Shown here: one piece after another, positions 1 to 64,000 of the stretch
Layout of the letters: the number at the start of each line of letters is the position of its first letter
How positions within the stretch are numbered: position 1 is the stretch's first letter
NCBI GenBank assembly: GCA_964484795.1
Contig: CAZAFN010000004.1
Span: forward strand, 13-64,012
Length of the DNA stretch: 64,000 nt
DNA from: an uncultured Alphaproteobacteria bacterium
GTDB lineage: Bacteria > Pseudomonadota > Alphaproteobacteria > Methylaequorales > Methylaequoraceae
Direction of reading: 5' to 3'
Notes under the pieces: generated by a model
The model's database searches: none
The model's input: only the letters and a program-made list of their open reading frames with translations
What the model was told of the DNA's origin: nothing
Made by a program: the position numbers and the translations under genes

Positions 1-555
1 TCAATTGAATTCAAGACCCCAATGTTGTTTGCCATTGCTATGATATTTTTATTTACACTCGGCGGCGTAACAGGAGTGGTTCTGGCTAACACCGGTATAG
101 ACGTGGCCTTGCATGATACATATTACGTTGTTGCTCACTTCCATTATGTGATGTCAATGGGTGCTTTGTTTTCGATTTATGCAGGTTTTTATTATTGGTT
201 TAGTAAAATGTCGGGAAGGGAATATAGTGAATTTTTAGGCAAGATTCATTTTTGGCTAACTTTTATAGGAGTTAACATAACTTTCTTTCCTATGCATTTT
301 TCTGGTCTAGCTGGAATGCCTAGAAGGATTCCTGATTATCCTGATGCGTTTGCTGGTTGGAATTATGTGTCATCCATAGGTGCTTATATATCAGTTTTTG
401 CAGCATTCTTCTTTGTGTTTGTTATTTTGGAAGCATTCATTAAATCTAGAAAAGCTAAGGCTAATCCATGGGGTGAGGGAGCAACAACATTTGAATGGAA
501 ACTTAGTTCACCGCCTCCGTTTCACTCCTTTAATGAATTGCCAAAGGTCAAATAG
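1..555 (+). CDS. ctaD: Cytochrome c oxidase subunit I, C-terminal portion (5' end lies outside window)
   Basis: Frame-1 translation from base 1 gives conserved COX1 C-terminal helices ([24 protein letters not shown]). It is followed by ctaB, ctaG and ctaE. Confidence 0.9.
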
Positions 556-575
556 TCATATTTTTTAGCCTTTGA

Positions 576-1511
576 TTGTGGAGAAGGTTTGTGAAATCAG
601 ATGCAATTAAGAATAGAGTTGACTTACTAGTTTCGGAAAGTTCGGTAACTGATTTCTTTTCTCTTTTGAAACCAAGAGTGATGGCACTCGCTGTTTTTAC
701 ATCGATTTGTGGTCTATTGTTGGCACCGAATGAAATGCACCCTTTTTTTGTTGTTTTGTCCATTTTTTGTATTTCTCTTGGAGCAGGTGCATCTGGTGCA
801 ATTAATATGTGGTACGATAGAGATATTGATATCCTTATGGATAGGACAAAGAAAAGAGCAATACCTCAAGGGAAAATCAATCCTTATGATGCATTAGGTT
901 ACGGCATAATACTTTCGGTTTTATCTGTCGTGATTTTAGGTTTGGCCGTCAATTATTTTGCAGCTTTCTTATTAGCATTTTCAATTTCTTTTTATGTTTT
1001 TATATACACTATTTGGTTAAAGAGACGTACACCTCAAAACATTGTAATTGGTGGAGCAGCTGGAGCATTTCCCCCAGTCATTGGATGGTCTTGTTCATCA
1101 GGTGATTTGACTCTGTTCCCCATTATTTTGTTTTTAATTGTTTTTATTTGGACACCTCCACATTTTTGGGCTCTTTGTTTATATAAGGATACTGAATACT
1201 CTAAAGCTAAAGTTCCTATGCTTCCGGTTGTCAGTGGTCAAAGAACAACCAAAAATCAAATTTTTATATACTCAGTTTTTCTTTTTTTGACTTCCTTAAC
1301 TCCTTACTTTTTTGGTTTTTCTGGTTTGATTTACTTTGTGTCATCACTGTTATTAAATTCATATTTTATTTTTTTAGCTTTTAAACTACTTAAAACTAGA
1401 GATGATTCATCTACTATCTTTGCTCCGAAGCTATTTAAATTTTCAATATTATACTTGTATTTAATTTTTCTGATTTTAGTTTTTGATTCATACATATATT
1501 CTTATGGATAA
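576..1511 (+). CDS. ctaB: Protoheme IX farnesyltransferase (heme O synthase)
   Basis: 311 aa polytopic UbiA-family protein with LLKPRVMALAVFT and a DRDID-like Asp-rich motif. It sits between COX subunit I and CtaG. Confidence 0.9.
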   Translation: MWRRFVKSDAIKNRVDLLVSESSVTDFFSLLKPRVMALAVFTSICGLLLAPNEMHPFFVVLSIFCISLGAGASGAINMWYDRDIDILMDRTKKRAIPQGKINPYDALGYGIILSVLSVVILGLAVNYFAAFLLAFSISFYVFIYTIWLKRRTPQNIVIGGAAGAFPPVIGWSCSSGDLTLFPIILFLIVFIWTPPHFWALCLYKDTEYSKAKVPMLPVVSGQRTTKNQIFIYSVFLFLTSLTPYFFGFSGLIYFVSSLLLNSYFIFLAFKLLKTRDDSSTIFAPKLFKFSILYLYLIFLILVFDSYIYSYG

Positions 1512-1599
1512 GAACAAGAAAAAAAAAAATGCGGTTTTAGGTTTGGCTCTTTTTCTTTTAGCCGTGATATTTTACTGTGTAACTTTATTGAAGTTTTGA
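1504..1599 (+). CDS. Small hypothetical membrane peptide (31 aa, MDKNKKKKNAVLGLALFLLAVIFYCVTLLKF)
   Basis: It is not in the ORF track because it falls below the size cutoff. Its ATG overlaps the ctaB stop (ATGGATAA). It has a Lys-rich N-terminus followed by a single 20-aa hydrophobic helix and fills the ctaB-ctaG gap. Confidence 0.3.
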   Translation: MDKNKKKKNAVLGLALFLLAVIFYCVTLLKF

Positions 1600-1606
1600 A
1601 CAAAAT

Positions 1607-2131
1607 ATGAACATACGAACTAACAGAAAGGCTCAAGTTTTTTTATTAGGATTGTTTGTCCTATTTATGTTGTTAATGAGTTATGCCGCAGTTCCATTGT
1701 ACAAATTATTTTGTCAGGTTACTGGGTATGGTGGAACTCCAATGGTTGTTGAGGAGAACCTTTCATCTAAAACATTTGGAAAAATTAATATTCGTTTTGA
1801 TTCATCAACAGAAAAAACATCACCCATTTTTTTTGAACCAATTAAAAATGTAATGAATGTTGAAGTTGGTGCCAATAGTCTTGCTTTTTTTAAGGCAATA
1901 AATAAATCCAATGAAACATTAAAGACAATGTCAGTGTTTAACGTTACTCCTTTGCAAGCTGGAAAATATTTTAATAAAATTGAGTGTTTTTGTTTTGAAG
2001 AACAAGTGCTTGGACCAAAAGAAAGTGTTAAAATGCCTGTCTCTTTTTTTATTGACCCAGCAATAAAAGATGATAAGTTTATTGGTGATTTAAAAGAAAT
2101 TACTTTGTCATATACAATGTTTACTAGGTAA
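1607..2131 (+). CDS. ctaG: Cytochrome c oxidase assembly protein CtaG/Cox11 (copper delivery to CuB)
   Basis: 174 aa with an N-terminal TM helix and the conserved Cox11 motif VPLYKLFCQVTGYGGTP. Confidence 0.85.
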   Translation: MNIRTNRKAQVFLLGLFVLFMLLMSYAAVPLYKLFCQVTGYGGTPMVVEENLSSKTFGKINIRFDSSTEKTSPIFFEPIKNVMNVEVGANSLAFFKAINKSNETLKTMSVFNVTPLQAGKYFNKIECFCFEEQVLGPKESVKMPVSFFIDPAIKDDKFIGDLKEITLSYTMFTR

Positions 2132-2166
2132 GTTAGTATTTTAAAAGAATTAGGTAGAAATGAAAA

Positions 2167-2988
2167 ATGAGTGAAAATCAAAAGCATCCTTATCATTTAG
2201 TTGATCCAAGTCCATGGCCACTTTTAACTGCCATATGTCTTCTAGCAACTGCATGGGGTTTTATCCAATTTATGCACGAAGAAACAGGAACGCTATTTGC
2301 TGCCGGTGGAATTGCAGTTTTGCTGTGCACAGTATTTTGGTGGAGAGATGTAATCTATGAATCTGAAAAAGGAGGGTTTCATAACAAGGTTGTTCAAATT
2401 GGTCTCAAGTATGGAATGATCTTCTTTATTGCTTCTGAGGTAATGTTTTTTTCTGCTTGGTTCTGGGCTTTTTTTGATGTTGCCTTTTATCCTGGTGAAA
2501 ATAGCCCTGAACTGATTGGAAGGCAGGAATCACTTGGAGGTGTTTTTCCTCCAGAAAACATTGAACTAATTCCTCCATTTGGGATACCTTTGCTAAATAC
2601 ATTTATATTACTAGCATCAGGAGGTACTGTGACATGGGCACACCATGCATTAAGAGCAAATGATAGAAAGAATTTTTTAATTTTTCTCTTTTTAACCATA
2701 ATTCTTGGTATAGTTTTTACAGCTTTTCAAGCATATGAATATTATCACTCAACTTTTTCAATTGATGAAGGTATTTATCCATCCACTTTCTATATGGCAA
2801 CGGGCTTTCATGGTGCACATGTAATCATAGGTACCATATTCCTTTTGGTATGTTTCTTTAGAGGTTTGGCTGGAAATCTTAAACCAGAGAAACATTTAGG
2901 TTTTGAGTTTGCAGCCTGGTATTGGCATTTTGTTGATGTTGTTTGGCTTTTCTTATTTACTTTTGTTTATTGGTGGGCTTCTGTTTAG
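2167..2988 (+). CDS. ctaE: Cytochrome c oxidase subunit III
   Basis: 273 aa with the HPYHLVDPSPWPL N-terminus and HFVDVVWLFLF C-terminal signature. Confidence 0.9.
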   Translation: MSENQKHPYHLVDPSPWPLLTAICLLATAWGFIQFMHEETGTLFAAGGIAVLLCTVFWWRDVIYESEKGGFHNKVVQIGLKYGMIFFIASEVMFFSAWFWAFFDVAFYPGENSPELIGRQESLGGVFPPENIELIPPFGIPLLNTFILLASGGTVTWAHHALRANDRKNFLIFLFLTIILGIVFTAFQAYEYYHSTFSIDEGIYPSTFYMATGFHGAHVIIGTIFLLVCFFRGLAGNLKPEKHLGFEFAAWYWHFVDVVWLFLFTFVYWWASV

Positions 2989-2994
2989 CCATTA

Positions 2995-3717
2995 ATGATT
3001 TTAACTTTTCAAAAAAAAAAATATTCTTTTAAACCAAGATTTGTTCCTCTATTTTTTTTTCTTGCAGCTCTTACTATTTTATTGTCACTTTCAACATGGC
3101 AATTTAAGCGGTTAGTATGGAAAACAAATTTAATTGAATACAGAGTAAAAAAATTTGAATCAGCTCCTATCTTTCTGGAAGATTTAAAAAATCCAAAAGA
3201 GAATGAATTCCAAAAAGTTATTGTCAATGGGGAATTGCTGAATCAATTGGAAATGCATATGCCTCACCTTAGCAAAAGAGGTAATAATGGTTATCATATT
3301 TTAGTTCCATTAAAAAGTAAGTCTGAAAAAGCAATAATTTTTGATTCAGGATGGGTTCCATTAAATAAGAAAGACATTAAAACAAGAAAAGAAAACATAA
3401 TTCTAGGAAAAAATGAATTTGAAGCAACTATAAGGATGCCTGGAAAAAAGGGATATTTTACACCTGAAAACGATGAATTAAAAAATATCTGGTTTTATGT
3501 TGAACCATCTAAAATGGAAAAATTTACAGGTTTGAACTTGGAAAAAGACTATTATCTTCAGACTACTAAAAGTGGAACTAATGGAGTACCTAAGGCAAAT
3601 CAAACCAAGGTTTATTTAAGAAATAATCATTTGGGGTATGCAATCACTTGGTTAATGATAGCCTTTGGTTTGGTAGGAGTTTTCTTTTTTGCAAATGTCC
3701 AAGAAATAAAAAAATAA
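2995..3717 (+). CDS. SURF1 family cytochrome oxidase biogenesis protein
   Basis: 240 aa with N- and C-terminal TM helices and WQFKRL / HLGYAITW motifs. It lies immediately after ctaE, as in alphaproteobacteria. Confidence 0.8.
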   Translation: MILTFQKKKYSFKPRFVPLFFFLAALTILLSLSTWQFKRLVWKTNLIEYRVKKFESAPIFLEDLKNPKENEFQKVIVNGELLNQLEMHMPHLSKRGNNGYHILVPLKSKSEKAIIFDSGWVPLNKKDIKTRKENIILGKNEFEATIRMPGKKGYFTPENDELKNIWFYVEPSKMEKFTGLNLEKDYYLQTTKSGTNGVPKANQTKVYLRNNHLGYAITWLMIAFGLVGVFFFANVQEIKK

Positions 3718-5106
3718 TGCTGTATTCGTCAACAAGAGGGAAAGATAACAATTTAAAATTTACTGAAGTGCTTTTAAATGGTTTGGCGAAAGATGGTGGT
3801 TTGTATGTTCCTAATAAGATCCCACAATTATCAAAAAAAAAAAATAGAATCTTTTAGAGGTCTAAAGTACAGTGATTTGGTTTATGAAGTTACAAAATTT
3901 TTCGTAGATTCAGATCAGATACCACGAAAGGCATATAAGAAAATCTGCGAGAAATCTTATGAAAAAGTCTTTGGAAAAAAGATCATATCCATAAAAAAAT
4001 TAAATAAAAAAGAATATTTACTAAATTTGTTTCATGGCCCAACTTTTGCCTTTAAGGATTATGCCCTTCAATTACTAGGAAACATTTATGATTATGTATT
4101 AAGTGCAAAAAACATTCAACTTACAATTCTAGGTGCAACTTCTGGAGATACTGGTTCTGCAGCAATATATGGATGTTCAAAATCTAAAAACATTAGAATG
4201 TTCATACTTTTTCCTGAAGGAAAAGTTAGTGAGGTTCAGCGAAAGCAGATGACAACTTTAAAAAAATCTAATGTTACAAACATTGCGGTTAAGGGAAACT
4301 TTGATGATTGTCAGCGACTAGTTAAAGATTTGTTTAAACTAAATAATAGGAATAAAATGTTCAATCTTGCAGCAATTAATTCGATCAACTGGGTAAGAAT
4401 AATGGGACAAGTAGTTTACTATTTTTGGAGTTTCCTGACAGTTCAGAAAGGTTTTAGACCTATGAACTTTGTTGTGCCAACTGGCAATTTTGGCAATGTT
4501 TATGCTGGGTATATAAGTAAACTTATGGGCCTTCCAATTGATCAATTTATAGTCAGTTCTAATAAAAATGATATTTTAACAAGATTTTTTTCAACTGGTG
4601 AAATGGAGGTTAGAAAAACCCTTCAATCAATTAGCCCAAGTATGGACATTCAAATTTCGAGTAATTTTGAAAGGTTACTGTTTTTTTTTTTAGGAAATGG
4701 CAATCAAATTAGAAGGCTGTTTTCAGATCTTGATTGTTCTGGCTCATTTAAGGTTTCAGGAAAAATTATGAAGAAAATCTCTGATTCTTTTAAGGCTGGA
4801 AAATTAAATGATAAGGAAACATTACAAACAATTAAGTATGTTTATGATAAATATGGAATAATAATTGATCCTCATACTGCTGTTGGATTTGCGGTAGGAA
4901 AAAAACACCTGGGTCAATTCAAGAAAAATATTTACTTAGCCACTGCACATTATGGAAAATTTTTACATAGTGTCAGGCAATCTATTCCAAGGGATTTGAA
5001 ATACCCTCCAGCACTAAAATCCGTCTTAAATAAAGAAGAGAATTTTGAGTTAATAGAAAATGACTTGAAACAGTTGCAAGATTTAATGGTTCAAAAGAGT
5101 TCTTAG
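3717..5106 (+). CDS. thrC: Threonine synthase, interrupted by a single-base frameshift inside an A12 run (3833-3844)
   Basis: The N-terminal 47 aa (MLYSSTRGKDNNLKFTEVLLNGLAKDGGLYVPNKIPQLS) are in frame 0 (ORF 3648..3857), and its ATG overlaps the SURF1 stop (TAATG). The rest of the protein (LFHGPTFAFKDYALQ, PLP Lys, TSGDTGSAA) is in frame 1 (ORF 3778..5106). Removing one A from the run would join them. Confidence 0.85.
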
Positions 5107-5107
5107 C

Positions 5108-5674
5108 TTATGCATTGCCTGACGTAGTGGAAAATTTTGTAAAGTCAATTCCAGTTTTTTTAATAGCTTTTCCCCACTTTTTTTCAGATTCTACGTCAAA
5201 AAGCAAATCCAATTCTTCTTTTATATTAATCCAACTATTTTGTTTTATTTCATCTTCTAGTTGACCCGGTCCCCAACCAGAATATCCAAGTGAAATGAAA
5301 AACTTTGATGGCCCAATGTTTTTTGCAATGTCTGATATTATATCTATTGAACATGTAAGTTTAACATTTCTGGAAACCTTGAGAGTATTATCGCTTTTAT
5401 AATCATTTGAATGCAGTATGAAGCCGTTATTCTGATTTAGAGGTCCACCAATGTGAAAAGGGAATTCCATATCTAGGTTTTCAGTTACATCGTTCATATT
5501 AAGTTTTTTAAATAATTCACCCCCCTTAATATTCATAATTTTATAATTTAGTACTATACCGACTGCACCATCTTTATTATGGTGTGTAATGTAGATTATG
5601 CTTTTAGAAAAAAAAATGTCTTTTAATTGCGGGAGAGCGCACAATATGTTTCCCTTTAAATAAGAACCTTTCAT
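5108..5674 (-). CDS. YqgE/AlgH family protein (UPF0301)
   Basis: 188 aa with GGPLNQNNGFILHS and LGYSGWGPGQLEDEI, characteristic of UPF0301. Confidence 0.75.
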   Translation of the reverse strand: MKGSYLKGNILCALPQLKDIFFSKSIIYITHHNKDGAVGIVLNYKIMNIKGGELFKKLNMNDVTENLDMEFPFHIGGPLNQNNGFILHSNDYKSDNTLKVSRNVKLTCSIDIISDIAKNIGPSKFFISLGYSGWGPGQLEDEIKQNSWINIKEELDLLFDVESEKKWGKAIKKTGIDFTKFSTTSGNA

Positions 5675-5725
5675 AGTTAGATTATTACAGATAATTTTTT
5701 TTATTCAAATGGAAGATTTTAATAG

Positions 5726-7690
5726 ATGAATTTTTTTTTACATTTAATTTTGTTATTTTTTATTATTAACCCGTCTTTATCTTATGATGCAATTGATTTA
5801 AATAATCCATCATCGGTTGAAATTGTTCCCAAAAAAATTCTAAAAAAAGATACACAATATTATTTGGGAATTAAAATTAATTTATATGATGGATGGAAAA
5901 CTTATTGGAAAAATCCAGGTGATTCAGGACTGCCATTAAGTATAGAATGGGAAAAAAAATCTGATTTAGAGAAAACAGAAATTTTATTTCCGTTCCCCCA
6001 AAAGTATGTTGAGGAGGGCTTGGTTACAATTGGATATGAAAAGGAAGTTATTTTTCCAGTAAAATTAGATTTTAAGGATAATCTGAAATTTTTTGAATCT
6101 AATTTAACTATTGAATATTTAGTTTGTAAAGAGATTTGCATTCCAAAAACCGTAACAAAAGAAGTCAGTTATGATCTTGAGAATTTTGATGAAGACTTTT
6201 CGAATTATGAAATAAAAAAATATTTTAATCAAATTCCTCAACAAGGTCTTGGTTTGTTTGAATTAAAGAAATTGGTGAGTTTAGATAATAGATCTTTCTT
6301 ACTTATATTTAATAATGATATGAAAAAAGAAGGGGCATTAAAGATTTTCCCCTATTCGAAAGATAATATTCTTAAGATTAAATCTATAAAAAAGGAAAAG
6401 GATTTTTTTGTAGAAGTTGTTTCTGATGAAATGCTTTCTGAGATCAAGTCTCCTATTCTTTTTTCTGTATCTGATGGAAAAGAATTTGAAGAAATAGTTG
6501 TTAGTCCATATGAATTAAAAAAGAATAATAAACTAATTTATTATTTGTTTTTGGCGTTTGTTGGAGGAATCATTTTAAACTTTATGCCTTGTGTTTTGCC
6601 TGTGTTGTCATTGAAACTTTACTCATTGATGACTATTAGAAAAGAAAATTCAAAGAAGATTAGAAAATATTCATTAGGAATCATTCTTGGAATTGTGAGT
6701 TCATTTTGTGTTTTATCAATACTAATTATTTCTTTGAGAACCATAGGAACAAATGTTGGGTGGGGGTTTCAATTTCAAAATATTTATTTTTCAACAATTA
6801 TAGCCCTTGTTGTTCTTTTGTTTTCATTTAATCTCCTTGGTTTTTTTGAAATTATATTTCCCGGAAGTTTTTTGAGAACAATAAATAGTCTTGCTAAAAA
6901 TGATTCTGTGGCTGGCCATTTTTTTTCTGGAGCTTTCGCAACTATACTTGCCACGCCTTGCAGTGCACCCTTTATTGGAACAGCAATCGGCTTTTCAGTT
7001 CTAGCTTCTAATCACATAATAGTATTGATTTTTTTAACTATATCTTTTGGTTTTGCCGTTCCATATATTCTTTTTACAATCTATCCTAATGTAATTTATA
7101 TTTTCCCTAAGCCAGGAAAATGGATGGAAAATTTTAGGTATACTCTTGGAGTTTTGCTTCTTGCTACATTCATATGGCTAGTGAGGATTACAAATATGAA
7201 TGAAATTTTAATTTTGTTCATTTCCACTATAATTCTTCTTTTCTCTTTGCTTTTAGAAACTAATAAATTTAGGCTTGTTTTAACGTTTGGATTTCTAATG
7301 GCTTTGTTCTTTTGGTTTTTAAAACCCATCCAGGAAAATGAAAAAGTTGAATGGGAAAAATTCAATGAACTTCTACTAAATAATTATCTTGATGAAGATA
7401 AGATTGTTTTTTTAGATTTTACTGCTGACTGGTGTATAACCTGTAAAATTAATAAAATTACAACATTAGATTCTCCTAAATTAAAAAAATTCTTTTTTGA
7501 CAATGATATTCAAACAATAAGAGCTGATTGGACAAAAAAAGACGATAAAATCTTAGATTTTATCTTCAAATATAATAGGTTTGGAATTCCAGTAAATATA
7601 GTATATGGACCCAGAAATAAGAATGGAAAGGTATTGCCAGAGATCTTAACAAAAGACATTGTCATAGATAATATAAATTTGGTAAAATGA
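5726..7690 (+). CDS. DsbD/ScsB-like membrane thiol:disulfide electron transporter
   Basis: 654 aa with a signal peptide and a long (about 260 aa) periplasmic N-domain. The DsbD core carries MPCVLP and ATPCSAPF Cys motifs, and the C-terminal thioredoxin fold carries WCITC. The N-domain length is ScsB-like. Confidence 0.8.
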   Translation: MNFFLHLILLFFIINPSLSYDAIDLNNPSSVEIVPKKILKKDTQYYLGIKINLYDGWKTYWKNPGDSGLPLSIEWEKKSDLEKTEILFPFPQKYVEEGLVTIGYEKEVIFPVKLDFKDNLKFFESNLTIEYLVCKEICIPKTVTKEVSYDLENFDEDFSNYEIKKYFNQIPQQGLGLFELKKLVSLDNRSFLLIFNNDMKKEGALKIFPYSKDNILKIKSIKKEKDFFVEVVSDEMLSEIKSPILFSVSDGKEFEEIVVSPYELKKNNKLIYYLFLAFVGGIILNFMPCVLPVLSLKLYSLMTIRKENSKKIRKYSLGIILGIVSSFCVLSILIISLRTIGTNVGWGFQFQNIYFSTIIALVVLLFSFNLLGFFEIIFPGSFLRTINSLAKNDSVAGHFFSGAFATILATPCSAPFIGTAIGFSVLASNHIIVLIFLTISFGFAVPYILFTIYPNVIYIFPKPGKWMENFRYTLGVLLLATFIWLVRITNMNEILILFISTIILLFSLLLETNKFRLVLTFGFLMALFFWFLKPIQENEKVEWEKFNELLLNNYLDEDKIVFLDFTADWCITCKINKITTLDSPKLKKFFFDNDIQTIRADWTKKDDKILDFIFKYNRFGIPVNIVYGPRNKNGKVLPEILTKDIVIDNINLVK

Positions 7691-7694
7691 AATT

Positions 7695-8171
7695 ATGATA
7701 ATAAAAGAAAAAGATTGTTTCCCTGAAGTTGATTTTTTTAAACTAACAGAATCAGGCCCTAAATCATATAAATCGTCAGAGCTATTTAATGGTAAAAAAG
7801 TTATTTTAGTTGGAGTTCCAGGCGCTTTTACACCTACCTGTGCCGAAGAACATGTGCCTGGATATATCAAGTTAAGAGATGAATTCTATCAAAAGGGAGT
7901 CGACAAAATTTTTGTAGTTTCAACTAATGATCCATTTGTAATGAAGGCATGGGCAGATTCATATGAAACAAATGAGATTGAGTTTTTAGGTGATAATGGC
8001 CAGTTGATAGAAAAATTAGGAGCTAACTTGGATTTGGCCGGGCTTGGATTGGGTATAAGATTATCCAGATTTGCCCTGTTGATTGATGATGGTTTGATTG
8101 CAAAAATATTTGACGAAGATGGCGGTGGTCTTGAAATTAGTAAGGCAGAAAATATCTTAAAATCAATCTAG
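7695..8171 (+). CDS. Peroxiredoxin (Prx5-like, AhpC/TSA family)
   Basis: 158 aa with PGAFTPTC peroxidatic Cys motif. It starts 5 nt after the DsbD-like gene. Confidence 0.8.
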   Translation: MIIKEKDCFPEVDFFKLTESGPKSYKSSELFNGKKVILVGVPGAFTPTCAEEHVPGYIKLRDEFYQKGVDKIFVVSTNDPFVMKAWADSYETNEIEFLGDNGQLIEKLGANLDLAGLGLGIRLSRFALLIDDGLIAKIFDEDGGGLEISKAENILKSI

Positions 8172-8615
8172 ATTACTGGCTTTATTATATGCAAGGCGAT
8201 CAACTTCTTCATTGTAAATGTTCCCGCTATGACCTTTAACCCATTCCCAACTGATCTTGAATTTTTTGCACTCATTATCTAGTTGTTTCCATAGATCAAT
8301 ATTTTTTACTGGTTTTTTGTTAGATGTCAGCCAATTGTTTTCTTTCCATTTCTTCATCCACAAATTAATTCCATTGATGACATACTTGCTGTCACTGTAA
8401 ATCTTCACAGTTGAATTTTCTTTCAAGGGTTTTAGAGCATAAATTATAGCCATTAATTCCATCCTGTTATTTGTAGTTACTTTTTCTGAGCCAGTTATGA
8501 CTTTTTTTTTATTTTCTTTGTTAAAAATTAAAGCAGCCCAGCCTCCAGGTCCAGGGTTCCCTAGGCAAGCTCCATCAGTATATATCAAAAAATCTGTGTC
8601 ACTCAAAATAATCAA
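8163..8615 (-). CDS. rnhA: Ribonuclease HI
   Basis: 150 aa with the TDGACLGNPGPGGW RNase H signature. Confidence 0.9.
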   Translation of the reverse strand: MIILSDTDFLIYTDGACLGNPGPGGWAALIFNKENKKKVITGSEKVTTNNRMELMAIIYALKPLKENSTVKIYSDSKYVINGINLWMKKWKENNWLTSNKKPVKNIDLWKQLDNECKKFKISWEWVKGHSGNIYNEEVDRLAYNKASNLD

Positions 8616-9555
8616 CCTGCTTTGAGGCTATAATATGAAATTTTAAAATATTTAAAAATTCTAGTGGATTTTTATTTTTTAAAAATTTATTTTCATTAAC
8701 AAATATTGAGTCGTAAATTCTTGTTAATAGAAACCTTAATGAGGCTCCTCTTAAGAGAATGTTTAGGCTCTTTTTTTCATTTTTTTGAAGTTTTCTAACT
8801 GATTCATAACCTTTAATAATGTTTTTTGAAAGATCATTACTAAATTTGTTATTTTTAAAACACCATGCGTTAATTGTAATTGCAAGGTCGTATGAGAGAA
8901 AATCATAGCAGGAAAAGTAAAAATCTAAAATCCCAGTAATTCTATTTTTAGAAAAAAGAACATTGTCGGGGAAAAAATCAGCATGAATGATCCCCTTAGG
9001 CAATTCACTTGGCCATTTTGAAATCACATAATTTATTTCTTCATTTATAATTTTGTGTGAATCAGGAATTACCTTATTGAGTTGTGATTTACATTTATTG
9101 AAAATTCTTTTTAAAGACAAATGACCAAAATCATTTTTAACCTTTCTGGGGTTAAATTTATTAGCAATGTGAAAATTTGCTAAAATTTTTCCAACCTGAA
9201 AACATTCATTTTTTGACCAATTTTTTTTCGATTTACCTTTTAAGAAATTAAAAATTGCTAATTTTTTTTTGTGGAAATAATTAGTCATTGTACCTTTCTT
9301 GTTGATTAAAGGAAGGGGACACAAAATTCCTTTTTCATTAGTTCTTTTCATTAAATTTAAAAAAAAAGGAATTTGCGAGTAATTTACTCTTTCTTCAAAT
9401 ATTGTAAGAACGAATTTATTTTTAGTTGTATAAATTAGGTAATTTGTGTTTTCTATTCCTTCTTTTATTCCAGTGTATTTTATTAACGTACCTAACTCAT
9501 AATCGTCAATGATATCTAAAACATTTTTTTTAGACAATTTTGTATGTACTGCCAT
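8599..9555 (-). CDS. thrB: Homoserine kinase type II (ThrB, aminoglycoside phosphotransferase-like)
   Basis: 318 aa APH-fold protein. The N-terminus resembles Pseudomonas-type ThrB, and the HADFFPDNVLF catalytic loop is present. Confidence 0.8.
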   Translation of the reverse strand: MAVHTKLSKKNVLDIIDDYELGTLIKYTGIKEGIENTNYLIYTTKNKFVLTIFEERVNYSQIPFFLNLMKRTNEKGILCPLPLINKKGTMTNYFHKKKLAIFNFLKGKSKKNWSKNECFQVGKILANFHIANKFNPRKVKNDFGHLSLKRIFNKCKSQLNKVIPDSHKIINEEINYVISKWPSELPKGIIHADFFPDNVLFSKNRITGILDFYFSCYDFLSYDLAITINAWCFKNNKFSNDLSKNIIKGYESVRKLQKNEKKSLNILLRGASLRFLLTRIYDSIFVNENKFLKNKNPLEFLNILKFHIIASKQVDYFE

Positions 9556-9561
9556 AACAAA

Positions 9562-10059
9562 TTATTGATGAAGATGCCCTGTTAATTTGTTCAGTGAATC
9601 TTCAACAAATTTGTCATTATGTTTTTTGGAAATGTTTTTCTTTATTCTATGTTCAGTGAATAAAATTGTTTGACGTAGTATTTCTCTTTTTATTTCTTCC
9701 TTAATCTTTAACTCCATTTGAGAAGAGATTTGCTTGAAGTTTTTTTGTTTTCTATTTAAATTTAGATTAAGTTCCTCTTCAATTTTTTTTTTAATTTTAT
9801 TTGATTCTTCTAATATCTTTTTATTCATTATTTCAATTTTTTTAAGACTTTCCTTTTGCTTTGATAGATGTTGTTCGTATAGCAAATTAGCTTCATCTTT
9901 AAGTTTTTTGGCTTCATCTAGACTTTTTTTTAGTTCATATGTTTTCTTTTCTAGATTACTTGAAATTTGATTGGCCAAAGGTTTGAAAACAAGAATGACA
10001 AAAACCAAAAATGAAACTGCAACCCAGAGAGTGGCATCATCTAAAATACTTATATCCAT
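9562..10059 (-). CDS. atpF: ATP synthase F0 subunit b
   Basis: 165 aa with an N-terminal TM helix then a Lys/Glu-rich coiled coil. It is the last gene of the alpha-type F0 operon. Confidence 0.8.
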   Translation of the reverse strand: MDISILDDATLWVAVSFLVFVILVFKPLANQISSNLEKKTYELKKSLDEAKKLKDEANLLYEQHLSKQKESLKKIEIMNKKILEESNKIKKKIEEELNLNLNRKQKNFKQISSQMELKIKEEIKREILRQTILFTEHRIKKNISKKHNDKFVEDSLNKLTGHLHQ

Positions 10060-10062
10060 TTT

Positions 10063-10542
10063 TTATTCTCCTAAAGCTTTTTTAAATTCTTCAATTTTTC
10101 CATTTTTCTTTTCTCCCATTATTTTCTCATATATTTGATCAGATAGAGGAAGAGCATATTTATGGATTTTTGCCAGAATATTTTTTTTAGATTTAATTAA
10201 TTCTTCACCTAATTTGACCTTTTTGTTTTCGTATTTTTCTGTGATTTTTTTTATTTCGGCTTCATAGATGGTTTTGCTTTTGTCGTAAGATGATTTAATT
10301 TCTTTGTCATAATTATCTTTTGCCAACTTAAGATCACCATCTATTCTTTGAATGATATTTTCAATCGATTCATTTAATTTTTTTGCTTCTTTTATATAAT
10401 TTTCAATGGTTTCGTCTCTTTCAGATCTTATTTTCTTTAATTTTGGTAAAAAATAAAAATGATTTACTAATAACAAGAGAGTAAAAAAGAAAAACAACCA
10501 AAATACCTGAGAGCTGAATGACTCAGGGTTTAATTGAGGCAT
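10063..10542 (-). CDS. atpF': ATP synthase F0 subunit b'
   Basis: MPQLNPESFSSQVFWLFF matches the canonical b' N-terminus. The longer ORF start at 10650 would overlap atpE. Confidence 0.75.
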   Translation of the reverse strand: MPQLNPESFSSQVFWLFFFFTLLLLVNHFYFLPKLKKIRSERDETIENYIKEAKKLNESIENIIQRIDGDLKLAKDNYDKEIKSSYDKSKTIYEAEIKKITEKYENKKVKLGEELIKSKKNILAKIHKYALPLSDQIYEKIMGEKKNGKIEEFKKALGE

Positions 10543-10621
10543 TCCTCCCTTTTCTTCAGTTGCTTCTACTATTTTAAAAAAAAATACGATTATAAAGGTA
10601 AGAGTTATCTTGCCACTCATA

Positions 10622-10849
10622 TTAGAAAACAAAAAGCAATAAAAGTGCAATAATTAAAGCAAATAATGCTAACGCTTCAACTAGAGCAAAGCCGAGCATT
10701 GTCATTGTGAAGACGTGTTCTCTTGATTCTGGGTTCCTTCCAACCGCTGTTATGAAAGCAGAGAAAATTGAGCCGATTCCAATTCCTGAACCAATTACAC
10801 CTAGAACAGCTATTCCTGCTCCTAAAAGTTTTGCAGCTTCAATATCCAT
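10622..10849 (-). CDS. atpE: ATP synthase F0 subunit c
   Basis: 75 aa two-helix proteolipid with a GRNPE loop and a conserved carboxylate helix. Confidence 0.9.
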   Translation of the reverse strand: MDIEAAKLLGAGIAVLGVIGSGIGIGSIFSAFITAVGRNPESREHVFTMTMLGFALVEALALFALIIALLLLFVF

Positions 10850-10875
10850 ATATTTCTCCTTATTAAAGTTAAAAA

Positions 10876-11616
10876 TTAATGTAAATGTATTGCATCATTG
10901 ATATATAAACAAGTCAATATTGCAAATACATAAGCCTGAAGAAAAGCAATAACTATTTCCAAACCTGTTAGTGCTACTAGAAATGCAAGTGGTAATACCC
11001 CTCCTACAATAAAACTGTTAGCTCCTAGAACAAATACAAACCCACCTATTACTTTAAGTAAAGTATGACCAGCCATCATATTGGCAAAGAGCCTTACAGA
11101 CAGACTTATTGGTCTGGACAAATATGAAATTAATTCTATTGGAATTAAGAGTATTAGCATTGGTTTAGGAACACCAGAAGGTGCAAAAAACTTCAAAAAC
11201 TTAACAATTCCGTGTTTCATAATTGCAATTAACGTAACAGCGAGAAATATAAAAAAAGCTATTGCAAAGGTAACGATGATGTGACTAGTCCATGTAAAAC
11301 TGTATGGAAACATTCCTATTAGATTTCCCAGTAATATGAATAAAAATAATGTAAAAACAAATGAAAAATACCTCATTCCCTCTTTACCTATATTATCTCC
11401 TATCATTTCAGCAATAAATTCATATGACATTTCTAATAATGATTGTCCTTTGGTTGGAATGATTGAAGCATTTCTTAATCCAAAAAACATAAAAATTAAA
11501 ATTAAAAATACTGTAACTAACATAGCTAAGGAAGAATTTGTAAAAGATATATCAATGCCATATGCTTCCAAAGGCCATATAGTTTTAATTTCAAATTGTT
11601 TTAGAGGGCTTGCCAA
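10876..11616 (-). CDS. atpB: ATP synthase F0 subunit a
   Basis: 246 aa polytopic protein containing the conserved Arg motif LSVRLFANMMAGH. Confidence 0.9.
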   Translation of the reverse strand: MASPLKQFEIKTIWPLEAYGIDISFTNSSLAMLVTVFLILIFMFFGLRNASIIPTKGQSLLEMSYEFIAEMIGDNIGKEGMRYFSFVFTLFLFILLGNLIGMFPYSFTWTSHIIVTFAIAFFIFLAVTLIAIMKHGIVKFLKFFAPSGVPKPMLILLIPIELISYLSRPISLSVRLFANMMAGHTLLKVIGGFVFVLGANSFIVGGVLPLAFLVALTGLEIVIAFLQAYVFAILTCLYINDAIHLH

Positions 11617-11641
11617 AGTATCATTCCTTTATAAACAAATA

Positions 11642-11920
11642 CTATTTTAGTTTGGTCATTAACTTAAAAATATTCATAAAACCTGTAACAATTCCTAATA
11701 GCAAAAAAATTAAAAAAAATATAGGTTTTGTTAAAAAAATTTTGTCAATTCCTACTCCAATGCAAACTGCTACTATTATTGGAGAAATTAAGTCTAGTGA
11801 AATCTTTAGGCCAGTTCCAAATCCTGAAAGATTTTCTTTGTTTTTTTCAGACTTTATATTCTTTGACTCAATTTTTTTTATTTTTTCAGATAATTTCAAT
11901 GATTTTTTATTTTTCATCAA
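11642..11920 (-). CDS. atpI: AtpI-like F0 operon membrane protein
   Basis: 92 aa with a basic N-terminus and two TM helices. It is the first gene of the F0 operon and overlaps the smc stop. Confidence 0.6.
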   Translation of the reverse strand: MMKNKKSLKLSEKIKKIESKNIKSEKNKENLSGFGTGLKISLDLISPIIVAVCIGVGIDKIFLTKPIFFLIFLLLGIVTGFMNIFKLMTKLK

Positions 11921-14900
11921 ACCCCTTTTATGGATTCATCATTGGCAAAATCTACTGAAACAATATCAGAAATCCCCTTTTGTGCCATTGTTACACCATA
12001 AACTCTATCAATTGATGCCATAGTATGTTTGTGATGTGTTATAATCAAAAATTTTGTTTTGGTATTATTTTTTAATTCATTAAGTATCGTACAGAATTTT
12101 TCAACATTGACATCATCTAATGCGGCATCAACTTCATCTAATATGCATATTGGTGATGGATTAATAAGAAAAATTGAAAATATTAAAGCGATTGCAGTCA
12201 ATGTTTTTTCTCCACCAGATAGTAGGCTTATGTTTGATAATTTTTTGCCTGGTGGTCTTGCAAAAATTTCTAGACCTGTTTGGAGTGGATCATCAGACTT
12301 TATAAGCTCAAGTTTAGCTTCCCCGCCGTTGAAAAGTTTTTTAAAAAGGTTAACAAAGTTCTTGTCAACATCTTCGAAAGCCTTTATCAACCTATTTTTT
12401 CCCTCTTGATTAATTTTGTTGATGGCAATTCTTAGTTTTTCTATCGCTTGAATTAGATCATTTTTTTCAAGTTCTAATTCATCTATTGCTGTTATTATTT
12501 CTTCTTCTTCTATTTTGGCTCTCAGATTAACCGGTCCCATCTGTTCTCTTTGAAAATTAAGTTTTTCTAGATTACTATTAATCGTTTGATGATCTGTTAT
12601 TTTGGAACTAGAAATTTTGGGATCTTTTGCTAATTCTTCAGGTTGCATTGATGATCTTTGAAAAATTAAGTTTCTTAATTCCTTTTCCTTATTTTTAGAA
12701 TTTTCTAAATTACTTTCTATTCTAGTTATTTCATTTCTTTGATTTTCACGAAATCTTTCCAATTGTAGTATTTTTTGCTCTATTTTTCTAAATTCATTTT
12801 CAATCTCATTAAGTTGAGTTTCACTGTTCTCAAGACTTTTTTTTGTTTGATTATGTTTGCCTTGCAAATTATCAATTTGTTTTTGCAAGTCCGCAGGAAG
12901 AAAATTCAATTTTTCTCCTTCATTTAAATAATTATTTTCTCTCTCTATTAGTTTTTTTATTTGATTTTCACATTCCACAGATCTTGATTTTGTTTTTTCT
13001 AGATCACTTTTAAAATATGATTTTCTCAATTCGTCTTTCATTATTATTTCTTTGAGAGAATTTATTTCTTTTCTTTTATCTTCTAATTTCTCGTCCAATT
13101 TCTGGATATTTTTTTGAACCAGTTCCTTTTCATTTCTTGTTTTATTTGATTCTGATTCATTAAATAGATTTTCTTTTTCCAGTATTTTATTTAATTCAGA
13201 TGAAATTTTTTCTTGTTCATTTTTTAAAGAATCTATTCTCTCAAGAATTTTTTCATTATTGAATCTAGAAATTGAAATTTCTTCTTTTACATTTGATAAT
13301 TTAATTGTTTTTTCATCCATTAATTTATATAGATTCTCTAATTGAATATTTTCCTCACCCTCCTGTATAATCAGTTTTTTTTCGCTATTTAGGGAGTTTG
13401 ACTTCTTTTCAGTCAGAAGATTTAATTTTTCTTCTAGTTTTTTTTCTTTTAGGATGAATTTGTTTATTTTAAGCTGAGAATCTATGATTTTTTTTCTTTG
13501 CAGATTATCCTCTGAAATAAAACCATCCCATCTCCAAATATTCCCATCAATATCAACTAATAATTGCCCAACTGTTAGGTCTTTTTGTTTTTGAAGTGCC
13601 AGATTTTTTTCCTTCAAAAACCCTATCTGAGATAAAATAAGATTTAACTCTTTAGGTGCACTTACATAATTAGAAAGTGGATTTTCTATGGGTTTAATTG
13701 AAGAAATATCTTTTTTTATCCATTTTTTTGGTGACTCTTTTAAAGTTGCATCTAATTCATTCATTAATGCAGCGAAGACAGCATTCTCATAGCCTTTTTT
13801 TATTTTTAAAAGATTTACTATGGACTCATTTGACAAATTTACTTCACCTGTAAGACGGTTTAAAGTATTAATTTCAGTTTGTGATTGGGTCAATTTTTTT
13901 GAAAAATAATCTATCTCTTCATTTAAAGACTTTAGGGATTCTTTCAATGAGTTCTTTTGTTTTTTAATGATCTCAATATTTTTTTTTCTTTCTAGTATTT
14001 TCTTTTCAATTTGGTTTCTATTTTCTTTGATTTTTTGTGAATCTTTTTCCAAATTGTTTGAACTCTTTTGGAGTTGATCTAAATTTTTTTTGTTAGACTC
14101 AATTTCTTTTTTAATCTTTTCTTTGTTTGTTAATAAATTTTCCTTTGTTTCTTTAAGGTTGTCAGATTTAAACTCTTCGCCAAGAGTTAGTTGTATTTCA
14201 TTAACAAAAACAGTTTCAAGTTGTTTGATTTCATCCCTTAATTGGTTTTCTTCAAGGTTTAATTTAATTATTTTTTTTTTTTGTTCACCCATACTATCTG
14301 GAGCGTTTATTTTTTTTTCTAAGTCACCTGCATAGTGTTTGAGTTCGGTTAACCTTTTAAGCTCAATATCTTTATCATTCTTGATTGTGATTAAAAATTT
14401 TTTAATCTCATCTTTCTTGTTTTTAATACCATCCAATTTATTGGTAAGACTGTTAATGTCATTCGTAATCTGATAAAGTCCTTCATTAAGTGAATCTTTG
14501 GTTTTTTGTGTGTTAGATAATTGACTTTTTTTTTCATCCAGTGACTTTTTTTCCAAATTTACAGAATCCAAAGTTTTTTTGATGGAATCTGAGAAGTTTT
14601 GAATTTTCTCATTGGAAATTTTCATTTCATCAATCACACCCCTCCATTCAGTAAAAATTAAAGTAGATTGAAAAAATTTTATTTTTTCTGAAATTTGTTG
14701 ATATCTTTCAGCTTGTCTTGCTTGTCTTGATAGATTTCTTTTTTGTTCAATTAGATTATTAAGATTAATATCTAATTTTTCAACGTTCAGTTCAGTTGAC
14801 TGTAGTTTGAGTTCTGATTCACGTCTTCTAGCTTGCAAACCAGAAGTACCTGCGGCATCCTCCAAAATTATTTTTCTCTCAATTGGTTTAAAATTTATAA

Positions 14901-15357
14901 TTTGGTCAATATTTCCTTGGCTAATTACAGAACTTGATCTTGGTCCGCTTCCAGAATCATAAAACAAAGTACTCACATCTTTAGCTCTAACATCCTTATT
15001 GTTGATTTTGTAGAATGAACCAACTCCTCTTTCTATGGTCCTAGAAATTTTAACTTGTTTCTCTTTCAATTCTGAACCTGGAATTTCCTGTTCAAAATTG
15101 TCTAGCTCAATTGTAACCTCAGAAAAATTTTTAGCCGGTAGATTTTGAGTTCCATTGAAAATTACATCCTCCATAGATCCAGATCTTAAACTTTTAGATG
15201 ATGACTCTCCCATAACCCATCTAATTGCCTCAAAAATGTTAGACTTTCCACAACCATTTGGCCCAATTATGCCGGTTACCCCATCTTCTATTAATAGTTC
15301 AGTGGGGTACGCAAAAGATTTGAAACCAGAAATTTTTAATTTTGTGACTGTAAACAA
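11917..15357 (-). CDS. smc: Chromosome segregation protein SMC
   Basis: 1146 aa with an N-terminal Walker A (GPNGCGKSN), long coiled coils, a hinge and the C-terminal LSGGEK signature. Confidence 0.9.
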   Translation of the reverse strand: MFTVTKLKISGFKSFAYPTELLIEDGVTGIIGPNGCGKSNIFEAIRWVMGESSSKSLRSGSMEDVIFNGTQNLPAKNFSEVTIELDNFEQEIPGSELKEKQVKISRTIERGVGSFYKINNKDVRAKDVSTLFYDSGSGPRSSSVISQGNIDQIINFKPIERKIILEDAAGTSGLQARRRESELKLQSTELNVEKLDINLNNLIEQKRNLSRQARQAERYQQISEKIKFFQSTLIFTEWRGVIDEMKISNEKIQNFSDSIKKTLDSVNLEKKSLDEKKSQLSNTQKTKDSLNEGLYQITNDINSLTNKLDGIKNKKDEIKKFLITIKNDKDIELKRLTELKHYAGDLEKKINAPDSMGEQKKKIIKLNLEENQLRDEIKQLETVFVNEIQLTLGEEFKSDNLKETKENLLTNKEKIKKEIESNKKNLDQLQKSSNNLEKDSQKIKENRNQIEKKILERKKNIEIIKKQKNSLKESLKSLNEEIDYFSKKLTQSQTEINTLNRLTGEVNLSNESIVNLLKIKKGYENAVFAALMNELDATLKESPKKWIKKDISSIKPIENPLSNYVSAPKELNLILSQIGFLKEKNLALQKQKDLTVGQLLVDIDGNIWRWDGFISEDNLQRKKIIDSQLKINKFILKEKKLEEKLNLLTEKKSNSLNSEKKLIIQEGEENIQLENLYKLMDEKTIKLSNVKEEISISRFNNEKILERIDSLKNEQEKISSELNKILEKENLFNESESNKTRNEKELVQKNIQKLDEKLEDKRKEINSLKEIIMKDELRKSYFKSDLEKTKSRSVECENQIKKLIERENNYLNEGEKLNFLPADLQKQIDNLQGKHNQTKKSLENSETQLNEIENEFRKIEQKILQLERFRENQRNEITRIESNLENSKNKEKELRNLIFQRSSMQPEELAKDPKISSSKITDHQTINSNLEKLNFQREQMGPVNLRAKIEEEEIITAIDELELEKNDLIQAIEKLRIAINKINQEGKNRLIKAFEDVDKNFVNLFKKLFNGGEAKLELIKSDDPLQTGLEIFARPPGKKLSNISLLSGGEKTLTAIALIFSIFLINPSPICILDEVDAALDDVNVEKFCTILNELKNNTKTKFLIITHHKHTMASIDRVYGVTMAQKGISDIVSVDFANDESIKGV

Positions 15358-15361
15358 TTTA

Positions 15362-15976
15362 CTAATTTAGTAAAGATTCTATTTTTAATTTTAGAGCATC
15401 GAAAGTAAGATCACCCTTGTATTTTTCTCCATTCAGATAAATTGTGGGAGTAGCTGTTATGTCAAATTTTTTTGATGATTTTAATCTTTCTTTTAAGAGT
15501 CCATCCTCGATAGATTTATTTCCAACACAAACTTTGATTTCATCATTTTTTAATCCACCTAGTTTTGCAATTTTTAGCAGTGATTTGAATGGATCTTGAG
15601 TTCTTGTCCAATCTTTTTGTTTGCTGTATAGAACTTTAAGAAAGCTGAAAAATTTTTTTTCTCCAGAGCATCTGGCAATTACAGATGCTTTAAGAGCATA
15701 CTTATCTAGTGGAAAATCTTTGTAGGTAAAAAAAATTTTTCCACTTTCAATGTATTTTTTTTTGAGTTTCGGAAAAACTTCATTATGAAACGTTGCACAA
15801 TGTCCACATGTTAAAGAGGCAAATTCAACCATTTTTATTGGTGCAGATTCAATTCCTATGGTTTTATCGTTAAGTGCTTCAATTGTGTCAACAATTCTAG
15901 CATTAACAATTGAATGATTTAATAGGAAAAAAACACCAAATAAAATTGTAGTTTTTCTAATAAAAATTTTGATCAT
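15362..15976 (-). CDS. DsbA-family periplasmic thiol:disulfide oxidoreductase
   Basis: 204 aa with a signal peptide and a CGHC thioredoxin active site. Confidence 0.75.
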   Translation of the reverse strand: MIKIFIRKTTILFGVFFLLNHSIVNARIVDTIEALNDKTIGIESAPIKMVEFASLTCGHCATFHNEVFPKLKKKYIESGKIFFTYKDFPLDKYALKASVIARCSGEKKFFSFLKVLYSKQKDWTRTQDPFKSLLKIAKLGGLKNDEIKVCVGNKSIEDGLLKERLKSSKKFDITATPTIYLNGEKYKGDLTFDALKLKIESLLN

Positions 15977-16013
15977 AAATCGAATAAAATTTAATAATTT
16001 CTAACATAAAAAA

Positions 16014-16343
16014 TTAGTATTGTAATGATTTTTTGAACTTTATATCATCAACAAAATTTTTTAGAAAAAACCCATTTATTTTGTGTTTTATTTCTTCTGA
16101 TGAATAAGAAATTTCTAAGAGGTCATTTTGATTTGAAATTAGTGTTAAAATATTTTTGTCATTTATTTTTCTGATAGAATGAACAAAACATTTTTTAGCA
16201 AGATTTTTTCCAAGTATTTTTTCCCAATTCATTTTTAATTCAAGAAGCCTAGAGCCATTTTTCTTTCTTAGTGGTTTTAAGATATTTGGCAAAAGAGTTG
16301 AAATATTAACTGGTGATTTTGTATAATTTCTTTTGTTAGGCAT
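16014..16343 (-). CDS. DUF721/DciA-like protein
   Basis: 109 aa basic protein divergent from mutY. This position is typical of DUF721 genes in alphaproteobacteria. The family assignment is from memory, not a motif. Confidence 0.4.
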   Translation of the reverse strand: MPNKRNYTKSPVNISTLLPNILKPLRKKNGSRLLELKMNWEKILGKNLAKKCFVHSIRKINDKNILTLISNQNDLLEISYSSEEIKHKINGFFLKNFVDDIKFKKSLQY

Positions 16344-17415
16344 GTTTGAAGAATATCACATAAACGATGATTTTAAGAGTAGCTGGAGAAAAAAATTATT
16401 AAATTGGTATAGTTTTAATAAGAGGGATTTGCCATGGAGGCGAAAAGAAAATCAAAATTTTTATCGCATATGGATTTCAGAGGTAATGCTACAGCAAACA
16501 AGTGTTAATACAGTCATACCTTATTACAATGAATTTATAAAAAGATGGCCAAACCTGGAGTCTTTTTTTAGTGCAAGTTTAGATGAGATTCTCTACTTGT
16601 GGCAAGGTTTGGGTTATTATCAAAGAGCCAAGAATCTTTTTAGGGCCAAGGAATTTCTGAAAAAAAAAGAGATCACAATTAATTCAGACAATTTAAAGAA
16701 ACTTCCAGGTATTGGTGAATATATTTCAAGTGCAATTAGCGCCATATTATGCGATGAATCATGCGCAGTAATTGATGGAAATATTAAAAGAATTCTTTCT
16801 AGAGCTTTTAATATCAACCATTTAACACCATTTTTTAATAAAAAAATTTCCTTTATAGCAGAGAAATTAACTCCTCCTAAAAATAACAAACTTTATTGTC
16901 AATCTCTAATGGATTTAGCTAATTTGATCTGCAAACCTAAAATTCCTCTTTGCAACTCTTGCCCAATAAATAATCAATGCTTGAATAAAAATAAATTGAT
17001 TAAAACAAAAAAAATAAAAGTTAAAAGATTAGAAAAGAAAATGAAAGTTGGTGCAATTTTTTTCATAAGATATTCAGATGAATTTCTTGTTGAAAAATCC
17101 AAAAAAAGATTGTTGGAGGGTATGTCTAGTTTTCCTGTAACGGATTTTGTTGAATTGTTAAAAGGGCAAAAAAAATTGGTGATTCAAGAAAAATTGATAA
17201 AAAATTGGCTTAGATTTTATAATTTAAGAAGTTTATTTAAATTTAATCAAGAAATTGACCACGAATTTAGTCATTTTCATTTGAAACTATTGATAGTTGA
17301 GATAAAATTAAAGGAGAGAGCCAGCTTTAAAAATTTTGTTTGGCAGGATCTTAAAAAGTTTGAAGGAAGGGCAATTTCCAAATTGATGGAGAAAGTGAAA
17401 TATAAAGTTTTATGA
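16333..17415 (+). CDS. mutY: A/G-specific adenine DNA glycosylase
   Basis: 360 aa with an HhH-GPD domain (SEVMLQQT), a 4Fe-4S Cys cluster (C-x6-C-x2-C-x5-C) and a C-terminal NUDIX-like domain. Confidence 0.85.
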   Translation: MLGMFEEYHINDDFKSSWRKKLLNWYSFNKRDLPWRRKENQNFYRIWISEVMLQQTSVNTVIPYYNEFIKRWPNLESFFSASLDEILYLWQGLGYYQRAKNLFRAKEFLKKKEITINSDNLKKLPGIGEYISSAISAILCDESCAVIDGNIKRILSRAFNINHLTPFFNKKISFIAEKLTPPKNNKLYCQSLMDLANLICKPKIPLCNSCPINNQCLNKNKLIKTKKIKVKRLEKKMKVGAIFFIRYSDEFLVEKSKKRLLEGMSSFPVTDFVELLKGQKKLVIQEKLIKNWLRFYNLRSLFKFNQEIDHEFSHFHLKLLIVEIKLKERASFKNFVWQDLKKFEGRAISKLMEKVKYKVL

Positions 17416-17741
17416 GATTTTTTTTGTACACAACTTTATTTTTTTTGTTTATACAAACATTGAGTTCTCAGGATAGTTTTTCTAATTTTGAAGAGAGTGA
17501 CCATGAAAAAGCAATTAGAGCAGTTAATGATGGTGAAATATTGCCTTTGAACCAAATACTTAATAGAGTAAGTAGTGAATTTTCTGGAAGAGTAATTTCC
17601 ATAAATCTTAAGGATAATGAAAAGGGACTATTTGGTTGGGTTTACGATATAATGATAATTGACAAAAACAATCAAGTGAAACAACTTAGGGTAGATGCAG
17701 GAACTTCAACAATATTGTCAGTTAAATCGGGGGGTGAATGA
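17412..17741 (+). CDS. PepSY-domain secreted protein
   Basis: 109 aa with a signal peptide and a single PepSY-like fold. It overlaps the start of the response regulator. Confidence 0.6.
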   Translation: MRFFLYTTLFFLFIQTLSSQDSFSNFEESDHEKAIRAVNDGEILPLNQILNRVSSEFSGRVISINLKDNEKGLFGWVYDIMIIDKNNQVKQLRVDAGTSTILSVKSGGE

Positions 17742-18406
17742 TGAGAATACTCGTAGTTGAGGACGATCCAAATTTAAATGATCAAATCAGACAGTCATTA
17801 GAGGATAGTGGCTACTCAGTTGATTCTGCTGCTGATGGTGAAGAGGGACATTTTCTTGGAGATACTGAACCATATGATGCTATTGTTTTAGACTTAGGTT
17901 TACCAAAGGTAGATGGAATTACTGTTTTAGAAAAATGGAGAAAAGAAAAGAAAAACTTCCCTGTTCTCATTTTAACAGCCAGAGATCAGTGGAGTGACAA
18001 GGTTTCTGGTTTTGATGCTGGTGCAGATGATTATGTCACGAAACCATTCCAGATGGAAGAGTTGCTTGCTAGGCTTAGAGCACTGATCAGAAGATCAGCC
18101 GGGCATGCAACTTCAGATATTGAATGCGGTCCTTTAAAAATTGATACTAAGTCTAACAAAGTCTTTTTGAATGGAACAAAACTTAAATTGACATCTCATG
18201 AGTATAAGATAATTGAATATTTTCTTCATCATCAAGATAAGGTGATTACAAGAACGGAATTGGTTGAACATATTTATGACCAAGATTTTGATAGAGATTC
18301 GAATACTATTGAAGTATTTATTGGAAGATTAAGAAAAAAGATGGGAATGGATCTTATTAAGACTGAAAGAGGATATGGTTATAGATTGTCAATAGACAAA
18401 GAATAA
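17738..18406 (+). CDS. OmpR/PhoB-family response regulator
   Basis: 222 aa with a receiver domain (DD..D54..K) and a winged-helix output domain. Confidence 0.85.
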   Translation: MMRILVVEDDPNLNDQIRQSLEDSGYSVDSAADGEEGHFLGDTEPYDAIVLDLGLPKVDGITVLEKWRKEKKNFPVLILTARDQWSDKVSGFDAGADDYVTKPFQMEELLARLRALIRRSAGHATSDIECGPLKIDTKSNKVFLNGTKLKLTSHEYKIIEYFLHHQDKVITRTELVEHIYDQDFDRDSNTIEVFIGRLRKKMGMDLIKTERGYGYRLSIDKE

Positions 18407-18410
18407 AAAA

Positions 18411-19760
18411 ATGAATTCACTAGCAGTCAGACTGTTCTTTAGCGCAACTATTTGGATAATTTTTGCTTTGGTGGCAACTGGAGTTTTTTTATCAGACCTT
18501 AATACAAAATCAAATTTTAAAGCCTTTGATGACAGGCTAAATCTTCATCTTGAAACATTAATAGGTGCTAGTCGAGTGGACTCTTCCGATGGAATTACAG
18601 TAGTTAGTTCAATTGGAGACCCTAGGTTTTTTCAACCTTACTCTGGTTGGTATTGGCAAATTAATAGTGGTGCAAGAACATTGAGTAGATCAAGATCAAT
18701 GTGGGATCAGGTATTTACTTTAGATAAAAGATTAATTGGAGGGCGATCTCAATTTATAGATGCTGCTAGAAATCAAAAAGATGAAAAAAAAATAATAGAA
18801 AAAAAAACCTTGCATATCGTTGAAAGACAGATTTCTTTTCCAGGGATTCCGACACCTTTAAATTTTTTAGTTTCTGGTGATACTAAAGAGTATGAGGAAA
18901 ACATAAAAAAATTTGATAATACTTTGTTTGCAGCTCTCATTGTTCTTGGGGTAGGTCTAATGATCTCAGTTTTTCTTCAGGTTAAATATGGGTTACTTCC
19001 TTTAAATAAAATTAAACATTCATTATTTAAAATTCGTAATGGTGATGAAAAGAAATTGAAAGATCCTTACCCTATGGAAGTGCAACCTCTTGCAACGGAA
19101 ATAAATGATCTCTTGGAGCATAATGAAAAAATTGTTGATAGAGCTAAGACACATGTAGGGAATTTAGCGCATGTTCTAAAAACCCCGCTGGCTGTAATTT
19201 CCAACGAGATAAAAGATGAAAACCAAATTATGGACAGTCAAGTTTCATTAATGAAAAAACATATTGATAGATACCTAAAAAAAGCTTACATAGAGTCCTT
19301 AGGTAAGGTCACAAAAGAAAAAATTAATATTTTTGAACTGACCAGTAAAATGTTGGGAGTTTTTAAAAAATTATATCCGAATATGGAAATTAAATTTGAT
19401 CAGAAAATTACTGATTTATGCGTTTTTAGTAGTTTGGAAGATATGGAGGAGGTGATAGGTAATGTAATAGAGAATGCTTGTAAGTGGGGAAAGAGAAAAA
19501 TTAAAATTAAAGTTGAGAAAAATTCTGAATTTGAAGTTGGGATTTCCATTTCTGACGATGGTCCTGGTCTTCGACCTGAAGAGGTTGAAAAGGTTTTTGC
19601 AAGAGGGTTTAGATTAGATGAGCAAAAACCAGGAACTGGTTTAGGTTTGAATATTGTGAAAGATATTGTTGAAACCCTGAAGGGGAAAGTTTGGTTGAAA
19701 AAATCAAAAATTTTAGGTGGTCTTCAAGTAAATGTTGTTTTACCGATTTCAAGAGTTTAG
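18411..19760 (+). CDS. Sensor histidine kinase (periplasmic sensing domain, HAMP, HisKA, HATPase)
   Basis: 449 aa with two TM helices flanking a roughly 150-aa periplasmic loop. The H-box is LAHVLKTPL, and G1/G2 boxes are present. Confidence 0.85.
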   Translation: MNSLAVRLFFSATIWIIFALVATGVFLSDLNTKSNFKAFDDRLNLHLETLIGASRVDSSDGITVVSSIGDPRFFQPYSGWYWQINSGARTLSRSRSMWDQVFTLDKRLIGGRSQFIDAARNQKDEKKIIEKKTLHIVERQISFPGIPTPLNFLVSGDTKEYEENIKKFDNTLFAALIVLGVGLMISVFLQVKYGLLPLNKIKHSLFKIRNGDEKKLKDPYPMEVQPLATEINDLLEHNEKIVDRAKTHVGNLAHVLKTPLAVISNEIKDENQIMDSQVSLMKKHIDRYLKKAYIESLGKVTKEKINIFELTSKMLGVFKKLYPNMEIKFDQKITDLCVFSSLEDMEEVIGNVIENACKWGKRKIKIKVEKNSEFEVGISISDDGPGLRPEEVEKVFARGFRLDEQKPGTGLGLNIVKDIVETLKGKVWLKKSKILGGLQVNVVLPISRV

Positions 19761-20351
19761 AATTTTTTGGCTTATAAAACTTTTTCTATGTAAGAAAGTT
19801 ATCCCAAATTTTCTGATGGCTTCAACATGTTTTTTTGTTCCATACCCTTTATTTTTATTCCAATCGTATTCAGGAAATTTTTTTGAGAATTCTTTCATTA
19901 TGGAATCTCTATGAGTTTTAGCTAAAATAGATGCTGCAGCAATTGCGACAGATTTCTGGTCACCTTTTATTAAAAAACTTGTGCGTTTGTTTAAATGAAA
20001 CGACTCCGTACCATCAATTCGAACTTTATTAGGAAATTCTGAAAATCGCTCAAAAGATCTTTGCATTGACAGTGTTGTAGCTTTTAGAATATTTAAGCAA
20101 TCAACTTCTTCATTACTAGCCATACCATAAGAATATATAGAGAATTTTTTTATGAATTTTGAGAGTTCATCCCTTTTTTTTTCTGTTAATTTTTTTGAAT
20201 CATTAATTTCTTTGACCATATTTTCTTTTAATATTGATTGTCTTAATAATACTGCACAAGAAACTACAGGGCCACACAAGGCTCCTCTTCCAACCTCGTC
20301 AATTCCTATTACTTCTGCATCAATGTCTTTAAAAAAATCTTGATTGATCAT
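19749..20351 (-). CDS. rnhB: Ribonuclease HII
   Basis: 200 aa with the GIDEVGRGALCGPVV signature. Confidence 0.9.
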   Translation of the reverse strand: MINQDFFKDIDAEVIGIDEVGRGALCGPVVSCAVLLRQSILKENMVKEINDSKKLTEKKRDELSKFIKKFSIYSYGMASNEEVDCLNILKATTLSMQRSFERFSEFPNKVRIDGTESFHLNKRTSFLIKGDQKSVAIAAASILAKTHRDSIMKEFSKKFPEYDWNKNKGYGTKKHVEAIRKFGITFLHRKSFISQKILNS

Positions 20352-20400
20352 ATTTGAAAAAACTGTTTACTTATATTATTAAATAGTTGATATATTTGTT

Positions 20401-20922
20401 ATGTTTTTTTCTTTAATTAAAATTTTTGTTTTGACAGTTTTTTTTTCCACAAGTTTTTTTGATGTTTTTGCGTTAAATGATGCGCATTATGAGAAATATA
20501 AAATCAGCAAGAATTGTGAATATTGTGATTTAAGCGACGCCAAGTTAGATGAACTTAATCTTCAAGGTTCTAATCTACAAAATGCAAAGCTTGAAAATGC
20601 AACTTTGATTGGTTCAGATTTGTCTCCTAAGAAGATGGAGAAGACTACGTTATTCACTAATTTAGAAAATACAAACTTTAGAAATGCCAATCTAAAAGAT
20701 ACAGATCTAACGTTAAGTAAAATGTCTAGCAGTTACTTCAAAGGAGCTAACCTAGAGAACGCAAAATTAATAAAGAGTGATTTGTCATTAGGTAATTTTA
20801 GCCAGGTTAATTTTACTGGTGCAGATTTAACAGGAGCAATTCTTGAAAACACTAATTTAAAAGATGCGGTTTTTTGCAGAACTACAATGCCTTCAGGTAA
20901 AAAAAATAATTCTGGGTGTTAA
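20401..20922 (+). CDS. Secreted pentapeptide-repeat protein
   Basis: 173 aa with a signal peptide and tandem A(D/N)Lxx repeats (NLQGSNLQNAKLENATLIGSDLS...). Confidence 0.8.
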   Translation: MFFSLIKIFVLTVFFSTSFFDVFALNDAHYEKYKISKNCEYCDLSDAKLDELNLQGSNLQNAKLENATLIGSDLSPKKMEKTTLFTNLENTNFRNANLKDTDLTLSKMSSSYFKGANLENAKLIKSDLSLGNFSQVNFTGADLTGAILENTNLKDAVFCRTTMPSGKKNNSGC

Positions 20923-21407
20923 TTTTTTTTTTCAGGAACTTTGACTTTCCAATCCCTAGCAAGTTGGTTTGCCTCTTCAACTTGTTTTTTTGTTAATGAA
21001 CTGAATATTTTCTCATAATAATTCTGAGCATCTTGGTCACCTTTTACTCCAGCAAGTATGAACCATTTTAAAGCCACCACTTTGTCTACTTTTACTCCTC
21101 TACCTTCGGCATAAATTTCACCAACATTATATTGTGCAGTTGGAAATCCACGATTTGCTGATTCTAAATAGTAATTGAGTGATAATTCAAGGTCCATTTT
21201 TACACCCTCTCCTTTTTCGTGCAAATAACCGAGATTATTTAGTGCAACGATATCTCCTTGGTCAGCTAGATTTTTCCATATTTCAAATGCTTTTTGATGA
21301 TCTCCATCATTGTATGCCAATTGAGCGTCATACAGAGAAATTTCCTCAGAAAAAACTTGAAAAGCTCCAAGAAACAATAAAAATAAAAAAAAAATTTTTT
21401 TATGCAT
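20919..21407 (-). CDS. Sel1-repeat (TPR-like) exported protein
   Basis: Tandem Sel1 repeats (ALNNLGYLHEKGEGV, AQYNVGEIYAEGRGV). The start chosen is MHKKIFFLFLL, which carries the signal peptide. The longer ORF begins at 21470. Confidence 0.75.
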   Translation of the reverse strand: MHKKIFFLFLLFLGAFQVFSEEISLYDAQLAYNDGDHQKAFEIWKNLADQGDIVALNNLGYLHEKGEGVKMDLELSLNYYLESANRGFPTAQYNVGEIYAEGRGVKVDKVVALKWFILAGVKGDQDAQNYYEKIFSSLTKKQVEEANQLARDWKVKVPEKKN

Positions 21408-21494
21408 CAAATTTACAAGATTACAAATTAATTTAGCCACGGAACCTAGCACACTTTCTGCCCATTTCAAATGAAAATAATATTTATTTTTAAT

Positions 21495-21524
21495 TTGAAT
21501 AATACCAAATTTTGATTATATAAT
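21495..21524 (+). promoter_or_regulatory. Candidate sigma-70 promoter for the PQQ-ADH gene (TTGAAT-N18-TATAAT)
   Basis: Hexamers at 21495-21500 and 21519-21524, about 60 nt upstream of the ATG. They precede a strong AGGAGG RBS at 21572-21577. Confidence 0.3.
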
Positions 21525-21584
21525 GATACTAATCTTAATATTAACACTAAACTTTATTGCGTTTTTGACGCAGGAGGAAATTTT

Positions 21585-23252
21585 ATGGTAAATTTACCAA
21601 AATTATTGTTTGGTCTAGTGGCTTCTTCGTTTTTTGCATTAAATGCTAATGCAGCAGATACGAATGTTTCTCAAGAGATGCTCAGCAGAGCAGATTCTGA
21701 CAGTAGCAATTTTCTGCATACGAATGGTAACTATGAACAAACTCGTTTCTATCCAAATAGCCAGATTAACACGAAAAATGTATCAAAACTTGTGCCGGCT
21801 TGGATTTTCCAAACTGAAGTTGTTGACTCAATGGAAACTTCACCAATTATTGTTAATGGTGTAATGTATGTTTCAACTTCATTTAGTCATGCTTATGCAT
21901 TAGATGCTAAGACTGGTGAAGAAATTTGGCACTACAAACATAAAATGGGTCCAATAACTACTTATTGTTGCGGTCCTAACAACCGTGGAGTTGCAGTGAA
22001 AGACGATAAAGTTTTTCTAGCAACACTTGATGCAAAAGTTGTTGGTTTGAATGCTAAGACAGGAAGAAAACTTTGGGAAACTCAGCTTGCTGATCCAGAG
22101 CTTGGATATTCTGAAACAATGGCTCCTACAGTTGTTGGTAACAAAGTTCTTATTGGTACTAACGGTGGAGAATATGGAATAAGAGGTTTTGTTAAAGCTC
22201 TTGATGCTAATTCTGGAAAGGTCCTGTGGACTTTTTATTCAATTCCAGAAAATTCTGTTGGTGTATGGGAAACACATGATGCAACAGGTCGTGATATGCT
22301 TAGAGACATTAAAGCTGAAAAAGCTGCTCTAAAAAAACTAGGTGATCCATATCAAACACTTGGTGGTGGCGTATGGCAAAACCCAGCAGTAGATGAAGAA
22401 ACTGGAACAGTTTATTTTGTTGTAGGAAACCCATCTCCAGATTTAGATGGTTCAATTAGACCAGGTGACAATCTTTATACAAACTCTGTTGTTGCTGTTG
22501 ATCTTGAAAGTGGTAAATACAAATGCCATTTTCAGTACATCGCTCATGACGTTTGGGATTTAGATGCAGTTTCGCCTGTAATCATAACACCGGTGAAAAA
22601 TAAAGCTGGTAAGACGGTTAAAGGTTTGCTTCATGGTGGTAAAACAGGTCATGTTTATGTTCATGATGCAAAAGATTGTTCTCTAATCCGTTTTTCAGAA
22701 GCAATGGTTCCACAGGAAAATATGTGGGTTCTTCCAACGAAAGCTGGTAAGAGAATGCTTCCTGGTGCAAATGGTGGTGTTGAATGGTCTCCAATGACAG
22801 TTAATCCTAAATTAGGTCTGACCTATGCGATTAATCTTCATCAACCTATGACTTATCATGTTGAAAGCACTCCTTACCCTGGTGGTAAACTTTGGCTTGG
22901 TGGTGCATTCAAAGTAATTCCTGGTGAGCAGCAGTGGGGTAACATTACTGCAGTTGACTACAATACTGGGAAGATTAAGTGGAAAGTTAAAACTGATCAA
23001 CCTATGATTGGTGGAATTTTGGCTACAGCTGGCGGATTAGTATTTGCTGGTGAAGGTAATGGTTGGTTTAGAGCATACGATGCCAAATCAGGATCAAAAT
23101 TATGGCAATTCCAAGCAGGTGCTGGAGTTAACGCTCCTCCATCTTCATTCAGTATTGATGGCGAGCAATATATCGTTGTTGCTGCTGGTGGGAATGTTCA
23201 GCTAAATTATAAGCGTGGTAATAATATCATTGCTTTTAAGCTAGCTAAGTAA
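21585..23252 (+). CDS. PQQ-dependent alcohol (methanol/ethanol family) dehydrogenase, periplasmic; DxD motif suggests a lanthanide-dependent XoxF/PedH/ExaF type
   Basis: 555 aa with a signal peptide ending ANA-AD. It is an eight-bladed propeller quinoprotein with the vicinal disulfide YCCGPNNRG and the catalytic region HDVWDLD (D325 and D327). Confidence 0.9.
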
Positions 23253-23270
23253 TTTAATTTTTCAAAGGAA

Positions 23271-23305
23271 GGGGCTATGAAAATTCTCATAGCCCCTTTT
23301 TTTTT
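23271..23305 (+). terminator. Rho-independent terminator after the PQQ-ADH gene
   Basis: A perfect 10-bp stem (GGGGCTATGA / TCATAGCCCC) with a 6-nt loop, followed by T9. Confidence 0.7.
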
Positions 23306-23310
23306 GTATT

Positions 23311-23880
23311 ATGAATTTCAAAAAGTTAATTTTCTTAATATTTTTTTGTTCTTCCTTAGAACTTTTTTCAGAAGAAATGTCTCAAGAATTAGTGGATGCA
23401 CTTGAAACTTGTAATTCTTGTCATGGCAAGGAAGTGTTGGCTGATAACCCTGAAGTTCCTGTAATTACCGGACAAAGTCTCCAATACATATATCGTCAAT
23501 TGAAAGATTACAAGTCAAATTCTAGAGCACATGAAATAATGTCATCGATGGTTAGTGATTTGGAAAAAAAAATATTACTAGAGTTGGCAACTCATTTCTC
23601 TGAGCAAAAGTGGATAGATTTTAGAACGGATAGAGAATTTGATGAAACACTTGCGTTAGATATGATTGCATCTGGTCAGTGCAGCCAATGCCATGGAACT
23701 TTTAAAGAAAATAATCTTGCTGCACCAAGACTTGCAGGTCAAAAAGAATCTTATCTCATTGCGACAATGACGGCTTTTAAAAAGAGAACTCGTTTGAACG
23801 CACCGGATAAGTCAAGTTTATTTGAAACAATTTCTGAAGAGCAGATCAAGGCTCTTTCAGGTTACATTGCTAACAAATAA
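23311..23880 (+). CDS. Diheme cytochrome c (c4-like), probable electron acceptor of the ADH
   Basis: 189 aa with a signal peptide and two CxxCH motifs (CNSCH, CSQCH). Confidence 0.8.
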   Translation: MNFKKLIFLIFFCSSLELFSEEMSQELVDALETCNSCHGKEVLADNPEVPVITGQSLQYIYRQLKDYKSNSRAHEIMSSMVSDLEKKILLELATHFSEQKWIDFRTDREFDETLALDMIASGQCSQCHGTFKENNLAAPRLAGQKESYLIATMTAFKKRTRLNAPDKSSLFETISEEQIKALSGYIANK

Positions 23881-23884
23881 TTTT

Positions 23885-24859
23885 TCATTCAAGTACGAGT
23901 TTAATTTCTTTACTTTTAGTTAATTCAATGGCTTTTTTGTTTTCATTATTTTTTAAATTCTTGTTTGCTCCAGATTCAACTAAGAACTTTGTTATTTCTA
24001 AACTATTCTGTTTTGCAGCATACATTAAAGCTGACATACCTAGATTGTCTTGATGATCAATTTGAGCATTGTTATCAATCAATACTTGAAGTGTTTTAAC
24101 TGCATCAATTTGAGGCGTATCATCTGTACTTCCAGCAGCCCATATGAGTGGAGTAAGATCATTCCCGTGTTTTTTATTTGCGTCAACTCCATTCTGAATT
24201 AATATTTCAACTATGTCGTAAAATCCTTTTGCAGATGCATAGATTATTGCAGACTTTCCTGTTTCATCAACGGTATTTGGATTAGCATTTTTTTTTAATA
24301 GAAGTTTTACAAAATTTAAATTTCCATTAAATGAAGCTGCAGACAGAGGGGTTTCATTGTCGAGACTTCTAGTGTTTGTGTCAACATTCTTTGATAGAAG
24401 GTATTTTACTATTTTTTTTCTGTTTTTTTTAATTGCTTGAAGCAATGCTGTTTTTCCTCTTAAATTTAGATGCTCAAGATTTGCACCTTTGCTTTCCAAA
24501 AATTTAACTATTTTTAGATGTCCAGATTCTGATGCTCTGATAAGAGGTGTATTTGCAAATTTGTCTCGCGTATTTACAAGCCCTCCTTTTTGAACAATAT
24601 CAAAAACAACTTTGCCGCAGCCCTTTTCACTAGCTTCTAATAATAACAATGAAAGTTCTCTAGCTAATGGATTTTGGCCAAATGCATTTAATTTTTTAAT
24701 GACAGGTCGACATAAATCCTTGTTTTTATCTTTTAATTGATTTTCCTCACTACAAACATTCTTAGAAAACATTAAAATAAAAAACAATAAGGTATAAATT
24801 GTTTTGGTAAATGCTATTCTGAAGCATTGTGAATTTAAACTACTTTTATAATTGGCCAT
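23885..24859 (-). CDS. Exported ankyrin-repeat protein
   Basis: 324 aa with an N-terminal hydrophobic leader then at least six ANK repeats (TPLIRASESGHLKIVKFL, NETPLSAASFNGNLNFVKLLL...). Confidence 0.8.
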   Translation of the reverse strand: MANYKSSLNSQCFRIAFTKTIYTLLFFILMFSKNVCSEENQLKDKNKDLCRPVIKKLNAFGQNPLARELSLLLLEASEKGCGKVVFDIVQKGGLVNTRDKFANTPLIRASESGHLKIVKFLESKGANLEHLNLRGKTALLQAIKKNRKKIVKYLLSKNVDTNTRSLDNETPLSAASFNGNLNFVKLLLKKNANPNTVDETGKSAIIYASAKGFYDIVEILIQNGVDANKKHGNDLTPLIWAAGSTDDTPQIDAVKTLQVLIDNNAQIDHQDNLGMSALMYAAKQNSLEITKFLVESGANKNLKNNENKKAIELTKSKEIKLVLE

Positions 24860-25746
24860 TGAAAAACGTTCTTTCTTTTCTAATTTTTATTTTGGGACCA
24901 GAATATTCATTTTCAAATGAAAATTCAACATATAAACCATCAGGAATTATGGTTTCTGTTGAGACACATAAACTTCATTTTTTGTGCACAGGAAAAGGAA
25001 AAAAAACCTTCATATTAGAAGCAGGTATTGGTGCTAATCATCTTGATTGGTCAAGACTACAACCTAAATTAAGCAAGAAATTTAAAGTTTGCAGTTATGA
25101 TCGTACTGGGTATGGATGGTCAGAGAGAGGACCTAAACCAAGAGATGCGTTAACAATTTCACAAGAACTTTCTCAGGCAATTACTTTTCTCTCACTTTCT
25201 AAACCAATAATTTTTGTTGGGCACTCATTTGGTGGAATAATAGCAATGGTTTTAGGTTCAGAATTTTCCAGGATTATTGATGGTATTGTACTTGTTGATT
25301 CTATGCATCCAGAACAATACGAAAGATTTGAAGAAAATAATATTGATATTCCAGTTGAGCCAACTAGGGCAATCATCTACTCAAGTCCAGATGTTCTTAC
25401 TTATGGGATTCCTGATGAAAAAAAAAAAGAAGCCTATTACTTAGCTAGAACGGAAAAGACTAGATCATTTATGTTTAATGAAATGAGGAATATGAAAAAG
25501 TCATTAAAGCAGGTAAATTTTAAAAAAAAAAATAAAAAATCTTTAGTATTAACTCACTCAAGAAGAGACTGGGATGTCCACTCTATTGATGGAAAGATGG
25601 AAGATGTTTGGTTAGAACTACAAAGTGATTTAGCAAAAAATTTGAATGCGGATTTAATCGTTGTTCCGGATGCTGGTCACCAAATGCAACTTGAAAACTA
25701 TGACTTTATTTATGAAAAGTTGTTAGAATTTTCAGAAAACTTTTAG
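24829..25746 (+). CDS. Alpha/beta-fold hydrolase (esterase/lipase-like)
   Basis: 305 aa with a GHSFGG nucleophile elbow and C-terminal Asp/His (DAGHQ). An N-terminal hydrophobic segment suggests export. Confidence 0.75.
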   Translation: MNLNYFYNWPLKNVLSFLIFILGPEYSFSNENSTYKPSGIMVSVETHKLHFLCTGKGKKTFILEAGIGANHLDWSRLQPKLSKKFKVCSYDRTGYGWSERGPKPRDALTISQELSQAITFLSLSKPIIFVGHSFGGIIAMVLGSEFSRIIDGIVLVDSMHPEQYERFEENNIDIPVEPTRAIIYSSPDVLTYGIPDEKKKEAYYLARTEKTRSFMFNEMRNMKKSLKQVNFKKKNKKSLVLTHSRRDWDVHSIDGKMEDVWLELQSDLAKNLNADLIVVPDAGHQMQLENYDFIYEKLLEFSENF

Positions 25747-25756
25747 TTACTTGAAT

Positions 25757-26950
25757 CTAAAATAGACACTTACTGTCACTGATATCAAATCCAAGTGTAT
25801 CTTCAGCATTTATCTTATGAAGGAATTTCTCATTTGGCATTTTTGTAATTACTGCATTATGGGTAGATAGAAGGATTGGTTGTCTAAGTTGATTGTTCCA
25901 ATTTCTAAAACTACCTACCTTTCCTTTATACATATCTACAGCTAGAGTTTTTTTTTGGAATAGTTTTAGAAAGTTAATTTTTTCATTTTCATCTTTTATC
26001 TTCAGAGATTCAGCAATTATTTTAATTGAAACCCAAGCGGCCCAATCACTATCTTGCATCTTTCTGTCTTTTACTTCCCAGGACAAGTTGTAATCATTTC
26101 TTTGAAATCTTTTATTTAACTGTGGAGCTCCATTTCTTTCCCATGCCCAATGCCAAGCTCTAGGCGTTAGTCCTATGTCTCCAACAACTGGAGTTGGGTA
26201 CATTGTATTAAAAGGAAGATTCCTACTAAATTCACCAAAGTAATCAAAAATCACAATAGTGTCAGATTTTTTTCCCTTGGTTAGTAATTTAGGATTGTTA
26301 GCTTCTCTATCCTCTGGGTTTTTAGATAAAGTAAATTTTCTTTCATTAATAATTTTAAGTTTGTATTTTTTACTTGAATCTAAGAAAGACAAGTATTTGT
26401 TTTGGTCTTCATCTTTTGGCCCGTATAGAACTAATACATTTTTCCAATTTTTTAAAATTAAAAATTGTGCTAATGAATCTGTATACATCTTGTCAGAAGG
26501 AATAATATTAAAAAGGTTTTTTTTACAATTTTTTTCCCTAAAACTATTTTTTGAGATTCTTGCATTAATGAAAGCCAAGCCTTCAGGCAAAATATTAATT
26601 ATTTCTTCCATAATTTTTTCAGGTAGATCTAAAATAGTTATTGAGTTTTTTGGAAAACCCTTTGTCAATTTTGAAAAATCACTTAGATCGTTTATGAAAT
26701 GTTCTTTAAGTACTAATTGAGTTTTTAGTAGGCTTAATTTGACTTTATTTTCTTCAATGCCTGTTAATATTGCTCTGTTTTGAGGATATTTCTTTCCTAA
26801 AATAATTCCAGTATAACCCTTCTTTTCATTGTGATCTTCATCATTTCTAAATTTAATCAAATTGATGTCTACTTTTTTAATATCGTTTTTGGCATTACTA
26901 AAAGAAGTAATTAAAAAAGCAGTAAAGAAAACAAGAAAAAAAAATTTCAT
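25757..26950 (-). CDS. Periplasmic solute-binding protein of the type associated with PQQ-dependent alcohol dehydrogenase systems (Leu/Ile/Val-binding fold)
   Basis: 397 aa with a signal peptide. Its size and context match the 'PQQ-ADH system' SBP family. No cognate permease or ATPase is adjacent. Confidence 0.55.
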   Translation of the reverse strand: MKFFFLVFFTAFLITSFSNAKNDIKKVDINLIKFRNDEDHNEKKGYTGIILGKKYPQNRAILTGIEENKVKLSLLKTQLVLKEHFINDLSDFSKLTKGFPKNSITILDLPEKIMEEIINILPEGLAFINARISKNSFREKNCKKNLFNIIPSDKMYTDSLAQFLILKNWKNVLVLYGPKDEDQNKYLSFLDSSKKYKLKIINERKFTLSKNPEDREANNPKLLTKGKKSDTIVIFDYFGEFSRNLPFNTMYPTPVVGDIGLTPRAWHWAWERNGAPQLNKRFQRNDYNLSWEVKDRKMQDSDWAAWVSIKIIAESLKIKDENEKINFLKLFQKKTLAVDMYKGKVGSFRNWNNQLRQPILLSTHNAVITKMPNEKFLHKINAEDTLGFDISDSKCLF

Positions 26951-27921
26951 TATTCGACTATTAAGATTGCATATGGAGATTCTCCAACTTTAACAGACCG
27001 CAAGACTTTTCTTTTCTTTACATCTATAATTGAAATATCATCGGACATACCGTTTGCAACATAAAGATAATTGTCATTTTTGCTAAGTGCCATTCCCCAT
27101 GCCCGTTTTCCAACGAGAATATAATCTAAGATTTTTCCTGTATCAGGCTCAAAAACACCTACATGATTTGCAATTCCAAGTGCAACAAACCCCAAACTGT
27201 TTGTGCTATTTAATAGAACATCAACTGGTGTTATTTCCTCCTTCTTAAACCCTTTTGGCAAAAAAATTATTGTTTTAATTACTTTGAATGTTTCTGTGCT
27301 AATTATATTGACAATACTACCAAGCTCCGCGGAGACAAATAATTTTTTTCCATCATTAGATAATGCAAAACGTCTTGGTCTCCTGTCTACGGGAATGTTC
27401 TTTTGGATTTTTCCTGATAATAAATTTAGAACATGAACAATATCTGCCACTTCTGATGCTACGAAAGCAAATTTACCGTCTTTGGTTATTTGAACGCCCT
27501 CTGGTTCTTCACCAGTATTGAATTCTTGAAGCAACTTTCCTTCAGCCCAATCCCAGACAGTAGCTGTGGCATCGTCTTCATTAGAAACAACAAGATGTTT
27601 TCCATTGGGATGTAAATCAAATGTTTCCGGGGATAAAACATTTCTTATCCTACCTACTACTTCTAAGGAATTAGTATCATAAAAAAGTATTAAATCATCA
27701 TCAGCACAACCAACAAAAAAATATTTCTTGTCTTTTGAGAAGTGCATTCCTCTTGGTCTTCCACAGGTTCCTAGTTCCTGAATTAATTCTCCTTCTTTCG
27801 AAAGTATACTAAGGCTATTACTTCTTTCATTAGAAACTATTATTTTCTCCGAAAAAGCATTTGAATTAGATGTAGAAAGAATTGTAATAGCAAAGAGTAG
27901 AAATTTTAATTTTTTTTTCAT
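26950..27921 (-). CDS. YVTN-family beta-propeller protein (PQQ-dependent-catabolism-associated type)
   Basis: 323 aa with a signal peptide and repeated blades of DGK-x-FV/YV-xN. Its stop is adjacent to the start of the SBP gene. Confidence 0.75.
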   Translation of the reverse strand: MKKKLKFLLFAITILSTSNSNAFSEKIIVSNERSNSLSILSKEGELIQELGTCGRPRGMHFSKDKKYFFVGCADDDLILFYDTNSLEVVGRIRNVLSPETFDLHPNGKHLVVSNEDDATATVWDWAEGKLLQEFNTGEEPEGVQITKDGKFAFVASEVADIVHVLNLLSGKIQKNIPVDRRPRRFALSNDGKKLFVSAELGSIVNIISTETFKVIKTIIFLPKGFKKEEITPVDVLLNSTNSLGFVALGIANHVGVFEPDTGKILDYILVGKRAWGMALSKNDNYLYVANGMSDDISIIDVKKRKVLRSVKVGESPYAILIVE

Positions 27922-27956
27922 TAGATTAATTTAGTGATTTTTAAGGATTATTTAAA

Positions 27957-28481
27957 TTATTTTTCATCTAATCTTGGAATTAATTCAACTAGGTTGCAAG
28001 GTTTTGTTCTAGAGTCTAACTGGAATTTTAAAATCCCATCCCAAGCGTCTTTGCAAGCACCAGGTGACCCAGGTACTGAAAAAATGAACTTATCTTTTGC
28101 AACTCCAGCTATTGCTCTGGATTGTAAAGATGATGTGCCAATTTTTTTAAAACTTATATATCTGAATAATTCACCAAACCCAGTAATTTCCTTTGTAATT
28201 ATTTTTTTGACAGCCTCTGGAGTTGAATCTCTCCCTGTCAAACCAGTTCCTCCTGTTAAAATAATGGCATTAACGTTTTTAAATTTGAGGGATTTTTTTA
28301 AATAATCTTGAATTAAAACCTTGTCATCTTTTAAAAAAACTTTTTTAAACAATTTGTGTCCGGATTCAAATATTCTTTTTTCTAAAACCTTGCCAGATTT
28401 GTCTGACATCTCATTCCTTGTATCCGAAATGACTAATAATAAAATACTTAATTTTTGGAATTTTGCAGTGTTTTTTTTCAT
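27957..28481 (-). CDS. moaB: Molybdenum cofactor biosynthesis protein MoaB/MogA family
   Basis: 174 aa with the GGTGLTGRD motif of the MoCF_biosynth fold. Confidence 0.8.
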   Translation of the reverse strand: MKKNTAKFQKLSILLLVISDTRNEMSDKSGKVLEKRIFESGHKLFKKVFLKDDKVLIQDYLKKSLKFKNVNAIILTGGTGLTGRDSTPEAVKKIITKEITGFGELFRYISFKKIGTSSLQSRAIAGVAKDKFIFSVPGSPGACKDAWDGILKFQLDSRTKPCNLVELIPRLDEK

Positions 28482-28485
28482 ATCT

Positions 28486-29235
28486 TTAGAACTTAACTTT
28501 ATTCTTTAATAAATAATTGTGTATTTCAAGTAGATCATCCCAAATTCTTTTTTTTTCAATTGGGTTTCTAAGTAAATAAGCTGGATGAAAAATTGCTCTA
28601 GCCGGGATTTTTATGTTAAAATTTTCATCGATGTAAAAATGTTCTTTTCCTCTAAGCTTGGTAATGCCTTCATCAATTTTCAATAAAGATTTTGCTGCAA
28701 CATTACCAAGAAAAATTAATAATTTTGGTTTTATTATGTTTATATGTTCTTTTGTCGAAGATATACAAGTTTTAATTTCTTGGCTATTAGGTGTGCGATT
28801 GCCTGGTGGCCGCCAGAAAACCAGATTTGTAATATAAAAATTTTTAGTCCTATCAAGATCTATAAAACCAAGCATTTTATCAAGTAATTTTCCAGCTTGT
28901 CCAACAAAAGGTTTTCCATTTCTATCTTCTTCTGCACCTGGGGCTTCACCAATTAGCATGATTTCTGAATTTTGATTTCCATCTGAAAAAACAAGATTTG
29001 ATGCAATGTCCTTTAAATTGCAATCTAAATTATGAACTTTAACCAAAAGATTTTTAATTCTTTCAGATTTTGGAATTATGGAATTGTTAGATTCTTTTTT
29101 ATGTATAATTTTCTGGCAACTTCCTTTTTTGTCAAGAGTATCTTTTTCTTGAATTCTGGTTGATTGAGAGATGCAAGTTGTTATTCCCAACGATTTGTAA
29201 AATTCAATAAAAGACTTTATGTTTTTAACTTTCAT
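28486..29235 (-). CDS. Uracil-DNA glycosylase, family 4
   Basis: GEAPGAEEDRNGKPFVGQAGKLL motif and HPAYLLRNP C-terminal motif. Confidence 0.85.
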   Translation of the reverse strand: MKVKNIKSFIEFYKSLGITTCISQSTRIQEKDTLDKKGSCQKIIHKKESNNSIIPKSERIKNLLVKVHNLDCNLKDIASNLVFSDGNQNSEIMLIGEAPGAEEDRNGKPFVGQAGKLLDKMLGFIDLDRTKNFYITNLVFWRPPGNRTPNSQEIKTCISSTKEHINIIKPKLLIFLGNVAAKSLLKIDEGITKLRGKEHFYIDENFNIKIPARAIFHPAYLLRNPIEKKRIWDDLLEIHNYLLKNKVKF

Positions 29236-29288
29236 AGATATATAATATTTAGTTTAATGTATAAATGAAAGATTAGTAATTAATTGAG

Positions 29289-30938
29289 ATGAATATTACT
29301 AGAGAAAAAATGAATTATGATTTGCTTATCGTTGGAGCTGGCCCGTCAGGCCTTTCAGCGGCGATAAATTTTAAAAAGTTGTGTAAATTAAATAATAAAG
29401 AATTTAGTGTTTGTGTTGTTGAAAAAGGTTCTGAAGTGGGTGCGCATATACTATCTGGTGCTATATTAGAACCAACTGCACTGAATGAGCTTGTAGAAAA
29501 TTGGAAAGAAATTGAAGATTGTCCAGTTAAAACACCAGTAAAAAAAGAATCCCTTAGATATTTATCAAAGAGTAAATCATATAATTTTCCGAGTTTTTTA
29601 ATTCCAACAGCAATGCACAACAAAGGAAATTATATAATTTCTCTTGGGGCTTTCTGCAAATGGCTGGCGGGTGAGGCCGAGAGATTAGGAGTTGAAATTT
29701 ACCCTGGATTTACCGCCTCAGAGATTCTAATGATAGATGATAGTTTATCTGGAATAATTACAGGTGACTTAGGGGTGAAGAAAGATGGTCAACCTGGAGA
29801 GAATTTTCAACCGGGAATTGAGATTCATTCAAAATTCACTCTGTTTGCTGAAGGTTGTAGAGGTCATCTTGGGAAAAAAATAATGAAATCATTTGATTTG
29901 CGAAAAGATTCTCAACACCAAACCTATGGTATTGGTTTGAAGGAATTATGGGAAATTAAACCTGAAAATTCCAATCCAGGTGAAGTTTTACATACAATTG
30001 GTTGGCCATTGGATAATGATACATATGGAGGATCTTTTTTATATCATCTTTCAGAAAGTTTAGTTTCTGTTGGTTTCGTAATAGGATTAGATTACAAAAA
30101 CCCTTATCTTTCACCCTATGAAGAGTTTCAAAGATTTAAAACACATCCCAAAATAAGTGGAATTTTTAATGAAGGTAGAAGAATTTCTTACGGAGCTAGA
30201 GCTTTGAACGAGGGCGGGTGGCAATCATTACCAAAACTTTCCTTTCCAGGAGGAGCATTGATTGGTTGTGACGCTGGCACACTTAACACGCCGAAAATCA
30301 AAGGGACTCATACTGCTATGAAATCGGGGATGATTGCAGCAGAAGAGGTTTTTGATGAAATTAATAGTGGAAATCAAAACACAGAAATTAAGGATTTTCA
30401 AAAAAAATTTTTTAATTCATGGGCAGGTAAAGAGCTAAAATCTGCTAGAAATGTAAGACCTTCATTTAAATATGGACTCAAATTAGGTTTGATACTTTCA
30501 GGTCTTGACCAAACTCTTCTTAGAGGAAAAGCTCCTTGGACTCTAAATCACCCTGAACCTGACCATCTATCACTAAAAAAAAAGACTGATTCTAAAAAAA
30601 TTGATTATCCTAAGCATGATGGTGTTTTAACATTCGATAGGTTAACAAATGTTTCCTTTTCCTCAACCTACCATGAAGAAAACCAACCCTGCCATCTAAA
30701 AATTGAGGATCAGAGCATTCCAATTTCAAACAATTATGAATTTTTTGATTCTCCCGAGCAAAGATATTGTCCTGCTGGTGTTTACGAAATTTTAAATGAC
30801 AATGATGGTAACCCTCGTTTACAAATAAACTTTCAGAATTGCATTCACTGCAAAACATGTGACATCAAAGATCCAAAGCAAAATATTATATGGGTTTCAC
30901 CCGAAGGAGGAGGTGGGCCAAATTATACTAATATGTAA
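29289..30938 (+). CDS. etfD: Electron-transfer flavoprotein:ubiquinone oxidoreductase
   Basis: 549 aa with N-terminal FAD binding (LIVGAGPSGLSAA) and a C-terminal 4Fe-4S ferredoxin-like CPAGVY...CIHCKTCDIKDP. Confidence 0.9.
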   Translation: MNITREKMNYDLLIVGAGPSGLSAAINFKKLCKLNNKEFSVCVVEKGSEVGAHILSGAILEPTALNELVENWKEIEDCPVKTPVKKESLRYLSKSKSYNFPSFLIPTAMHNKGNYIISLGAFCKWLAGEAERLGVEIYPGFTASEILMIDDSLSGIITGDLGVKKDGQPGENFQPGIEIHSKFTLFAEGCRGHLGKKIMKSFDLRKDSQHQTYGIGLKELWEIKPENSNPGEVLHTIGWPLDNDTYGGSFLYHLSESLVSVGFVIGLDYKNPYLSPYEEFQRFKTHPKISGIFNEGRRISYGARALNEGGWQSLPKLSFPGGALIGCDAGTLNTPKIKGTHTAMKSGMIAAEEVFDEINSGNQNTEIKDFQKKFFNSWAGKELKSARNVRPSFKYGLKLGLILSGLDQTLLRGKAPWTLNHPEPDHLSLKKKTDSKKIDYPKHDGVLTFDRLTNVSFSSTYHEENQPCHLKIEDQSIPISNNYEFFDSPEQRYCPAGVYEILNDNDGNPRLQINFQNCIHCKTCDIKDPKQNIIWVSPEGGGGPNYTNM

Positions 30939-32538
30939 AAAATTCTTTTTAACACTGTTTTTTTTTCTCATTAGTTTCCAAGTTTTTTCAAAAGAAGCGG
31001 AAAAAAATAATTATGGAAATTATTTGTCTTGGAATTTTGCAAGACAAACAGGTGATGTAGACAGAATAAAGGACTTATTTGTAAATATTAAAATACATGA
31101 AATTGCCCCCAATTTGTTGGAGGAGGTTTTTTTTGAATCAGTCGTTTTCAACGAATGGTCGGAAGCCAGGAAAATTAGTGATTTTATTTTAAAACAAGAT
31201 GAGATTAATTTTACAGCCAATCTTTTTAACTTTGTTGATGAATTTTTAAAAAAAAATGATCAATCAAAGAAGTTTATAAAAAAAATAGATACAAACCATT
31301 TTGATTCTAATTTCATTAAAGTTTTATTATTATGGTCGTCAAATTCGATCAAAGAAATAGATGATATTAATAATAATATAGATTGTATTCCTCTAATCTG
31401 TCTGCATTCTGGAATTTTCTTAATGTTATCTAATGACAAGACTAAAGCTGAAAATTATTTCAACAAACTTCTACACAGTAAATTTGCGTCTTATAGAATT
31501 AAAGAATTATTATTAAATAATTACCTAGAACTAAAAAGATTTGATGTTGCTGAAAATATCTTAAATGATTTGAATGAATTGGAATTAAATTTTAAGAATT
31601 TAGATTCTAAGTATTTTTTAAAAAAAAGTTATTTTCTTAATCCAGTTTTAAATAACCAACATGGTTTGGCAGAAGTTTTTTATAATATTTCAAGTTGGTA
31701 TTATTCAAAAGATTTGTATAAATATGCTGCCTTTTTTGGAAAAATTGCACTTAGACTCCGTCCTGATTTTAATGCAATGAAATTGTTATTAGTTGGTTCT
31801 TATGAGAAATTAGGGTATAGGAAGCTAGCAATTGAATCTTTAAAAGGAATAAATGAAAATAATCTGTATTTTTTAAAATTTTTTAAAATAAAAATTTCTC
31901 TTTTTGAAGAAATATCAGAAAATGAAGAAATTTTGAATGATTTAAAAAAATTGGTAAAGAAATTCCCTAAAAATTTAGAAATGAAAATTTTACTTGCAGA
32001 CAAATTGAGATCAATTGGGGATTATAATGGATCAATTAAATATTACACTGAAATTATAGAGGATATAGTGGTTGATGATAAATGGAGTGTTTATTATTCT
32101 AGAGGTATAGCCTACGAACGTTCCAATCAATGGCAGGATGCAGAGAATGATTTGAAGCAAGCTCTTAAGCTAAAACCTAATGATCCTTATGTTTTAAATT
32201 ATTTGGCTTATAGTTGGTTGGATAGAAATACTAATGTAAATCAAGCATTGGAGTTACTTAAGATGGCTGTCGAAATTGAACCGAGTGATGCTTATATAAC
32301 AGATTCACTTGGTTGGGCATATTATCTTTCTGGGTTTATAGAAAAATCAATCTACTTTTTGGAAAAAGCAGTTTCGCTTTCTCCTAATGATTCAACATTA
32401 AATGACCATCTTGGTGACGCATATTGGAAAGCAGGAAGAACAAACGAAGCTTTGTCTCAATGGAAGAGGGTTCTTATTTTTGATCCGAGTTTTAAAAAAA
32501 AAGAATATGTTAGGCAAAAAATCGAAAAAGGACTCTAA
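30859..32538 (+). CDS. TPR-repeat exported protein
   Basis: 559 aa ORF with a signal-like FFLTLFFFLISFQVFS, then long TPR arrays. The C-terminal TPRs are YYSRGIAYERSNQWQDAENDLKQALKLKPND. The real start is probably near 30940, a non-ATG or internal start, because the ORF's 5' end overlaps the etfD 3' end. Confidence 0.65.
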   Translation: MTSKIQSKILYGFHPKEEVGQIILICKKFFLTLFFFLISFQVFSKEAEKNNYGNYLSWNFARQTGDVDRIKDLFVNIKIHEIAPNLLEEVFFESVVFNEWSEARKISDFILKQDEINFTANLFNFVDEFLKKNDQSKKFIKKIDTNHFDSNFIKVLLLWSSNSIKEIDDINNNIDCIPLICLHSGIFLMLSNDKTKAENYFNKLLHSKFASYRIKELLLNNYLELKRFDVAENILNDLNELELNFKNLDSKYFLKKSYFLNPVLNNQHGLAEVFYNISSWYYSKDLYKYAAFFGKIALRLRPDFNAMKLLLVGSYEKLGYRKLAIESLKGINENNLYFLKFFKIKISLFEEISENEEILNDLKKLVKKFPKNLEMKILLADKLRSIGDYNGSIKYYTEIIEDIVVDDKWSVYYSRGIAYERSNQWQDAENDLKQALKLKPNDPYVLNYLAYSWLDRNTNVNQALELLKMAVEIEPSDAYITDSLGWAYYLSGFIEKSIYFLEKAVSLSPNDSTLNDHLGDAYWKAGRTNEALSQWKRVLIFDPSFKKKEYVRQKIEKGL

Positions 32539-32551
32539 AATTATTGCTAAT

Positions 32552-33421
32552 ATGCTTTCAGAAGTAAAAAAAATATCTCCCGCCAAAATAAACTTGTATC
32601 TAGAGATTATAAATAAGAGAAGTGATGGTTACCATAATCTGGAAAGTTTAATGAGCTTTTGTGATTTTGGTGACGTCATTTCAGTCAAAAAGTCTAATGT
32701 TTTTCAATTAGATATAGTAGGACAGTTTAGCAAAAATTTGATTTCCAAAGATAATATAATTGTAGAGACGATAGAAAAATTACAAGATTTTTTTGATAGA
32801 GAATTTAAAGTTTATGTAAAGTTGACTAAGAATTTGCCAATATCATCAGGAATGGCTGGAGGATCCTCTAATGCCGCAACTTTAATTCGAGCTATAATTG
32901 ATCTGTATAAACTTAAAATTGAAAAAGAGCGAATCAATGAATTATTGATCTCAATTGGTTCAGATGTACCATTTTGTTTTTTTGGAAAAACAGCACTAGT
33001 TCAAGGTAAAGGAGAAAAAGTGAATTTTTTTTCAAAAGGTATTCCAGAGTTTTTTGTTCTTTTAGCAAACCCTAGACAACAAATTTCCACCAAAAAAATA
33101 TTTGAAAGACTTGAAATTAAATCAGTTAAAAGAAAAATGAATTCATTAGATTATTCTTCAGATGAAAATTTTGTACAACATATCAAAAACAGAAAAAATG
33201 ATTTAGAAATTCCTGCAATCAAACAGTGTAAAAAGATTTCTTATTTGTTAGATTTTTTTAATTCTCATACGGACTGTTTATTTAGTCGGATGACTGGTTC
33301 TGGTGCCACATGTTTTGCCGTATTCCAGACCAATAAGAAACTAATAAATGCTGAAAAAATTTTAAGGGAAAAGTTTAAAAATTACTGGATACAAAAAACT
33401 AAAATTGTAAATGAAATTTAA
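32552..33421 (+). CDS. ispE: 4-diphosphocytidyl-2-C-methyl-D-erythritol kinase
   Basis: GHMP kinase with PAKINLYL and SSGMAGGSSNAA motifs. The start is set at MLSEVKK. The longer ORF from 32402 overlaps the TPR gene. Confidence 0.85.
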   Translation: MLSEVKKISPAKINLYLEIINKRSDGYHNLESLMSFCDFGDVISVKKSNVFQLDIVGQFSKNLISKDNIIVETIEKLQDFFDREFKVYVKLTKNLPISSGMAGGSSNAATLIRAIIDLYKLKIEKERINELLISIGSDVPFCFFGKTALVQGKGEKVNFFSKGIPEFFVLLANPRQQISTKKIFERLEIKSVKRKMNSLDYSSDENFVQHIKNRKNDLEIPAIKQCKKISYLLDFFNSHTDCLFSRMTGSGATCFAVFQTNKKLINAEKILREKFKNYWIQKTKIVNEI

Positions 33422-33473
33422 GATATAATGGCTTGTATAAAAATCTAAAAATGTTTATGTTTTAATTTCAAGT

Positions 33474-33548
33474 TGGGGTGTGGCCAAGTGGTAAGGCACC
33501 GCTTTTTGGTAGCGGCATTCGTAGGTTCGAATCCTACCACCCCAGCCA
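33474..33548 (+). tRNA. tRNA-Gln (anticodon UUG)
   Basis: The cloverleaf was folded by hand. The acceptor TGGGGTG/CACCCCA has a U1:A72 pair and G73, which is the bacterial Gln identity. The anticodon stem is CCGCT/AGCGG with loop TTTTGGT. The T-arm is GTAGG-TTCGAAT-CCTAC, and the 3' CCA is encoded. Confidence 0.85.
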
Positions 33549-33559
33549 GTTGAAAAAAA

Positions 33560-34996
33560 ATGAATGAAAAAGTTAAGTCTTTAAAATCTATTTTTTTACT
33601 AATTGGATTCATTCTTTTTTTCATTCCTGACCTTTTCTTATTTACTGATAGTCTTGATTACAATGCTAAACTAACTCTTAGAATTATGATTGTGATGATC
33701 TTTTTTTGGTTAACCGAAACAATACCAACTTCAATCACTGCTCTGATTCCTATAATTGTATCACCATTTTATCTTGATCTAACTTTAAAAGAAATAATTG
33801 CACCGTATGCCAGTCCTGTTGTTTTTTTGCTGTTGGGGGGATTCATAATTGCCCTTGGTTTTGAAAAAAGTAATTTACATCAAAGAGTGGCTTTAAAAAC
33901 AATAATTACTTTTGGTAACACAAAAAAAAACCTGTTGTTTAGTTTTATTTTCTCAACTGCTTTTTTTAGTATGTGGCTTTCCAATACAGCTACTTGTCTG
34001 CTAATGCTACCAATTTTAAAATACATTATAGATAGCAATTTTAATACGGAGTATGACCAGTTATATTCTAAATTTCTTCTGCTATCTGTTGCCTATGCTT
34101 CATCCATTGGAGGGATGAGCACCCCAATTGGTACAATACCTAATGCAATATTAGTTGGTTTTTTAGCAGATAATCACAACCTTCAGATTGATTTTATTTC
34201 CTGGGTTATTGCTATTATGCCATTAGTATTATTGCTTTTGTTTTGTTTATGTTTTTTTTTCTCTTTAAAAGTAAAAAATCTTAACCAAAAAATTAATCTT
34301 GAAAATATATTCACAAAATATAGAAAATTAGGTAAATTTTCTTATCAAGAAAAAATATCAAATTTTATTTTATTTTTTACTGCATGTCTGTGGGTTTTTA
34401 AGCCATCAATAAATTCTTTTTTTACAATAGAACTTACAGACTCTAGCATTGCTATATTAGGAGCATTTCTATTTTTTTTGTTTCAATCAAAAGAAATTAA
34501 AGATGGGTCAATTCTAAATTTTAGTTGGTTTAAAGAAATACCATGGAATATTTTGATACTTTTTGGAGGAGGTCTAACACTTGCATCACTGGTTGTCTCA
34601 ACAGGTTTGGCTAGAGAACTATCAAGTTTCTTAAATTTTTTAGGAGATTTAAATTTATTTTTAATAATTTTAATTTCGGCTCTTTTTATTTCTATCCTAA
34701 CAGAGTTTACAAGTAATACAGCGACTACTTTCTTGCTTTTACCTATTTTTGGTTCATTTGCAGTTAACAATGATTTAAATGTTGTTCAGATAATGTTGCC
34801 TGGAGTATTGGCTGCAAGCTGTGCGTTTATGATGCCAATATCAACTCCTCCTAATGCTATAATATATTCTACCAATAGGATAAGAATTTCTTTTATGATC
34901 TCAACAGGCTTTTTAATGAATTTTTTCTCTGTTTTCTTAATTACTCTTTATATATATTTCTTAGGAAAATTTAATTTTATTTCTTTTAATTTGTAA
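33560..34996 (+). CDS. DASS-family (SLC13-like) Na+-coupled anion symporter
   Basis: 478 aa with about 12 or more TM helices, an internal repeat and SNTAT / PPNAI hairpin-tip motifs. Confidence 0.8.
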   Translation: MNEKVKSLKSIFLLIGFILFFIPDLFLFTDSLDYNAKLTLRIMIVMIFFWLTETIPTSITALIPIIVSPFYLDLTLKEIIAPYASPVVFLLLGGFIIALGFEKSNLHQRVALKTIITFGNTKKNLLFSFIFSTAFFSMWLSNTATCLLMLPILKYIIDSNFNTEYDQLYSKFLLLSVAYASSIGGMSTPIGTIPNAILVGFLADNHNLQIDFISWVIAIMPLVLLLLFCLCFFFSLKVKNLNQKINLENIFTKYRKLGKFSYQEKISNFILFFTACLWVFKPSINSFFTIELTDSSIAILGAFLFFLFQSKEIKDGSILNFSWFKEIPWNILILFGGGLTLASLVVSTGLARELSSFLNFLGDLNLFLIILISALFISILTEFTSNTATTFLLLPIFGSFAVNNDLNVVQIMLPGVLAASCAFMMPISTPPNAIIYSTNRIRISFMISTGFLMNFFSVFLITLYIYFLGKFNFISFNL

Positions 34997-36255
34997 TGAT
35001 GAATATAGCAATATTAGTAGATTTAGAATTAAATGAAAAATCTGGTGGACATGTAAAATTCTGGGAAAGAATATGTTTTGCCCTAAAGAATGAAAAAAAT
35101 GATTTTAATTTGACTGTCTATTTTTTAGGTAAAGAAAGAAGGTCAATAAGAATTAACCAAAACATTGATTTTAAGATTTTAAAGCCAGTTTTTTCTTCAA
35201 AGATTTTAAGATGTATTGGAATTGATGCGGATCACACAGATTTATCTCCAATTAATATTAAATTATTATTTCTACTCCAAAATTTTGATATTATCCATAC
35301 GACTGATCAGCTATTTACAATGTCTAAAACAGCTAAACTAGCATCAAAATTTTGGAAAATCCCTTTAACAACATCGTATCATACAGATACCCCTTCTTAC
35401 TCAAAATATTATGTGCAGAAAATTATAAATTATTTTCCAAATGTAATTTCTAATTTTTTTACAAAGAAAATTAATTTAGCTAACAAAGTTGAAAAAAAAC
35501 AAAAAAAGAAAATTTTAGATTATTTAATGCATTGTAAATATGCAATGATTGATCAATCTCTGTCTGATAAATCATTTAATATGGAAAAGATAAGTTCTTG
35601 CTCAGTTGAAAAGATGTCTAGGGGCGTGGATAAAAATATTTTCAAAAAGAAAAATTTTAATAAAGATTTATTTCTTAAGAAATATAAAATTCCAAGAAAA
35701 AACAAACTGATTTTTTTTTGTGGTAGAATTCACGAATTAAAGGGTTCTACTTTTTTGTCCAAAATCCACAAGTCATTGTCTAGAAACCTTGGGAACATTA
35801 CCACCGTTCTGGCAGGTGAGAATATTAATGGAGAAGAGTGCAAAAGTATTGGAGGAAAAGATTTGATAATTATAAAACATCTAGATCAAATAGAGGTTTC
35901 ATCTTTTCTGAATGTTTGCGATCTTTTTGTATTTCCTTCTCTATTTGAAACTGGACCACAGGTTGTTTTAGAGGCTAAATCATGTGAAGCTGTTTGCGTT
36001 GTTTCTCCTAGTGGTGGTGGTAGAAGAATTGAGAAAAATGGATTTGATGGTGTAATAATTAAAAGGTATATTTTAAAAGATTGGATATTGGAAATTGAAG
36101 ATCTTTTAAAAAACCCAAAAAGAATTAATTTTATAAAGAATAATTTAAGAAAAAATTTCAATCAGCCTTCCTGGAAAAAAGTATTTGAGATCTATTTTTT
36201 AGAGAAATGGAAAAAAATTTATAGCAAAAATGCAAATGACTTGAAAATGCATTAG
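34996..36255 (+). CDS. Glycosyltransferase family 4 (GT-B, retaining; PIG-A/MshA/BshA-like)
   Basis: 419 aa with a C-terminal EX7E motif (FETGPQVVLEA) and a Gly-rich donor-binding loop. Its ATG overlaps the DASS stop. Confidence 0.8.
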   Translation: MMNIAILVDLELNEKSGGHVKFWERICFALKNEKNDFNLTVYFLGKERRSIRINQNIDFKILKPVFSSKILRCIGIDADHTDLSPINIKLLFLLQNFDIIHTTDQLFTMSKTAKLASKFWKIPLTTSYHTDTPSYSKYYVQKIINYFPNVISNFFTKKINLANKVEKKQKKKILDYLMHCKYAMIDQSLSDKSFNMEKISSCSVEKMSRGVDKNIFKKKNFNKDLFLKKYKIPRKNKLIFFCGRIHELKGSTFLSKIHKSLSRNLGNITTVLAGENINGEECKSIGGKDLIIIKHLDQIEVSSFLNVCDLFVFPSLFETGPQVVLEAKSCEAVCVVSPSGGGRRIEKNGFDGVIIKRYILKDWILEIEDLLKNPKRINFIKNNLRKNFNQPSWKKVFEIYFLEKWKKIYSKNANDLKMH

Positions 36256-36271
36256 AGGTAGAATTTTTTCT

Positions 36272-37024
36272 ATGAAAAACATATTGTTTATTATTCCGCA
36301 TCCTGATGATGAAATTGTTGGATCGTGCCTTATGATTAGGAATTTTCTAATTAGTGGTAAAAGAATTGTAATTTTTTTCCTAACTAATGGAGTGCTGTCT
36401 AAAGAATCAATGTGGCCATGGAAAAAAAAAAAATATGAACAATTGTTAACTTTAAGAAAGAAAGAAATGACTGAGTCAGTAAATTTTTTAGGAGTGGATG
36501 ATTTTTTATTTCAAAATATTCCAACTAGAACATTAAAAGATAAGATTTCTGAAACTTATTTCAAGATTAAGAAAACAATTATATCCAAACAGATTGATAC
36601 TATTTTTTGTCCAACTTATGAGGGTGGGCACCAGGATCATGATGTGGCTAACTTTATTTGTTCAAGACTAAAAAAATTTTGCAAAGTTTTTGAATTTTCA
36701 GAATATAATTTTTTTGGAAATAAGATTAATTCCAATGTGTTTATCAAGAAAACAGAAAACCAAAAATGCATCGTGCTTTCTGAAAATGACAAGCTATATA
36801 AGTCGGAGGGGCTCAAACTTTATAATTCAGAAAAAGGTAATCTTGGTTATATATCTCTAAATCAAGAATGTTATAGACCATTAGAAAATTATGATTATTC
36901 AAAACCACCTCATAAAGGAGTCTTGTTCTATAGAAGATTTAGTTTTTTTTCATATCATCCTAGAGTTGATGGTGATAGACCTGAGCTTGTTTGTGATAAG
37001 TTAATCAAGTCAAAAATTTATTAA
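36272..37024 (+). CDS. PIG-L/LmbE-family N-acetylglucosaminyl deacetylase
   Basis: 250 aa with the IIPHPDDEIVG zinc-binding motif and a downstream HQDH. Confidence 0.8.
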   Translation: MKNILFIIPHPDDEIVGSCLMIRNFLISGKRIVIFFLTNGVLSKESMWPWKKKKYEQLLTLRKKEMTESVNFLGVDDFLFQNIPTRTLKDKISETYFKIKKTIISKQIDTIFCPTYEGGHQDHDVANFICSRLKKFCKVFEFSEYNFFGNKINSNVFIKKTENQKCIVLSENDKLYKSEGLKLYNSEKGNLGYISLNQECYRPLENYDYSKPPHKGVLFYRRFSFFSYHPRVDGDRPELVCDKLIKSKIY

Positions 37025-37026
37025 GA

Positions 37027-38010
37027 ATGAAAATTCTGGAGAAATTTAAAGTAATAATTTTTTTATCTCTAGGGATATTTATTTTCGTATGGGTTTATGA
37101 TTTTTTTGCGGGTCCTGAATCTCTTCAGTTGGTTTTAAACAACAAGGAAAAATTGATATTATTAGTTTTAGCTCACATACCAACATTATATTTTGATTCT
37201 CTTGCTTGGGTTATCTTGATAAGCCATAAAAAACTTTCTCTTTTCTGGGCTTTTATTATAACGTGGGTAGCACAAACTTCTGGGAAATTTCTTCCAACTG
37301 GCAATATAACTGGAGAATTTGTTAGAATTTATCTTGGAATTAAGAAGGGATTAACAACTACAGAAGCTTCATCTACAGTATTTGCTGATTTAGTGCTGGC
37401 TACTTTTTCATTATTTATAATATCTGCATTTAGCCTTAGTTTTATTTTAAGTGCTAATATGGATATATTGTACCATAATTATAATCTCTATTTATATTTT
37501 TCATTGTTCTTGATATTTGTTGCTTGTTTGTTTTTTTATTGGGGTGTTAGGAAAAGGATATTAAAATTTTGTCTAAGGAATTCATTCAGGGTTTTTAAAT
37601 TTAGTTTTAAAAAAAAAATTATCCTGAATTTGTTAAAGTTAGATTTTTCATTATTTAAACTTAGTTCACAAAAGGTTACAGTTTTAAAAGCATTGTTGGC
37701 AAGGCTTTTAGGCTGGATTGGCGGCGCATTTGAAATATATGTTTTTTTGTGGATTATTGGGTATGATGCAAGCCTTATGGATGTGATTTTGTTAGAGTCA
37801 TTTGCTAGTATAATTAGAGCAATCGCATTTTTTATTCCTGCTGGATTGGGAGTGCAGGAATTAGCTTTTGTGTTGGTTGGCGAATATGTGGGTTTGACTG
37901 GATCTATTGCATTTTCCTTGGCCATAGGAAGAAGACTCAGAGAAGTAATGGTTGGTGTGCCAGCCATAGTTGCGTGGTTTTTTCTATTTAATCAAAGAAG
38001 AAAACAATAA
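37027..38010 (+). CDS. UPF0104 / lysyl-phosphatidylglycerol-synthase TM-region (MprF flippase-domain-like) membrane protein
   Basis: 327 aa with about 8 TM helices. It resembles the flippase-type domain of MprF/HpnL-like proteins and starts 2 nt after the deacetylase gene. Confidence 0.6.
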   Translation: MKILEKFKVIIFLSLGIFIFVWVYDFFAGPESLQLVLNNKEKLILLVLAHIPTLYFDSLAWVILISHKKLSLFWAFIITWVAQTSGKFLPTGNITGEFVRIYLGIKKGLTTTEASSTVFADLVLATFSLFIISAFSLSFILSANMDILYHNYNLYLYFSLFLIFVACLFFYWGVRKRILKFCLRNSFRVFKFSFKKKIILNLLKLDFSLFKLSSQKVTVLKALLARLLGWIGGAFEIYVFLWIIGYDASLMDVILLESFASIIRAIAFFIPAGLGVQELAFVLVGEYVGLTGSIAFSLAIGRRLREVMVGVPAIVAWFFLFNQRRKQ

Positions 38011-38133
38011 AGTGATTAAAATTTGGACATATTTATTATTGCGTAAAATATAAGCAACCAAAATAAGCGCTAATATTTCTTAAATTAAAAATATATTAGT
38101 AAATTCAGTTATTTACATAAAAAAAAATTAATT

Positions 38134-38150
38134 TGGCACGTTTTATGCTT
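38134..38150 (+). promoter_or_regulatory. Candidate sigma-54 (-24/-12) promoter upstream of amtB
   Basis: TGGCACG-TTTTA-TGCT matches TGGCAC-N5-TTGC, with the GG and GC doublets 12 nt apart. It lies about 40 nt upstream of the amtB ATG. Confidence 0.4.
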
Positions 38151-38189
38151 CATTAATTTGTTAAACTAATTTATTGAAGGGAGTAAATT

Positions 38190-39539
38190 ATGAACATTAA
38201 TAAGTTTAAAAAATCTATTGAACCATTGACTAGCAATTTCTTAAGTATTTTTGCTTTTGTTTCAGTCTTGGTTTTATCATTTAGTGTTGGCGCGGAGGAT
38301 CATATGGCTAAAGAAATTCCATCTGTGACTCCCGAAGTTGCATACATACTAAATACATTTCTATTTCTTGTATGTGGATTCTTAGTCATGTTTATGGCTG
38401 CAGGTTTTTGTATGCTTGAAGCCGGAATGGTAAGAAGTAAAAATACAGCAGTAATATGCCTTAAAAATGTTGGTTTATTTTCAATTGCAGGAATTATGTA
38501 TTTTCTAATTGGATATAACCTTATGTATGATGGTGTGGATGGAGGATTTTTAGGATCTTTTTCTTTATTTGATAGGAGTAATGAAGTTGACCTCGAAACA
38601 GGTTATGCCTCTGCGTCTGATTGGTACTTTCAAATGGTATTTGTTGCAACCGCAGCTTCAATAGTTTCTGGAGCATTGGCAGAAAGGATTCTAATTTGGC
38701 CATTCTTTCTATTTGTTGCAATTTTAACGGGTTTTATTTATCCGATTGCAGGCTCTTGGCAATGGGGTGAAGGTTGGCTAAATGAAATGGGATTTCTTGA
38801 TTTTGCTGGTTCTACTTTAGTGCATTCAGTAGGAGGATGGGCAGCACTTTCTGGTGCAATGCTTCTAGGGGCTAGAAAGGGTAGATTTGCAAATGATGGT
38901 TCTATAAAAATCTTGCCGGGTTGTTCATTGCCAATGACAACTTTAGGTGTATTTATTCTTTGGCTAGGTTGGTTTGGTTTTAACGGTGGTTCTCAATTAG
39001 CTCTTGGGTCTGGTGCTGATGCTACAGCAGTTGCTAATATTTTTGTAAATACAACTCTTGCTGCAGCCGGAGGTGTCATGGCTTGTATGATAGTTAGTAA
39101 ATTAACAAACAGTCATACAAATATTTCTGCGACTCTAAACGGTGCCATTGCAGGACTTGTAGCAATTACGGCTGAACCATTAACTCCAAGTATGGGGCAA
39201 GCCATAATAATTGGTGCAATAGGGGGCATCATTTGTATGTATGGAATGAAACTTCTAGATGAGCTTAAGATAGACGATGTTGTTGGAGCTATACCTGCTC
39301 ACTTGTTTGCTGGTATTTGGGGGACATTAATTGTAGCCTGGACGAATCAAGACGCTACATTGAAAGTACAGTTTATAGGTGTTCTGTCTTATGGGATATT
39401 TACTTTACTAGTTAGTTTTATTGTTTGGTATGCAATCAAAGCTTTTATTGGCATAAGAGCTTCAGATGAAGAAGAAGAATATGGACTAGATATGAGTGAA
39501 TTAGGCGCCATATCTTATCCTGACTTTACTAAAAAATAA
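38190..39539 (+). CDS. amtB: Ammonium transporter
   Basis: 449 aa Amt/MEP protein with a signal peptide, 11 TM helices, twin-His and DFAGSTLVHSVGGWAAL. Confidence 0.9.
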   Translation: MNINKFKKSIEPLTSNFLSIFAFVSVLVLSFSVGAEDHMAKEIPSVTPEVAYILNTFLFLVCGFLVMFMAAGFCMLEAGMVRSKNTAVICLKNVGLFSIAGIMYFLIGYNLMYDGVDGGFLGSFSLFDRSNEVDLETGYASASDWYFQMVFVATAASIVSGALAERILIWPFFLFVAILTGFIYPIAGSWQWGEGWLNEMGFLDFAGSTLVHSVGGWAALSGAMLLGARKGRFANDGSIKILPGCSLPMTTLGVFILWLGWFGFNGGSQLALGSGADATAVANIFVNTTLAAAGGVMACMIVSKLTNSHTNISATLNGAIAGLVAITAEPLTPSMGQAIIIGAIGGIICMYGMKLLDELKIDDVVGAIPAHLFAGIWGTLIVAWTNQDATLKVQFIGVLSYGIFTLLVSFIVWYAIKAFIGIRASDEEEEYGLDMSELGAISYPDFTKK

Positions 39540-39558
39540 ATAATATCTCCCCAAAAAA

Positions 39559-39584
39559 GGGTCTACTTAATTAGGCCCTTTTTC
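39559..39584. terminator. Bidirectional intrinsic terminator between amtB and the convergent gene
   Basis: Stem GGGTCTA / TAGGCCC (one G:U pair) with loop CTTAAT, flanked by A6 upstream and T5 downstream. Confidence 0.65.
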
Positions 39585-39647
39585 CTAAAGAAAAATTTAT
39601 TTTATTAATCAAGTGTTTATGATCAACTACCTGAAAAGTTAGCTGAT

Positions 39648-40472
39648 TTATTCACAGCTTAGTGAAGTTAAATCAATTTTTTCAAGATTTAATAACAATG
39701 AATAATCAGGATAATCATACTTAAAGAAACTGGCAATACCTTGTTCATTCAAATGTACAGTTTGTTCAAATATTGGTGTTTGAATGTTATCTTTATAGTA
39801 TGCCATTCTAATTTTTTTAAACTTGTTGACTACCCCTTTAGGTATTATTTTTTTTGACTCTCTTACAATCTCATCAGTAAAAAACACTGAGATTTTAAAG
39901 TATTTATCAGGAATTGTTCCTTCATAAACATTTCCTATAATCATTTTTTTTTGGCTTTGAAAGTTATCAATTATTTTTTCTAAAAATTTGTGAGGAAAAA
40001 TAACATCATTAGAGAAGGTGATTGTTTTTTTATCTCTCAAATTAACAGTTAATTCATCATTTTTTTCAGCTTTTCCAATCGTTCTATCAATTAGTTCAGC
40101 ATTTTCTTTGATCTCGAGAACAAAATCCATTTTTTGCCCGTCAGTTGATTCATTTACAGAGTAGTTAATTTCACTTAGTGTTCCAACACCGTGCGAATTC
40201 ACAAAGCGAGTAACCATCCGTTGATTTGATATCCAGGAATTATTACAATTATTAATCCAGTCGACGTAAAGATTTCCTGATGCTTCATCAACGTATGTTT
40301 TCCCAGGAATTCTTGTTTCACCCGATTCAAACAAGTTAATACTATACTCGCTTTGGTAAGATAATAAATTATTCTTCGCATAGATATTATCAGCAAAAAA
40401 ACAATAAATGATTGTAACTATTAAAATTTTGAAAAAAATGTTCATGGTGTCAGAAAATGTATTTACTATCAT
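39648..40472 (-). CDS. Hypothetical exported protein
   Basis: 274 aa with an N-terminal signal-like hydrophobic segment. No motif was recognised confidently. Confidence 0.45.
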   Translation of the reverse strand: MIVNTFSDTMNIFFKILIVTIIYCFFADNIYAKNNLLSYQSEYSINLFESGETRIPGKTYVDEASGNLYVDWINNCNNSWISNQRMVTRFVNSHGVGTLSEINYSVNESTDGQKMDFVLEIKENAELIDRTIGKAEKNDELTVNLRDKKTITFSNDVIFPHKFLEKIIDNFQSQKKMIIGNVYEGTIPDKYFKISVFFTDEIVRESKKIIPKGVVNKFKKIRMAYYKDNIQTPIFEQTVHLNEQGIASFFKYDYPDYSLLLNLEKIDLTSLSCE

Positions 40473-40516
40473 ATTAGAAGATTTTGTATTTTAATTAGCA
40501 TAGAATTGTAAACATA

Positions 40517-40756
40517 GTGATAAAAATTTTATTTTTAATCTTTTTTTTAATTTTCGTTACAGTGCTTTTTTTTGTGAGAAAATTCTCAAGCAGAAAAATA
40601 ATAACTATTAATTTTTTTTTAATCATTTTTTTATCACTTTTTTTTTTAATTTTTTTCTTTTCAACTAATGATCAAAAAATTAGAGAAAATTATCATCCAC
40701 CTACATTTGATGGTGAAAAAGTAATACCGGGTTTTTTTGACGATGAAGATAAATAA
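40517..40756 (+). CDS. Hypothetical small membrane protein (two TM helices, acidic C-terminus)
   Basis: 79 aa ORF. It could be spurious, being very Phe/Ile-rich from AT-rich DNA. Confidence 0.3.
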   Translation: MIKILFLIFFLIFVTVLFFVRKFSSRKIITINFFLIIFLSLFFLIFFFSTNDQKIRENYHPPTFDGEKVIPGFFDDEDK

Positions 40757-41978
40757 TTTTTTACAAAGATGCAATTTTATTGATCTAAAAATCAAGGAAA
40801 TAAAAAAAATAGAATATTTCATAAATAAAAATGGGGGTAAATTATTTATTGTTGGAGGTAATGTAAGGGATTTAATTCTAAACAGGAATATTTCTTCTAA
40901 CCCAGATTTAGCAACTGATATTAAAACAAAATTGGTATTAAAATCATTGGATCAAGGCAAAATTAAATATTCAAAAGTAGGACTGTCTTTTGGTTCTATA
41001 GCCGCTAGAATTTCCAGCGTAGATTTTGATATAACTTCAATGAGAAAGGATATCAAAACAGATGGAAGGTGGGCTGAAATTGAGCCTACTGATGATATTT
41101 TAGAAGATGCGAGCAGAAGGGATTTTACAATAAACGCAATATATTGTGACACTAAAGGGAATTTGTACGATCCTTTGAACGGTATAGATGACTTGAGAAA
41201 TTCAAGAGTAAAATTTATTGGTGAACCAGAGAAAAGAATTAAGGAAGATTATCTTAGAATTCTAAGGTTCTTTAGATTTACTTTTTTTTACGCCAGTAAA
41301 TTAGATCCAGATGGTCTTAAATCATGTGAAAAACACAAAGGTAAAATAAAGATTTTATCTTTTGAAAGAAGAATGATGGAGTTAAAAAAAATCTTACTTC
41401 TAGAAAATATGGAGACAAAATCAAGGATATTAAATATTAGAAAATTTATTGAGGTGACTTTAGGCTGTAAGATTAACTATAAAGATTTTGAACGTCTATG
41501 CAAGATTGAAAGGTTTCTGGATTCTGTATGTTTCCAACGCAGAGTCAAGTATTTAATCGGGTGTAATAGAAAACCAAAAATACTGTTTGAGAAGATTGAT
41601 AAAAAATTTAAAGAAAGACTGCAAGTAAAAGAAAGTTTTATTCATTATACTCATCAAGAACTGAATGCCATTCTTTATTTTTCTCACAAAGATTATGTTC
41701 TAGATCAACTGATATTTGATTATTTAAACAAAGTTATTTCTAAAAAGAAACTATCTAAGTTAGTTGAAATTGTTAGAAGATTTAAGAAAAAAAAATTTCC
41801 CCTCTCCGGTAATGACCTAATTGGTAGAGGTTTTCATCCGGGAAAAAAAATGGGTAAAACTTTGAGAAAAGTCGAACAATGGTGGGTAAAAAAAAACTTT
41901 ATGCCAACTAAAGTGGACTGCATAAATTTTGTAGAGGATATGAATAGCATTGATTTACCAAGAAACAAAAGGAGGTAA
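40737..41978 (+). CDS. cca: CCA-adding tRNA nucleotidyltransferase / poly(A) polymerase family
   Basis: 413 aa with a Pol-beta-type head (FIVGGNVRDLIL, DxD) plus an RNA-binding body. Confidence 0.8.
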   Translation: MTMKINNFLQRCNFIDLKIKEIKKIEYFINKNGGKLFIVGGNVRDLILNRNISSNPDLATDIKTKLVLKSLDQGKIKYSKVGLSFGSIAARISSVDFDITSMRKDIKTDGRWAEIEPTDDILEDASRRDFTINAIYCDTKGNLYDPLNGIDDLRNSRVKFIGEPEKRIKEDYLRILRFFRFTFFYASKLDPDGLKSCEKHKGKIKILSFERRMMELKKILLLENMETKSRILNIRKFIEVTLGCKINYKDFERLCKIERFLDSVCFQRRVKYLIGCNRKPKILFEKIDKKFKERLQVKESFIHYTHQELNAILYFSHKDYVLDQLIFDYLNKVISKKKLSKLVEIVRRFKKKKFPLSGNDLIGRGFHPGKKMGKTLRKVEQWWVKKNFMPTKVDCINFVEDMNSIDLPRNKRR

Positions 41979-42908
41979 TGACATAAATATCGCATCTATA
42001 TTACCATTTGTTTCAAGACCAAATTTAGTTCCTCTATCGTAGAGAAGATTGAATTCTGCATATCTAGATCTTCTGTGGTATTGCAACTTTTTGTCATAGT
42101 CATTCCAAGGTAAATCAATCGTATCTGATATAATCTTTTTGTAGGAACTTAAAAAAGTTTCTCCAACATTTTTTGTAAAATTCAGATCAGCATCCCAGTT
42201 TTTGGAATTTAAATAATCATAAAAAATTCCGCCTAAACCTCGTGACTCGTTTCTATGAGGCAAGAAAAAGTATTTGTCACACCAATTTTTATATTCATTG
42301 TATGCTCCAGGTTTATAATTTTCACAAATTAGTTTTAGTTGCTTATGAAAAAATTTTGCAATTTCTTTTGACTGTTGGGATTTTTTGTCCGTAGGAGTAA
42401 TGTCTGTTCCTCCTCCAAACCAGTTCTTACCGGTAACAATAAATCTAGTGTTCATATGTATTGCAGGTATTTGTGGAGAGAATGGATGAATAACTACTGA
42501 TAATCCTGATGCCCAAAATTTATTACTTTTTTCTGTTCCTGGAATTTTTCCTTTAAGATTTTCTGGAAATTTACCGAAGACCGTCGATATATTCACTCCA
42601 GCTTTCTCGAATATATGACCTCTAAGCAGACTCATCTCACCACCACCAAGGGTGCTATTTCCTTTCTTATCTCTAAACCACTTTTTTCTTTGAAACTTTT
42701 TCTTCTTTCTTCTTCCTTTATTTTCTATTTTTTCAATATCTTCACAAATTTTGTCTCTTAAACATTGAAACCATTTAGCGGAAATTTTTTTTTTCTCATC
42801 AATTTTTTTCATTGTTTTCAAATATGTATTTTTTATACTATAGTTTAAATAGGGAAATTTAATTAATGAAAAAAGAAGAAAATATAGATGAAACAACTGA
42901 GTCCCCAA
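41955..42908 (-). CDS. hemF: Oxygen-dependent coproporphyrinogen III oxidase
   Basis: 317 aa with the GGGTDITP and RRGRY-like HemF signatures. Confidence 0.9.
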   Translation of the reverse strand: MGTQLFHLYFLLFSLIKFPYLNYSIKNTYLKTMKKIDEKKKISAKWFQCLRDKICEDIEKIENKGRRKKKKFQRKKWFRDKKGNSTLGGGEMSLLRGHIFEKAGVNISTVFGKFPENLKGKIPGTEKSNKFWASGLSVVIHPFSPQIPAIHMNTRFIVTGKNWFGGGTDITPTDKKSQQSKEIAKFFHKQLKLICENYKPGAYNEYKNWCDKYFFLPHRNESRGLGGIFYDYLNSKNWDADLNFTKNVGETFLSSYKKIISDTIDLPWNDYDKKLQYHRRSRYAEFNLLYDRGTKFGLETNGNIDAIFMSLPPFVSW

Positions 42909-43423
42909 TAGATGGTGAGAAAAGGGACTTTTTGTTTGTTACAACTGCCGGTTTAGCCGTTGCCGGGGGTGTTGCAACTGCCATTTCACTTATCAATACA
43001 ATGAACCCAGCCAAAGATGTGCTAGCTTTGTCAACCACAGAAGTTGATTTATCACCATTGGAAGAGGGACAGAATTTAACTGTAATGTGGAGAGGAAAAC
43101 CAATTTTTATAAGACATAGAACAAAAGAGGAAATAAATGATGCAAATATAGTTGATGTTGAAAGATTAAAGCATAAAGCCTCAGATGAATCGCGTGTCAA
43201 AAATCCAAAATGGCTTGTGGTTATTGGGGTTTGCACTCATCTAGGTTGTGTACCACTTGGACAGAAAATAGGTGATAGCAAAGGAGATTATGGTGGATGG
43301 TTTTGTCCATGTCATGGTTCACATTATGACACATCAGGAAGAATTAGAAAAGGTCCGGCCCCGCTTAACTTAGAGATTCCTCCTTACAAATTTGTAAGTG
43401 ATGACATAATAAAGATTGGTTGA
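42866..43423 (+). CDS. petA: Ubiquinol-cytochrome c reductase Rieske iron-sulfur subunit
   Basis: CTHLGCVP and CPCHGSHYD boxes. Confidence 0.9.
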
Positions 43424-43430
43424 TTGTGTA

Positions 43431-44669
43431 ATGGATAACATTGAAAAATCAGAAATAAAAGGTGTTTTAGGTTGGATTGACAGACGACTTCCTATATTTA
43501 CATTTATAAATCATAATTTGAGAGATTACCCAACCCCTAAAAATTTAAACTATTTTTGGAATTTTGGTTCTTTAGCAGGAATAACCCTCGTAATCATGAT
43601 AGTTACCGGGATTCTTCTAGCTATGCAATATACAGCTAATACAGATTTAGCTTTTGACAGTGTTGAAAGAATAATGAGAGATGTTAATAATGGTTGGCTA
43701 CTTAGATATATTCATATGAATGGAGCCTCAATGTTTTTTATCATTGTTTATATTCATATTTTTAGAGGTCTTTATTATGGATCCTACAAGTCGCCAAGAG
43801 AAATATTGTGGATGCTTGGAGTAGTTATTCTTTTATTAATGATGGCCACTGCTTTTATGGGATATGTTTTGCCGTGGGGACAAATGAGTTTTTGGGGAGC
43901 AACAGTTATTACAAATCTTTTTTCTGCATTTCCAGTGATAGGTGATTATATAGTTACTTTTTTGTGGGGTGGGTTTTCTGTTGATAATCCAACGCTAAAT
44001 AGGTTCTTTGTTTTACATTATCTTCTGCCATTTGTAATTGTAGGTGTGGTGTTTCTTCACCTCGTAGCTCTTCATCAGTTTGGTTCTAACAATCCTACTG
44101 GCATCGATGTAAAATCTGAAGGTGATACGATTCCTTTTCACCCATATTATACAGTCAAAGATTATTTGGGTTTGGGCTTTTTTTTAATTTTTTATGCAAT
44201 TTTGGTATTTTTTGCCCCAAATTTTTTAGGGCATCCGGACAATTATATTCCAGCAAACCCTTTACAAACACCTCCACACATTGTTCCCGAATGGTATTTT
44301 CTTCCATTTTACGCTATTTTAAGAGCTGTTCCAGATAAATTGATGGGTGTTTTGTTAATGTTTGCAGCTGTTTCAATTTTATTTTTCTTGCCATGGCTAG
44401 ATAGACACAAAATTAGGAGTGCTAGTTTTAGACCATTTTACAAGCAGTTTTTTTGGTTGTTTTTTATTGACTGCATTATTTTGGGTTGGTGTGGTGCAAT
44501 GCCAGCGGAAGGTATTTACGTTTTAATAGCTAGAATTGCATCTGGTTATTATTTTTTATTTTTTTTGATTATTATGCCTTTTTTGTCTAAATTTGAAAAA
44601 ATCTCTAATTTACCATCAAGCATATCAGCGGCTGTGCTGTCTGAAAAATTCGAAAAAGATTCTGATTAA
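43431..44669 (+). CDS. petB: Cytochrome b
   Basis: Eight TM helices with heme-ligating His pairs and a PEWY motif ([15 protein letters not shown]). An alternative ATG lies at 43416. Confidence 0.9.
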
Positions 44670-44673
44670 AAAA

Positions 44674-45441
44674 ATGTTAAAAAAATTAATTAATTTAATT
44701 ACTCTAATCTCTATTTACCTTGTTTGGGTTTTTCCAGCAAATTCTGCTGATAGCGATGTAGAATTAATAAAACAAAATTGGCCATTCAGTGGAATTTTCG
44801 GAAGATTTGACAAAGCTTCCTTGCAACGTGGTTTTAAAGTTTATAGAGAAGTTTGTGCGGCGTGCCATGGTATAAGACATATATCTTACAGAGATCTTAA
44901 GGGAATTGGCTATACCAAAGATGAAATAAAAATAATAGCATCAGAATATGAGGTCATCGATGGTCCTGATGATGAAGGTGAAATGTTTTTTCGAGAAGGG
45001 AAAGAAAGTGACAAATTTGTTGAACCCTATGAGAACGCTAATTTAGCAAGACTTGCCAATAATGGGGCATACCCACCAGATCTTTCATTGATAGTAAAAG
45101 CAAGAGCAGGAGGTGTAGACTATATATATAGCCTACTTAATGGTTACAAGGAGTTTCCTGATGATTTTGAAGCTAGTGAGGGTATGTATTTTAATGAGTT
45201 TTATCCAGGGAATCAGATTGCAATGCCGTCTCCAATTATGGATGACATAGTTGAGTTTGACGATGGAACCGAAGCCACTCAGTCCCAAATAGCCAGAGAT
45301 ATAAGTTCTTTTTTAGCTTGGACAGCAGAACCAGAACTAGAAGAAAGAAAAAGTCTTGGAGTAAAAACAATTTTTTTCTTGGTGTTGATCACTATTATGC
45401 TTCTAGGTGTAAAAAGAAAAGTTTGGAAAGATTTGGAATAA
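44674..45441 (+). CDS. petC: Cytochrome c1
   Basis: A signal peptide, CAACHG heme site and C-terminal anchor helix. The start is the ATG 5 nt after the petB stop. The longer ORF from 44593 overlaps petB. Confidence 0.85.
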   Translation: MLKKLINLITLISIYLVWVFPANSADSDVELIKQNWPFSGIFGRFDKASLQRGFKVYREVCAACHGIRHISYRDLKGIGYTKDEIKIIASEYEVIDGPDDEGEMFFREGKESDKFVEPYENANLARLANNGAYPPDLSLIVKARAGGVDYIYSLLNGYKEFPDDFEASEGMYFNEFYPGNQIAMPSPIMDDIVEFDDGTEATQSQIARDISSFLAWTAEPELEERKSLGVKTIFFLVLITIMLLGVKRKVWKDLE

Positions 45442-45446
45442 GATAA

Positions 45447-46304
45447 ATGGATAAAATTGATGTCGCTTTCATTGGTGGGAGCGGGTTATATAAAGTTCCA
45501 AATTTTAAAAAATATAAATGGATTAAAATCAAGTCTAACTTTGGAGGCCCATCTCCAGAAATTTGTGTTGGTAAGTTAAATAAAAGTAACATTGCATTTC
45601 TTCCCAGACATGGAAAAAACCACAATATTTCTCCCACAAAAATTAATTACAGGGCAAATATAGAAGCATTAAAAATAATTGGTTCTGAATGCATTGTTTC
45701 TTTGTCAGCTGTTGGGAGTTTAAGAGAAGATTATAAACCTGGTCATTTTGTTCTTGTTGATCAGTTTTTAGATCAAACATATTTGAGAAACAAAACTTTT
45801 TTTGACGATGATCTAGTAGTCCATGTTCCATTTGCTAGTCCAGTGTGCTCAAAATTAAAAAAATCTTTGTCAGATAGCCTTAGAAAATTAAAAGTAAAAT
45901 TTCATTCTTCTGGTACTTACATATGTATTGAAGGACCACAATTTTCATCATTAGCCGAGTCACAGCTTTTTCGTTCCTGGGGATGTGATGTTATTGGTAT
46001 GACTAATATGCCTGAAGCCAAGCTAGCTTTGGAGGCAGGTATTTGTTATGCATCTGTTGCAATGGTTACAGATTTTGATTGTTGGCATCCTGACCATGAA
46101 AGTGTGACTGTAGAACAAATAGTGGAAACCTTGAATAAAAACTCGAAAAAGGCATTTTGTCTTATTGATGAAATCTGCAAACATAAGAAATTTTTTTGTG
46201 ACCAAAAAACAAAAAATTTATCTAGAGATTCTTTAATAACAAATTTGTCTTATGTTAAAAATTCAACCAAGAAAAAACTCTCAAATATTCTCGGAAAATT
46301 ATGA
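45447..46304 (+). CDS. mtnP: S-methyl-5'-thioadenosine phosphorylase
   Basis: PNP/MTAP family (FIGGSGLY, GMTNMPEAKLA). Confidence 0.85.
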   Translation: MDKIDVAFIGGSGLYKVPNFKKYKWIKIKSNFGGPSPEICVGKLNKSNIAFLPRHGKNHNISPTKINYRANIEALKIIGSECIVSLSAVGSLREDYKPGHFVLVDQFLDQTYLRNKTFFDDDLVVHVPFASPVCSKLKKSLSDSLRKLKVKFHSSGTYICIEGPQFSSLAESQLFRSWGCDVIGMTNMPEAKLALEAGICYASVAMVTDFDCWHPDHESVTVEQIVETLNKNSKKAFCLIDEICKHKKFFCDQKTKNLSRDSLITNLSYVKNSTKKKLSNILGKL

Positions 46305-47386
46305 AAGTAGGAAAAAAGAATTTTTCAACTTTATGGATGGATAACGGGAAGATAAAGATAATAGATCAGACGAAATTGCCATTTAAATTTGTAGTTAGAG
46401 AATTAAATTTAATTTCTGAATTTTGTGCAGCTATTAGAAAAATGCAGGTTAGGGGTGCTCCTTTGATTGGAGTAACTGCAGCATTTGGTTTTGCGACAGA
46501 AATAATGAGAAAACCTAAGGATTTAGATGTGGAGTTGGCATATTCAGAGCTTTTGAAAACTAGACCAACTGCAATTAATCTAAGGTGGGCTTTGGATTTA
46601 ATTAAAAAAATAGTTTTTAAACTTAAACCATCTGAAAGAGGTAGAGTTGCCATCCAAATTGCTAAAAAAATTAGAGAAGATGATATTGCTAGTTGTGAGA
46701 AAATAGGTGAAAATGGATATTACATAATTGAAAAAATTTTTAAAAAAAAAAAAAGACCTATTAATATTCTTACACATTGTAATGCCGGATGGTTGGCAAC
46801 TGTTGATTGGGGTACGGCTTTGTCTCCAATTTACAAAGCAAAAAAAAATAAAATCCCCATCCATATTTGGGTAGATGAAACAAGGCCAAGAAATCAAGGA
46901 GCTTTATTAACTGCTTGGGAGTTAAATCATGAAAAGATACCTTACACGATAATAGTAGACAATGCTGGAGGACATTTAATGCAAAGAGGAGAAGTAGATT
47001 TATGTATTGTTGGGAGTGATAGGACCACAAGTAATGGTGATGTTTGCAATAAAATAGGTACCTACCTAAAGGCAATATCAGCTTATGAAAACAAAATTCC
47101 ATTTTACGTTGCACTACCTACATCAACAATTGATTTGAACTTAAAAGATGGAAAAAATATTCCAATTGAAAATAGAAACGTTGATGAACTTTCACACTTT
47201 AATTTTTTAAAAAAAAATAAGATAGAGAAAGTAAACACATATTTTAATGGAGCTAATATGATTAACCCAGCTTTTGATGTTACTCCATCAAGATATATTA
47301 CAAGATTGATAACTGAAAATGGAGTTTGTATGCCAAACAAAAATTCAATAATGAAGATGATAAAAAAAAATGACAAAAGATATTAA
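46301..47386 (+). CDS. mtnA: S-methyl-5-thioribose-1-phosphate isomerase
   Basis: eIF-2B alpha/beta/delta-like fold with GAPLIG and VGSDR motifs. It is translationally coupled to mtnP. Confidence 0.85.
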   Translation: MKVGKKNFSTLWMDNGKIKIIDQTKLPFKFVVRELNLISEFCAAIRKMQVRGAPLIGVTAAFGFATEIMRKPKDLDVELAYSELLKTRPTAINLRWALDLIKKIVFKLKPSERGRVAIQIAKKIREDDIASCEKIGENGYYIIEKIFKKKKRPINILTHCNAGWLATVDWGTALSPIYKAKKNKIPIHIWVDETRPRNQGALLTAWELNHEKIPYTIIVDNAGGHLMQRGEVDLCIVGSDRTTSNGDVCNKIGTYLKAISAYENKIPFYVALPTSTIDLNLKDGKNIPIENRNVDELSHFNFLKKNKIEKVNTYFNGANMINPAFDVTPSRYITRLITENGVCMPNKNSIMKMIKKNDKRY

Positions 47387-47999
47387 AAAAAAAATTATAT
47401 TTGCTTCCCAAAATCAATTAAAAATGGGTTTTAATATAGGCTCTGAAGGCAACATAAGTTTTAGGGATGGATCAAATGTTTTTATTACTCGCTCTGGAAT
47501 TGAAATTTCTAAAATGAGTGCCGATGATATTTGTGAAGTTGACATTAGTGGTAAAATAAAAAATGATATGAAGCCTTCTACAGAAATTGATATGCATCTA
47601 ATGTTATATAGAAAAAGAACTGATGTTAGTGCAATAGTTCATTGTCATTCTATGTGGGCGTCCGTTTTATCTTGTTTAAGAAAAAAAATTCCCTCATTCC
47701 ATTATATGGTTGCAGAATTTGGTGGTATAGATATTCGATGTTCAAAATACGCTACATTTGGAACCAAAAAATTGGCAGAATTGGTTTTCGATGCCACAAA
47801 AAATAGGAAGGGTTGTTTGATTGCAAACCACGGCCAAATATGTTTGGGTAGAAATGTAGATGATGCAATGCACTTATCAAGTGCACTAGAAAAATTATCA
47901 AAGCAATATTATTTTTGTTTGGCTTCTAAACACATTAAATTGTTAAGCCGAGATCAGATGAAGGATGTAGTGAATTCATTTGCATCCTACAAAATCTAA
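47370..47999 (+). CDS. mtnB: Class II aldolase/adducin-family protein, probable methylthioribulose-1-phosphate dehydratase
   Basis: 209 aa with His metal ligands (HCHS). It overlaps the end of mtnA. Confidence 0.7.
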   Translation: MTKDIKKKIIFASQNQLKMGFNIGSEGNISFRDGSNVFITRSGIEISKMSADDICEVDISGKIKNDMKPSTEIDMHLMLYRKRTDVSAIVHCHSMWASVLSCLRKKIPSFHYMVAEFGGIDIRCSKYATFGTKKLAELVFDATKNRKGCLIANHGQICLGRNVDDAMHLSSALEKLSKQYYFCLASKHIKLLSRDQMKDVVNSFASYKI

Positions 48000-49093
48000 A
48001 CATTGAACCTAAACGTGATTATATCTCCATCTCTCACAATATAATCTTTTCCTTCGAACCTTAATTTTCCATGATCTTTGCAATTCTGCTCACCTTCAAA
48101 TTTTATAAAATCATCAAAACTTATGACCTCTGCTTTGATGAAACCTTTTTTAAAATCTGTATGGATTTTTGCACCAGCATCAGGAGCAGATGAGTTTTTT
48201 TTACAAGACCAAGCCCTAGATTCTTTTATTCCTGAAGTAAAAAAGGTTACTAGATCTAAGAGACTGTATCCTTGTTTTATAAGTTTAGATAGAGAGGTTT
48301 CACAAAGACCAATAGTGCTTAAAAATTCTTTTTTTTCTGATTCATCTTCGATCAAAGAAATTTCAGATTCAATTGCAGCAGAAATATTGATTGTCTTAAT
48401 GTTTTTTTTATTTCCATAATTTTCTACTTCATTGCTTAAAGAATTTCCATTGATTATAGAATCTTCATCCACATTGCAAACATAAATATATGGCTTTAGT
48501 GTTAAAAAGTTATATTCATTTAGAATTTTGACTGTATTCTTGTCAAAAGAGCATTCGCATAAAAAAACACCATCATTTAAATTTTTTTCTGCTAATTCCA
48601 ACGTTGATATCAATTCCACATCAATTTTTAATCCTTTGTGTTTTTTTTTTAAATTTTCAATAATATTTTGAATTTTGGCAAAGTCTGATAGTAATAGTTC
48701 TGTTTCAATAATATGAATATCATTTAATGGTGAAATTTTATTTTCAACGTGAGTTACATCTTTATTTTCAAAACATCTAATTAAGTGAAGAATTGCATCA
48801 ACGTTATGCAGATTAGAAAGAAATTTATTTCCCAACCCCTCGCCTTTGCTTGCACCTTTAACTAAACCAGCAATATCAACAAATTCAAGTTGGTTATGTA
48901 CTGTATTTTGTGAGTTTGCTATAGATGAGATTTGCTCTAACCTTTCATCATTGACTTTAACTTTACCAATATTTGGTTCTATTGTGCAAAAGGGATAATT
49001 TTTAGACTCCGCAATTTGAGTGGAAGTTAAGGCGTTAAACAAAGTTGATTTTCCAACATTTGGCAACCCTAGAATTCCACAATTAAAACCCAT
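47996..49093 (-). CDS. ychF: Ribosome-binding ATPase YchF
   Basis: GLPNVGKSTLFNALT P-loop, a TGS domain and a C-terminal YchF domain. Confidence 0.9.
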   Translation of the reverse strand: MGFNCGILGLPNVGKSTLFNALTSTQIAESKNYPFCTIEPNIGKVKVNDERLEQISSIANSQNTVHNQLEFVDIAGLVKGASKGEGLGNKFLSNLHNVDAILHLIRCFENKDVTHVENKISPLNDIHIIETELLLSDFAKIQNIIENLKKKHKGLKIDVELISTLELAEKNLNDGVFLCECSFDKNTVKILNEYNFLTLKPYIYVCNVDEDSIINGNSLSNEVENYGNKKNIKTINISAAIESEISLIEDESEKKEFLSTIGLCETSLSKLIKQGYSLLDLVTFFTSGIKESRAWSCKKNSSAPDAGAKIHTDFKKGFIKAEVISFDDFIKFEGEQNCKDHGKLRFEGKDYIVRDGDIITFRFNV

Positions 49094-49098
49094 AATTA

Positions 49099-49668
49099 TT
49101 AATTTTTAGGTAAATTATTAATAAATGAAGATTTTTTTTTTATCACCAAATTTAGATTTTTTGCTATTGCCCTTTTAATTTGGTTTACGAGTAAAATTTC
49201 TGAATTACTAAATTTTTCAAGAACAAATATTTCTGCTTTAATTTTCTTTTCAACAAAAAAATTATTTTTTATTCCAAATTTAATTCTATAAAATTCATCT
49301 CCAAAAAATTTAATTATATTTTTAATGCCATTATGTCCACCATCACTGCCAGATGATTTAATTCTTATTTTACTAAAGTTCATATCCAGATCATCATGAA
49401 AAACTATTAAATCTGTGCTATTTTTTATTTTAAAAAAATTAAACATATTTAGAATTGGTTTCCCACAGACATTCATAAAACTTGTTGGTTTAAAAATTAC
49501 AATATTTTGTTCGAAAATTTTTTTTTTGGAATATAAACCATCAAACTTCTTTCTAAAAGGTGGAAATTCATAGTAATTATGAACTTCGTCTATTATCTTG
49601 AATCCGATGTTATGTCGTGTATCTTCGTATTTATTCCCAGGATTTCCTAACCCAACAATTAGTATCAT
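49099..49668 (-). CDS. pth: Peptidyl-tRNA hydrolase
   Basis: LIVGLGNPGNKYEDTRHNIGF signature. Confidence 0.9.
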   Translation of the reverse strand: MILIVGLGNPGNKYEDTRHNIGFKIIDEVHNYYEFPPFRKKFDGLYSKKKIFEQNIVIFKPTSFMNVCGKPILNMFNFFKIKNSTDLIVFHDDLDMNFSKIRIKSSGSDGGHNGIKNIIKFFGDEFYRIKFGIKNNFFVEKKIKAEIFVLEKFSNSEILLVNQIKRAIAKNLNLVIKKKSSFINNLPKN

Positions 49669-49683
49669 CTCACAAATTAAGGA

Positions 49684-50397
49684 TCAACCCTTAGAATCGT
49701 CTTGTTCTTTACTGCTTTCCTCAGGTTTTCCTTTCTCGTCTTTAACTTCTTCTTTTCCTTCTTCAGTTTGTTCTGTTTCATCTGTTTCTTCAGTTTCATC
49801 TTCTTCTTTTACTTCTTCTTCAATCTGCATAACTGTTGGTGGGGCAATTGTAGCAATAGTAAAATCTCTATCTTTGATTGTTGGGACTACATCGACATCA
49901 ATTTTTATTGAACTAATGTGAATGCTATCACCTATTTGTAATCCACTTAAATCTGCTTCAAGGAATTCTGGGATTTTGTTTACTGGAGTTTTTACTTCTA
50001 CTTCATATTTTACTATGTTGAGAACACCACCCTGCTTGATTCCATCACATTCATTTTCATTTATGAACTTTACGGGAACGGAAAGGGTTACCATCGTATT
50101 TTCGCCAACTCTAAGAAAATCTAGGTGAAGTAAATTTTCCTTTACTGGATGAAGTTGCATATCTTTTGGAAGAACTTTATATATTTCATTTTCAACCTTG
50201 ATTTCACATTGTTTTGAAAAAAAATTGGCATTGGAAATAGCCATCTTAATTATTTTTTTGTTAATAGTTATAAGTATAGGGTCTTTTTTTTCGCCATATA
50301 TTATTCCAGGAATCTTATCATTTGATCTTAGATTCCTTGAATTTCCAGTACCGGAAATTTTTCTTTTTTCTGCAATTATCTGAACAATTTCACTCAT
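49684..50397 (-). CDS. rplY: 50S ribosomal protein L25 / general stress protein Ctc, with a long acidic C-terminal tail
   Basis: An L25 beta-barrel N-domain and a Ctc-type second domain, followed by about 45 aa of E/D/T/K-rich low-complexity sequence. Confidence 0.85.
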   Translation of the reverse strand: MSEIVQIIAEKRKISGTGNSRNLRSNDKIPGIIYGEKKDPILITINKKIIKMAISNANFFSKQCEIKVENEIYKVLPKDMQLHPVKENLLHLDFLRVGENTMVTLSVPVKFINENECDGIKQGGVLNIVKYEVEVKTPVNKIPEFLEADLSGLQIGDSIHISSIKIDVDVVPTIKDRDFTIATIAPPTVMQIEEEVKEEDETEETDETEQTEEGKEEVKDEKGKPEESSKEQDDSKG

Positions 50398-50416
50398 TAT
50401 TTTTTTCTATTACAAA

Positions 50417-51349
50417 CTAAGCAAACAAACTCGAAACAGACCTATTCTCGGTTATTCTTCCTATCGCTTCCCCTATTAGGGGGGCTATTGAAAGTTGTTC
50501 AATTTTAGATGATTTCTTAATGTCATCTCTAGCCAGAATACTATCAGTTATAAACATTTTATCAATCGGTGATTTTTTTATTCTATCAACTGCTGGCGGT
50601 GATAATACTCCGTGTGTTATATAAGCGGAAACAGATTCAGCATTCTTTTGTTTTAATGCCTTTGCAGCATTAGTTAAAGTTCCAGCAGTATCGCAGATGT
50701 CATCAATTAGTATGCAGTGTTTTTTTTCCACTTCACCTATAATATTCATTACTTCTGATTCGCCTGCTTTTTCTCTTCGTTTGTCGATAATAGCAAGCTC
50801 ACAATCTACTCTTTTTGCAATTGCTCTAGCTCTTACAACTCCTCCAACATCTGGAGAAACTATAATGAAATCCTTTCCACCAAATTTTTTCTTTATATCA
50901 TCTATAAAAACTGGGGCTGCAAAAAGATTGTCAGTTGGAATATCGAAAAATCCCTGGATTTGACCCGCATGGAGATCAACCATCAACGCTCTATCAGCAC
51001 CTGCTATGCTAATTAGGTTTGCAACTAGTTTTGCAGAAATCGGGGTTCTTGGCCCAGACTTTCTATCCTGTCTTGCATAACCATAGTAAGGCATTATAGT
51101 AGCTATTGATTTAGCAGACCCCCTTTTTAAAGCATCAATAACTATTAAAAGTTCCATTACATGATCATTTGCTGGGTATGATGTGGATTGAATTACAAAA
51201 ACATCTTCTCCTCTTACATTTTCCTGAAGTTCAACAAAAATTTCTTTATCAGGAAATGTCTTTATTGTGGCATCAACTAACTTAATTCCAAGATATTTAG
51301 ATATGCTTTCTGCAAGAGGGATGTTGCTATTTCCAGAAACTATTTTCAT
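50417..51349 (-). CDS. prs: Ribose-phosphate pyrophosphokinase
   Basis: PRPP-binding [11 protein letters not shown] and [13 protein letters not shown] motifs. Confidence 0.9.
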
Positions 51350-51365
51350 CTATTTAAAACTTTTA

Positions 51366-52106
51366 TTAGTTATCTTTTATACCAACTAGACTAATTTGCC
51401 TACCACAATTTTCAATTCCTTGATTTTTGTAGTATCTATGACTAAAAAATTTTTTAGGATTACTAAAAGTATCTTGATTAGAGATGCTATAATTCAACAC
51501 ATTTAATTTCTGTAATTTAAACTCTATAAATTTTGAAAAATCAAAAAAAATTGAATTGTCCTTATAATGAATAAGTTTTAAGTAATCAGTGTGGTTTTTT
51601 TTTAAGACTTCAATAAAGTCCTTTCTGATATGGAACGATTTTTTTTTTAGATGGGGTCCAACCAAAAAAACCAGATCTTGAATCAAGTCACCAGAATTGA
51701 TGAACATTTTAACAGTATTTTCAATTATTCCTAAAATAGTTCCTTTCCATCCTGCATGAATTATTCCAAAATTTTTTTTACCCAATATTATTATTGGCGC
51801 ACAATCAGCCGTTAGTATTCCTAGCAAAATATCATTCCTATTTGTAACCATTCCATCACCATATGCAGGTATTTTTTTTTTGTTATCAATGAAAACAACT
51901 CTATTTGAATGTACTTGATTAAGCAGAATTATTTTTTTTTTTGAATTAATATAACTTTTTGCAATTTCACGATTTTTTTCCACATTTTTTTTACTATCTC
52001 CTTTTTTAAAAGCACAATTTAGAGAAAAGAAATTTCCTTTACTTGTTCCACCTGATCTAGTGCAAAAACAGAAGGAAAATTTTTTATCAATTTTTTTTTT
52101 TAACAA
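51366..52106 (-). CDS. pgeF: YfiH/PgeF-family (laccase-domain) purine nucleoside-processing enzyme
   Basis: 246 aa with HAGWKG and conserved Cys/His. Confidence 0.75.
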   Translation of the reverse strand: MLKKKIDKKFSFCFCTRSGGTSKGNFFSLNCAFKKGDSKKNVEKNREIAKSYINSKKKIILLNQVHSNRVVFIDNKKKIPAYGDGMVTNRNDILLGILTADCAPIIILGKKNFGIIHAGWKGTILGIIENTVKMFINSGDLIQDLVFLVGPHLKKKSFHIRKDFIEVLKKNHTDYLKLIHYKDNSIFFDFSKFIEFKLQKLNVLNYSISNQDTFSNPKKFFSHRYYKNQGIENCGRQISLVGIKDN

Positions 52107-52109
52107 ATC

Positions 52110-53159
52110 TTATCCTCTAAAAGCATCGATATTCATATTTTTATTAGTTATAAACAAACACTTTATCAAACCACCCATTCCTTTTGGATCAGTTAAACGA
52201 TTAAATTGATAATTTAAGATGGACTGTGTTTTATTGGAATTATTATTTTTAAGCAATGTCATTAATCTTTCATTAATGCCGTAAAAAAACAAAAATTTCT
52301 TTTGCGAGATTGGTCCATAATTATATAGACCAAATGAGTTGGATTGTTCTTTTATTTTTTCAAAATCCACATGATATGTAATGTCGGATTCAAATACATT
52401 TTCTAAAAAATTGGCTTTCTTGGATTTTGAAATTACCTGTAGAGTGTCTATTTTTTTTTTAAGGTAAGGTCCATAGTCAAAAATTAAAACTCCTCCACCA
52501 TAAATTTTTATTTGTTGAAAAATTTTATTTAAATAAAGATCAGTTAAGGGTGATGTTTCAATAACATCGCCATTAATTGATTTCGATTTAATTTCATTTT
52601 TAAAATTATTTTTTTGGTAAACAATTTTAAAAAATCCGTTTTTCACAGTTATTCTTTTTTCATACCAATGATTCTTTATCATTTCAAATTGATTGATTGG
52701 CAATGCATCAAAAAACTCATTACAAATAAAAAAATATGGCTCCTTTTTTAATCTAAAATTCTTAAGAATGTTGATTTTAATATTTTGGTTCCTAAATTTT
52801 TTTATTTTTTTTTTTTGTAATATTTTTTTTATTTGTGATTTGTCATACAAAAAAATATTGAGTTTTTTTTTTAAGTTTTTAGACTTTGTTGTTATTAAAT
52901 CTTCAATCAAAGTGCCATTTCCAGGTCCCAGTTCACAAAAATTCTTTAGTTTTTGACTCTTCAACATTGTAATTATAAATATAGAAACGCATTCCCCAAA
53001 CATTTGGCTAACTTCTGGAGATGTTATAAAATCAGAGCCAATTTTTTTTTTTTCGTAGTATCCAATTTCTCTATCATAAAGGCAAAAATGGACAAACCGG
53101 CTTAATGAAATGGATCCATTTTTGTTAATAATATCTTTTATTTTTTGAAGTCTTTCCAT
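52110..53159 (-). CDS. MidA/NDUFAF7-like class I SAM-dependent methyltransferase (DUF185)
   Basis: 349 aa with ITSPEVSQMFGE and ELGPGNGTL motifs. Confidence 0.7.
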   Translation of the reverse strand: MERLQKIKDIINKNGSISLSRFVHFCLYDREIGYYEKKKIGSDFITSPEVSQMFGECVSIFIITMLKSQKLKNFCELGPGNGTLIEDLITTKSKNLKKKLNIFLYDKSQIKKILQKKKIKKFRNQNIKINILKNFRLKKEPYFFICNEFFDALPINQFEMIKNHWYEKRITVKNGFFKIVYQKNNFKNEIKSKSINGDVIETSPLTDLYLNKIFQQIKIYGGGVLIFDYGPYLKKKIDTLQVISKSKKANFLENVFESDITYHVDFEKIKEQSNSFGLYNYGPISQKKFLFFYGINERLMTLLKNNNSNKTQSILNYQFNRLTDPKGMGGLIKCLFITNKNMNIDAFRG

Positions 53160-53925
53160 AAGTTAATAATAAAATTCCAACTAAAAACATTGGGATAGAT
53201 AGCAATTGTCCCATTGTCAAATTACCTAAAATAAATCCTAAATGTTGGTCAGGTTCGCGAAAAAATTCTAATAGGAATCTTGCAGAAGAATAAAGAATTA
53301 AAAAAACGGAAAAAATATTTATTTTTATATAATACTTATTTTTATAAAAAAAATTAATAATAATGAAGATTATGATTCCTTCAAATAATGCTTCATAAAG
53401 TTGACTTGGATGTCTAAGAATTCCAGATTTTTCATACAAAACACCCCATTGCGAATTTGTAGGTCTTCCAATTAATTCTCCATTTACAAAATTGGCTAAT
53501 CTGCCTAGAAAAATTCCTATTGGAGCACAACTTGCGACAAGATTTGACAGTTCTAAAAAACTAACCTTTTTCAATCTAGAGAAGATTATTGTTGATAATA
53601 TTAAGCCAATCAGTCCACCATGAAATGACATGCCTCCTCTCCATATATAAAAAATTTCTTGTAGATTATCAAAATAGAAGTTTAAATTATAGAAAAATAC
53701 ATAACCTAATCTCCCTCCCAATATTACACCAATAATCGCCCATGTTAGAAAATCATCTATTAATCCTGAGTCCAATTTTATAAAGTTGTTCTTAATAAGA
53801 TAATGTGAAAAAAATACACTAAAAATAAAACCAAATAGATAAGAAAGAGAATACCAATATACATTTAACCCAAACAATTTAAATGCAACAGGATCCAAAT
53901 TATGTAAATATACGAATTCATTCAT
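53125..53925 (-). CDS. lgt: Prolipoprotein diacylglyceryl transferase
   Basis: Lgt signature GGRLGYVFFYN and a conserved G-rich loop. Confidence 0.9.
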   Translation of the reverse strand: MNEFVYLHNLDPVAFKLFGLNVYWYSLSYLFGFIFSVFFSHYLIKNNFIKLDSGLIDDFLTWAIIGVILGGRLGYVFFYNLNFYFDNLQEIFYIWRGGMSFHGGLIGLILSTIIFSRLKKVSFLELSNLVASCAPIGIFLGRLANFVNGELIGRPTNSQWGVLYEKSGILRHPSQLYEALFEGIIIFIIINFFYKNKYYIKINIFSVFLILYSSARFLLEFFREPDQHLGFILGNLTMGQLLSIPMFLVGILLLTYGKTSKNKRYY

Positions 53926-54883
53926 TATTGAGGTGATTCCTTATATAATCTGTAACTCCCTCTTCGAGAGATAAAAATTTTTTTTTAAACCCTGCATTTC
54001 TTAACTTTTGAATATTTGCTTTTGTGAAGTATTGATATTGTTTTCTAATATTATTTGGTGTGTTAACATATTTTATTTTTTGTTCTGCATTGCAATTTTT
54101 AAATACGGCTTTAGCTAGATCTTTGAAGCTTCTTGGTTGACCGCTACCAACATTAAATAATCCATCTATTTTAGCATTTTCAGCAAACCAACATATTATA
54201 TCAACTACGTCTTTAACATAAATAAAATCTCTTAGTTGTTCTCCATCTTTGTATTCTGGATTATGAGATTTGAAAAGTCTGACTTCTGATTTTTTTTTAA
54301 TTTTTTGGTATATTTTCAAGGCTATGCTTCTCATTTCGCCCTTATGATTTTCATTTGGTCCATAAACATTAAAAAATTTAAGTCCAACACATTGCGCAGG
54401 GGTTATATTCATCTTTGTCTTGTTTGCTACAAATTTATCAACAATATGTTTAGACCAACCATAAACATTCAAAGGTAAAAGTTCTGATAGATAATTACTT
54501 GAATCATTGTCGATAAAATCATTTTCTCCATTTCCGTATGTTGCTGCTGAAGAAGCATAAATAAATCTTTTTTTTTTTTTTACGCACCAATCCCATAGAA
54601 AAATTGAAAGATTAATATTGTTTTCAACAATGAGTCTTACATTTTTTTCTACAGTTGATGTGATTGCTCCTAAATGAATTATGAGTTCTATGGATTTATG
54701 ATTTTTTTTTAAAAAATTATGTAAATTTTTTGGTGATACTTTCAAAATAGAATCACAGTTAAAATAATCTGAGTTTTCCTTATTTTTCCAATCTACTGAG
54801 ACTATTTGTGTTTTTTTAGATTTAGAAAGATGGTTGACTAAATTTGAACCAATAAACCCTGCACCTCCAGTAACCAAAATCAT
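53918..54883 (-). CDS. NAD-dependent sugar-nucleotide epimerase (HldD/ADP-heptose-6-epimerase-like)
   Basis: A Rossmann GGAGFIGS and a YGWSK catalytic dyad. Its size is typical of HldD. Confidence 0.7.
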   Translation of the reverse strand: MILVTGGAGFIGSNLVNHLSKSKKTQIVSVDWKNKENSDYFNCDSILKVSPKNLHNFLKKNHKSIELIIHLGAITSTVEKNVRLIVENNINLSIFLWDWCVKKKKRFIYASSAATYGNGENDFIDNDSSNYLSELLPLNVYGWSKHIVDKFVANKTKMNITPAQCVGLKFFNVYGPNENHKGEMRSIALKIYQKIKKKSEVRLFKSHNPEYKDGEQLRDFIYVKDVVDIICWFAENAKIDGLFNVGSGQPRSFKDLAKAVFKNCNAEQKIKYVNTPNNIRKQYQYFTKANIQKLRNAGFKKKFLSLEEGVTDYIRNHLNNE

Positions 54884-54916
54884 ATTAATCTCAATTGTTT
54901 TAAGTAATTTTTATAG

Positions 54917-55105
54917 TTAAGAAAGAACCTTCAATATAAGGAAACTTATTAAATAAGTTACCAAAACAAAACATATGGAATTTATTACATATTTTCTATT
55001 TCTATTTATAGTACTTTTTAACGATTTATGAAACCAGATTAACCAAATTATGAAAGATATGAAATAAAAAATTAGTAAGAAAATAATTAGTGAATCTTTA
55101 ATCAT
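54917..55105 (-). CDS. Hypothetical small membrane protein
   Basis: 62 aa with two predicted TM helices. There is no other support. Confidence 0.25.
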   Translation of the reverse strand: MIKDSLIIFLLIFYFISFIIWLIWFHKSLKSTINRNRKYVINSICFVLVTYLISFLILKVLS

Positions 55106-55152
55106 AAATCAATATATTGTGTTTATTTTTAATTTGAATACTATAAGTTGTT

Positions 55153-55686
55153 GTGTATTTCACACTAATATATTATTATTACGTAATGGAATTTGACAGT
55201 CAAAAAAAAATTATTAAATATAATAATCCAATAGACTGTATAGAAGACTTTGTTTACAAATATGATGTTGACTTTTTAAGAGATTCCCCAAATGATTTGA
55301 CACTAAATTTTAAAGGGTTGTGGAAGAATTATAACATTTCAATAAATTGGGATGAATTTAATGAAATTATTAATATAAGTAGTTATTTTGAAATAAAAAA
55401 AAAAAATATAAGTAACGAAATATATTCATTAATTTCTATCATAAATAAGAAAGTAAATTTAGGTTATTTTAATTATTGTACAAAATTACAAACAGTTTTT
55501 TTTAACTACAAAATTTCAGTAAAGGGGATTAATTTTCTGACCAGAGAACAGGTTGAGAGTTTTATTGATGTGGTTGCAAATGAATGTGACAAATATTTCC
55601 CAGTATTTTATGTTTTTATTCATAAAAAGCAGGATAGCAACTTTGCCTTAGATGCTGCTCTTGTTGATACATACGGTGAGGCATGA
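55153..55686 (+). CDS. Hypothetical protein (possibly YbjN-like), translationally coupled to proC
   Basis: 177 aa with no recognisable motif. ATGA overlap with proC. Confidence 0.4.
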   Translation: MYFTLIYYYYVMEFDSQKKIIKYNNPIDCIEDFVYKYDVDFLRDSPNDLTLNFKGLWKNYNISINWDEFNEIINISSYFEIKKKNISNEIYSLISIINKKVNLGYFNYCTKLQTVFFNYKISVKGINFLTREQVESFIDVVANECDKYFPVFYVFIHKKQDSNFALDAALVDTYGEA

Positions 55687-56486
55687 ATGAATCTTTGATT
55701 TTAGGTTGTGGAAATCTTGGTAATATAATTCTTGATGGTTTCTCAAAAAAAGGAAAGAAGGTAATTGTTTTTGAAAAAAATAAAACAATAAAAAAAAATT
55801 TAAAAAAAAAAGATGTTTTAACGGTAAATAATCTTAAAGATGTTAAGTGGGAAAGAATTGAATATGTAATGATTTGCGTTAAGCCTATCGATTCAATAGG
55901 CCTGTTAAATCAGTTGAAAGAGAATATCTTACCTAATTGTAGCGTGATATCTTTTGTAGCTGGGTTAAAAATTAAAAAAATTAAATCATTATTAATTCAA
56001 AATATTAATGTATTTAGATTTATGCCGAATATCTTAATTGAGGTCGGAGAAAGTGCCACCGGAATTTTTACAGATTTAGTGGATGAGAAAAAAAAAATAA
56101 ATCTAATCAAAGATTTTTCCTTCTTTGGTTATTTAAAATGGTTGAGCAAGGAAGATGAAATGGATCTTTTTACCTCATTATATGGGGGAGGACCGGCCTA
56201 TATTTTTTATTTTCTTGAATGTTTGGTCAAAATTTCAGAGAAAAGTGGTTTAGACTCTGAAGCTTCAAGAAAATTGGTCATTTCCTTGTTGAATGGGACA
56301 AGCAAATTGATTAAAAAAGATAATCAAGATTTCTCATCTATCGTAGATAAAGTAACTAGTAAAGGTGGAACAACTGAAAAAGCTATAAATTTTTTTGAGG
56401 AAGACCAAAAGTTTTTTAAAATCATCAGTGAAGGCATTTTAAGAGCAAAGAATAGATCAATGGAAATTTCTAAAAAATTGGATTGA
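55683..56486 (+). CDS. proC: Pyrroline-5-carboxylate reductase
   Basis: N-terminal Rossmann LGCGNLG and C-terminal dimerisation motif SKGGTTEKAI. Confidence 0.85.
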   Translation: MNESLILGCGNLGNIILDGFSKKGKKVIVFEKNKTIKKNLKKKDVLTVNNLKDVKWERIEYVMICVKPIDSIGLLNQLKENILPNCSVISFVAGLKIKKIKSLLIQNINVFRFMPNILIEVGESATGIFTDLVDEKKKINLIKDFSFFGYLKWLSKEDEMDLFTSLYGGGPAYIFYFLECLVKISEKSGLDSEASRKLVISLLNGTSKLIKKDNQDFSSIVDKVTSKGGTTEKAINFFEEDQKFFKIISEGILRAKNRSMEISKKLD

Positions 56487-56488
56487 TT

Positions 56489-57784
56489 CTAACTATCAAA
56501 TATTATTGAAAAGCATGAACCCTTAAGTTTTTTGGAATCAGATAAGTTGATTTTGCCTTTTATTTTCTTTGTAAGTTCATTTGCAATGCTTAGACCTAGT
56601 CCAGATCCGCCTTGATTTAAGTTTCTTGAATTATCAATTTTATAGAATGGTTTAAAAACTTTTTCTTTGTGCCGTGGATGAATTCCCGGACCATCATCAT
56701 CTAATTCTATTACTAATGTTTTAGATTTTTTTTTTGCTGATATAATAATTTGATTGCCATATCTAGAAGCGTTTTCAAACAGATTAAAAACAATTCTATA
56801 TAGACTGTTTTTGTCTGTATTTAATGTTAGAGTTTTTTTGCATACAACTGAGATATTCTTATTTTTATATTTAGACGAATTAATTACTTCTTTTATTAGA
56901 TCAAGAATATTAACTTTAGAAAACTTTTTGATGTTAACTTTTTCAGAATAATCAAGATATTCCTTTAGAAAAATTTGCATTGTTTCAACATCTTTTTTTA
57001 TTGAATTGATTTCCGGTTGTTCCCTTAATAATTCTAGCCTTAATTTGATTCTAGTTATGATCGTTCCAAGGTCATGAGAAATTCCAGCCAAAAAACTGGT
57101 TCTTTGTGATATATAATTATTTATCCTCATTCTCATTTTCATAAAAGCATTTCCAGCCAATCTAATTTCCATTGCTCCTTCAGGTTTGAATTTTTTTATT
57201 TTTTTCCCTTGCCCAAAATCTTCAGCTGATTTAGCCAAACGATATATTGCTCTAATTTGTATTCTGAGAAACAAAAAAGCTATTATTGATAAAACTAAAG
57301 ACGAAGAAATAATCCACAAAAAAAGAATTGTGGGAGTTTCACTTAATAGATATTTTCTTGGAAACTTTATTGATAATTTTTTACCATCTACTATTGGCAA
57401 CAGTTTTACAGAATCTTTTTCAAATACAATATCTATTCCACCCCCAACTCTATTACTAATATTTCTGTGAATTCTTTTTTCAAAAAAAGAACTTTCTGTT
57501 AAAGAATTGTCATAAATTATTTTGTCAATGGAAAATTCAATGTTTAATGTTTTGGCAATTTCTTGAGTTTTTTTTAGGCCCTCCTTTTCATATTCATTAA
57601 TTAGTAAGTTAACCTGATTAACTGCAATATTTGAAAATCTATTGATGATTTTTTCCCAATGCCTATCATAAAAAAAAAATATTGCTAAGCATTGAGTAAG
57701 AATTAATGGAAGAAAGAAAATTAGTAATAATCTAGGCAATAGTTTCTTTGGAAGAAATCTTTTAAATTTCTTGATCATATTCAC
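56489..57784 (-). CDS. Sensor histidine kinase (EnvZ-like)
   Basis: 431 aa with two TM helices flanking a periplasmic loop. HAMP, H-box (SHDLGT) and ATPase G-boxes (GSGLGLSIA) are present. Confidence 0.8.
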   Translation of the reverse strand: MNMIKKFKRFLPKKLLPRLLLIFFLPLILTQCLAIFFFYDRHWEKIINRFSNIAVNQVNLLINEYEKEGLKKTQEIAKTLNIEFSIDKIIYDNSLTESSFFEKRIHRNISNRVGGGIDIVFEKDSVKLLPIVDGKKLSIKFPRKYLLSETPTILFLWIISSSLVLSIIAFLFLRIQIRAIYRLAKSAEDFGQGKKIKKFKPEGAMEIRLAGNAFMKMRMRINNYISQRTSFLAGISHDLGTIITRIKLRLELLREQPEINSIKKDVETMQIFLKEYLDYSEKVNIKKFSKVNILDLIKEVINSSKYKNKNISVVCKKTLTLNTDKNSLYRIVFNLFENASRYGNQIIISAKKKSKTLVIELDDDGPGIHPRHKEKVFKPFYKIDNSRNLNQGGSGLGLSIANELTKKIKGKINLSDSKKLKGSCFSIIFDS

Positions 57785-58454
57785 TTACAAGCATATAACC
57801 TTTTCCACGCACAGTTTTTAGAAAAGATGATTTATTTGATGAAATCTTTTTTCTTAATCTTGTGACAGTGACGTCTATTGAACGAAGATTAGACTCAACA
57901 TTAAGTTTTTTGGCAATTTCTTCTCTGGAAATTTCCTTGTTGAGGTTTTTAGATAATATTTCTAATAGATGTTCTTCAGAAGAGGTTAAATTGATATTGT
58001 AATTATTCTTTTTAAGCTCTCTTGTACTTAGATCAAACTCATATTCACCAAAATATGATTTTCTTAATGATTTGATTTTATTTACTCTTGGATTGAGTAA
58101 TTTGTTCATTCTCAAAATAAGTTCAATGGGTTCAAAAGGCTTTATCAAATAATCATCACAACCTACATTATATGATTCAGTCTTTTTTTTAATTTGGCTG
58201 CTTGCCGTCAACATAATTACAGGAACATTTTTATTAAATTTTCTAAAATTATTTAAAAATTTAATACCACTTTGTTTGGGCATCATTATATCCAGTATAA
58301 TAAGATCAAAAGTAAAAAATTTTGTAAATTCATCAGCTTCAAAAGCATCCTTGGCTATTGAAACTCTAAAATTTTTTTTTTTAAGATAAATTTTTAAAAG
58401 TTGCCTTATTTTATCATCATCATCAACACACAAAATATGAGGGATATTTTTCAT
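57762..58454 (-). CDS. OmpR-family response regulator
   Basis: 230 aa with receiver and winged-helix domains. It overlaps the downstream kinase gene. Confidence 0.85.
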   Translation of the reverse strand: MKNIPHILCVDDDDKIRQLLKIYLKKKNFRVSIAKDAFEADEFTKFFTFDLIILDIMMPKQSGIKFLNNFRKFNKNVPVIMLTASSQIKKKTESYNVGCDDYLIKPFEPIELILRMNKLLNPRVNKIKSLRKSYFGEYEFDLSTRELKKNNYNINLTSSEEHLLEILSKNLNKEISREEIAKKLNVESNLRSIDVTVTRLRKKISSNKSSFLKTVRGKGYMLVSEYDQEI

Positions 58455-58537
58455 TAATAGACAAATTTAAAGATCAAAGTATTTATTATTGATTTTACAA
58501 TGTTATAGTATTTAAATTTTAACTTATAAGAAAAAAT

Positions 58538-59410
58538 ATGCAAATGGTCCCTTTTGATAAACGAGATGGTGTTATTTGGTTGAATGGCTCATATAGAGAA
58601 TGGAATGAAACCAAAATTCACGTTTTAAACCATGGTCTTCACTATGGGAGTTGTGTGTTTGAGGGTTTGCGAATATATAATGGAAAAATTTTTAAACTTG
58701 ACGAGCATATTGCTAGACTTTTTGAATCTGCCAAAATTTTAGATTTAACAATTCCGTTTTCTACTAAGGAAATAAAAAAAATTACCAATGAGATTACTTG
58801 TAAACAGAATATTTTAAATGGTTATATTAGGCCAGTAGTTTGGAGAGGCAGTGAAATGATGGCAATTTCAGCAAAAAAAGGTAGTACTAATGTTGCTATA
58901 GCTGCATGGACATGGCCGTCATACTTTTCAGAAGATAGATTGTTAAAAGGGATTAAACTGACAGTTTCAAAATGGGTTAGACCATCTCCTAATTCAGCTC
59001 CGACGAATAGTAAGGCGTCAGGGCTTTATATGATTTGTTCCTTGAGCAAACATCTTGCTGAGTCTAGTGGTTTTGACGATGCATTAATGCTTGATTATAG
59101 AAACTACATTGCAGAATCTACAGGTGCAAACATTTTTTTTGTAAAAGATCAGGAACTTTTTACACCAATTCCTGATTGTTTTCTTAATGGAATAACTAGA
59201 CAAACTGTCATAGATATTGCCAAGATGCAAAATATAAATGTCAATGAAGGACATTTCAAAACTAATTTTTTATCCGAATGTGATGAAGCATTTTTAACTG
59301 GAACAGCTGTAGAAATCACCCCGATTTCATCAATTGACAAATATTCCTTTGAAGTAGGGAAAATAACTAAATTATTAATGAATCAATTCAAGAAGATTGT
59401 TAATTTATGA
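58538..59410 (+). CDS. ilvE: Branched-chain amino acid aminotransferase (fold type IV)
   Basis: 290 aa with an ARLFESAK region holding the PLP-binding Lys, and a C-terminal GTAVEITP. Confidence 0.85.
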   Translation: MQMVPFDKRDGVIWLNGSYREWNETKIHVLNHGLHYGSCVFEGLRIYNGKIFKLDEHIARLFESAKILDLTIPFSTKEIKKITNEITCKQNILNGYIRPVVWRGSEMMAISAKKGSTNVAIAAWTWPSYFSEDRLLKGIKLTVSKWVRPSPNSAPTNSKASGLYMICSLSKHLAESSGFDDALMLDYRNYIAESTGANIFFVKDQELFTPIPDCFLNGITRQTVIDIAKMQNINVNEGHFKTNFLSECDEAFLTGTAVEITPISSIDKYSFEVGKITKLLMNQFKKIVNL

Positions 59411-59854
59411 ATTTTTTATTTTTTTCATATCTTCTTGGGTCTGTTCAACCCAATGAGATTTATTTTTAAAGTTCTCTTTTTTCCAAAAAGTAATTTTAAT
59501 TTTTAACCAATCCACAACTGTTTCTATGAAAAAATAACTATCTTTTCTGTGTTTGCTTGCAACTAATAATAAAACTATATTCTCACCAGGAAATAAGTTT
59601 CCAAATCTATGCAATAGAAGATAATCATCAAAAAAACATTTTTTTTTTAGTTTGGTAATTATTTTTTTTGTTTGAGTAAAAGCCATTTTTTTATAATATT
59701 CTATATCTATACTTTCGATAGTCTTGCCATCACTTGATGGTTTAACCTTTCCCAGAAAAACCATAATAGATCCTGATTTAAAGTTTTTTTTTGAAAATAA
59801 ACTTAACTCTTTTTCTGCATTAAAATCTTCTTCTTGAAATCTAATTTTCATCAT
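59405..59854 (-). CDS. moaE: Molybdopterin synthase catalytic subunit
   Basis: 149 aa MoaE-like protein. Confidence 0.75.
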   Translation of the reverse strand: MMKIRFQEEDFNAEKELSLFSKKNFKSGSIMVFLGKVKPSSDGKTIESIDIEYYKKMAFTQTKKIITKLKKKCFFDDYLLLHRFGNLFPGENIVLLLVASKHRKDSYFFIETVVDWLKIKITFWKKENFKNKSHWVEQTQEDMKKIKNS

Positions 59855-60099
59855 CCACCCGTTACTGGTGGAAAGAATGCAACTTCATCACCATCTGTTA
59901 CAAATCTGTCAAAATCAGCATATTCACAATTAATAGCGCATTTCAAATTTTTAGTATTTTCAAAAGCTTTTTTGTATAGATTGTTTTTCTGTTTAAGTTG
60001 ATTGATAATTTCTTTTATTTTAATTTTACCTTTTATTTTTATAGTTTCTTCACTCTTTCCAATGGTTTGTTTTAGTTTTGCAAAGTATAATATTTTCAA
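59851..60099 (-). CDS. moaD: Molybdopterin synthase sulfur-carrier subunit
   Basis: 82 aa ubiquitin-like protein ending in Gly-Gly (PPVTGG). It overlaps moaE. Confidence 0.7.
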   Translation of the reverse strand: MKILYFAKLKQTIGKSEETIKIKGKIKIKEIINQLKQKNNLYKKAFENTKNLKCAINCEYADFDRFVTDGDEVAFFPPVTGG

Positions 60100-61337
60100 T
60101 TTAACATATCCTCGTATCTGAAAAATTTAAGCAAAGTTCCCTTTGAAACATTTGTTTTTTTTTCATCTATTTCAATGATTCCATCACTTTGACTTATTGA
60201 TGAGATTATTCCTGAACCAGTTGTATTAAATTTTTCAAGAACTTGCTTGTTTTTTTCTAATTTTATGGATCCTCGTAACCATTCTCTTCTACCAATTTTT
60301 TTTTTCATTGAAAAATTGGCAGGTAAGATTCTTTCTATTATTTCATTTTTTTTTATTCCAGATAATTTTTTAATATAATCAATTACCAACATAAAAAAAG
60401 TCACTATAACAGCCACTGGGTTGCCTGGAAGTCCGATAAAAGGCTTGCCTTTTATCATTCCAAATGCAAATGGTCTGCCGGGTTTGATTGCTAATCTCCA
60501 AAAAGCGATTTTTCCACACTTCCTAAGTGTTTTGCCAATTTTATCCATCTTACTTTGGGAAACTCCACCACTTGTTAAAATTAAATCATATTTTTCAGCA
60601 CATTTTAAAATTTTACTCTTTGACTCATTAAAGTCATCTTTTATTATACCAAGATCAAATGAATCGCATCCAATTCTCTTGATCAAATTAAGTAAAGATA
60701 TTTTGTTAGAATCATATATGTCGAATTCTTTTTTTTTAGAGTTTGCTAATTCATTGCCTGATGAAAAAACACCTACCTTTAGTTTTTTTAGTACTTTTAT
60801 TTTTTTTAGGCCTAATGATGATAATTGTGAAAGATCAACTGAACGAATTTTTTTTCCCTTTTTAAATGCAACTTTATTTTTTTTAATGTCTTCTCCTCTA
60901 AGTCTTATATTTGAACCTTTTTTTGGTATTCTAATGATTTGAATATGATTGCCAGAAATTTTACAATTTTCTTCCATACAAACAGTATCAATCTTACTGT
61001 CCTTAAAATCAAAAATATATGCTCCAGTATAGATTCTTATGGCTTCCTTTTCTTTTAATCTGCCCAAAAATGGTTTTCCTGGGAAAGATTCTCCAATAAT
61101 TTTAAATTTTTTTGTTTTCTCACCCAGTGACTTGTGAGTAAAAGCGTATCCATCGACTGCAGCATTATGGTGCTCAGGAATATTAAATTTTGCATATATA
61201 TTTTCCGCTAAAACTCTTCCTTCACATTGATTGATTCCAATGGTTTCTGTCTGGATTATTCTTTTAGCATTTCTAAGCATTATCTTTCTTGCTTGATTAA
61301 CAGAAATTAGTTTTTCATTTGTGCTAAATTTTTCCAT
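60096..61337 (-). CDS. moeA: Molybdopterin molybdotransferase
   Basis: 413 aa with a central MoCF-binding domain (LTSGGVS) and a GLPGNPVA motif. Confidence 0.85.
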   Translation of the reverse strand: MEKFSTNEKLISVNQARKIMLRNAKRIIQTETIGINQCEGRVLAENIYAKFNIPEHHNAAVDGYAFTHKSLGEKTKKFKIIGESFPGKPFLGRLKEKEAIRIYTGAYIFDFKDSKIDTVCMEENCKISGNHIQIIRIPKKGSNIRLRGEDIKKNKVAFKKGKKIRSVDLSQLSSLGLKKIKVLKKLKVGVFSSGNELANSKKKEFDIYDSNKISLLNLIKRIGCDSFDLGIIKDDFNESKSKILKCAEKYDLILTSGGVSQSKMDKIGKTLRKCGKIAFWRLAIKPGRPFAFGMIKGKPFIGLPGNPVAVIVTFFMLVIDYIKKLSGIKKNEIIERILPANFSMKKKIGRREWLRGSIKLEKNKQVLEKFNTTGSGIISSISQSDGIIEIDEKKTNVSKGTLLKFFRYEDMLN

Positions 61338-61842
61338 TTTTTGTATAATCTAATATGAAGTCAGCTATTTTTCTTGTTTCATTAAATTTAAATTTTGGCA
61401 AATCTATTTTAGATAGTTTTGTGAAAATTTCATCAAAGACTATAGCCTTGATATAGTCATCATTTTCACATATTAATGGTTTTGAATTTTTTTTTCTAAC
61501 AACTTCCAATTTAGGTGTTTTGTTATGCTTTAAACCTTCTACAAGGATTACATCAGTTTTTTTTGAAATTTTTTTTATAATTTCATCAAATCTAATTTTT
61601 TTTGTTTGCAATGCACTAATTTGAGCCCATTTTTTTTCGTTGAAAATTATTACTTCATTTGAACCTGATTGTAGATGCTTAAAACTATCTTTGCCTTTTT
61701 TATCTATTTCAAATGTGTGATGTGAATGTTTTATTGATGAAACACAAATTTTTTTTTTTGTTAAGTATTTTATTATTCTGCAAGTTAGATCAGTTTTTCC
61801 ACTGCCACTCCACCCAACAATTCCAAAGACTTTATTATTCAT
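61324..61842 (-). CDS. mobB: Molybdopterin-guanine dinucleotide biosynthesis adapter MobB
   Basis: P-loop GWSGSGKT. 172 aa. Confidence 0.8.
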   Translation of the reverse strand: MNNKVFGIVGWSGSGKTDLTCRIIKYLTKKKICVSSIKHSHHTFEIDKKGKDSFKHLQSGSNEVIIFNEKKWAQISALQTKKIRFDEIIKKISKKTDVILVEGLKHNKTPKLEVVRKKNSKPLICENDDYIKAIVFDEIFTKLSKIDLPKFKFNETRKIADFILDYTKNGKI

Positions 61843-62393
61843 TTAAACAGTTTCAAATTTTTTCTAAAATAAATATATCCAGTGTAAATTGTAAGAATAG
61901 ACGCGATAGTCAATCCAATGCAACCAATATGCAATATTAACATTGTTGAAAAATTATCTGCTACAATCAAAAAACCAAGAGATGTCATTTGTATAACGGT
62001 TTTCCATTTGGATAGCTTGGTAACAAGAAGAGTTTCTCTTGTGTTAAAGAAAAAGTCTCTTAACCCAGAAACCAAAATTTCTCTAAGTATTATTATTAGG
62101 GCAGGGTAAATAAAAAAACCATCAATTTTATTGTGAACGACGAGCATAAAGATTACAGCTACCACTAATATTTTATCTGCAATTGGATCAAAAAATCTTC
62201 CAAAGTTAGACTCTATTTCAAATTTTCTAGCTAGGAATCCATCAAGGAAATCTGAAAAGCAAGCTATAATGTAGAATAGAAGCGCAACCCAATGATGATT
62301 AACTGTTTCAGACTCCATACAAATTATTATTCCTGGGATTAATAAGATCCTAAGGAAAGTTAAAAAATTTGGAATATTATTTTTACTAAACAA
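61839..62393 (-). CDS. pgsA: CDP-diacylglycerol--glycerol-3-phosphate 3-phosphatidyltransferase
   Basis: CDP-alcohol phosphotransferase motif DxxDGxxAR...G...D...D (DFLDGFLARKF ... DPIADK). Confidence 0.85.
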   Translation of the reverse strand: MFSKNNIPNFLTFLRILLIPGIIICMESETVNHHWVALLFYIIACFSDFLDGFLARKFEIESNFGRFFDPIADKILVVAVIFMLVVHNKIDGFFIYPALIIILREILVSGLRDFFFNTRETLLVTKLSKWKTVIQMTSLGFLIVADNFSTMLILHIGCIGLTIASILTIYTGYIYFRKNLKLFK

Positions 62394-64000
62394 TTTTATT
62401 AAACTCCTTATAAATAATTATTGCAATTTTCTCTCCAATACCAGGTGTTTTTTTTAAATCCTGCAAACTTGCTGTTTTAATATTTTCTATAGAGCCAAAA
62501 TAAGACAGAAGATTCGACTTCATTTTTTTCCCTACACCTTTGATACAGTCAAAAACAGAATTGTTCAATGATCGTGATCTTCTAATTTTCTGAGATGTAA
62601 TTGCAAATCTATGAGCTTCATCTCTCAGTCTTTGAAGAAAAAACAATTCCTTATCTTTTGTATTGAAATTGTGGTAGTGGTTTTTTGAGTAAATAGTTTC
62701 ATTTCCAGCATTTCTATTTTTCCCTTTGGCTATGCTAATTATATCAATGTTTTCTATTTTTTTTTCTTTCAAACTTTTGTATGCAACATTTAAATGTCCT
62801 TTGCCACCATCAATTATTATTAAGTTGGGCAGATAATTCTTCCATTTGGTAGTTAATGTGAAACGTCTATTTAACATTTGAGATAACATAAAATAATCAT
62901 CATTCAATCTTTCATTATCTGAAATAATATTAAATTTTCTGTACGATTTTTTTAAAAAACTGTTATTTTCAAAAACAACCATTGCTCCTACTGGATTGCT
63001 TCCACTTAGATGACTATTATCATATATTTCAATCCTGAAAGGGAAATTATTTAGTCCTAAAATATTAGATATATTTTTTAAGATTGTAGAAGTTTCTTGT
63101 CGACTGATGGCATTGTCTTTTAGACTTGCAGCAATATTGTCTTCAACCATATTTAAAATAGATAATTTTTTGCCCCTATCTGGTTTTTTAATCTTAACAA
63201 TATATTTTGTGTTTTTAGAGATTATGGACGAAACCACATTGATTTCTTTTAGGCTATGATTAATTAAAATCTCTCTTGGAGCAGTATTCTTTGAGTAAAA
63301 AAAAATTAAAAATTGACTAAGAATTATTTTAGGATCATCAATAATATTTTCCATATAGAAAAATTCTTTATTTCCTAAATTTTTGCCAGATCGAAAAAAA
63401 AATATTTGAATACAAAATTGTTCGTATTTCTTAATGCAACAAATAACATCAAAATTTTCACTATTATTTAAATCTGAATGGTTTTCATTAGAAATTTTGG
63501 TTAAAGCTTTAATTCTATCTCTAATTGATGCAGCCATTTCATAGTTTTCTTTTTTGCTTTCAATTCTCATTTTTTTTATTAATTCATTTTTGAGAAGTGA
63601 ATTTTTTCCTTTTAAAAACATAATTGCATTGCTTACTAGATCTAAGTAATTTTTCTTGCTTATTAAACCTACGCATGGAGCACTGCATCTTTTAATTTGA
63701 TACAAAATGCAAGGCCTCTTTCTATTGTTAAACTCAGCGTCAGAGCAACTGCGAATCAAAAAGGCTTTTTCTAGTTGTTTAAGAACATTGTCAACAGCAT
63801 TGACATTTGCAAATGGACCAAAAAATGTATCATTTTTATTTTGTTTTCCTCTAAATTTCCGTATTCTAGGCCAATCACTTTTCTTACTTATCATTATATA
63901 GGGATAACTTTTGTCATCCATCAATCTAATGTTAAACTTTGGTTTAAGTTCTTTAATTAAATTGTTTTCCAGCAAGAATGAATCTAGTTCTGTAGGTGTT
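62386..64000 (-). CDS. uvrC: Excinuclease ABC subunit C (N-terminal GIY-YIG end lies beyond window)
   Basis: A UvrBC-interaction region, the RNase-H-like endonuclease domain (YDNSHLSG) and C-terminal (HhH)2 (PGIGEKIA). The reading frame continues open to the window edge. Confidence 0.9.
   Translation of the reverse strand, partial: TPTELDSFLLENNLIKELKPKFNIRLMDDKSYPYIMISKKSDWPRIRKFRGKQNKNDTFFGPFANVNAVDNVLKQLEKAFLIRSCSDAEFNNRKRPCILYQIKRCSAPCVGLISKKNYLDLVSNAIMFLKGKNSLLKNELIKKMRIESKKENYEMAASIRDRIKALTKISNENHSDLNNSENFDVICCIKKYEQFCIQIFFFRSGKNLGNKEFFYMENIIDDPKIILSQFLIFFYSKNTAPREILINHSLKEINVVSSIISKNTKYIVKIKKPDRGKKLSILNMVEDNIAASLKDNAISRQETSTILKNISNILGLNNFPFRIEIYDNSHLSGSNPVGAMVVFENNSFLKKSYRKFNIISDNERLNDDYFMLSQMLNRRFTLTTKWKNYLPNLIIIDGGKGHLNVAYKSLKEKKIENIDIISIAKGKNRNAGNETIYSKNHYHNFNTKDKELFFLQRLRDEAHRFAITSQKIRRSRSLNNSVFDCIKGVGKKMKSNLLSYFGSIENIKTASLQDLKKTPGIGEKIAIIIYKEFNKIV

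Follow-up and report, generated by a model that had tools for sequence, protein, structure and literature searches.

Periplasmic PQQ dehydrogenase systems with which the locus described here can be compared include the lanthanide-dependent ethanol dehydrogenases PedH/ExaF ("ADH type 2b") with the Pseudomonas putida KT2440 ped cluster, the calcium-dependent ethanol dehydrogenases of the ExaA–ExaB/PedE–PedF systems ("ADH type 2a"), and the XoxF–XoxG–XoxJ lanthanide methanol dehydrogenase systems (XoxF1–5). In Pseudomonas, the pentapeptide protein PedD adjoins pedE (PMC12997753), and growth of P. putida at nanomolar lanthanum needs PedA1A2BC (PMC6839425). An ocean survey recovered lanthanide-type PQQ dehydrogenases in 20% of marine MAGs from 14 phyla, and most of these enzymes carry a D-x-D motif like that of the dehydrogenase examined here; neither SAR11 nor HIMB59 is listed there among the organisms that have them, and a module with a cytochrome c4 and an ankyrin protein is not described (Voutsinos et al. 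2025, PMC11996626). Methanol oxidation in cultured SAR11 proceeds via an Fe-containing alcohol dehydrogenase (PMC3160333), as an earlier sequence-only reading of this DNA had correctly stated.

An eight-gene block between rnhB and moaB

We analyzed a single 64-kb stretch of DNA (the window) from a low-GC marine alphaproteobacterium, in which eight ORFs, at the coordinates first given for them, are bounded by rnhB and moaB. Profile searches upheld the protein families that had been proposed for all eight from the letters alone.

22–3717, plus strand: aa3-type cytochrome c oxidase genes (ctaD 3′ end, ctaB, ctaG, ctaE, surf1), with COX1, UbiA, CtaG_Cox11, COX3, and SURF1 Pfam domains
19749–20351, minus strand: rnhB, left edge of the variable site; RNase HII is at the matching position in relatives
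20401–20922, plus strand: secreted pentapeptide-repeat protein, 173 aa (PF00805, 90.8 bits)
20919–21407, minus strand: secreted Sel1-repeat protein (PF08238, 58.6 bits)
21585–23252, plus strand: PQQ-dependent dehydrogenase, 555 aa (PF01011, TIGR03075)
23311–23880, plus strand: c4-type dihaem cytochrome c with two CxxCH motifs, 189 aa
23885–24859, minus strand: secreted ankyrin-repeat protein, 324 aa (Ank_2, 142 bits)
24829–25746, plus strand: secreted hydrolase with an alpha/beta fold, GTG start, 305 aa (Abhydrolase_1, 59 bits)
25757–26950, minus strand: PedA1-like periplasmic binding protein, 397 aa (TIGR03863)
26950–27921, minus strand: PedA2-like YVTN seven-bladed beta-propeller, 323 aa (TIGR03866)
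27957–28481, minus strand: moaB-type MoCF_biosynth gene, right edge of the variable site; the same neighbor in all relatives

By a heuristic check of hydrophobic N-termini, all eight products have a signal-peptide-like stretch and none has a later membrane span, in agreement with the periplasmic location previously assigned to each. The call requires the 189-aa start for the cytochrome and a start at Met22 for the Sel1 protein, whose ORF extends to 21470; from this likely start at 21407, MHKKIFFLFLLFLGAFQVFS/EE has the form of a signal peptide, and the homologues in the close relatives L081 and L092 are 159 and 157 aa long. The hydrophobic stretch of the ankyrin protein spans residues 21 to 30, and the signal-like N-terminus of the hydrolase is kept in frame in L081 and in locus L001.

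The dehydrogenase belongs to a separate clade

The dehydrogenase matches PF01011 at 266 bits and the methanol/ethanol family model TIGR03075 at 469 bits, under the cut-off of 480, and on sequence grounds it falls within the methanol/ethanol superfamily of PQQ quinoproteins. Its best solved relatives are PedH (6zcv, 286 bits), ExaA (1flg, 279 bits), and a quinohaemoprotein ADH (1kv9, 269 bits), followed by XoxF5 (6dam, 256 bits) and MxaF (∼215 bits), on a scale where a near-self comparison scores 1290 bits. We ruled out assignment as XoxF, MxaF, ExaA, or PedH, to each of which identity is about 30 to 37%, and none of the 30 confirmed enzymes in Table S1 of PMC11996626 exceeds ∼37%. The protein belongs to a separate clade, within which 73 to 81% identity is kept across Alpha- and Gammaproteobacteria. 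Sorbose-, glucose-, and DON-type enzymes score far lower, at 131 to 159 bits (PDB) and at 207 bits for TIGR03074. The predicted fold matches only PQQ dehydrogenases (Foldseek, TM 0.65–0.70); this search does not separate the PedH, ExaA, quinohaemoprotein ADH, and XoxF types, and the AlphaFold model has pLDDT <50 in the active-site loops (residues 126–132 and 321–328), too low for judging their geometry.

Because the enzyme falls outside the XoxF, ExaF/PedH, and MxaF clades, methanol or ethanol as its substrate, and with it the C1/C2-alcohol use first proposed for the block, is only a guess. A true PQQ dehydrogenase with some other natural substrate is a reading that we hold as possible but somewhat doubtful; equally tentative candidates for it include aldehydes, diols or polyols, and sugars, as well as an alcohol freed from an ester by the adjacent hydrolase. 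The near-equal distances to PedH, ExaA, quinohaemoprotein ADHs, and XoxF favor it, as does the failure of Foldseek to tell these types apart, and the conservation across classes suggests a single particular substrate. Moreover, the secreted hydrolase recurs after the ankyrin gene in 7 to 8 loci, and no aldehyde dehydrogenase is linked. Weighing against it are the far lower sorbose-, glucose-, and DON-type scores and the methanol/ethanol model as the best family match.

The active site suggests a lanthanide enzyme

Residues C128-C129, E196, N282, D325, and D327 align with PedH C131-C132, E199, N281, D323, and D325 (ligands from PMC11845868), giving a vicinal Cys-Cys pair, Glu/Asn/Asp metal ligands, and an extra Asp (D-L-D). 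The PQQ- and metal-site residues are invariant in 82 to 83 of the 83 clade members, and D327 in all 83. The lanthanide-type D-x-D motif (D325, D327) is present, and the enzyme probably uses a lanthanide, as the earlier reading had supposed.

D-x-D is an indicator only, since it is also found in the membrane glucose dehydrogenase, a Ca or Mg enzyme (PMC11996626). It is accordingly conceivable, if unlikely, that the block enzyme does not need a lanthanide and either works with calcium or has no metal preference, in which case the PedA1/PedA2-like pair would serve a non-lanthanide role. Consistent with this, the ORF scans and the tblastn of the window turned up no PedB/PedC, TonB receptor, or lanmodulin-like gene, and seawater holds lanthanides at ∼1e-11 M versus calcium at ∼1e-2 M (PMC11996626). 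The invariance of D327 speaks against it, however, and the methanol/ethanol-group enzymes with the extra Asp that have been structurally tested all bind lanthanide (PMC11996626, PMC11845868); PedA1A2BC-type genes are also often linked in the clade.

The cytochrome and the predicted electron route

The cytochrome has haem motifs CNSCH at residue 34 and CSQCH at residue 124, which are conserved in the clade comparison together with Met77. Its best solved relatives are cytochromes c4 (6q2u, 52.6 bits) and 1etp, and it matches PdsA weakly over the full length; we rejected the PedF/ExaB c550 type because the closest solved protein is a cytochrome c4. The gene lies downstream of that for the dehydrogenase in all 80 genome loci compared, which supports the original view that the block is a module in which a periplasmic PQQ quinoprotein is served by a c-type cytochrome of its own.

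The analysis establishes the gene content and protein families of the block, its active-site residues and how well they are conserved, its synteny, and the purifying selection on it; on this footing we predict that the block is quite probably a working periplasmic oxidation system. The Sec-exported quinoprotein would act in the periplasm on a small alcohol, or perhaps on an aldehyde, and hand the electrons over to the co-transcribed dihaem protein of the cytochrome c4 kind. From this protein they would enter the respiratory chain, with the aa3 oxidase as the simplest destination, so that energy could be gained without importing the substrate into the cell. The aa3 oxidase, encoded in the window together with bc1 genes, is a plausible terminal acceptor, although its connection with the block is inferred. 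Negative results count against a working system: among the scanned ORFs of the window we found no aldehyde dehydrogenase domain that could dispose of the product and no TonB-receptor domain, and the window as a whole yielded no PedB/PedC homologues (tblastn) and no pqqB, C, D, or E (Pfam scans of ORFs and tblastn). The sub-cut-off matches to TIGR03075 and TIGR03863 and the distance from every confirmed enzyme weigh in the same direction.

Accessory proteins and gene neighborhood

Among the 80 loci, the dehydrogenase has the ankyrin gene as a neighbor in 68 to 75, the propeller in 55, the binding protein in 50, the PedB ATPase in 40, the PedC permease in 32, and any of pqqB/C/D/E in 21. One conserved partner of the clade, the ankyrin protein, had not been singled out by the sequence-only reading; it may act in assembly, docking, or stabilization in the periplasm. 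Pentapeptide, Sel1, and hydrolase genes are only rarely added to the set: the hydrolase follows the ankyrin gene in 7 to 8 loci, and a pentapeptide gene occurs only at L001, L004, weakly at L065, and in L081 and L092. These three may be extras peculiar to a plankton version of the cassette. The pentapeptide gene resembles that for PedD in position, and the likeness is positional.

The binding protein matches TIGR03863 at 292.5 bits, under the cut-off of 413.6, and a sequence search found no solved relative for it. The propeller (79.6% identical to the L081 copy) matches TIGR03866 at 288.8 bits, just over the cut-off of 287.3. These matches support a PedA1/PedA2-type assignment of the pair (PMC6839425), which had first been placed in the "PQQ-dependent catabolism-associated" families. 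As in PedA1A2BC/Lut systems, the two genes adjoin, overlapping translationally by one base. The TIGR03864 ATPase accompanies the binding protein in 34 of the 50 loci that have it, and other genomes of the clade hold the full four-gene set, whereas the present locus and those of L081, L092, and L001 have neither the ATPase nor the permease. Because the PedB, PedC, and Pqq representatives of the clade loci all exceed NCBIfam cut-offs (including TIGR03864 and TIGR03861), the clade is tied to PQQ and to the PedA1A2BC system. The pair may represent the periplasmic half of a lanthanide-linked PedA1A2BC/Lut system, lacking ATPase and permease at least locally.

The label ped/exa-like, under which the block was first described, holds only in part, through the binding protein, propeller, and pentapeptide genes; it does not extend to the c4-like cytochrome or to PedB, PedC, PedG, PedI, and the ped regulators (PedS/PedR), which are absent. 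With PedH/ExaF and the KT2440 ped cluster the block shares a periplasmic eight-bladed PQQ propeller enzyme, the Cys-Cys pair, the Glu/Asn/Asp ligands, the extra Asp, PedD-, PedA1-, and PedA2-like neighbors, and a dedicated c-type cytochrome. It differs in enzyme identity (only about 32–37%), in having a dihaem c4 type where the ped cluster has PedF c550, and in adding ankyrin, Sel1, and hydrolase genes. Superfamily, fold, and periplasmic logic are common to ExaA–ExaB/PedE–PedF, but ExaA has Ser ("DFS") where the block enzyme has Asp327 ("DLD"), and the cytochrome types differ. In the Xox systems, too, the enzyme carries D-x-D, has a periplasmic cytochrome dedicated to it, and is very highly conserved across taxa; the block enzyme scores only 217 to 256 bits against XoxF enzymes (26–29% identity in structural alignments), its cytochrome is not of the cL/XoxG type, and no XoxJ/MxaJ-type binding protein is present.

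PQQ supply

The Pfam scans covered the listed ORFs outside the block down to a length of 110 aa, except that about five of these were read from synteny or other look-ups. The lack of pqq genes in the window confirms what had been noted before, and none occurs in the compared stretches of L081 and L092. PQQ would therefore have to be made by genes in another part of the genome or be taken from the surroundings, and it would need to cross only the outer membrane. E. coli retains a PQQ glucose dehydrogenase and depends on outside PQQ.

The same absence, together with the missing membrane half of the transporter, could mean that PQQ is unobtainable, that the protein stays an apo-enzyme, and that the block is an inactive relic. 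We regard this as very improbable given the E. coli precedent, the intactness of all eight genes in three diverged lineages, and the selection they are under. Purifying selection acts on all testable block genes: dN/dS is 0.06 to 0.19 in the five where it could be computed (dehydrogenase 0.058, cytochrome 0.068, ankyrin 0.14, hydrolase 0.08), within the range of the housekeeping genes on either side.

History and base composition of the block

Three sister lineages have a single fasciclin gene at the rnhB/moaB site in place of the block, which bears out its suspected accessory status. L081 and L092 carry the block at the same site, with equal gene order and 56 to 90% protein identity in L081. 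Within a streamlined lineage of marine Alphaproteobacteria, the block is an accessory that one subclade has long possessed and passed on vertically; enzymes of this family are widespread. The lineage had been called SAR11-like, an assignment for which we found no proof: named relatives are only "Rickettsiales bacterium", "Alphaproteobacteria ...", and "alpha proteobacterium ...", and the evidence leans weakly toward a HIMB59/AEGEAN-169-like affiliation.

Elevated GC (40–44%) and highly-expressed-gene codon usage had also been claimed for the dehydrogenase and cytochrome genes. The measured values are lower, at 38.7% and 34.4% (highest 1-kb bin, 39.1%), and third-position GC (21% and 26%) equals that of flanking genes (19–23%), so the higher total GC is due to amino-acid composition and carries no codon-usage signal.

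The agreement in third-position GC between block and flanks also bears on whether foreign DNA was joined to an alphaproteobacterial contig by binning or assembly. L092 is a mosaic, identical to the window right of ∼22385 and 81 to 87% identical in nucleotides to the left, so chimeric joins are possible in the region. Such an artefact is nonetheless scarcely credible for the window, considering the shared gene order in L081 and two independent contigs, L093 (Logan) and L094 (ENA), that are collinear with positions 18000 to 29747 at 99.6% nucleotide identity without gaps and reproduce both junctions. The assembly is sound across the block.

Gene content of the block

Eight ORFs fill positions 20401 to 27921 exactly between rnhB and a moaB-type gene, as the sequence-only reading had described. 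To judge from the sequences, the most likely function of this block is that of a periplasmic PQQ-dependent dehydrogenase, whose central enzyme (555 amino acids) is called ADH below. The genes and the family matches of their products are listed in map order.

Genes of the block and its two flanks
19749-20351, minus strand: rnhB
Block gene 1: pentapeptide protein (PF00805)
Block gene 2: Sel1 protein (PF08238)
21585-23252, plus strand: ADH
23311-23880, plus strand: c-type cytochrome (two CxxCH motifs)
Block gene 5: ankyrin protein (Ank_2, 142 bits)
Block gene 6: alpha/beta hydrolase (Abhydrolase_1, 59 bits)
Block gene 7: binding protein, PedA1-like (TIGR03863, 292.5 bits, below the cut-off of 413.6)
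Block gene 8: YVTN propeller, PedA2-like (TIGR03866, 288.8 bits, cut-off 287.3)
27957-28481, minus strand: moaB-type gene

The prediction that every product is periplasmic held up in a heuristic check, which found a signal-peptide-like hydrophobic stretch at all eight N termini and a later membrane span in none. Because the homologues in relatives are 157 to 159 amino acids long, the Sel1 protein probably starts at Met22. Export of the cytochrome needs the 189-amino acid start, and its homologue in L081, a close relative that carries the block, also has a signal; this start is more plausible than a 167-amino acid version. The shorter version appears in one database entry (P0160), begins at Met23, and would lack the signal peptide required by a c-type cytochrome. 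The hydrolase signal is in frame and conserved in relatives. Its ORF starts with GTG, and the gene callers applied to the relatives picked later starts with which the signal peptide is lost. The ORFs for the ankyrin protein and the hydrolase are divergent and, with the starts as listed, share 31 bases (24829-24859).

Classification of the ADH

Because of its bit scores, aligned residues, sequence clusters, and fold matches, the ADH is by prediction a PQQ quinoprotein of the methanol/ethanol superfamily that carries a lanthanide-type motif and stands outside the XoxF, MxaF, ExaA, and PedH clades. The protein matches PF01011 with 266 bits (Pfam cut-off 26.7) and falls just short of the NCBIfam model for the methanol/ethanol family (TIGR03075, 469 bits, cut-off 480.05). 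Scores against solved structures are to be read against the 1290 bits obtained with a near-identical database copy of the ADH.

Scores of the ADH against solved structures
PedH (6zcv): 286 bits
ExaA (1flg): 279 bits
Quinohaemoprotein ADH (1kv9): 269 bits
XoxF5 (6dam): 256 bits
MxaF: about 215 bits
Sorbose and DON-type enzymes: 131-159 bits (sorbose dehydrogenase alone, 131-145)

The earlier reading had suggested the XoxF1-5, ExaF/PedH, and MxaF clades as possible homes for the enzyme, and the bit scores and 50%-identity clusters place it in none of them. Membership of the ExaF/PedH clade (ADH type 2b) is ruled out by the 286 bits to PedH versus 1290 for a near-self match, with identity to PedH of 31 to 32% in the structural alignment, and membership of the XoxF1-5 and MxaF groups by scores of 189 to 256 bits to every solved chain of these two types. 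The case that the same reading had named against itself, namely that the ADH would fall among the glucose/sorbose/quinate-type PQQ dehydrogenases, is likewise rejected, given 207 bits to TIGR03074 (cut-off 833) and the low scores of sorbose dehydrogenase. Among the clusters of a 50%-identity library, the clade formed by the ADH and its close homologues in Alpha- and Gammaproteobacteria has a representative that is 59% identical to the ADH, and the next full-length clusters are 42 to 47% identical. The 30 PQQ dehydrogenases with biochemical confirmation listed in a 2025 compilation all fall outside this clade (PMC11996626 Table S1). The tested enzyme from Tistlia was considered as a clade member and ruled out, as it is a XoxF5.

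The aligned active-site residues bear on the metal that the enzyme may use. Residues C131-C132 of PedH correspond to C128-C129 of the ADH, a vicinal Cys-Cys pair next to PQQ that is kept in 82 of 83 clade members, and PedH E199, N281, and D323 correspond to E196, N282, and D325 (the metal ligands Glu and Asn and the catalytic Asp), which are present in all 83. The ADH segment D325-L326-D327 forms a D-x-D motif with an extra Asp two residues past the catalytic one; D327, again found in 83 of 83 sequences, pairs with PedH D325, and the same position in ExaA is Ser. Residues C131-C132, E199, N281, D323, and D325 of PedH are the reported praseodymium ligands (PMC11845868). Across the clade, this set is thus invariant except in one sequence, at the Cys pair, and the ADH is probably lanthanide-dependent.

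The AlphaFold model of the ADH is of moderate quality (pLDDT 64, pTM 0.73); its input alignment was shallow, with sequences at least 78% identical, and its active-site loops are too uncertain for ligand geometry. When the model was searched against the PDB with Foldseek, the best 30 matches were all PQQ dehydrogenases (TM 0.61-0.70), which supports the eight-bladed beta-propeller fold and does not tell subfamilies apart.

The cytochrome and comparison with the Pseudomonas ped cluster

The best solved relatives of the cytochrome are cytochrome c4 (6q2u, 52.6 bits) and then 1etp, and the protein, with two haem sites, is predicted to be cytochrome c4-like. Both features rule out its identification as a PedF/ExaB-type c550. 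Electrons from the ADH would pass to this dedicated cytochrome c4 and from there to the oxidase.

The Pseudomonas cluster comprises PedD (pentapeptide), PedE, PedH, PedF (c550), PedG (a XoxJ-like binding protein), PedA1 (binding protein), PedA2 (propeller), PedB, PedC, PedI, and regulators (PMC12997753), and growth at nanomolar lanthanum requires PedA1A2BC (PMC6839425). The window holds putative counterparts of PedD (pentapeptide, at the family level only), PedH, PedA1, and PedA2. In contrast, its cytochrome is of the dihaem c4-like kind instead of PedF c550; PedB, PedC, PedG, PedI, and the regulators are absent from the window; and the ankyrin, Sel1, and hydrolase proteins are additions. The earlier label "ped/exa-like" therefore stands for the probable working of the system and, tentatively, for the PedA1/PedA2-like pair and the pentapeptide protein, but not for the cytochrome type, the missing Ped genes, or the type of cluster. 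"Ped-like" is apt for the probable mode of working of the block, and the window falls outside the ped cluster type.

Absent genes and cofactor supply

Window ORFs of at least 110 amino acids outside the block were scanned with Pfam, apart from about five (atpB, smc, a thioredoxin-like gene, mutY, and a response regulator at 17738-18406) that were read from synteny with relatives. The scanned ORFs encode only housekeeping functions (aa3 oxidase, bc1 complex, ATP synthase b, dsbD, molybdenum-cofactor and methionine-salvage genes, and amtB), and no ABC ATPase or permease domains were found among them. Representatives of PqqB, PqqC, PqqD, PqqE, PedB, and PedC had no tblastn match in the whole window, in L081, or in L092 (a second close relative with the block). 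Both searches bear out the statement that no pqq genes are nearby, which holds for the 64-kb window.

A tentative and rather doubtful reading is that a periplasmic quinoprotein harvests energy for a streamlined alphaproteobacterium of the open ocean and that all of its cofactors are scavenged, PQQ from other microbes and lanthanides at picomolar levels, with a PedA1/PedA2 pair that works without ABC membrane parts or a TonB receptor, an ankyrin partner, and a cytochrome c4 acceptor. If the block is active, an organism with a very small marine genome would draw respiratory energy from volatile, dissolved alcohols that need no import. The two cofactors, PQQ and probably lanthanides, might have to be obtained from outside the cell; carbon turnover, trace rare-earth chemistry, and microbial cofactor sharing would thereby be linked. 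Should the scavenging reading be true, the module of ADH, cytochrome c4, and ankyrin protein would be a major pathway by which alcohols are oxidized in the ocean, and the ankyrin partner a previously undescribed one; a literature search for a link between PQQ ADHs and ankyrin proteins returned nothing relevant. Neither the enzyme class nor its general abundance in seawater is new, lanthanide-type PQQ dehydrogenases having been reported in 20% of ocean MAGs (PMC11996626). The system is of moderate interest, which would grow if the cell does scavenge its cofactors and the ankyrin protein is a genuine partner.

Distribution and gene neighbors of the clade

Members of the clade assigned to Rhodobacterales, Hyphomicrobiales, Rhodospirillales, Pseudomonadales, and other groups are 73 to 81% identical to the ADH, and isolates among them include Alsobacter, Tistlia, Microvirga, Salipiger, and Oricola. 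A genome scan yielded at least 588 stretches matching the clade ADH. For neighbor counts, ORFs were called in 80 fetched loci and clustered, and the cluster representatives were annotated.

Neighbors of the clade ADH in 80 loci
Cytochrome: 80
Ankyrin protein: 68-75
Propeller: 55
Binding protein: 50
ABC ATPase (TIGR03864, 356 bits, above cut-off): 40
PedC permease (TIGR03861, 404 bits, above cut-off): 32
Any of pqqB/C/D/E (representatives at equivalog level): 21
Secreted 153-amino acid protein: 20
Hydrolase: 7-8
Sel1 protein: 4
Pentapeptide protein: 3-4

Strong conservation of the module of ADH, cytochrome c4, and ankyrin protein extends over hundreds of Alpha- and Gammaproteobacteria, with more than 500 species representatives, and because it is so widely shared, one enzyme assay would annotate a large family. 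The whole eight-gene order recurs in only one of the 80 loci, a Litorivicinus single-cell genome of 45% GC (L001).

Several further genes were noted near clade ADHs. The secreted protein of about 153 amino acids (L026:5412-5873 and 19 other loci; L001:15483-15869) is without an NCBIfam match and has no copy in the window. A secreted 425-amino acid protein in 14 of the 80 loci (L013:6878-8155 and 13 others) resembles by eye a soluble glucose/sorbosone dehydrogenase; its sole NCBIfam match is TIGR02604 (50.7 bits, below the cut-off of 122.2), and it would give the loci that have it a second putative PQQ enzyme. An abundant marine lineage is represented by L090:891-15235 and L091; its ADH is 80% identical and occurs in 122 index blocks. 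There, a cassette of ADH, cytochrome, ABC ATPase, ABC-2 permease, binding protein, and propeller directly adjoins genes for a tyrosine integrase, an HTH_17 protein, and an AAA_25 protein, and it looks like a mobile island.

Host lineage

The window contains no rRNA gene, and its Rfam match is only a tRNA. Its proteins are identical to those of a 79,053-bp contig of an NCBI MAG and to Tara sequences, and the nearest relatives by ETF-QO carry only the labels "Rickettsiales bacterium," "Alphaproteobacteria ...," and "alpha proteobacterium ..."; of two NCBI MAGs named alpha proteobacterium, MED-G10 clusters with HIMB59, and MED-G09 is placed with the PS1 clade. The relatives' fetched loci have 28 to 29% GC and their largest contigs span 1.14 to 1.58 Mb. 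Genomes of AEGEAN-169/HIMB59 average 1.47 to 1.55 Mb with 27 to 32.5% GC, and the SAR11 mean is 1.22 Mb. The evidence leans, not decisively, toward a host that is HIMB59/AEGEAN-169-like or of another streamlined lineage labeled "Rickettsiales," rather than Pelagibacter proper. A literature search for PQQ ADHs in SAR11, Pelagibacter, or HIMB59 returned nothing relevant. The attribution to an Fe-containing ADH given in the sequence-only reading is correct for methanol oxidation in SAR11 Ia (PMC3160333).

Composition, site, and history of the block

The region is collinear, gap-free, and 99.6% identical over window positions 18000-29747 in two independent contigs (L093, Logan, DRR683874; L094, ENA, ERZ27286492). 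In L092 (JGI 3300007514), similarity changes at about position 22385, inside the ADH gene. Rightward of this point, 98 to 100 of every 100 bases in the ADH gene match and the proteins downstream of the ADH are 100% identical to those of the window; to the left, nucleotide identity in the 5' half of the ADH gene is 81 to 87% (94% in one 100-base bin), and rnhB, pentapeptide, and Sel1 products are about 60% identical at the protein level. The breakpoint reflects either recombination between homologous copies of the conserved ADH gene or a chimera that arose in metagenome assembly.

The GC content of 40 to 44% given earlier for the ADH and cytochrome genes was too high (38.7% and 34.4%, respectively, with 39.1% in the top 1-kb bin), and the proposed highly-expressed codon usage was not borne out. 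The excess lies at codon positions 1 and 2 and is therefore a matter of amino acid composition, not a codon-usage signal. Third-position GC is 19 to 26% in block genes versus 19 to 23% in the flanks, and raised GC as a mark of high expression or recent transfer is rejected on this ground. Overall, what the sequence-only reading observed was largely right and its interpretation partly so.

That the block may be accessory agrees with what is found in three sister lineages, located via the neighboring ETF-QO gene (76-79% identical). Their flanking order from smc to amtB is that of the window, in one case on a 1.53-Mb contig, and a single fasciclin gene lies between rnhB and moaB in place of the block. 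In L081 (GCA_036337355.1) and L092, all eight genes of the block stand where they do in the window. Between the window and L081, identity is 56 to 90% for block proteins and 62 to 78% for flanking proteins, and dN/dS is 0.06 to 0.19 for the ADH, cytochrome, ankyrin, hydrolase, and binding-protein genes and 0.06 to 0.22 for the flanks; values were not computed for the pentapeptide, Sel1, and propeller genes because synonymous sites are saturated. Because sister lineages have the fasciclin gene at this site, L081 and L092 have the block, and block divergence and dN/dS are like those of the flanks, the block is accessory in the wider group and, within its subclade, old, vertically inherited, and under selection. 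A recent horizontal arrival, or a recent island, is rejected, as divergence of the block parallels that of the flanks.

The fasciclin gene of the sister lineages (L082-L089, e.g., L084:8060-8668) encodes a secreted protein and occupies the interval that corresponds to window positions 20352-27956. Another fasciclin gene (L001:11740-12363) lies between the ADH and cytochromes of the Litorivicinus cassette; the two types are 37 to 41% identical over most of their length, including an unusual C-terminal PIT(A/S)CC tail, and the gene is present in none of the other 79 genome loci nor in the window. An ancestral cassette may have included fasciclin, different parts then being lost by different lineages. 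A further difference lies outside the block: relatives carry a double ABC_tran (ABC-F-like) gene of 591 to 621 codons between a GHMP kinase gene and a Na/sulfate-type symporter gene, and at this site (33421-33560) the window has only tRNA-Gln(ttg), at 33474-33548.

Follow-up and report, generated by a model that had tools for sequence, protein, structure and literature searches.

Gene organization of the locus

The window, i.e., the whole 64-kb stretch of DNA analyzed here, contains on its forward strand (21585..23252) an open reading frame encoding a PQQ-dependent dehydrogenase (ADH) of 555 amino acids. The protein carries neither a haem domain nor a CxxCH motif and matched propeller families only, which corresponds to a quinoprotein-only architecture. 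Its score against PF01011 was 266 bits, above the cut-off of 26.7, and TIGR03075 was matched over the full model length with 469 bits, just below the cut-off of 480.05. The protein belongs to a clade whose RefSeq name is generic because the TIGR03075 score remains narrowly under this threshold. Since it is left with a generic annotation by missing the NCBIfam methanol/ethanol-family cut-off, the clade protein can be missed by surveys based on product names. A sequence comparison with PDB entries revealed matches to PedH (4.7e-84), ExaA (1.1e-81), and ADH-IIB (1.2e-78), followed by XoxF5 (1e-74) and XoxF2 (4.8e-64). A putative Sec signal peptide comprising residues 1–23 (21585..21653, forward strand; ...ALNANA|AD) was read by eye from the hydrophobic N-terminus and an AxA site, and the dehydrogenase is putatively a secreted, periplasmic protein.

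An AlphaFold2 model of the enzyme was obtained from an alignment of 29 sequences, whose members were at least 78% identical, and reached a pTM of 0.72 and a mean pLDDT of 63. Because pLDDT was below 50 in every active-site loop (residues 125–132, 196–198, 283–298, and 319–327), the model is unusable for metal-site geometry. A fold search with Foldseek indicated an eight-bladed PQQ propeller, with structures of PedH, XoxF, MDH, and ADH-II found at TM 0.70–0.76 and PedH as the top match (TM 0.74); the search supports the global fold only, and lanthanide and calcium structures were not separated by it.

Between the ADH gene and the following cytochrome c gene, a GC-rich hairpin with a 17-bp stem is located, followed by a T-run (23264..23303, forward strand; fold energy −24.7 kcal/mol, z = −5.4). 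A hairpin of different sequence, also with a T-run, occupies the same place in the syntenic MAG contig L083 (z = −3.7). This element is a candidate terminator, attenuator, or mRNA stabilizer. The next gene (23311..23880, forward strand) encodes a secreted dihaem cytochrome c, which matched PF00034 and PF13442, showed a weak match to PdsA, and contains the haem motifs CNSCH at residue 34 and CSQCH at residue 124. In all 80 related loci the ADH is immediately followed by a dihaem cytochrome c gene, and two CxxCH motifs were present in 73 of the 76 downstream cytochromes of these loci. The cytochrome is the likely electron acceptor of the ADH.

Convergent with the cytochrome c gene is a gene on the reverse strand (23885..24859) for an ankyrin-repeat protein (Ank_2, 7.6e-42) with a signal-like hydrophobic N-terminal segment. 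An ankyrin-repeat gene was detected at the same position in 74 of the 80 related loci, and a hydrophobic N-terminal run was found in 48 of 60 ankyrin proteins from related loci. The annotation of Alloyangia pacifica shows the same gene order. The alpha/beta-hydrolase gene that follows (24829..25746, forward strand; PF00561) was present in only 7 of the 80 loci and, at 75% identity, in L083; it is a lineage-specific passenger in the module. The genes pqqB, pqqC, pqqD, and pqqE were located beside the ADH orthologue in 9–14 of the 80 loci. An upstream two-component pair (17738–19760) was considered as a lanthanide sensor and rejected, as a response regulator was found near the ADH in 2/80 loci and a histidine kinase in 0/80. 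Promoter-like matches showed no excess in this AT-rich DNA (20 found versus 15 ± 4 expected from shuffled sequences).

Organization of the metal site

The first-pass annotation of this DNA described a DxD motif and proposed on its basis that the ADH is lanthanide-dependent. The motif HDVWDLD was confirmed as residues 321–327 (22545..22565, forward strand). The codons cat gac gtt tgg gat tta gat, in frame with the ADH open reading frame, encode H321, D322, V323, W324, D325, L326, and D327; the interval 22548–22565 given originally corresponds to D322–D327. The precursor numbers Asp325 and Asp327 were exact, and the approximate mature numbering of 302/304 agrees with the putative cleavage site read from the sequence. 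The catalytic base Asp325 is encoded at 22557–22559, and the extra Asp327, at the lanthanide-ligand position, at 22563–22565.

The HMMER alignments to solved structures, in which PedH (6ZCV/6ZCW) and XoxF5 (6DAM) served as lanthanide references, contained no indel near HDVWDLD. In these alignments Asp327 stands opposite the Asp of PedH and XoxF5, as the earlier reading had supposed, whereas the calcium enzymes have Ser (ExaA) or Thr (ADH-IIB) in this column. The aligned strings were hdgWDfDgvn in PedH, hdeWDyDgin in XoxF5, ndaWDfSgnn in ExaA, and gdsWDfTatq in ADH-IIB, with the metal assignments of the reference enzymes taken from Table S1 of PMC11996626. The PedH numbering obtained from the alignment gave the published ligands Glu199, Asn281, Asp323, and Asp325 (PMC11845868), and these four columns are filled in the 555-aa protein by Glu196, Asn282, Asp325, and Asp327. 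The predicted metal ligands Glu196 (22170..22172, forward strand; PedH Glu199) and Asn282 (22428..22430, forward strand; PedH Asn281) are invariant in the clade, and the ligand columns read E-N-D-D in 6/6 aligned clade orthologues from genome loci. In addition, the string AHDVWDLD was identical in the best 120 database homologues (78–100% identity).

Other active-site residues were conserved as well. Within the clade, Asp325, Cys128-Cys129, Arg134, and the PQQ-stacking Trp264 do not vary, and each aligns with its counterpart in the PDB references; Lys353 and Trp401 are also conserved. The vicinal Cys128-Cys129 (21966..21971, forward strand) is part of YCCGPNNRG (residues 127–135; 21963–21989), which also includes Arg134, a conserved PQQ-contact residue kept in 107 of 112 sequences. 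This disulfide had been taken as proof of a type-I ADH; however, it is not specific, as MDH and the enzymes of types I and II all have it, together with 73 of 101 diverse relatives. Its description as neighbouring the DxD motif applies in three dimensions, but in sequence it lies about 196 residues upstream.

According to a published rule, Asp at position +2 from the catalytic Asp denotes a lanthanide enzyme, and Ala, Ser, or Thr a calcium enzyme (SI Fig. S1, PMC11996626). Since Asp327 sits at +2, the 555-aa enzyme is of the lanthanide type by this rule. Asp was the majority state at +2, occurring in 92 of 101 diverse superfamily sequences, and m-GDH-like sequences with HHD[IL]WDYD were among the DxD-bearing relatives; being the default state of the superfamily, the residue discriminates weakly. 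Thus, the motif predicts lanthanide binding, but it does not show the lanthanide dependence that had been read from it. The residue before Glu196 is Gly, likewise in PedH and XoxF; this Gly was rejected as a second lanthanide marker, as its occurrence across the family is not tied to the +2 residue (65/88 versus 4/8). A plasmid gene of M. aquaticum, the candidate “type 6a” Adh6, has WDWA with Ala at +2 and was left out of the comparisons.

Phylogenetic position and selection

On a neighbor-joining tree, which was rough and was built with partial reference sequences, the enzyme formed a separate clade with a long stem and with P0121 as its sister. ExaA and PedH grouped with P0245, and the query clade was positioned elsewhere; nor did it group with the XoxF reference. 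Judged from the sequences, the enzyme is neither a type-I (ExaA/PedH) ADH nor a XoxF and belongs to a tight separate clade. The sister representative P0121 is 59% identical and has the degenerate ligands D-G-G-D. A literature search for clade members among characterized lanthanide enzymes found none; the characterized enzymes comprise only XoxF1/2/4/5 and ADH type 2b (PMC11996626).

Comparison of the ADH with its orthologue in L083 revealed 90% identity, with 201 synonymous versus 54 non-synonymous codon differences, and the gene was the second most conserved of the 18 syntenic genes shared by the window and L083 (range 55–95%). The ADH is under strong purifying selection. Members of the clade come from the sea and from soil and belong to the Alpha-, Beta-, and Gammaproteobacteria; they are abundant in ocean metagenomes and are present in the Tara and JGI marine data. 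Among the GTDB species representatives, to which the genome itself does not belong, the best match was 81%. The housekeeping protein ThrC matched MAG proteins labelled Pseudomonadota, Rickettsiales, or Alphaproteobacteria bacterium at no more than 64% identity, with the exception of one match at 82%.

Genes related to lanthanide uptake

Two further genes of the locus are located on the reverse strand. The first (25757..26950) encodes a PedA1/LutA-type periplasmic substrate-binding protein from the ABC family of PQQ-ADH systems, which matched TIGR03863 (3.7e-87) with 292.6 bits, under the cut-off of 413.6; a protein of this type was found in 51 of the 80 related loci. The second (26950..27921) encodes a YVTN beta-propeller protein (PedA2-type; TIGR03866, 288.8 bits against a cut-off of 287.3). 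Its counterparts were detected in 55 of the 80 loci at about 52% identity, and the protein is probably equivalent to LutB. PedA2 is the YVTN propeller within PedA1A2BC, which P. putida needs for La-dependent growth (PMC6839425), and in M. extorquens the loss of lutA or lutB by mutation leads to poor growth on methanol with La (PMC7391723).

ATPase and permease families matching the uptake system accompanied the clade in 27–28 of the 80 loci. Genes for an ABC ATPase or permease, a TonB-dependent receptor, and lanmodulin, as well as pqq genes, were found neither in the 64-kb window nor in L083. In P. putida, Ped-type transporter genes are also located near the calcium enzyme PedE; therefore, the metal cannot be deduced from adjacency alone.

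Possible function of the enzyme

We consider it probable that the enzyme has a lanthanide-type metal site and plausible that it depends on lanthanides. A trivalent light lanthanide would then be held by Glu196, Asn282, Asp325, and the extra Asp327 together with PQQ, and Asp325 would serve as the catalytic base in the oxidation of an alcohol or possibly an aldehyde. From reduced PQQ, electrons would go to the dihaem cytochrome c that is encoded alongside and located in the periplasm, and from there to the respiratory chain. The clade is usually accompanied by a dihaem cytochrome c, a secreted ankyrin-repeat protein, and periplasmic PedA1/PedA2 (LutA/LutB)-type proteins, which are part of the lanthanide-uptake system.

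It is possible, but rather doubtful, that in vivo the protein works as a PQQ dehydrogenase with Ca2+ or Mg2+ or is metal-promiscuous in spite of its DxD motif. Asp327 would then be an ancestral residue kept without making the enzyme lanthanide-dependent, as has been proposed for membrane glucose dehydrogenase (m-GDH). DxD is the majority state in diverse relatives, m-GDH-like HHD[IL]WDYD sequences included, and the m-GDH of E. coli, which is listed as Ca/Mg-dependent, is said to carry the motif (PMC11996626); however, m-GDH represents a different, membrane-anchored family with an unusually large site (PMC11996626). The use of calcium would also be consistent with its concentration in seawater, about 1e-2 M compared with about 1e-11 M for lanthanides, and with the lack of lanthanide transporter membrane components, a TonB-dependent receptor, and lanmodulin in the 64 kb. 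On the other hand, PedA1/PedA2-type genes adjoin the ADH, and PedH is inactive without rare-earth metals (PMC5487730). Moreover, the structurally characterized MDH/ADH-type enzymes with Asp at this position all bind a lanthanide, and those of the calcium type all have Ala, Ser, or Thr (PMC11996626).

A XoxF-type lanthanide methanol dehydrogenase, which would make the organism a methylotroph, appears very unlikely. The DxD motif is common to both, the matches to XoxF5 (1e-74) and XoxF2 (4.8e-64) are strong, and high expression of xoxF5 is known from marine Alphaproteobacteria of low GC content (PMC12542740). Nevertheless, the enzyme is no closer to XoxF (255 bits) than to PedH (286), ExaA (278), or ADH-IIB (268), and its clade lies outside the XoxF reference on the neighbor-joining tree. 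The partner cytochrome has two haems, unlike the monohaem cL-type XoxG, and the neighbours gave no MxaJ/XoxJ-family match. The window also contains no H4MPT, formaldehyde-oxidation, or lut genes, unlike the “methylotrophy island” of TMED127 (PMC12542740); with none of these island genes present, an assignment of the organism to TMED127 (“Clade X”) is unsupported. A further reading, of a quinoprotein-like propeller that has lost catalysis or is “empty” and binds neither PQQ nor metal, would be in line with the partial match to TIGR04528 (“acido-empty-quinoprotein”; 318 bits versus a cut-off of 650), with the degenerate D-G-G-D of the 59%-identical sister P0121, and with the merely generic RefSeq name. 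This is extremely improbable given the intact and invariant ligands, catalytic Asp, Cys-Cys, and PQQ-contact residues, the strong purifying selection, the pqq genes adjacent in 9–14 loci, and the cytochrome c gene that is always downstream.

With a metal site of the lanthanide type, the protein would probably be a further lanthanide enzyme, a prediction already common for ocean bacteria. It would not surprise specialists, as the DxD rule has already been run on thousands of marine sequences, mostly motif-bearing. If it is true, a widespread and exceptionally conserved clade would join the few lanthanide enzymes that have been defined biochemically, and a small-genome, low-GC marine bacterium would be investing in rare-earth-dependent alcohol oxidation despite picomolar lanthanides in seawater.

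More tentatively, the clade, the dihaem cytochrome c, and the ankyrin-repeat protein might constitute a distinct, unrecognized lanthanide-quinoprotein system of the periplasm that acts on a substrate of its own, the module being reduced in this streamlined marine lineage with a GC content of 30%. The reduced module would consist here of the enzyme and only two periplasmic Lut/Ped components, the substrate-binding protein and the YVTN propeller. If so, the lack of transporter membrane parts and PQQ synthesis genes nearby would imply scavenged PQQ and periplasmic delivery of the lanthanide, and the ankyrin-repeat protein could serve in maturation or docking, a role loosely like that of MxaJ/XoxJ in methanol systems.

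Comparison with known systems

The lanthanide-dependent ethanol dehydrogenases PedH/ExaF (type-I quinoproteins, Keltjens type 2b; 6ZCV/6ZCW) were the best match by both sequence (4.7e-84) and fold (TM 0.74). Like PedH/ExaF, the enzyme is predicted to be soluble in the periplasm and to form an eight-bladed PQQ propeller that lacks a haem domain, with the same E/N/D/D ligands, the vicinal Cys-Cys, Gly before the Glu ligand, and PedA1/PedA2-type genes nearby. However, the identity to PedH was only 29–30% in the Foldseek alignment, and that to all PDB reference groups was roughly 35–45% over aligned columns. The enzyme is also shorter (555 aa versus about 590–600) and falls into a separate clade on the tree. 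In addition, Arg, Asn, and Trp of PedH are replaced by Lys353, Glu400, and Ile475. The partner cytochrome is dihaem, whereas the cytochrome c550 of those systems (PedF/ExaB) is monohaem, and the conserved ankyrin-repeat neighbour is on the side of the clade described here.

With XoxF (6DAM, 4MAE, 6OC5, 7O6Z), the enzyme shares the fold, the four ligands with the extra Asp, WD-x-D, and Cys-Cys; it differs in its position outside the XoxF group and in having no XoxJ/XoxG-type neighbour and no methylotrophy genes in the window. The type II quinohaemoprotein ADHs (Keltjens type 4; 1KV9, 1YIQ, 1KB0) were matched with 1.2e-78, a comparable similarity, in a single alignment spanning the entire propeller, and they have Lys at the Arg/Lys PQQ-contact position, as does the enzyme. 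Nevertheless, they have Thr at +2, bind Ca, and possess a fused C-terminal cytochrome c domain, in contrast to the Asp at +2 and the separate dihaem cytochrome of the present system. Among the marine PQQ dehydrogenases surveyed by Voutsinos et al. (2025), the motif occurred in 61% of 6,328 sequences and in 14 of 17 families (PMC11996626), and the lanthanide-type predictions made there follow the same inference rule as applied here.

Identity and genomic setting of the PQQ dehydrogenase

The DxD motif, His321-Asp-Val-Trp-Asp325-Leu-Asp327, was found in frame at positions 22545–22565 of the forward strand (cat gac gtt tgg gat tta gat), within an ORF encoding 555 amino acids (21585..23252, +). 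Reading of this ORF confirmed the coordinates 22548–22565 and the residue numbers Asp325 and Asp327 of the first-pass annotation. The N-terminal 23 residues, followed by Ala-Asp, look like a Sec signal peptide; the putative cleavage would place the two aspartates at about positions 302 and 304 of the mature protein. The vicinal pair Cys128–Cys129 was also present, in YCCGPNNRG (residues 127–135, nt 21963–21989, +); its description as neighbouring the DxD motif holds solely in the folded protein, as the motif lies about 196 residues downstream.

The encoded protein is a PQQ-dependent dehydrogenase (ADH) of the methanol/ethanol type. A profile search gave a match of 266 bits to PF01011, and the NCBIfam model TIGR03075 was matched across its full length with 469 bits, slightly under the cut-off of 480. 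The top PDB matches were the lanthanide-dependent PedH (4.7e-84) and the Ca-dependent ExaA (1.1e-81), followed by the quinohaemoprotein ADH-IIB (1.2e-78) and XoxF5 (1e-74). Neither a CxxCH motif nor an additional domain was found in the ADH sequence; thus, the enzyme is a quinoprotein that carries no fused cytochrome. The sub-threshold TIGR03075 score leads to generic naming of the whole clade by PGAP-style annotation. The RefSeq name of the Alloyangia orthologue is merely “PQQ-binding-like beta-propeller repeat protein,” and orthologues in MAGs and Alloyangia bear this name or even “BamB family.” Surveys of PQQ dehydrogenases relying on product names can therefore overlook this clade.

The window has a GC content of about 30% and carries the housekeeping genes coxA-ctaB-ctaG-coxC-SURF1-thrC, atpB with two b-type ATP synthase subunits, SMC, and the bc1 complex, an arrangement that we consider typical of Alphaproteobacteria. 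Threonine synthase had one match of 82% identity and all others at most 64%, the named ones being labeled as Pseudomonadota, Rickettsiales, or Alphaproteobacteria MAGs. The host is an uncultured, probably streamlined marine lineage. The MAG contig L083 (GCA_036337355.1, 30% GC) was syntenic with the window over at least 18 genes. The ADH module lies in the chromosome backbone, and between the window and L083, at least, its inheritance was vertical.

Conservation and distribution of the clade

The ADH genes of the window (21585–23252) and L083 (10001–11668) encode proteins 90% identical, with 201 synonymous and 54 non-synonymous codon differences, while the neighboring products were 55–95% identical and only a response regulator exceeded the ADH. 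The sequence AHDVWDLD was identical in all 120 best homologues (78–100% identity), and the metal ligands, the Cys-Cys pair, Arg134, Trp264, Lys353, and Trp401 were invariant across 29 aligned clade sequences. This is a functional gene under strong constraint. Between the same two genomes, ThrC (63%), SMC (62%), and MutY (55%) were much more diverged than the ADH.

More than 588 relatives emerged from a scan of species-representative genomes; the 80 best, 73–81% identical to the query, came from Alphaproteobacteria (Hyphomicrobium, Alsobacter, Tistlia, Microvirga, Salipiger, Oricola, Kiloniellaceae, and others) and Gammaproteobacteria (Litorivicinus, Granulosicoccus, Marinobacterium). Plasmid and chromid copies widened the clade to Alloyangia (76%) and the Betaproteobacteria Ideonella, Paraburkholderia, and Caballeronia (63–69%); outside the clade, identity dropped abruptly to 47% or less. 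Across proteobacterial classes, partner proteins encoded at the same best 80 loci were just 35–52% identical. Such unusual conservation of the ADH reflects either extreme constraint or frequent horizontal transfer, the latter option being raised by the copies on plasmids and chromids of Alloyangia and Paraburkholderia.

On a neighbor-joining tree of 515 columns, the clade formed a tight group with a long stem, apart from the XoxF, PedH/ExaA, and ADH-IIB references. Its sister was a single representative, P0121, which is 59% identical and has the degenerate ligands D-G-G-D. This 574-aa protein, representing a 50% cluster, is the closest lineage outside the clade; its catalytic Asp and Asn ligand are replaced by Gly and its Glu ligand by Asp, with the Asp two residues after the catalytic position (+2) and the Cys-Cys pair retained. 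This lineage may represent a paralogue that no longer catalyzes or has taken on another role.

Gene neighborhood

Neighboring genes were counted at 80 loci, the best 80 of more than 588 relatives. A secreted dihaem cytochrome c gene lay directly downstream of the ADH in all 80, with two CxxCH motifs in 73 of 76. In the window, 58 nt separate the ADH stop codon from the start of the cytochrome c gene; they hold a strong GC-rich hairpin followed by a T-run (23264–23303, +; −24.7 kcal/mol, z = −5.4), and a hairpin of different sequence occupies the equivalent place in L083 (about 11690–11720, z = −3.7). The two hairpins suggest a conserved element, either terminator, attenuator, or mRNA stabilizer, that would uncouple ADH from cytochrome expression levels.

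At 74/80 loci, an ankyrin-repeat gene encoding a signal-like N-terminus ran convergently. In the window, it follows the ADH–cytochrome c pair (23885–24859, −) and its product looks secreted; the same gene order is annotated in Alloyangia pacifica. In the literature searched, ankyrin was not mentioned alongside PQQ-ADH or lanthanides. The protein may serve in maturation or docking. As called from a GTG start, an alpha/beta-hydrolase ORF extends 31 nt into the 5' end of the divergent ankyrin gene (24829–24859), and its real start is probably farther downstream; a hydrolase accompanied the ADH module at just 7 of the best 80 loci. Molybdenum cofactor genes were dispersed in the window (27957–28481, 59405–59854, and 60096–61842, all −), with moaB adjoining the ADH module and moaE, moeA, and mobB farther along; they had no evident link to the ADH, and moaB follows the module in L083 too.

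Other frequent neighbors were a YVTN propeller (TIGR03866, 55/80), a periplasmic substrate-binding protein (TIGR03863-like, 51/80), an ABC ATPase (TIGR03864, 28/80), and a permease (TIGR03861, “PedC,” 27/80). These families map to PedA2, PedA1, PedB, and PedC, respectively. P. putida requires the PedA1A2BC transporter to grow in a La-dependent manner, and this transporter is a homologue of the Lut system of M. extorquens (PMC6839425), whose lutA and lutB mutants grew poorly on methanol plus La (PMC7391723). The pqqE (14/80), pqqC (13/80), pqqB (12/80), and pqqD (9/80) genes adjoining the ADH tie the clade to PQQ. Beside the ADH, the window (at 25757–27921, −) and L083 retain a remnant consisting of the substrate-binding protein and the propeller alone, both periplasmic; the ABC ATPase, permease, and pqq genes were absent from window positions 1–64000 and from syntenic L083. 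No TonB-dependent receptor, lanmodulin, or aldehyde dehydrogenase was found anywhere in the 64 kb.

The metal site and its interpretation

HMMER alignments of the query to the PDB references had no indel near the motif. The ten-residue motif region of the query was aligned with hdgWDfDgvn in PedH, hdeWDyDgin in XoxF5 (6DAM), ndaWDfSgnn in ExaA, and gdsWDfTatq in ADH-IIB. Residue numbers counted along the PedH chain rebuilt from the alignment exactly matched the published ligands Glu199, Asn281, Asp323, and Asp325 (PMC11845868), and Glu196, Asn282, Asp325, and Asp327 of the query shared these four columns, which read E-N-D-D in 6/6 aligned clade orthologues. The second Asp is therefore not displaced by an indel and stands at the lanthanide-coordinating position, as had been proposed. 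The reference structures contain Pr (6ZCW), La (6DAM), and Ca (1FLG and 1KV9), and the published rule assigns +2 Asp to lanthanides and +2 Ala, Ser, or Thr to Ca (SI of PMC11996626). PedE carries Ser at +2; PedH carries Asp and has no activity unless rare-earth metals are present (PMC5487730). A second candidate marker, Gly preceding the Glu ligand (GGE in PedH, XoxF, and the query; GAE or GDE in ADH-IIB and ExaA), was discarded, since it showed no family-wide correspondence with the +2 residue.

The diagnostic weight placed on DxD in the first-pass annotation proved overstated. Among 101 sequences (the query and 100 full-length proteins, each representing a 50%-identity cluster), +2 was Asp in 92, Thr in 3, Ser in 2, Gly in 2, Glu in 1, and Ala in 1. 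Asp is thus the default state and Ca-type residues characterize a few derived groups, ADH-IIB among them, in agreement with a survey in which 61% of 6,328 marine PQQ dehydrogenases, and most members in 14 of 17 families, carried DxD (PMC11996626). That study also notes that E. coli m-GDH uses Ca or Mg despite carrying the motif (PMC11996626). The extra Asp therefore predicts lanthanide binding and does not establish dependence. The Ped/Lut-type neighborhood supports the lanthanide link but does not settle it, since the Ca enzyme PedE is likewise encoded in the ped cluster of P. putida. Taken together, the ligand columns shared with PedH and the gene context make a lanthanide enzyme the probable reading; the main rival, an enzyme that uses Ca or Mg or is metal-promiscuous, draws on m-GDH and the commonness of Asp, and we regard it as rather unlikely.

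An AlphaFold2 model from a shallow clade alignment had a pTM of 0.72 and a mean pLDDT of 63, with all active-site loops below 50. Foldseek confirmed the eight-bladed PQQ propeller and ranked PedH first, which is not discriminating because nearly all MDH and ADH structures scored TM 0.70–0.76. In the favored lanthanide reading, the substrate would be oxidized at PQQ, Asp325 would serve as the base, a light lanthanide coordinated by Glu196, Asn282, Asp325, Asp327, and PQQ would act as the Lewis acid, and electrons would pass from PQQ through the dihaem cytochrome c to the respiratory chain.

Comparison with known PQQ dehydrogenases

The lanthanide-site assignment thus holds at the sequence level, whereas the label “type-I ADH” went too far: the domain architecture is alike, but the clade is separate from ExaA/PedH on the tree. 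As it also lies outside XoxF, the enzyme is a member of neither group. The biochemically confirmed lanthanide enzymes comprise only XoxF1/2/4/5 and ADH type 2b, a list that includes no clade members (PMC11996626). Since the DxD rule has already been applied at ocean scale, the enzyme joins an already known, predicted kind, from which its clade-specific partners and unusual conservation stand out as the more original points.

What the first reader, a model, noticed from the sequence alone, without database searches (positions are those of the whole stretch)
33474..38010. tRNA-Gln-adjacent operon (DASS transporter, GT4, PIG-L deacetylase, MprF-type flippase domain) that could make an amino-sugar glycolipid
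Four co-directional genes with overlapping or 2-nt-spaced junctions follow tRNA-Gln directly. The GT4 enzyme carries an EX7E motif. Paired with a PIG-L/LmbE deacetylase carrying HPDDE, it is the same two-step logic as eukaryotic GPI (PIG-A then PIG-L) and as mycothiol/bacillithiol (MshA/MshB, BshA/BshB): GlcNAc transfer, then de-N-acetylation to a free-amine sugar. The third partner here is not a ligase. It is a polytopic UPF0104 protein related to the lipid-flippase domain of MprF. That suggests the acceptor is a membrane lipid and the product is a cationic GlcN-lipid flipped to the outer leaflet. Location next to a tRNA gene and a transporter suggests an acquired islet.
Basis: inference. Interest (0 to 1): 0.65.

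Follow-up and report, generated by a model that had tools for sequence, protein, structure and literature searches.

The report
Aminosugar-lipid synthesis and flipping module
A SAR11-like marine bacterium carries a conserved three-gene set (sugar transferase, de-acetylase, MprF/HpnL-type membrane protein) that most likely makes an amino-sugar-headed membrane lipid and moves it across the membrane. This kind of system was proven in two pathogens in 2023 and 2025, but here it is built from different enzyme families.

Summary
In detail: tRNA-Gln is followed by four co-directional genes (DASS transporter, GT4 with EX7E, PIG-L with HPDDE, UPF0104/LPG_synthase_TM).

- The conserved unit is GT4–PIG-L–UPF0104, not four genes. 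It is present in 32 of 32 related SAR11-like genomes.
- DASS is missing in 6 of those 32, and it is absent from all 90 distant loci.
- The "acquired islet" idea fails. tRNA-Gln and the flanking genes are syntenic, GC3 equals that of the neighbours, and there is no att repeat.
- Tight junctions are the norm in this genome (median gap 4 nt), so they carry little weight.

The lipid reading gains independent support.
- In distant bacteria the same GT4–PIG-L pair sits beside an HpnL-family UPF0104 gene in four different arrangements (28 loci).
- Natural UPF0104–GT4 fusion proteins exist.
- One branch of the GT4 subfamily lies inside hopanoid clusters.

Against it, the GT4's nearest solved folds are MshA and BshA, which use soluble acceptors.

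The transferase–deacetylase–flippase logic is already known (hexSDF, gpgSDF; compare HpnI/HpnK). This is a new variant of a known kind. The acceptor lipid, the donor sugar and the flipping step remain inferred.

The parts
34996..36255 (+). GT4 retaining glycosyltransferase (419 aa) of a distinct subfamily. It is the predicted N-acetylhexosamine transferase acting on a lipid hydroxyl.
   Evidence: - PF00534 8e-21 and PF13692 2e-14; no NCBIfam equivalog is reached.
- EX7E (E318/E326) and the N-terminal motifs GGHVKFWE, [ST]DLxP, HTTD and SxHTDxPxY are conserved across phyla.
- AF2 model: pLDDT 90, GT-B fold. Nearest solved folds are MshA and BshA.
- No TM segment.
- About 122 clusters (50% identity) at E<=1e-30.
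- Fused to UPF0104 in P0476, P0498 and L115.
- A member of the subfamily sits in the hopanoid cluster of L049.
36272..37024 (+). PIG-L/LmbE-family zinc de-N-acetylase (250 aa) with a family-specific C-terminal half.
   Evidence: - PF02585 1e-21 over residues 5-130.
- Weak hits to BshB1/BshB2, far below their cut-offs.
- Nearest solved relative by sequence is diacetylchitobiose deacetylase 3we7.
- H10-P-D-D-E14, D122 and H123 are invariant and H120 is conserved in at least 90% of sequences, with many conserved C-terminal residues in 26 sequences from SAR11 to soil lineages.
- Adjacent to the GT4 in 32 of 32 SAR11-like and 73 of 90 distant loci.
37027..38010 (+). UPF0104 / LPG_synthase_TM polytopic membrane protein (327 aa). 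It is a divergent HpnL-subfamily member and the predicted lipid translocator or partner.
   Evidence: - PF03706 2e-27.
- TIGR03476 HpnL at 162 bits, full length, below the 195.65 cut-off. Its counterparts in distant loci score 225-296 bits, above the cut-off.
- About 8 hydrophobic segments.
- AF2 model: pLDDT 82. Its only meaningful PDB matches are MprF structures 9goe, 9j8q and 7f47 (prob 1.00, TMq 0.57-0.60).
33560..34996 (+). DASS-family anion:Na+ symporter (478 aa). It is a facultative neighbour and probably not part of the module.
   Evidence: - TIGR00785 at 261 bits against a cut-off of 198.6; PF00939 3e-59.
- Present directly upstream of the GT4 in 26 of 32 SAR11-like loci. Absent in L021, L022, L024, L025, L027 and L028.
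- Absent in all 90 distant loci.
33474..33548 (+). tRNA-Gln(TTG). A conserved landmark, not an integration site.
   Evidence: - ARAGORN and Rfam at 65 bits.
- The same tRNA sits at the same place after ispE in L002, L005, L010, L021, L023 and L028.
- No repeat of its 3' end elsewhere in the window.

Best explanation
GT4–PIG-L–UPF0104 is a membrane-lipid head-group modification module of the synthase–deacetylase–flippase type.

Proposed steps:
1. The soluble, cytoplasmic retaining GT4 transfers an N-acetylhexosamine onto a free hydroxyl of a membrane lipid at the inner face of the cytoplasmic membrane. The donor is most likely GlcNAc from UDP-GlcNAc.
2. The cytoplasmic zinc-dependent PIG-L enzyme removes the acetyl group, leaving a free amine.
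3. The HpnL-type UPF0104 protein, which has the fold of the MprF flippase domain, works physically with the GT4 and moves the modified lipid to the outer leaflet.

In a SAR11-like cell, with no hopanoid cyclase seen, the acceptor is most likely phosphatidylglycerol (giving zwitterionic GlcN-PG) or diacylglycerol (giving a cationic, phosphorus-free lipid).

Shown here: enzyme families, intact catalytic motifs, the fold of the membrane protein, conservation of the triad, and its linkage in other phyla including gene fusions.

Inferred: the donor sugar, the acceptor lipid, the order of deacetylation and flipping, and the flipping itself.

DASS and tRNA-Gln are neighbours only.
For: 1. The triad is invariant in 32 of 32 SAR11-like genomes while its flanks change: ABC-F is present or absent, DASS is present or absent, and amtB is inverted in some.
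2. Linkage outside SAR11 is independent of that synteny. In 90 distant loci carrying the same GT4 subfamily, PIG-L is adjacent in 73. A UPF0104 homolog is adjacent in 28, in four arrangements: UPF>GT4>PIG-L, GT4>PIG-L>UPF, convergent, and divergent. Where both flanks are readable, 13 of 33 PIG-L-bearing loci have UPF0104, against 0 of 8 loci without PIG-L.
3. Rosetta-stone fusions of PF03706 with this GT4 subfamily exist in P0476 (791 aa), P0498 (727 aa), the fragment P0515 and the ORF L115:7074-9239. They place the GT4 at the membrane beside the UPF0104 domain.
4. The distant partners are bona fide TIGR03476 HpnL (225-296 bits against 195.65). The window protein is a full-length sub-threshold match at 162 bits.
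5. A branch of the GT4 subfamily lies inside a hopanoid cluster, HpnE-SHC-HpnG-HpnA-GT4-NTP transferase-ROK kinase. That points to a lipid polyol acceptor.
6. The UPF0104 model matches only MprF structures. COG0392 proteins were predicted to be flippases, and a UPF0104 + deacetylase + GT neighbourhood was already noted in archaea (PMC5898192).
7. There is experimental precedent for the same logic. gpgSDF makes GlcNAc-PG and then GlcN-PG, also when expressed in E. coli (PMC12713373). hexSDF makes aminohexosyl-hexosyl-diradylglycerol (PMC10128005). HpnI and HpnK make BHT-GlcN (PMC12583986).
8. The catalytic motifs are intact: EX7E, HPDDE and HxDH. GT4 and PIG-L have no TM segment or signal-like N-terminus.
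Against: - Foldseek ranks MshA (E 1.5e-17) and BshA above lipid-linked-acceptor GT4s such as PglA and PimB' (4-7e-14). The PIG-L's best NCBIfam hits are BshB1/BshB2, at about 30 bits against cut-offs above 180.
- The GT4 is not a GpgS ortholog: NF053787 gives 27.8 bits against 480.
- Where both flanks are readable, about 60% of distant GT4–PIG-L loci (20 of 33) have no adjacent UPF0104. The membrane protein is therefore not obligatory in cis.
- In both characterised systems the flippase gene is dispensable for making the lipid, and flipping has never been shown.
- No product has been observed, and I found no report of a hexosamine lipid in SAR11.
- Within SAR11 alone, adjacency is weak evidence because the genome is tightly packed and syntenic.
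Confidence: 0.6

Rival explanations
1. The pair makes a soluble GlcN-conjugate in the manner of BshA/BshB or MshA/MshB. GlcNAc is transferred to a small cytoplasmic acceptor, such as a dicarboxylate imported by the adjacent DASS transporter, and is then deacetylated. The product would be a precursor of a low-molecular-weight thiol or a solute. UPF0104 would be an exporter or unrelated.
For: - Nearest solved folds of the GT4 are MshA and BshA. By profile search, MshA and BshA rank just after GlgA among solved chains.
- The PIG-L's only NCBIfam hits are BshB1, BshB2 and Mca.
- DASS lies directly upstream in 26 of 32 SAR11-like loci.
- A rhodanese (sulfur-transfer) gene follows PIG-L in 36 distant loci.
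- Most distant pairs stand alone without a membrane partner.
Against: - All of those matches are far below family cut-offs. For the GT4 they cover only the donor-binding C-terminal half, and the acceptor-side N-domain has no sequence match in PDB.
- UPF0104–GT4 fusions and the four-arrangement linkage to HpnL are hard to explain for a soluble product.
- A subfamily member sits in a hopanoid cluster.
- None of the recurrent neighbour clusters that were annotated among more than 120 loci is a ligase.
- DASS is absent from every distant locus and from 6 SAR11-like genomes.
Confidence: 0.15
2. The pair decorates LPS (lipid A-core) or a polyprenyl-linked glycan with glucosamine. This would resemble the two-step GlcNAc transfer and deacetylation used for enterobacterial core GlcN (WabH/WabN, recalled from memory) or the Bordetella Lgm system. 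UPF0104 would assist translocation of the intermediate.
For: - Weak NCBIfam hits to LPS GlcNAc-transferase PRK15484 (42.8 bits) and TuaC (57 bits).
- A GT9 heptosyltransferase lies about 1.5 kb upstream in 6 distant loci.
- PglA and PimB', which use lipid-linked acceptors, are among the close fold matches.
- The acceptor would still be membrane-bound, so this reading fits the fusions.
Against: - No GT-C (ArnT-like) transferase, Wzx/MsbA-type gene or other LPS or O-antigen gene is recurrently adjacent.
- In SAR11-like genomes the triad sits among housekeeping genes, not in a glycan cluster.
- Polyprenyl-phosphate sugar synthases are normally GT2, not GT4 (established knowledge).
Confidence: 0.12
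3. In the SAR11-like lineage the acceptor is an isoprenoid lipid, and the module is a non-orthologous analogue of HpnI/HpnK(/HpnJ)/HpnL. The acceptor would be hopanoid-like, carotenoid-derived or a polyprenol rather than a glycerolipid.
For: - The membrane partner belongs to the HpnL family.
- The GT4 subfamily occurs in hopanoid clusters.
- A radical-SAM gene is inserted in the pair in L046 and L056, echoing HpnJ.
- Isoprenoid genes recur nearby: ispE in SAR11-like loci, ispH in L037, a polyprenyl synthase in L035, and ispD/ispF in L046.
Against: - No squalene-hopene-cyclase-like ORF occurs in the window or in any SAR11-like locus. SAR11 is not known to make hopanoids (my own knowledge; no supporting paper was found).
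- The neighbours of L056 are unrelated to hopanoids.
- ispE is separated from the triad by a tRNA and by variable genes.
Confidence: 0.07
4. In SAR11 the UPF0104 gene is only a syntenic neighbour of an unrelated GT4–PIG-L pair, so there is no three-gene system in this genome.
For: - Tight spacing and conserved synteny are general properties of this genome.
- Distant genomic loci from named taxa (L032-L041) show the pair without UPF0104.
Against: - The same association recurs in four arrangements, and as fusions, in unrelated lineages.
- The flanks vary while the triad stays intact in 32 of 32 genomes.
Confidence: 0.05

Closest known systems
gpgSDF of Pseudomonas aeruginosa (GlcN-phosphatidylglycerol synthesis; Khan, Palmer & Guan 2025, PMC12713373)
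   Same: Both are three-gene sets: a GT4 glycosyltransferase, a cytoplasmic deacetylase and a stand-alone UPF0104/COG0392 membrane protein. The chemistry is GlcNAc transfer to a lipid followed by de-N-acetylation. The enzymes are predicted to be cytoplasmic and the third protein membrane-bound.
   Different: - The deacetylase there is COG3233, not PIG-L.
- The GT4 here is not an ortholog: NF053787 gives 27.8 bits against a cut-off of 480. It also has its own N-terminal motifs.
- The product here is unknown.
- The partner here is HpnL-like.
hexSDF of Clostridioides difficile (aminohexosyl-hexosyl-diradylglycerol; PMC10128005)
   Same: Synthase–deacetylase–MprF-like flippase operon that makes an amino-sugar glycolipid. 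The acetylated intermediate accumulates without the deacetylase.
   Different: - HexS is annotated as MGDG-synthase-like and HexD as a polysaccharide deacetylase (CE4 type), which may act outside the cell.
- It is a Gram-positive system, regulated by a two-component system.
- The enzymes are not homologous to those here beyond the UPF0104 component.
Hopanoid side-chain genes HpnI (GT), HpnK (deacetylase), HpnJ (radical SAM), with the uncharacterised HpnL (TIGR03476)
   Same: The chemistry is GlcNAc transfer to a lipid polyol (BHT) followed by deacetylation. The membrane partner here belongs to, or lies next to, the HpnL family. The GT4 subfamily occurs in hopanoid clusters. A radical-SAM variant of the pair exists.
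   Different: - No NCBIfam Hpn model matched the GT4 or the PIG-L. From memory only, HpnI is a GT2 and HpnK is YdjC-like, which are different folds from GT4 and PIG-L.
- No hopanoid cyclase occurs in the window or in SAR11-like loci.
- The function of HpnL is still described as unknown.
MshA/MshB (mycothiol), BshA/BshB (bacillithiol) and eukaryotic PIG-A/PIG-L (GPI)
   Same: Each is a GT4 GlcNAc-transferase paired with a PIG-L/LmbE zinc deacetylase. MshA and BshA are the nearest solved folds.
   Different: - Scores are far below family cut-offs: MshA 34 against 462, BshA 32 against 274, BshB about 30 against more than 180.
- No ligase partner is present.
- A membrane partner is linked and sometimes fused, which those soluble pathways lack.
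- PIG-A acts on phosphatidylinositol, which SAR11 is not known to make.
MprF and archaeal AglD
   Same: The UPF0104/LPG_synthase_TM domain has the MprF flippase-domain fold. Like AglD (GT2 + UPF0104) and MprF (UPF0104 + synthase), some relatives fuse the membrane domain to the head-group-modifying enzyme.
   Different: There is no aminoacyl-PG synthase domain (bifunctional MprF model: 19 bits against 600). The fused or adjacent enzyme is a GT4, not a GT2 or a tRNA-dependent synthase.

Membership tests
GT4 retaining glycosyltransferases (Pfam Glycos_transf_1 / GT-B) | Profile match above the gathering score, a GT-B two-Rossmann fold, and an EX7E motif in the C-terminal domain | tested here: met
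   PF00534 at 74.7 bits against 26.4. AF2 model with pLDDT 90 matches GT4 structures at TM about 0.7. E318/E326 are invariant.
GpgS (N-acetylglucosaminyl-PG synthase, NF053787) | Equivalog HMM score at or above 480 bits | tested here: not met
   27.8 bits for the window protein and 64-81 bits for distant subfamily members, over the C-terminal domain only.
MshA / BshA | Equivalog HMM scores (462.5 / 273.7 bits) | tested here: not met
   34.1 and 32.4 bits. They are only the nearest solved folds.
PIG-L / LmbE zinc deacetylases | PF02585 match, plus the metal and catalytic motifs (A/P)HPDD and HxxH/HxDH | tested here: met
   78.3 bits against 28.2. H10-P-D12-D13-E14, D122 and H123 are invariant and H120 is conserved in at least 90% of 26 diverse members. 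The motifs align with those of diacetylchitobiose deacetylase 3we7.
BshB1 / BshB2 / MshB-Mca | Equivalog HMM scores (182-277 bits) | tested here: not met
   27-33 bits for BshB1/BshB2 and 15.5 bits for Mca.
UPF0104 / LPG_synthase_TM (MprF flippase-type domain, COG0392) | PF03706 match, a polytopic topology of about 8 TM segments, and the MprF membrane-domain fold | tested here: met
   96.9 bits against 33.4. About 8 hydrophobic segments. Foldseek hits only MprF structures 9goe, 9j8q and 7f47 with prob 1.00.
UPF0104 / LPG_synthase_TM (MprF flippase-type domain, COG0392) | Lipid translocation activity | not testable with these tools
   Flipping is unproven even for GpgF and HexF.
HpnL (TIGR03476) | Subfamily HMM score at or above 195.65 bits | tested here: not met
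   The window protein scores 162.3 bits, full length (5-315 of 318). The counterparts next to GT4–PIG-L in distant loci score 225-296 bits and do qualify. The window protein is best called a divergent HpnL-like member.
HpnL (TIGR03476) | Location in a hopanoid biosynthesis locus | tested here: not met
   No SHC-like ORF in the window or in any SAR11-like locus. The neighbours are housekeeping genes.
Synthase–deacetylase–flippase aminoglycolipid modules (hexSDF / gpgSDF type) | Co-located GT, N-deacetylase and stand-alone UPF0104 genes, conserved as a unit | tested here: met
   32 of 32 SAR11-like genomes. 28 distant loci in four arrangements, plus fusions.
Synthase–deacetylase–flippase aminoglycolipid modules (hexSDF / gpgSDF type) | Production of a HexNAc-lipid intermediate and a HexN-lipid product | not testable with these tools
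   Needs lipidomics of expressing cells.
tRNA-associated genomic island | Variable presence among relatives, atypical composition, an att repeat of the tRNA 3' end, and mobility genes | tested here: not met
   Synteny is conserved, including the tRNA. GC is flat and GC3 of 0.20-0.25 equals that of the neighbours. No repeat of the tRNA 3' end. No integrase among the called genes.
DASS anion:Na+ symporters | TIGR00785 at or above 198.6 bits | tested here: met
   261.4 bits. It is a family member, but its linkage to the triad is facultative.

The most novel reading that the evidence does not exclude
The GT4/PIG-L pair and HpnL-family proteins together form a widespread, uncharacterised pathway of about 120 GT4 sequence clusters, found from soil and peat bacteria to SAR11-like plankton. 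It would install a free-amine hexosamine on lipid polyols.
- In hopanoid producers it would be an alternative route to glucosaminyl-hopanoids. That would assign a function to HpnL, which the 2025-2026 literature still calls unknown.
- In a subclade of SAR11-like bacteria it would make a previously unreported glucosaminyl glycerolipid. This could be a phosphorus-free cationic HexN-diacylglycerol relevant to lipid budgets in nutrient-poor oceans.
Probability: 0.3. Interest if true: 0.7.

Novelty: new variant of a known kind. Interest (0 to 1): 0.5.

Why it matters
SAR11-type bacteria are among the most abundant cells in the ocean, and their membrane lipid make-up affects phosphorus and nitrogen budgets, phage adsorption and resistance to cationic compounds. 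If part of this group makes an amino-sugar lipid, it would add a lipid class not yet reported for them.

The comparative result is useful beyond this genome. It ties the HpnL family, whose function current hopanoid papers call unknown, to a specific GT4/PIG-L enzyme pair by gene order and by gene fusion. That gives a directly testable hypothesis for three uncharacterised families.

It also shows the synthase–deacetylase–flippase design assembled from yet another set of non-homologous enzymes, after hexSDF, gpgSDF and HpnI/HpnK. This suggests the design is a general solution for placing positive charge on the membrane surface.

Tried and rejected
- **Promoter and terminator scan of 32300-39700.** It found fewer sites than in shuffled sequence, so it is uninformative for operon boundaries.
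- **Rfam on the whole window.** It found only the tRNA, with no riboswitch or leader.
- **Source names of homolog clusters.** They gave no taxonomy finer than "Rickettsiales/Pseudomonadota bacterium", so I could not place the SAR11 subclade.
- **First widened UPF0104 profile.** It was contaminated by long ORFs containing GT domains and produced spurious hits on every GT4. I rebuilt it from SAR11-only sequences.
- **Long GT4 proteins other than the fusions.** P0477 and P0539 have C-terminal extensions that look like out-of-frame or unrelated sequence, not PIG-L. P0481 has a sulfotransferase-like N-terminus and P0520 an MMPL-like fragment. I did not use these as fusion evidence.
- **Radical-SAM variant.** I tested whether L046 and L056 are hopanoid-linked. 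L046 has MMPL, MlaC and OEP nearby, but L056 has unrelated neighbours, so I dropped this as an argument.
- **Sequence search of PDB with the GT4 profile.** It matched only the donor-binding half, so it says nothing about the acceptor.
- **Literature search for hexosamine lipids in SAR11.** It found nothing.
- **Islet hypothesis.** Rejected on synteny, composition and the absence of an att repeat.

Full report
**What is in the window**

ARAGORN and Rfam place tRNA-Gln(TTG) at 33474-33548. Four + strand ORFs follow: 33560-34996 (478 aa), 34996-36255 (419 aa), 36272-37024 (250 aa) and 37027-38010 (327 aa).
- DASS symporter: TIGR00785, 261 bits against 198.6.
- GT4: PF00534, 74.7 bits.
- PIG-L: PF02585, 78.3 bits.
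- LPG_synthase_TM/UPF0104: PF03706, 96.9 bits.

None of the three enzyme or membrane proteins reaches any NCBIfam equivalog.
- The GT4 scores 27.8 bits against GpgS (cut-off 480), 34 against MshA and 32 against BshA.
- The PIG-L scores about 30 bits against BshB.
- The UPF0104 protein is a full-length but sub-threshold match to TIGR03476 HpnL (162 against 195.65).

The junctions are 11 nt (tRNA/DASS), a 1-nt overlap, 16 nt and 2 nt. The median co-directional gap is 4 nt and 37% of pairs overlap. Tight spacing here is not evidence of an operon. Promoter and terminator scans were uninformative.

**Is it an islet?**

It is not. A pattern scan of one genome per species returned 42 loci encoding relatives of the GT4. 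Thirty-two are SAR11-like MAGs and SAGs, titled Pelagibacteraceae, Rickettsiales or uncultured Alphaproteobacteria. All 32 have the order etfQO–TPR–ispE–tRNA-Gln–[ABC-F]–[DASS]–GT4–PIG-L–UPF0104–amtB–EipB-like–cca–hemF.
- The ABC-F gene is missing only in the window and in its closest relative L023. It is absent from the whole window.
- DASS is missing in six genomes.
- amtB is inverted in five.
- The triad is intact in 32 of 32.

GC is flat across the region. GC3 of the four genes (0.20-0.25) equals that of the flanking housekeeping genes, and no copy of the tRNA 3' end exists elsewhere in the window. The window's own lineage appears on 13 metagenomic contigs with identical gene order. No record title names a cultured Pelagibacter strain. 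Because the scan is pattern-limited, this is only a hint that the triad is restricted to a subclade.

**The enzymes**

The GT4 belongs to a distinct subfamily. Besides the invariant EX7E (E318/E326), it has N-terminal motifs that are kept at 25-31% identity in Verrucomicrobiales, Kiloniellaceae, Odyssella and metagenomic relatives: LVDL, GGHVKFWE, [ST]DLxP, HTTD and SxHTDxPxY. An exhaustive profile search of 1.84 billion representatives finds 122 clusters at E<=1e-30. A profile search against PDB sequences matches only the C-terminal, donor-binding half.

An AlphaFold model (pLDDT 90) is closest to MshA (E 1.5e-17, TM 0.72), GlgM and BshA. PglA and PimB' follow a few orders of magnitude behind.

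The PIG-L protein keeps H10-P-D-D-E14, D122 and H123 invariantly and H120 in at least 90% of sequences. It also has a strongly conserved, family-specific C-terminal half. Its nearest solved relative by sequence is diacetylchitobiose deacetylase. Neither enzyme has a hydrophobic segment.

UPF0104 has about eight hydrophobic segments. Its model (pLDDT 82) matches only the MprF cryo-EM structures in PDB.

**Is the membrane protein really linked?**

In the ten distant genomic loci the GT4–PIG-L pair sits among unrelated genes without UPF0104. At first this suggested the linkage was SAR11 synteny only.

A metagenome scan seeded with the distant GT4s returned 80 more loci. Across these 90 distant loci:
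- PIG-L is adjacent in 73. Most of the remaining loci are truncated.
- A UPF0104 homolog is adjacent in 28, detected with a SAR11-only profile at E 1e-19 to 5e-41.
- It occurs in four arrangements: upstream co-directional (15, plus the fused ORF in L115), downstream co-directional (L073, L095), downstream convergent (about 10), and upstream divergent (L118).
- Where both flanks are readable, 13 of 33 PIG-L-bearing loci have it, against 0 of 8 loci that lack PIG-L.

These partners score 225-296 bits on TIGR03476, so they are HpnL proper. Natural fusion proteins join the PF03706 domain to this GT4 subfamily: P0476, P0498, the fragment P0515 and the 722-aa ORF in L115. DASS never appears in these loci. 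Gene-order shuffling together with fusion is classical evidence of a functional partnership, and it puts the GT4 at the membrane.

**A second pointer to a lipid acceptor**

Three loci (L049, L051, L053) carry the GT4 without PIG-L inside a hopanoid cluster. In L049 the order is HpnE, squalene-hopene cyclase, HpnG, HpnA, the GT4, a sugar-1-phosphate nucleotidyltransferase and a ROK kinase. All of the Hpn models score above trusted cut-offs.

In the canonical hopanoid pathway HpnI adds GlcNAc to bacteriohopanetetrol, HpnK deacetylates it, and HpnJ, a radical-SAM enzyme, contracts the ring (PMC12583986). HpnL is still described as of unknown function. A radical-SAM gene is inserted in the pair in L046 and follows it in L056. 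The surroundings of L056 are unrelated to hopanoids, so I leave this as a side observation. No cyclase-like ORF occurs in the window or in the SAR11-like loci.

**Comparison with what is known**

- P. aeruginosa gpgSDF consists of a GT4, a COG3233 deacetylase and a UPF0104 protein. It makes GlcNAc-PG and GlcN-PG, also when expressed in E. coli (PMC12713373).
- C. difficile hexSDF makes an aminohexosyl glycolipid (PMC10128005).
- Makarova et al. predicted all COG0392 proteins to be flippases and noted a UPF0104 + deacetylase + GT neighbourhood in archaea (PMC5898192).

In both experimental systems the third gene is dispensable for synthesis, and flipping has not been demonstrated. The window's module is not orthologous to either: it has a different GT4 subfamily, a PIG-L instead of a COG3233 or CE4 deacetylase, and an HpnL-type partner. 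I therefore file it as a new variant of a known kind.

**Most likely mechanism and its limits**

I consider a lipid-head-group N-acetylhexosaminylation and deacetylation pathway with an HpnL-type translocator the best explanation (confidence about 0.6). PG or DAG is the likeliest acceptor in a cell without hopanoids.

The main rival is a soluble BshA/BshB-like product (about 0.15). It draws on the fold ranking, the weak BshB hits, the DASS neighbour, and a rhodanese gene that follows PIG-L in 36 distant loci. It does not explain the fusions, the HpnL linkage or the hopanoid-cluster members. None of the recurrent neighbour clusters that were annotated is a ligase.

LPS or polyprenyl-linked targets (about 0.12) and an isoprenoid acceptor in SAR11 (about 0.07) remain possible. 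Donor, acceptor and flipping are all inferred, and lipidomics of an expressing host would settle them.

Noticed in passing
window 33549-33559; L002:6805-8592, L005:6733-8598, L021:8134-9957: Relatives carry an ABC-F-type ATPase of about 600 aa between tRNA-Gln and DASS or GT4. The window and its closest relative L023 lack it, and tblastn finds no copy anywhere in the 64-kb window.
   Followed up: partly
L049:580-11151 (also L051, L053): A member of the same GT4 subfamily, without PIG-L or UPF0104, sits in a complete hopanoid cluster: HpnE, SHC, HpnG, HpnA, the GT4, an NTP-transferase and a ROK kinase. It may be an undescribed hopanoid glycosyltransferase.
   Followed up: partly
L046:5555-8792; L056:7974-13427: A variant of the pair carries a radical-SAM/SPASM-like gene: GT4–rSAM–PIG-L in L046, and GT4 ... 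PIG-L–rSAM in L056. This echoes HpnI/HpnJ/HpnK and, from memory, BtrM/BtrN/BtrD. L046 also has MMPL, OEP, MlaC and a PEP-mutase fusion nearby. The neighbours of L056 are unrelated.
   Followed up: partly
e.g. L057:3481-4098 (36 distant loci): A rhodanese-domain protein of about 206 aa follows PIG-L on the same strand in 36 of the distant loci. It may be clade synteny or a sulfur-related step. It gives a weak hit to NCBIfam 'rhoda_near_glyco'.
   Followed up: no
e.g. L067:2970-3605 (12 loci): An ORF with no Pfam or NCBIfam match lies between HpnL and the GT4 in loci where the gap is 0.7-1.2 kb. The opposite strand also has an ORF, so the true gene is uncertain.
   Followed up: no
window 32558-33421 (ispE); L037:7723-8652 (ispH); L035:12060-12992 (polyprenyl synthase); L046:13736-14910 (ispD, ispF): Isoprenoid-pathway genes lie near the GT4–PIG-L pair in several unrelated lineages. 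This could be coincidence or a hint of an isoprenoid-lipid connection.
   Followed up: no
P0481 (823 aa), P0520 (785 aa): Two long relatives carry other N-terminal parts fused to the GT4. One is a sulfotransferase-like domain (HIPKTAGTS motif). The other is an MMPL-like membrane fragment, which may be a frameshift artefact.
   Followed up: no
L024:2466-15410: This SAG contig shows etfQO–TPR ... triad ... TPR–etfQO in inverted symmetry. It is probably a chimeric or palindromic amplification artefact rather than real biology.
   Followed up: no
L003, L006, L008, L018, L030 (amtB on the - strand): The ammonium transporter gene downstream of the triad is inverted in five relatives. This marks the downstream boundary of the conserved unit.
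   Followed up: no
window 39648-40472 (- strand): A 274-aa protein matches PF08904 EipB_like, a family of periplasmic envelope-integrity proteins. It is conserved downstream of amtB in most relatives.
   Followed up: no
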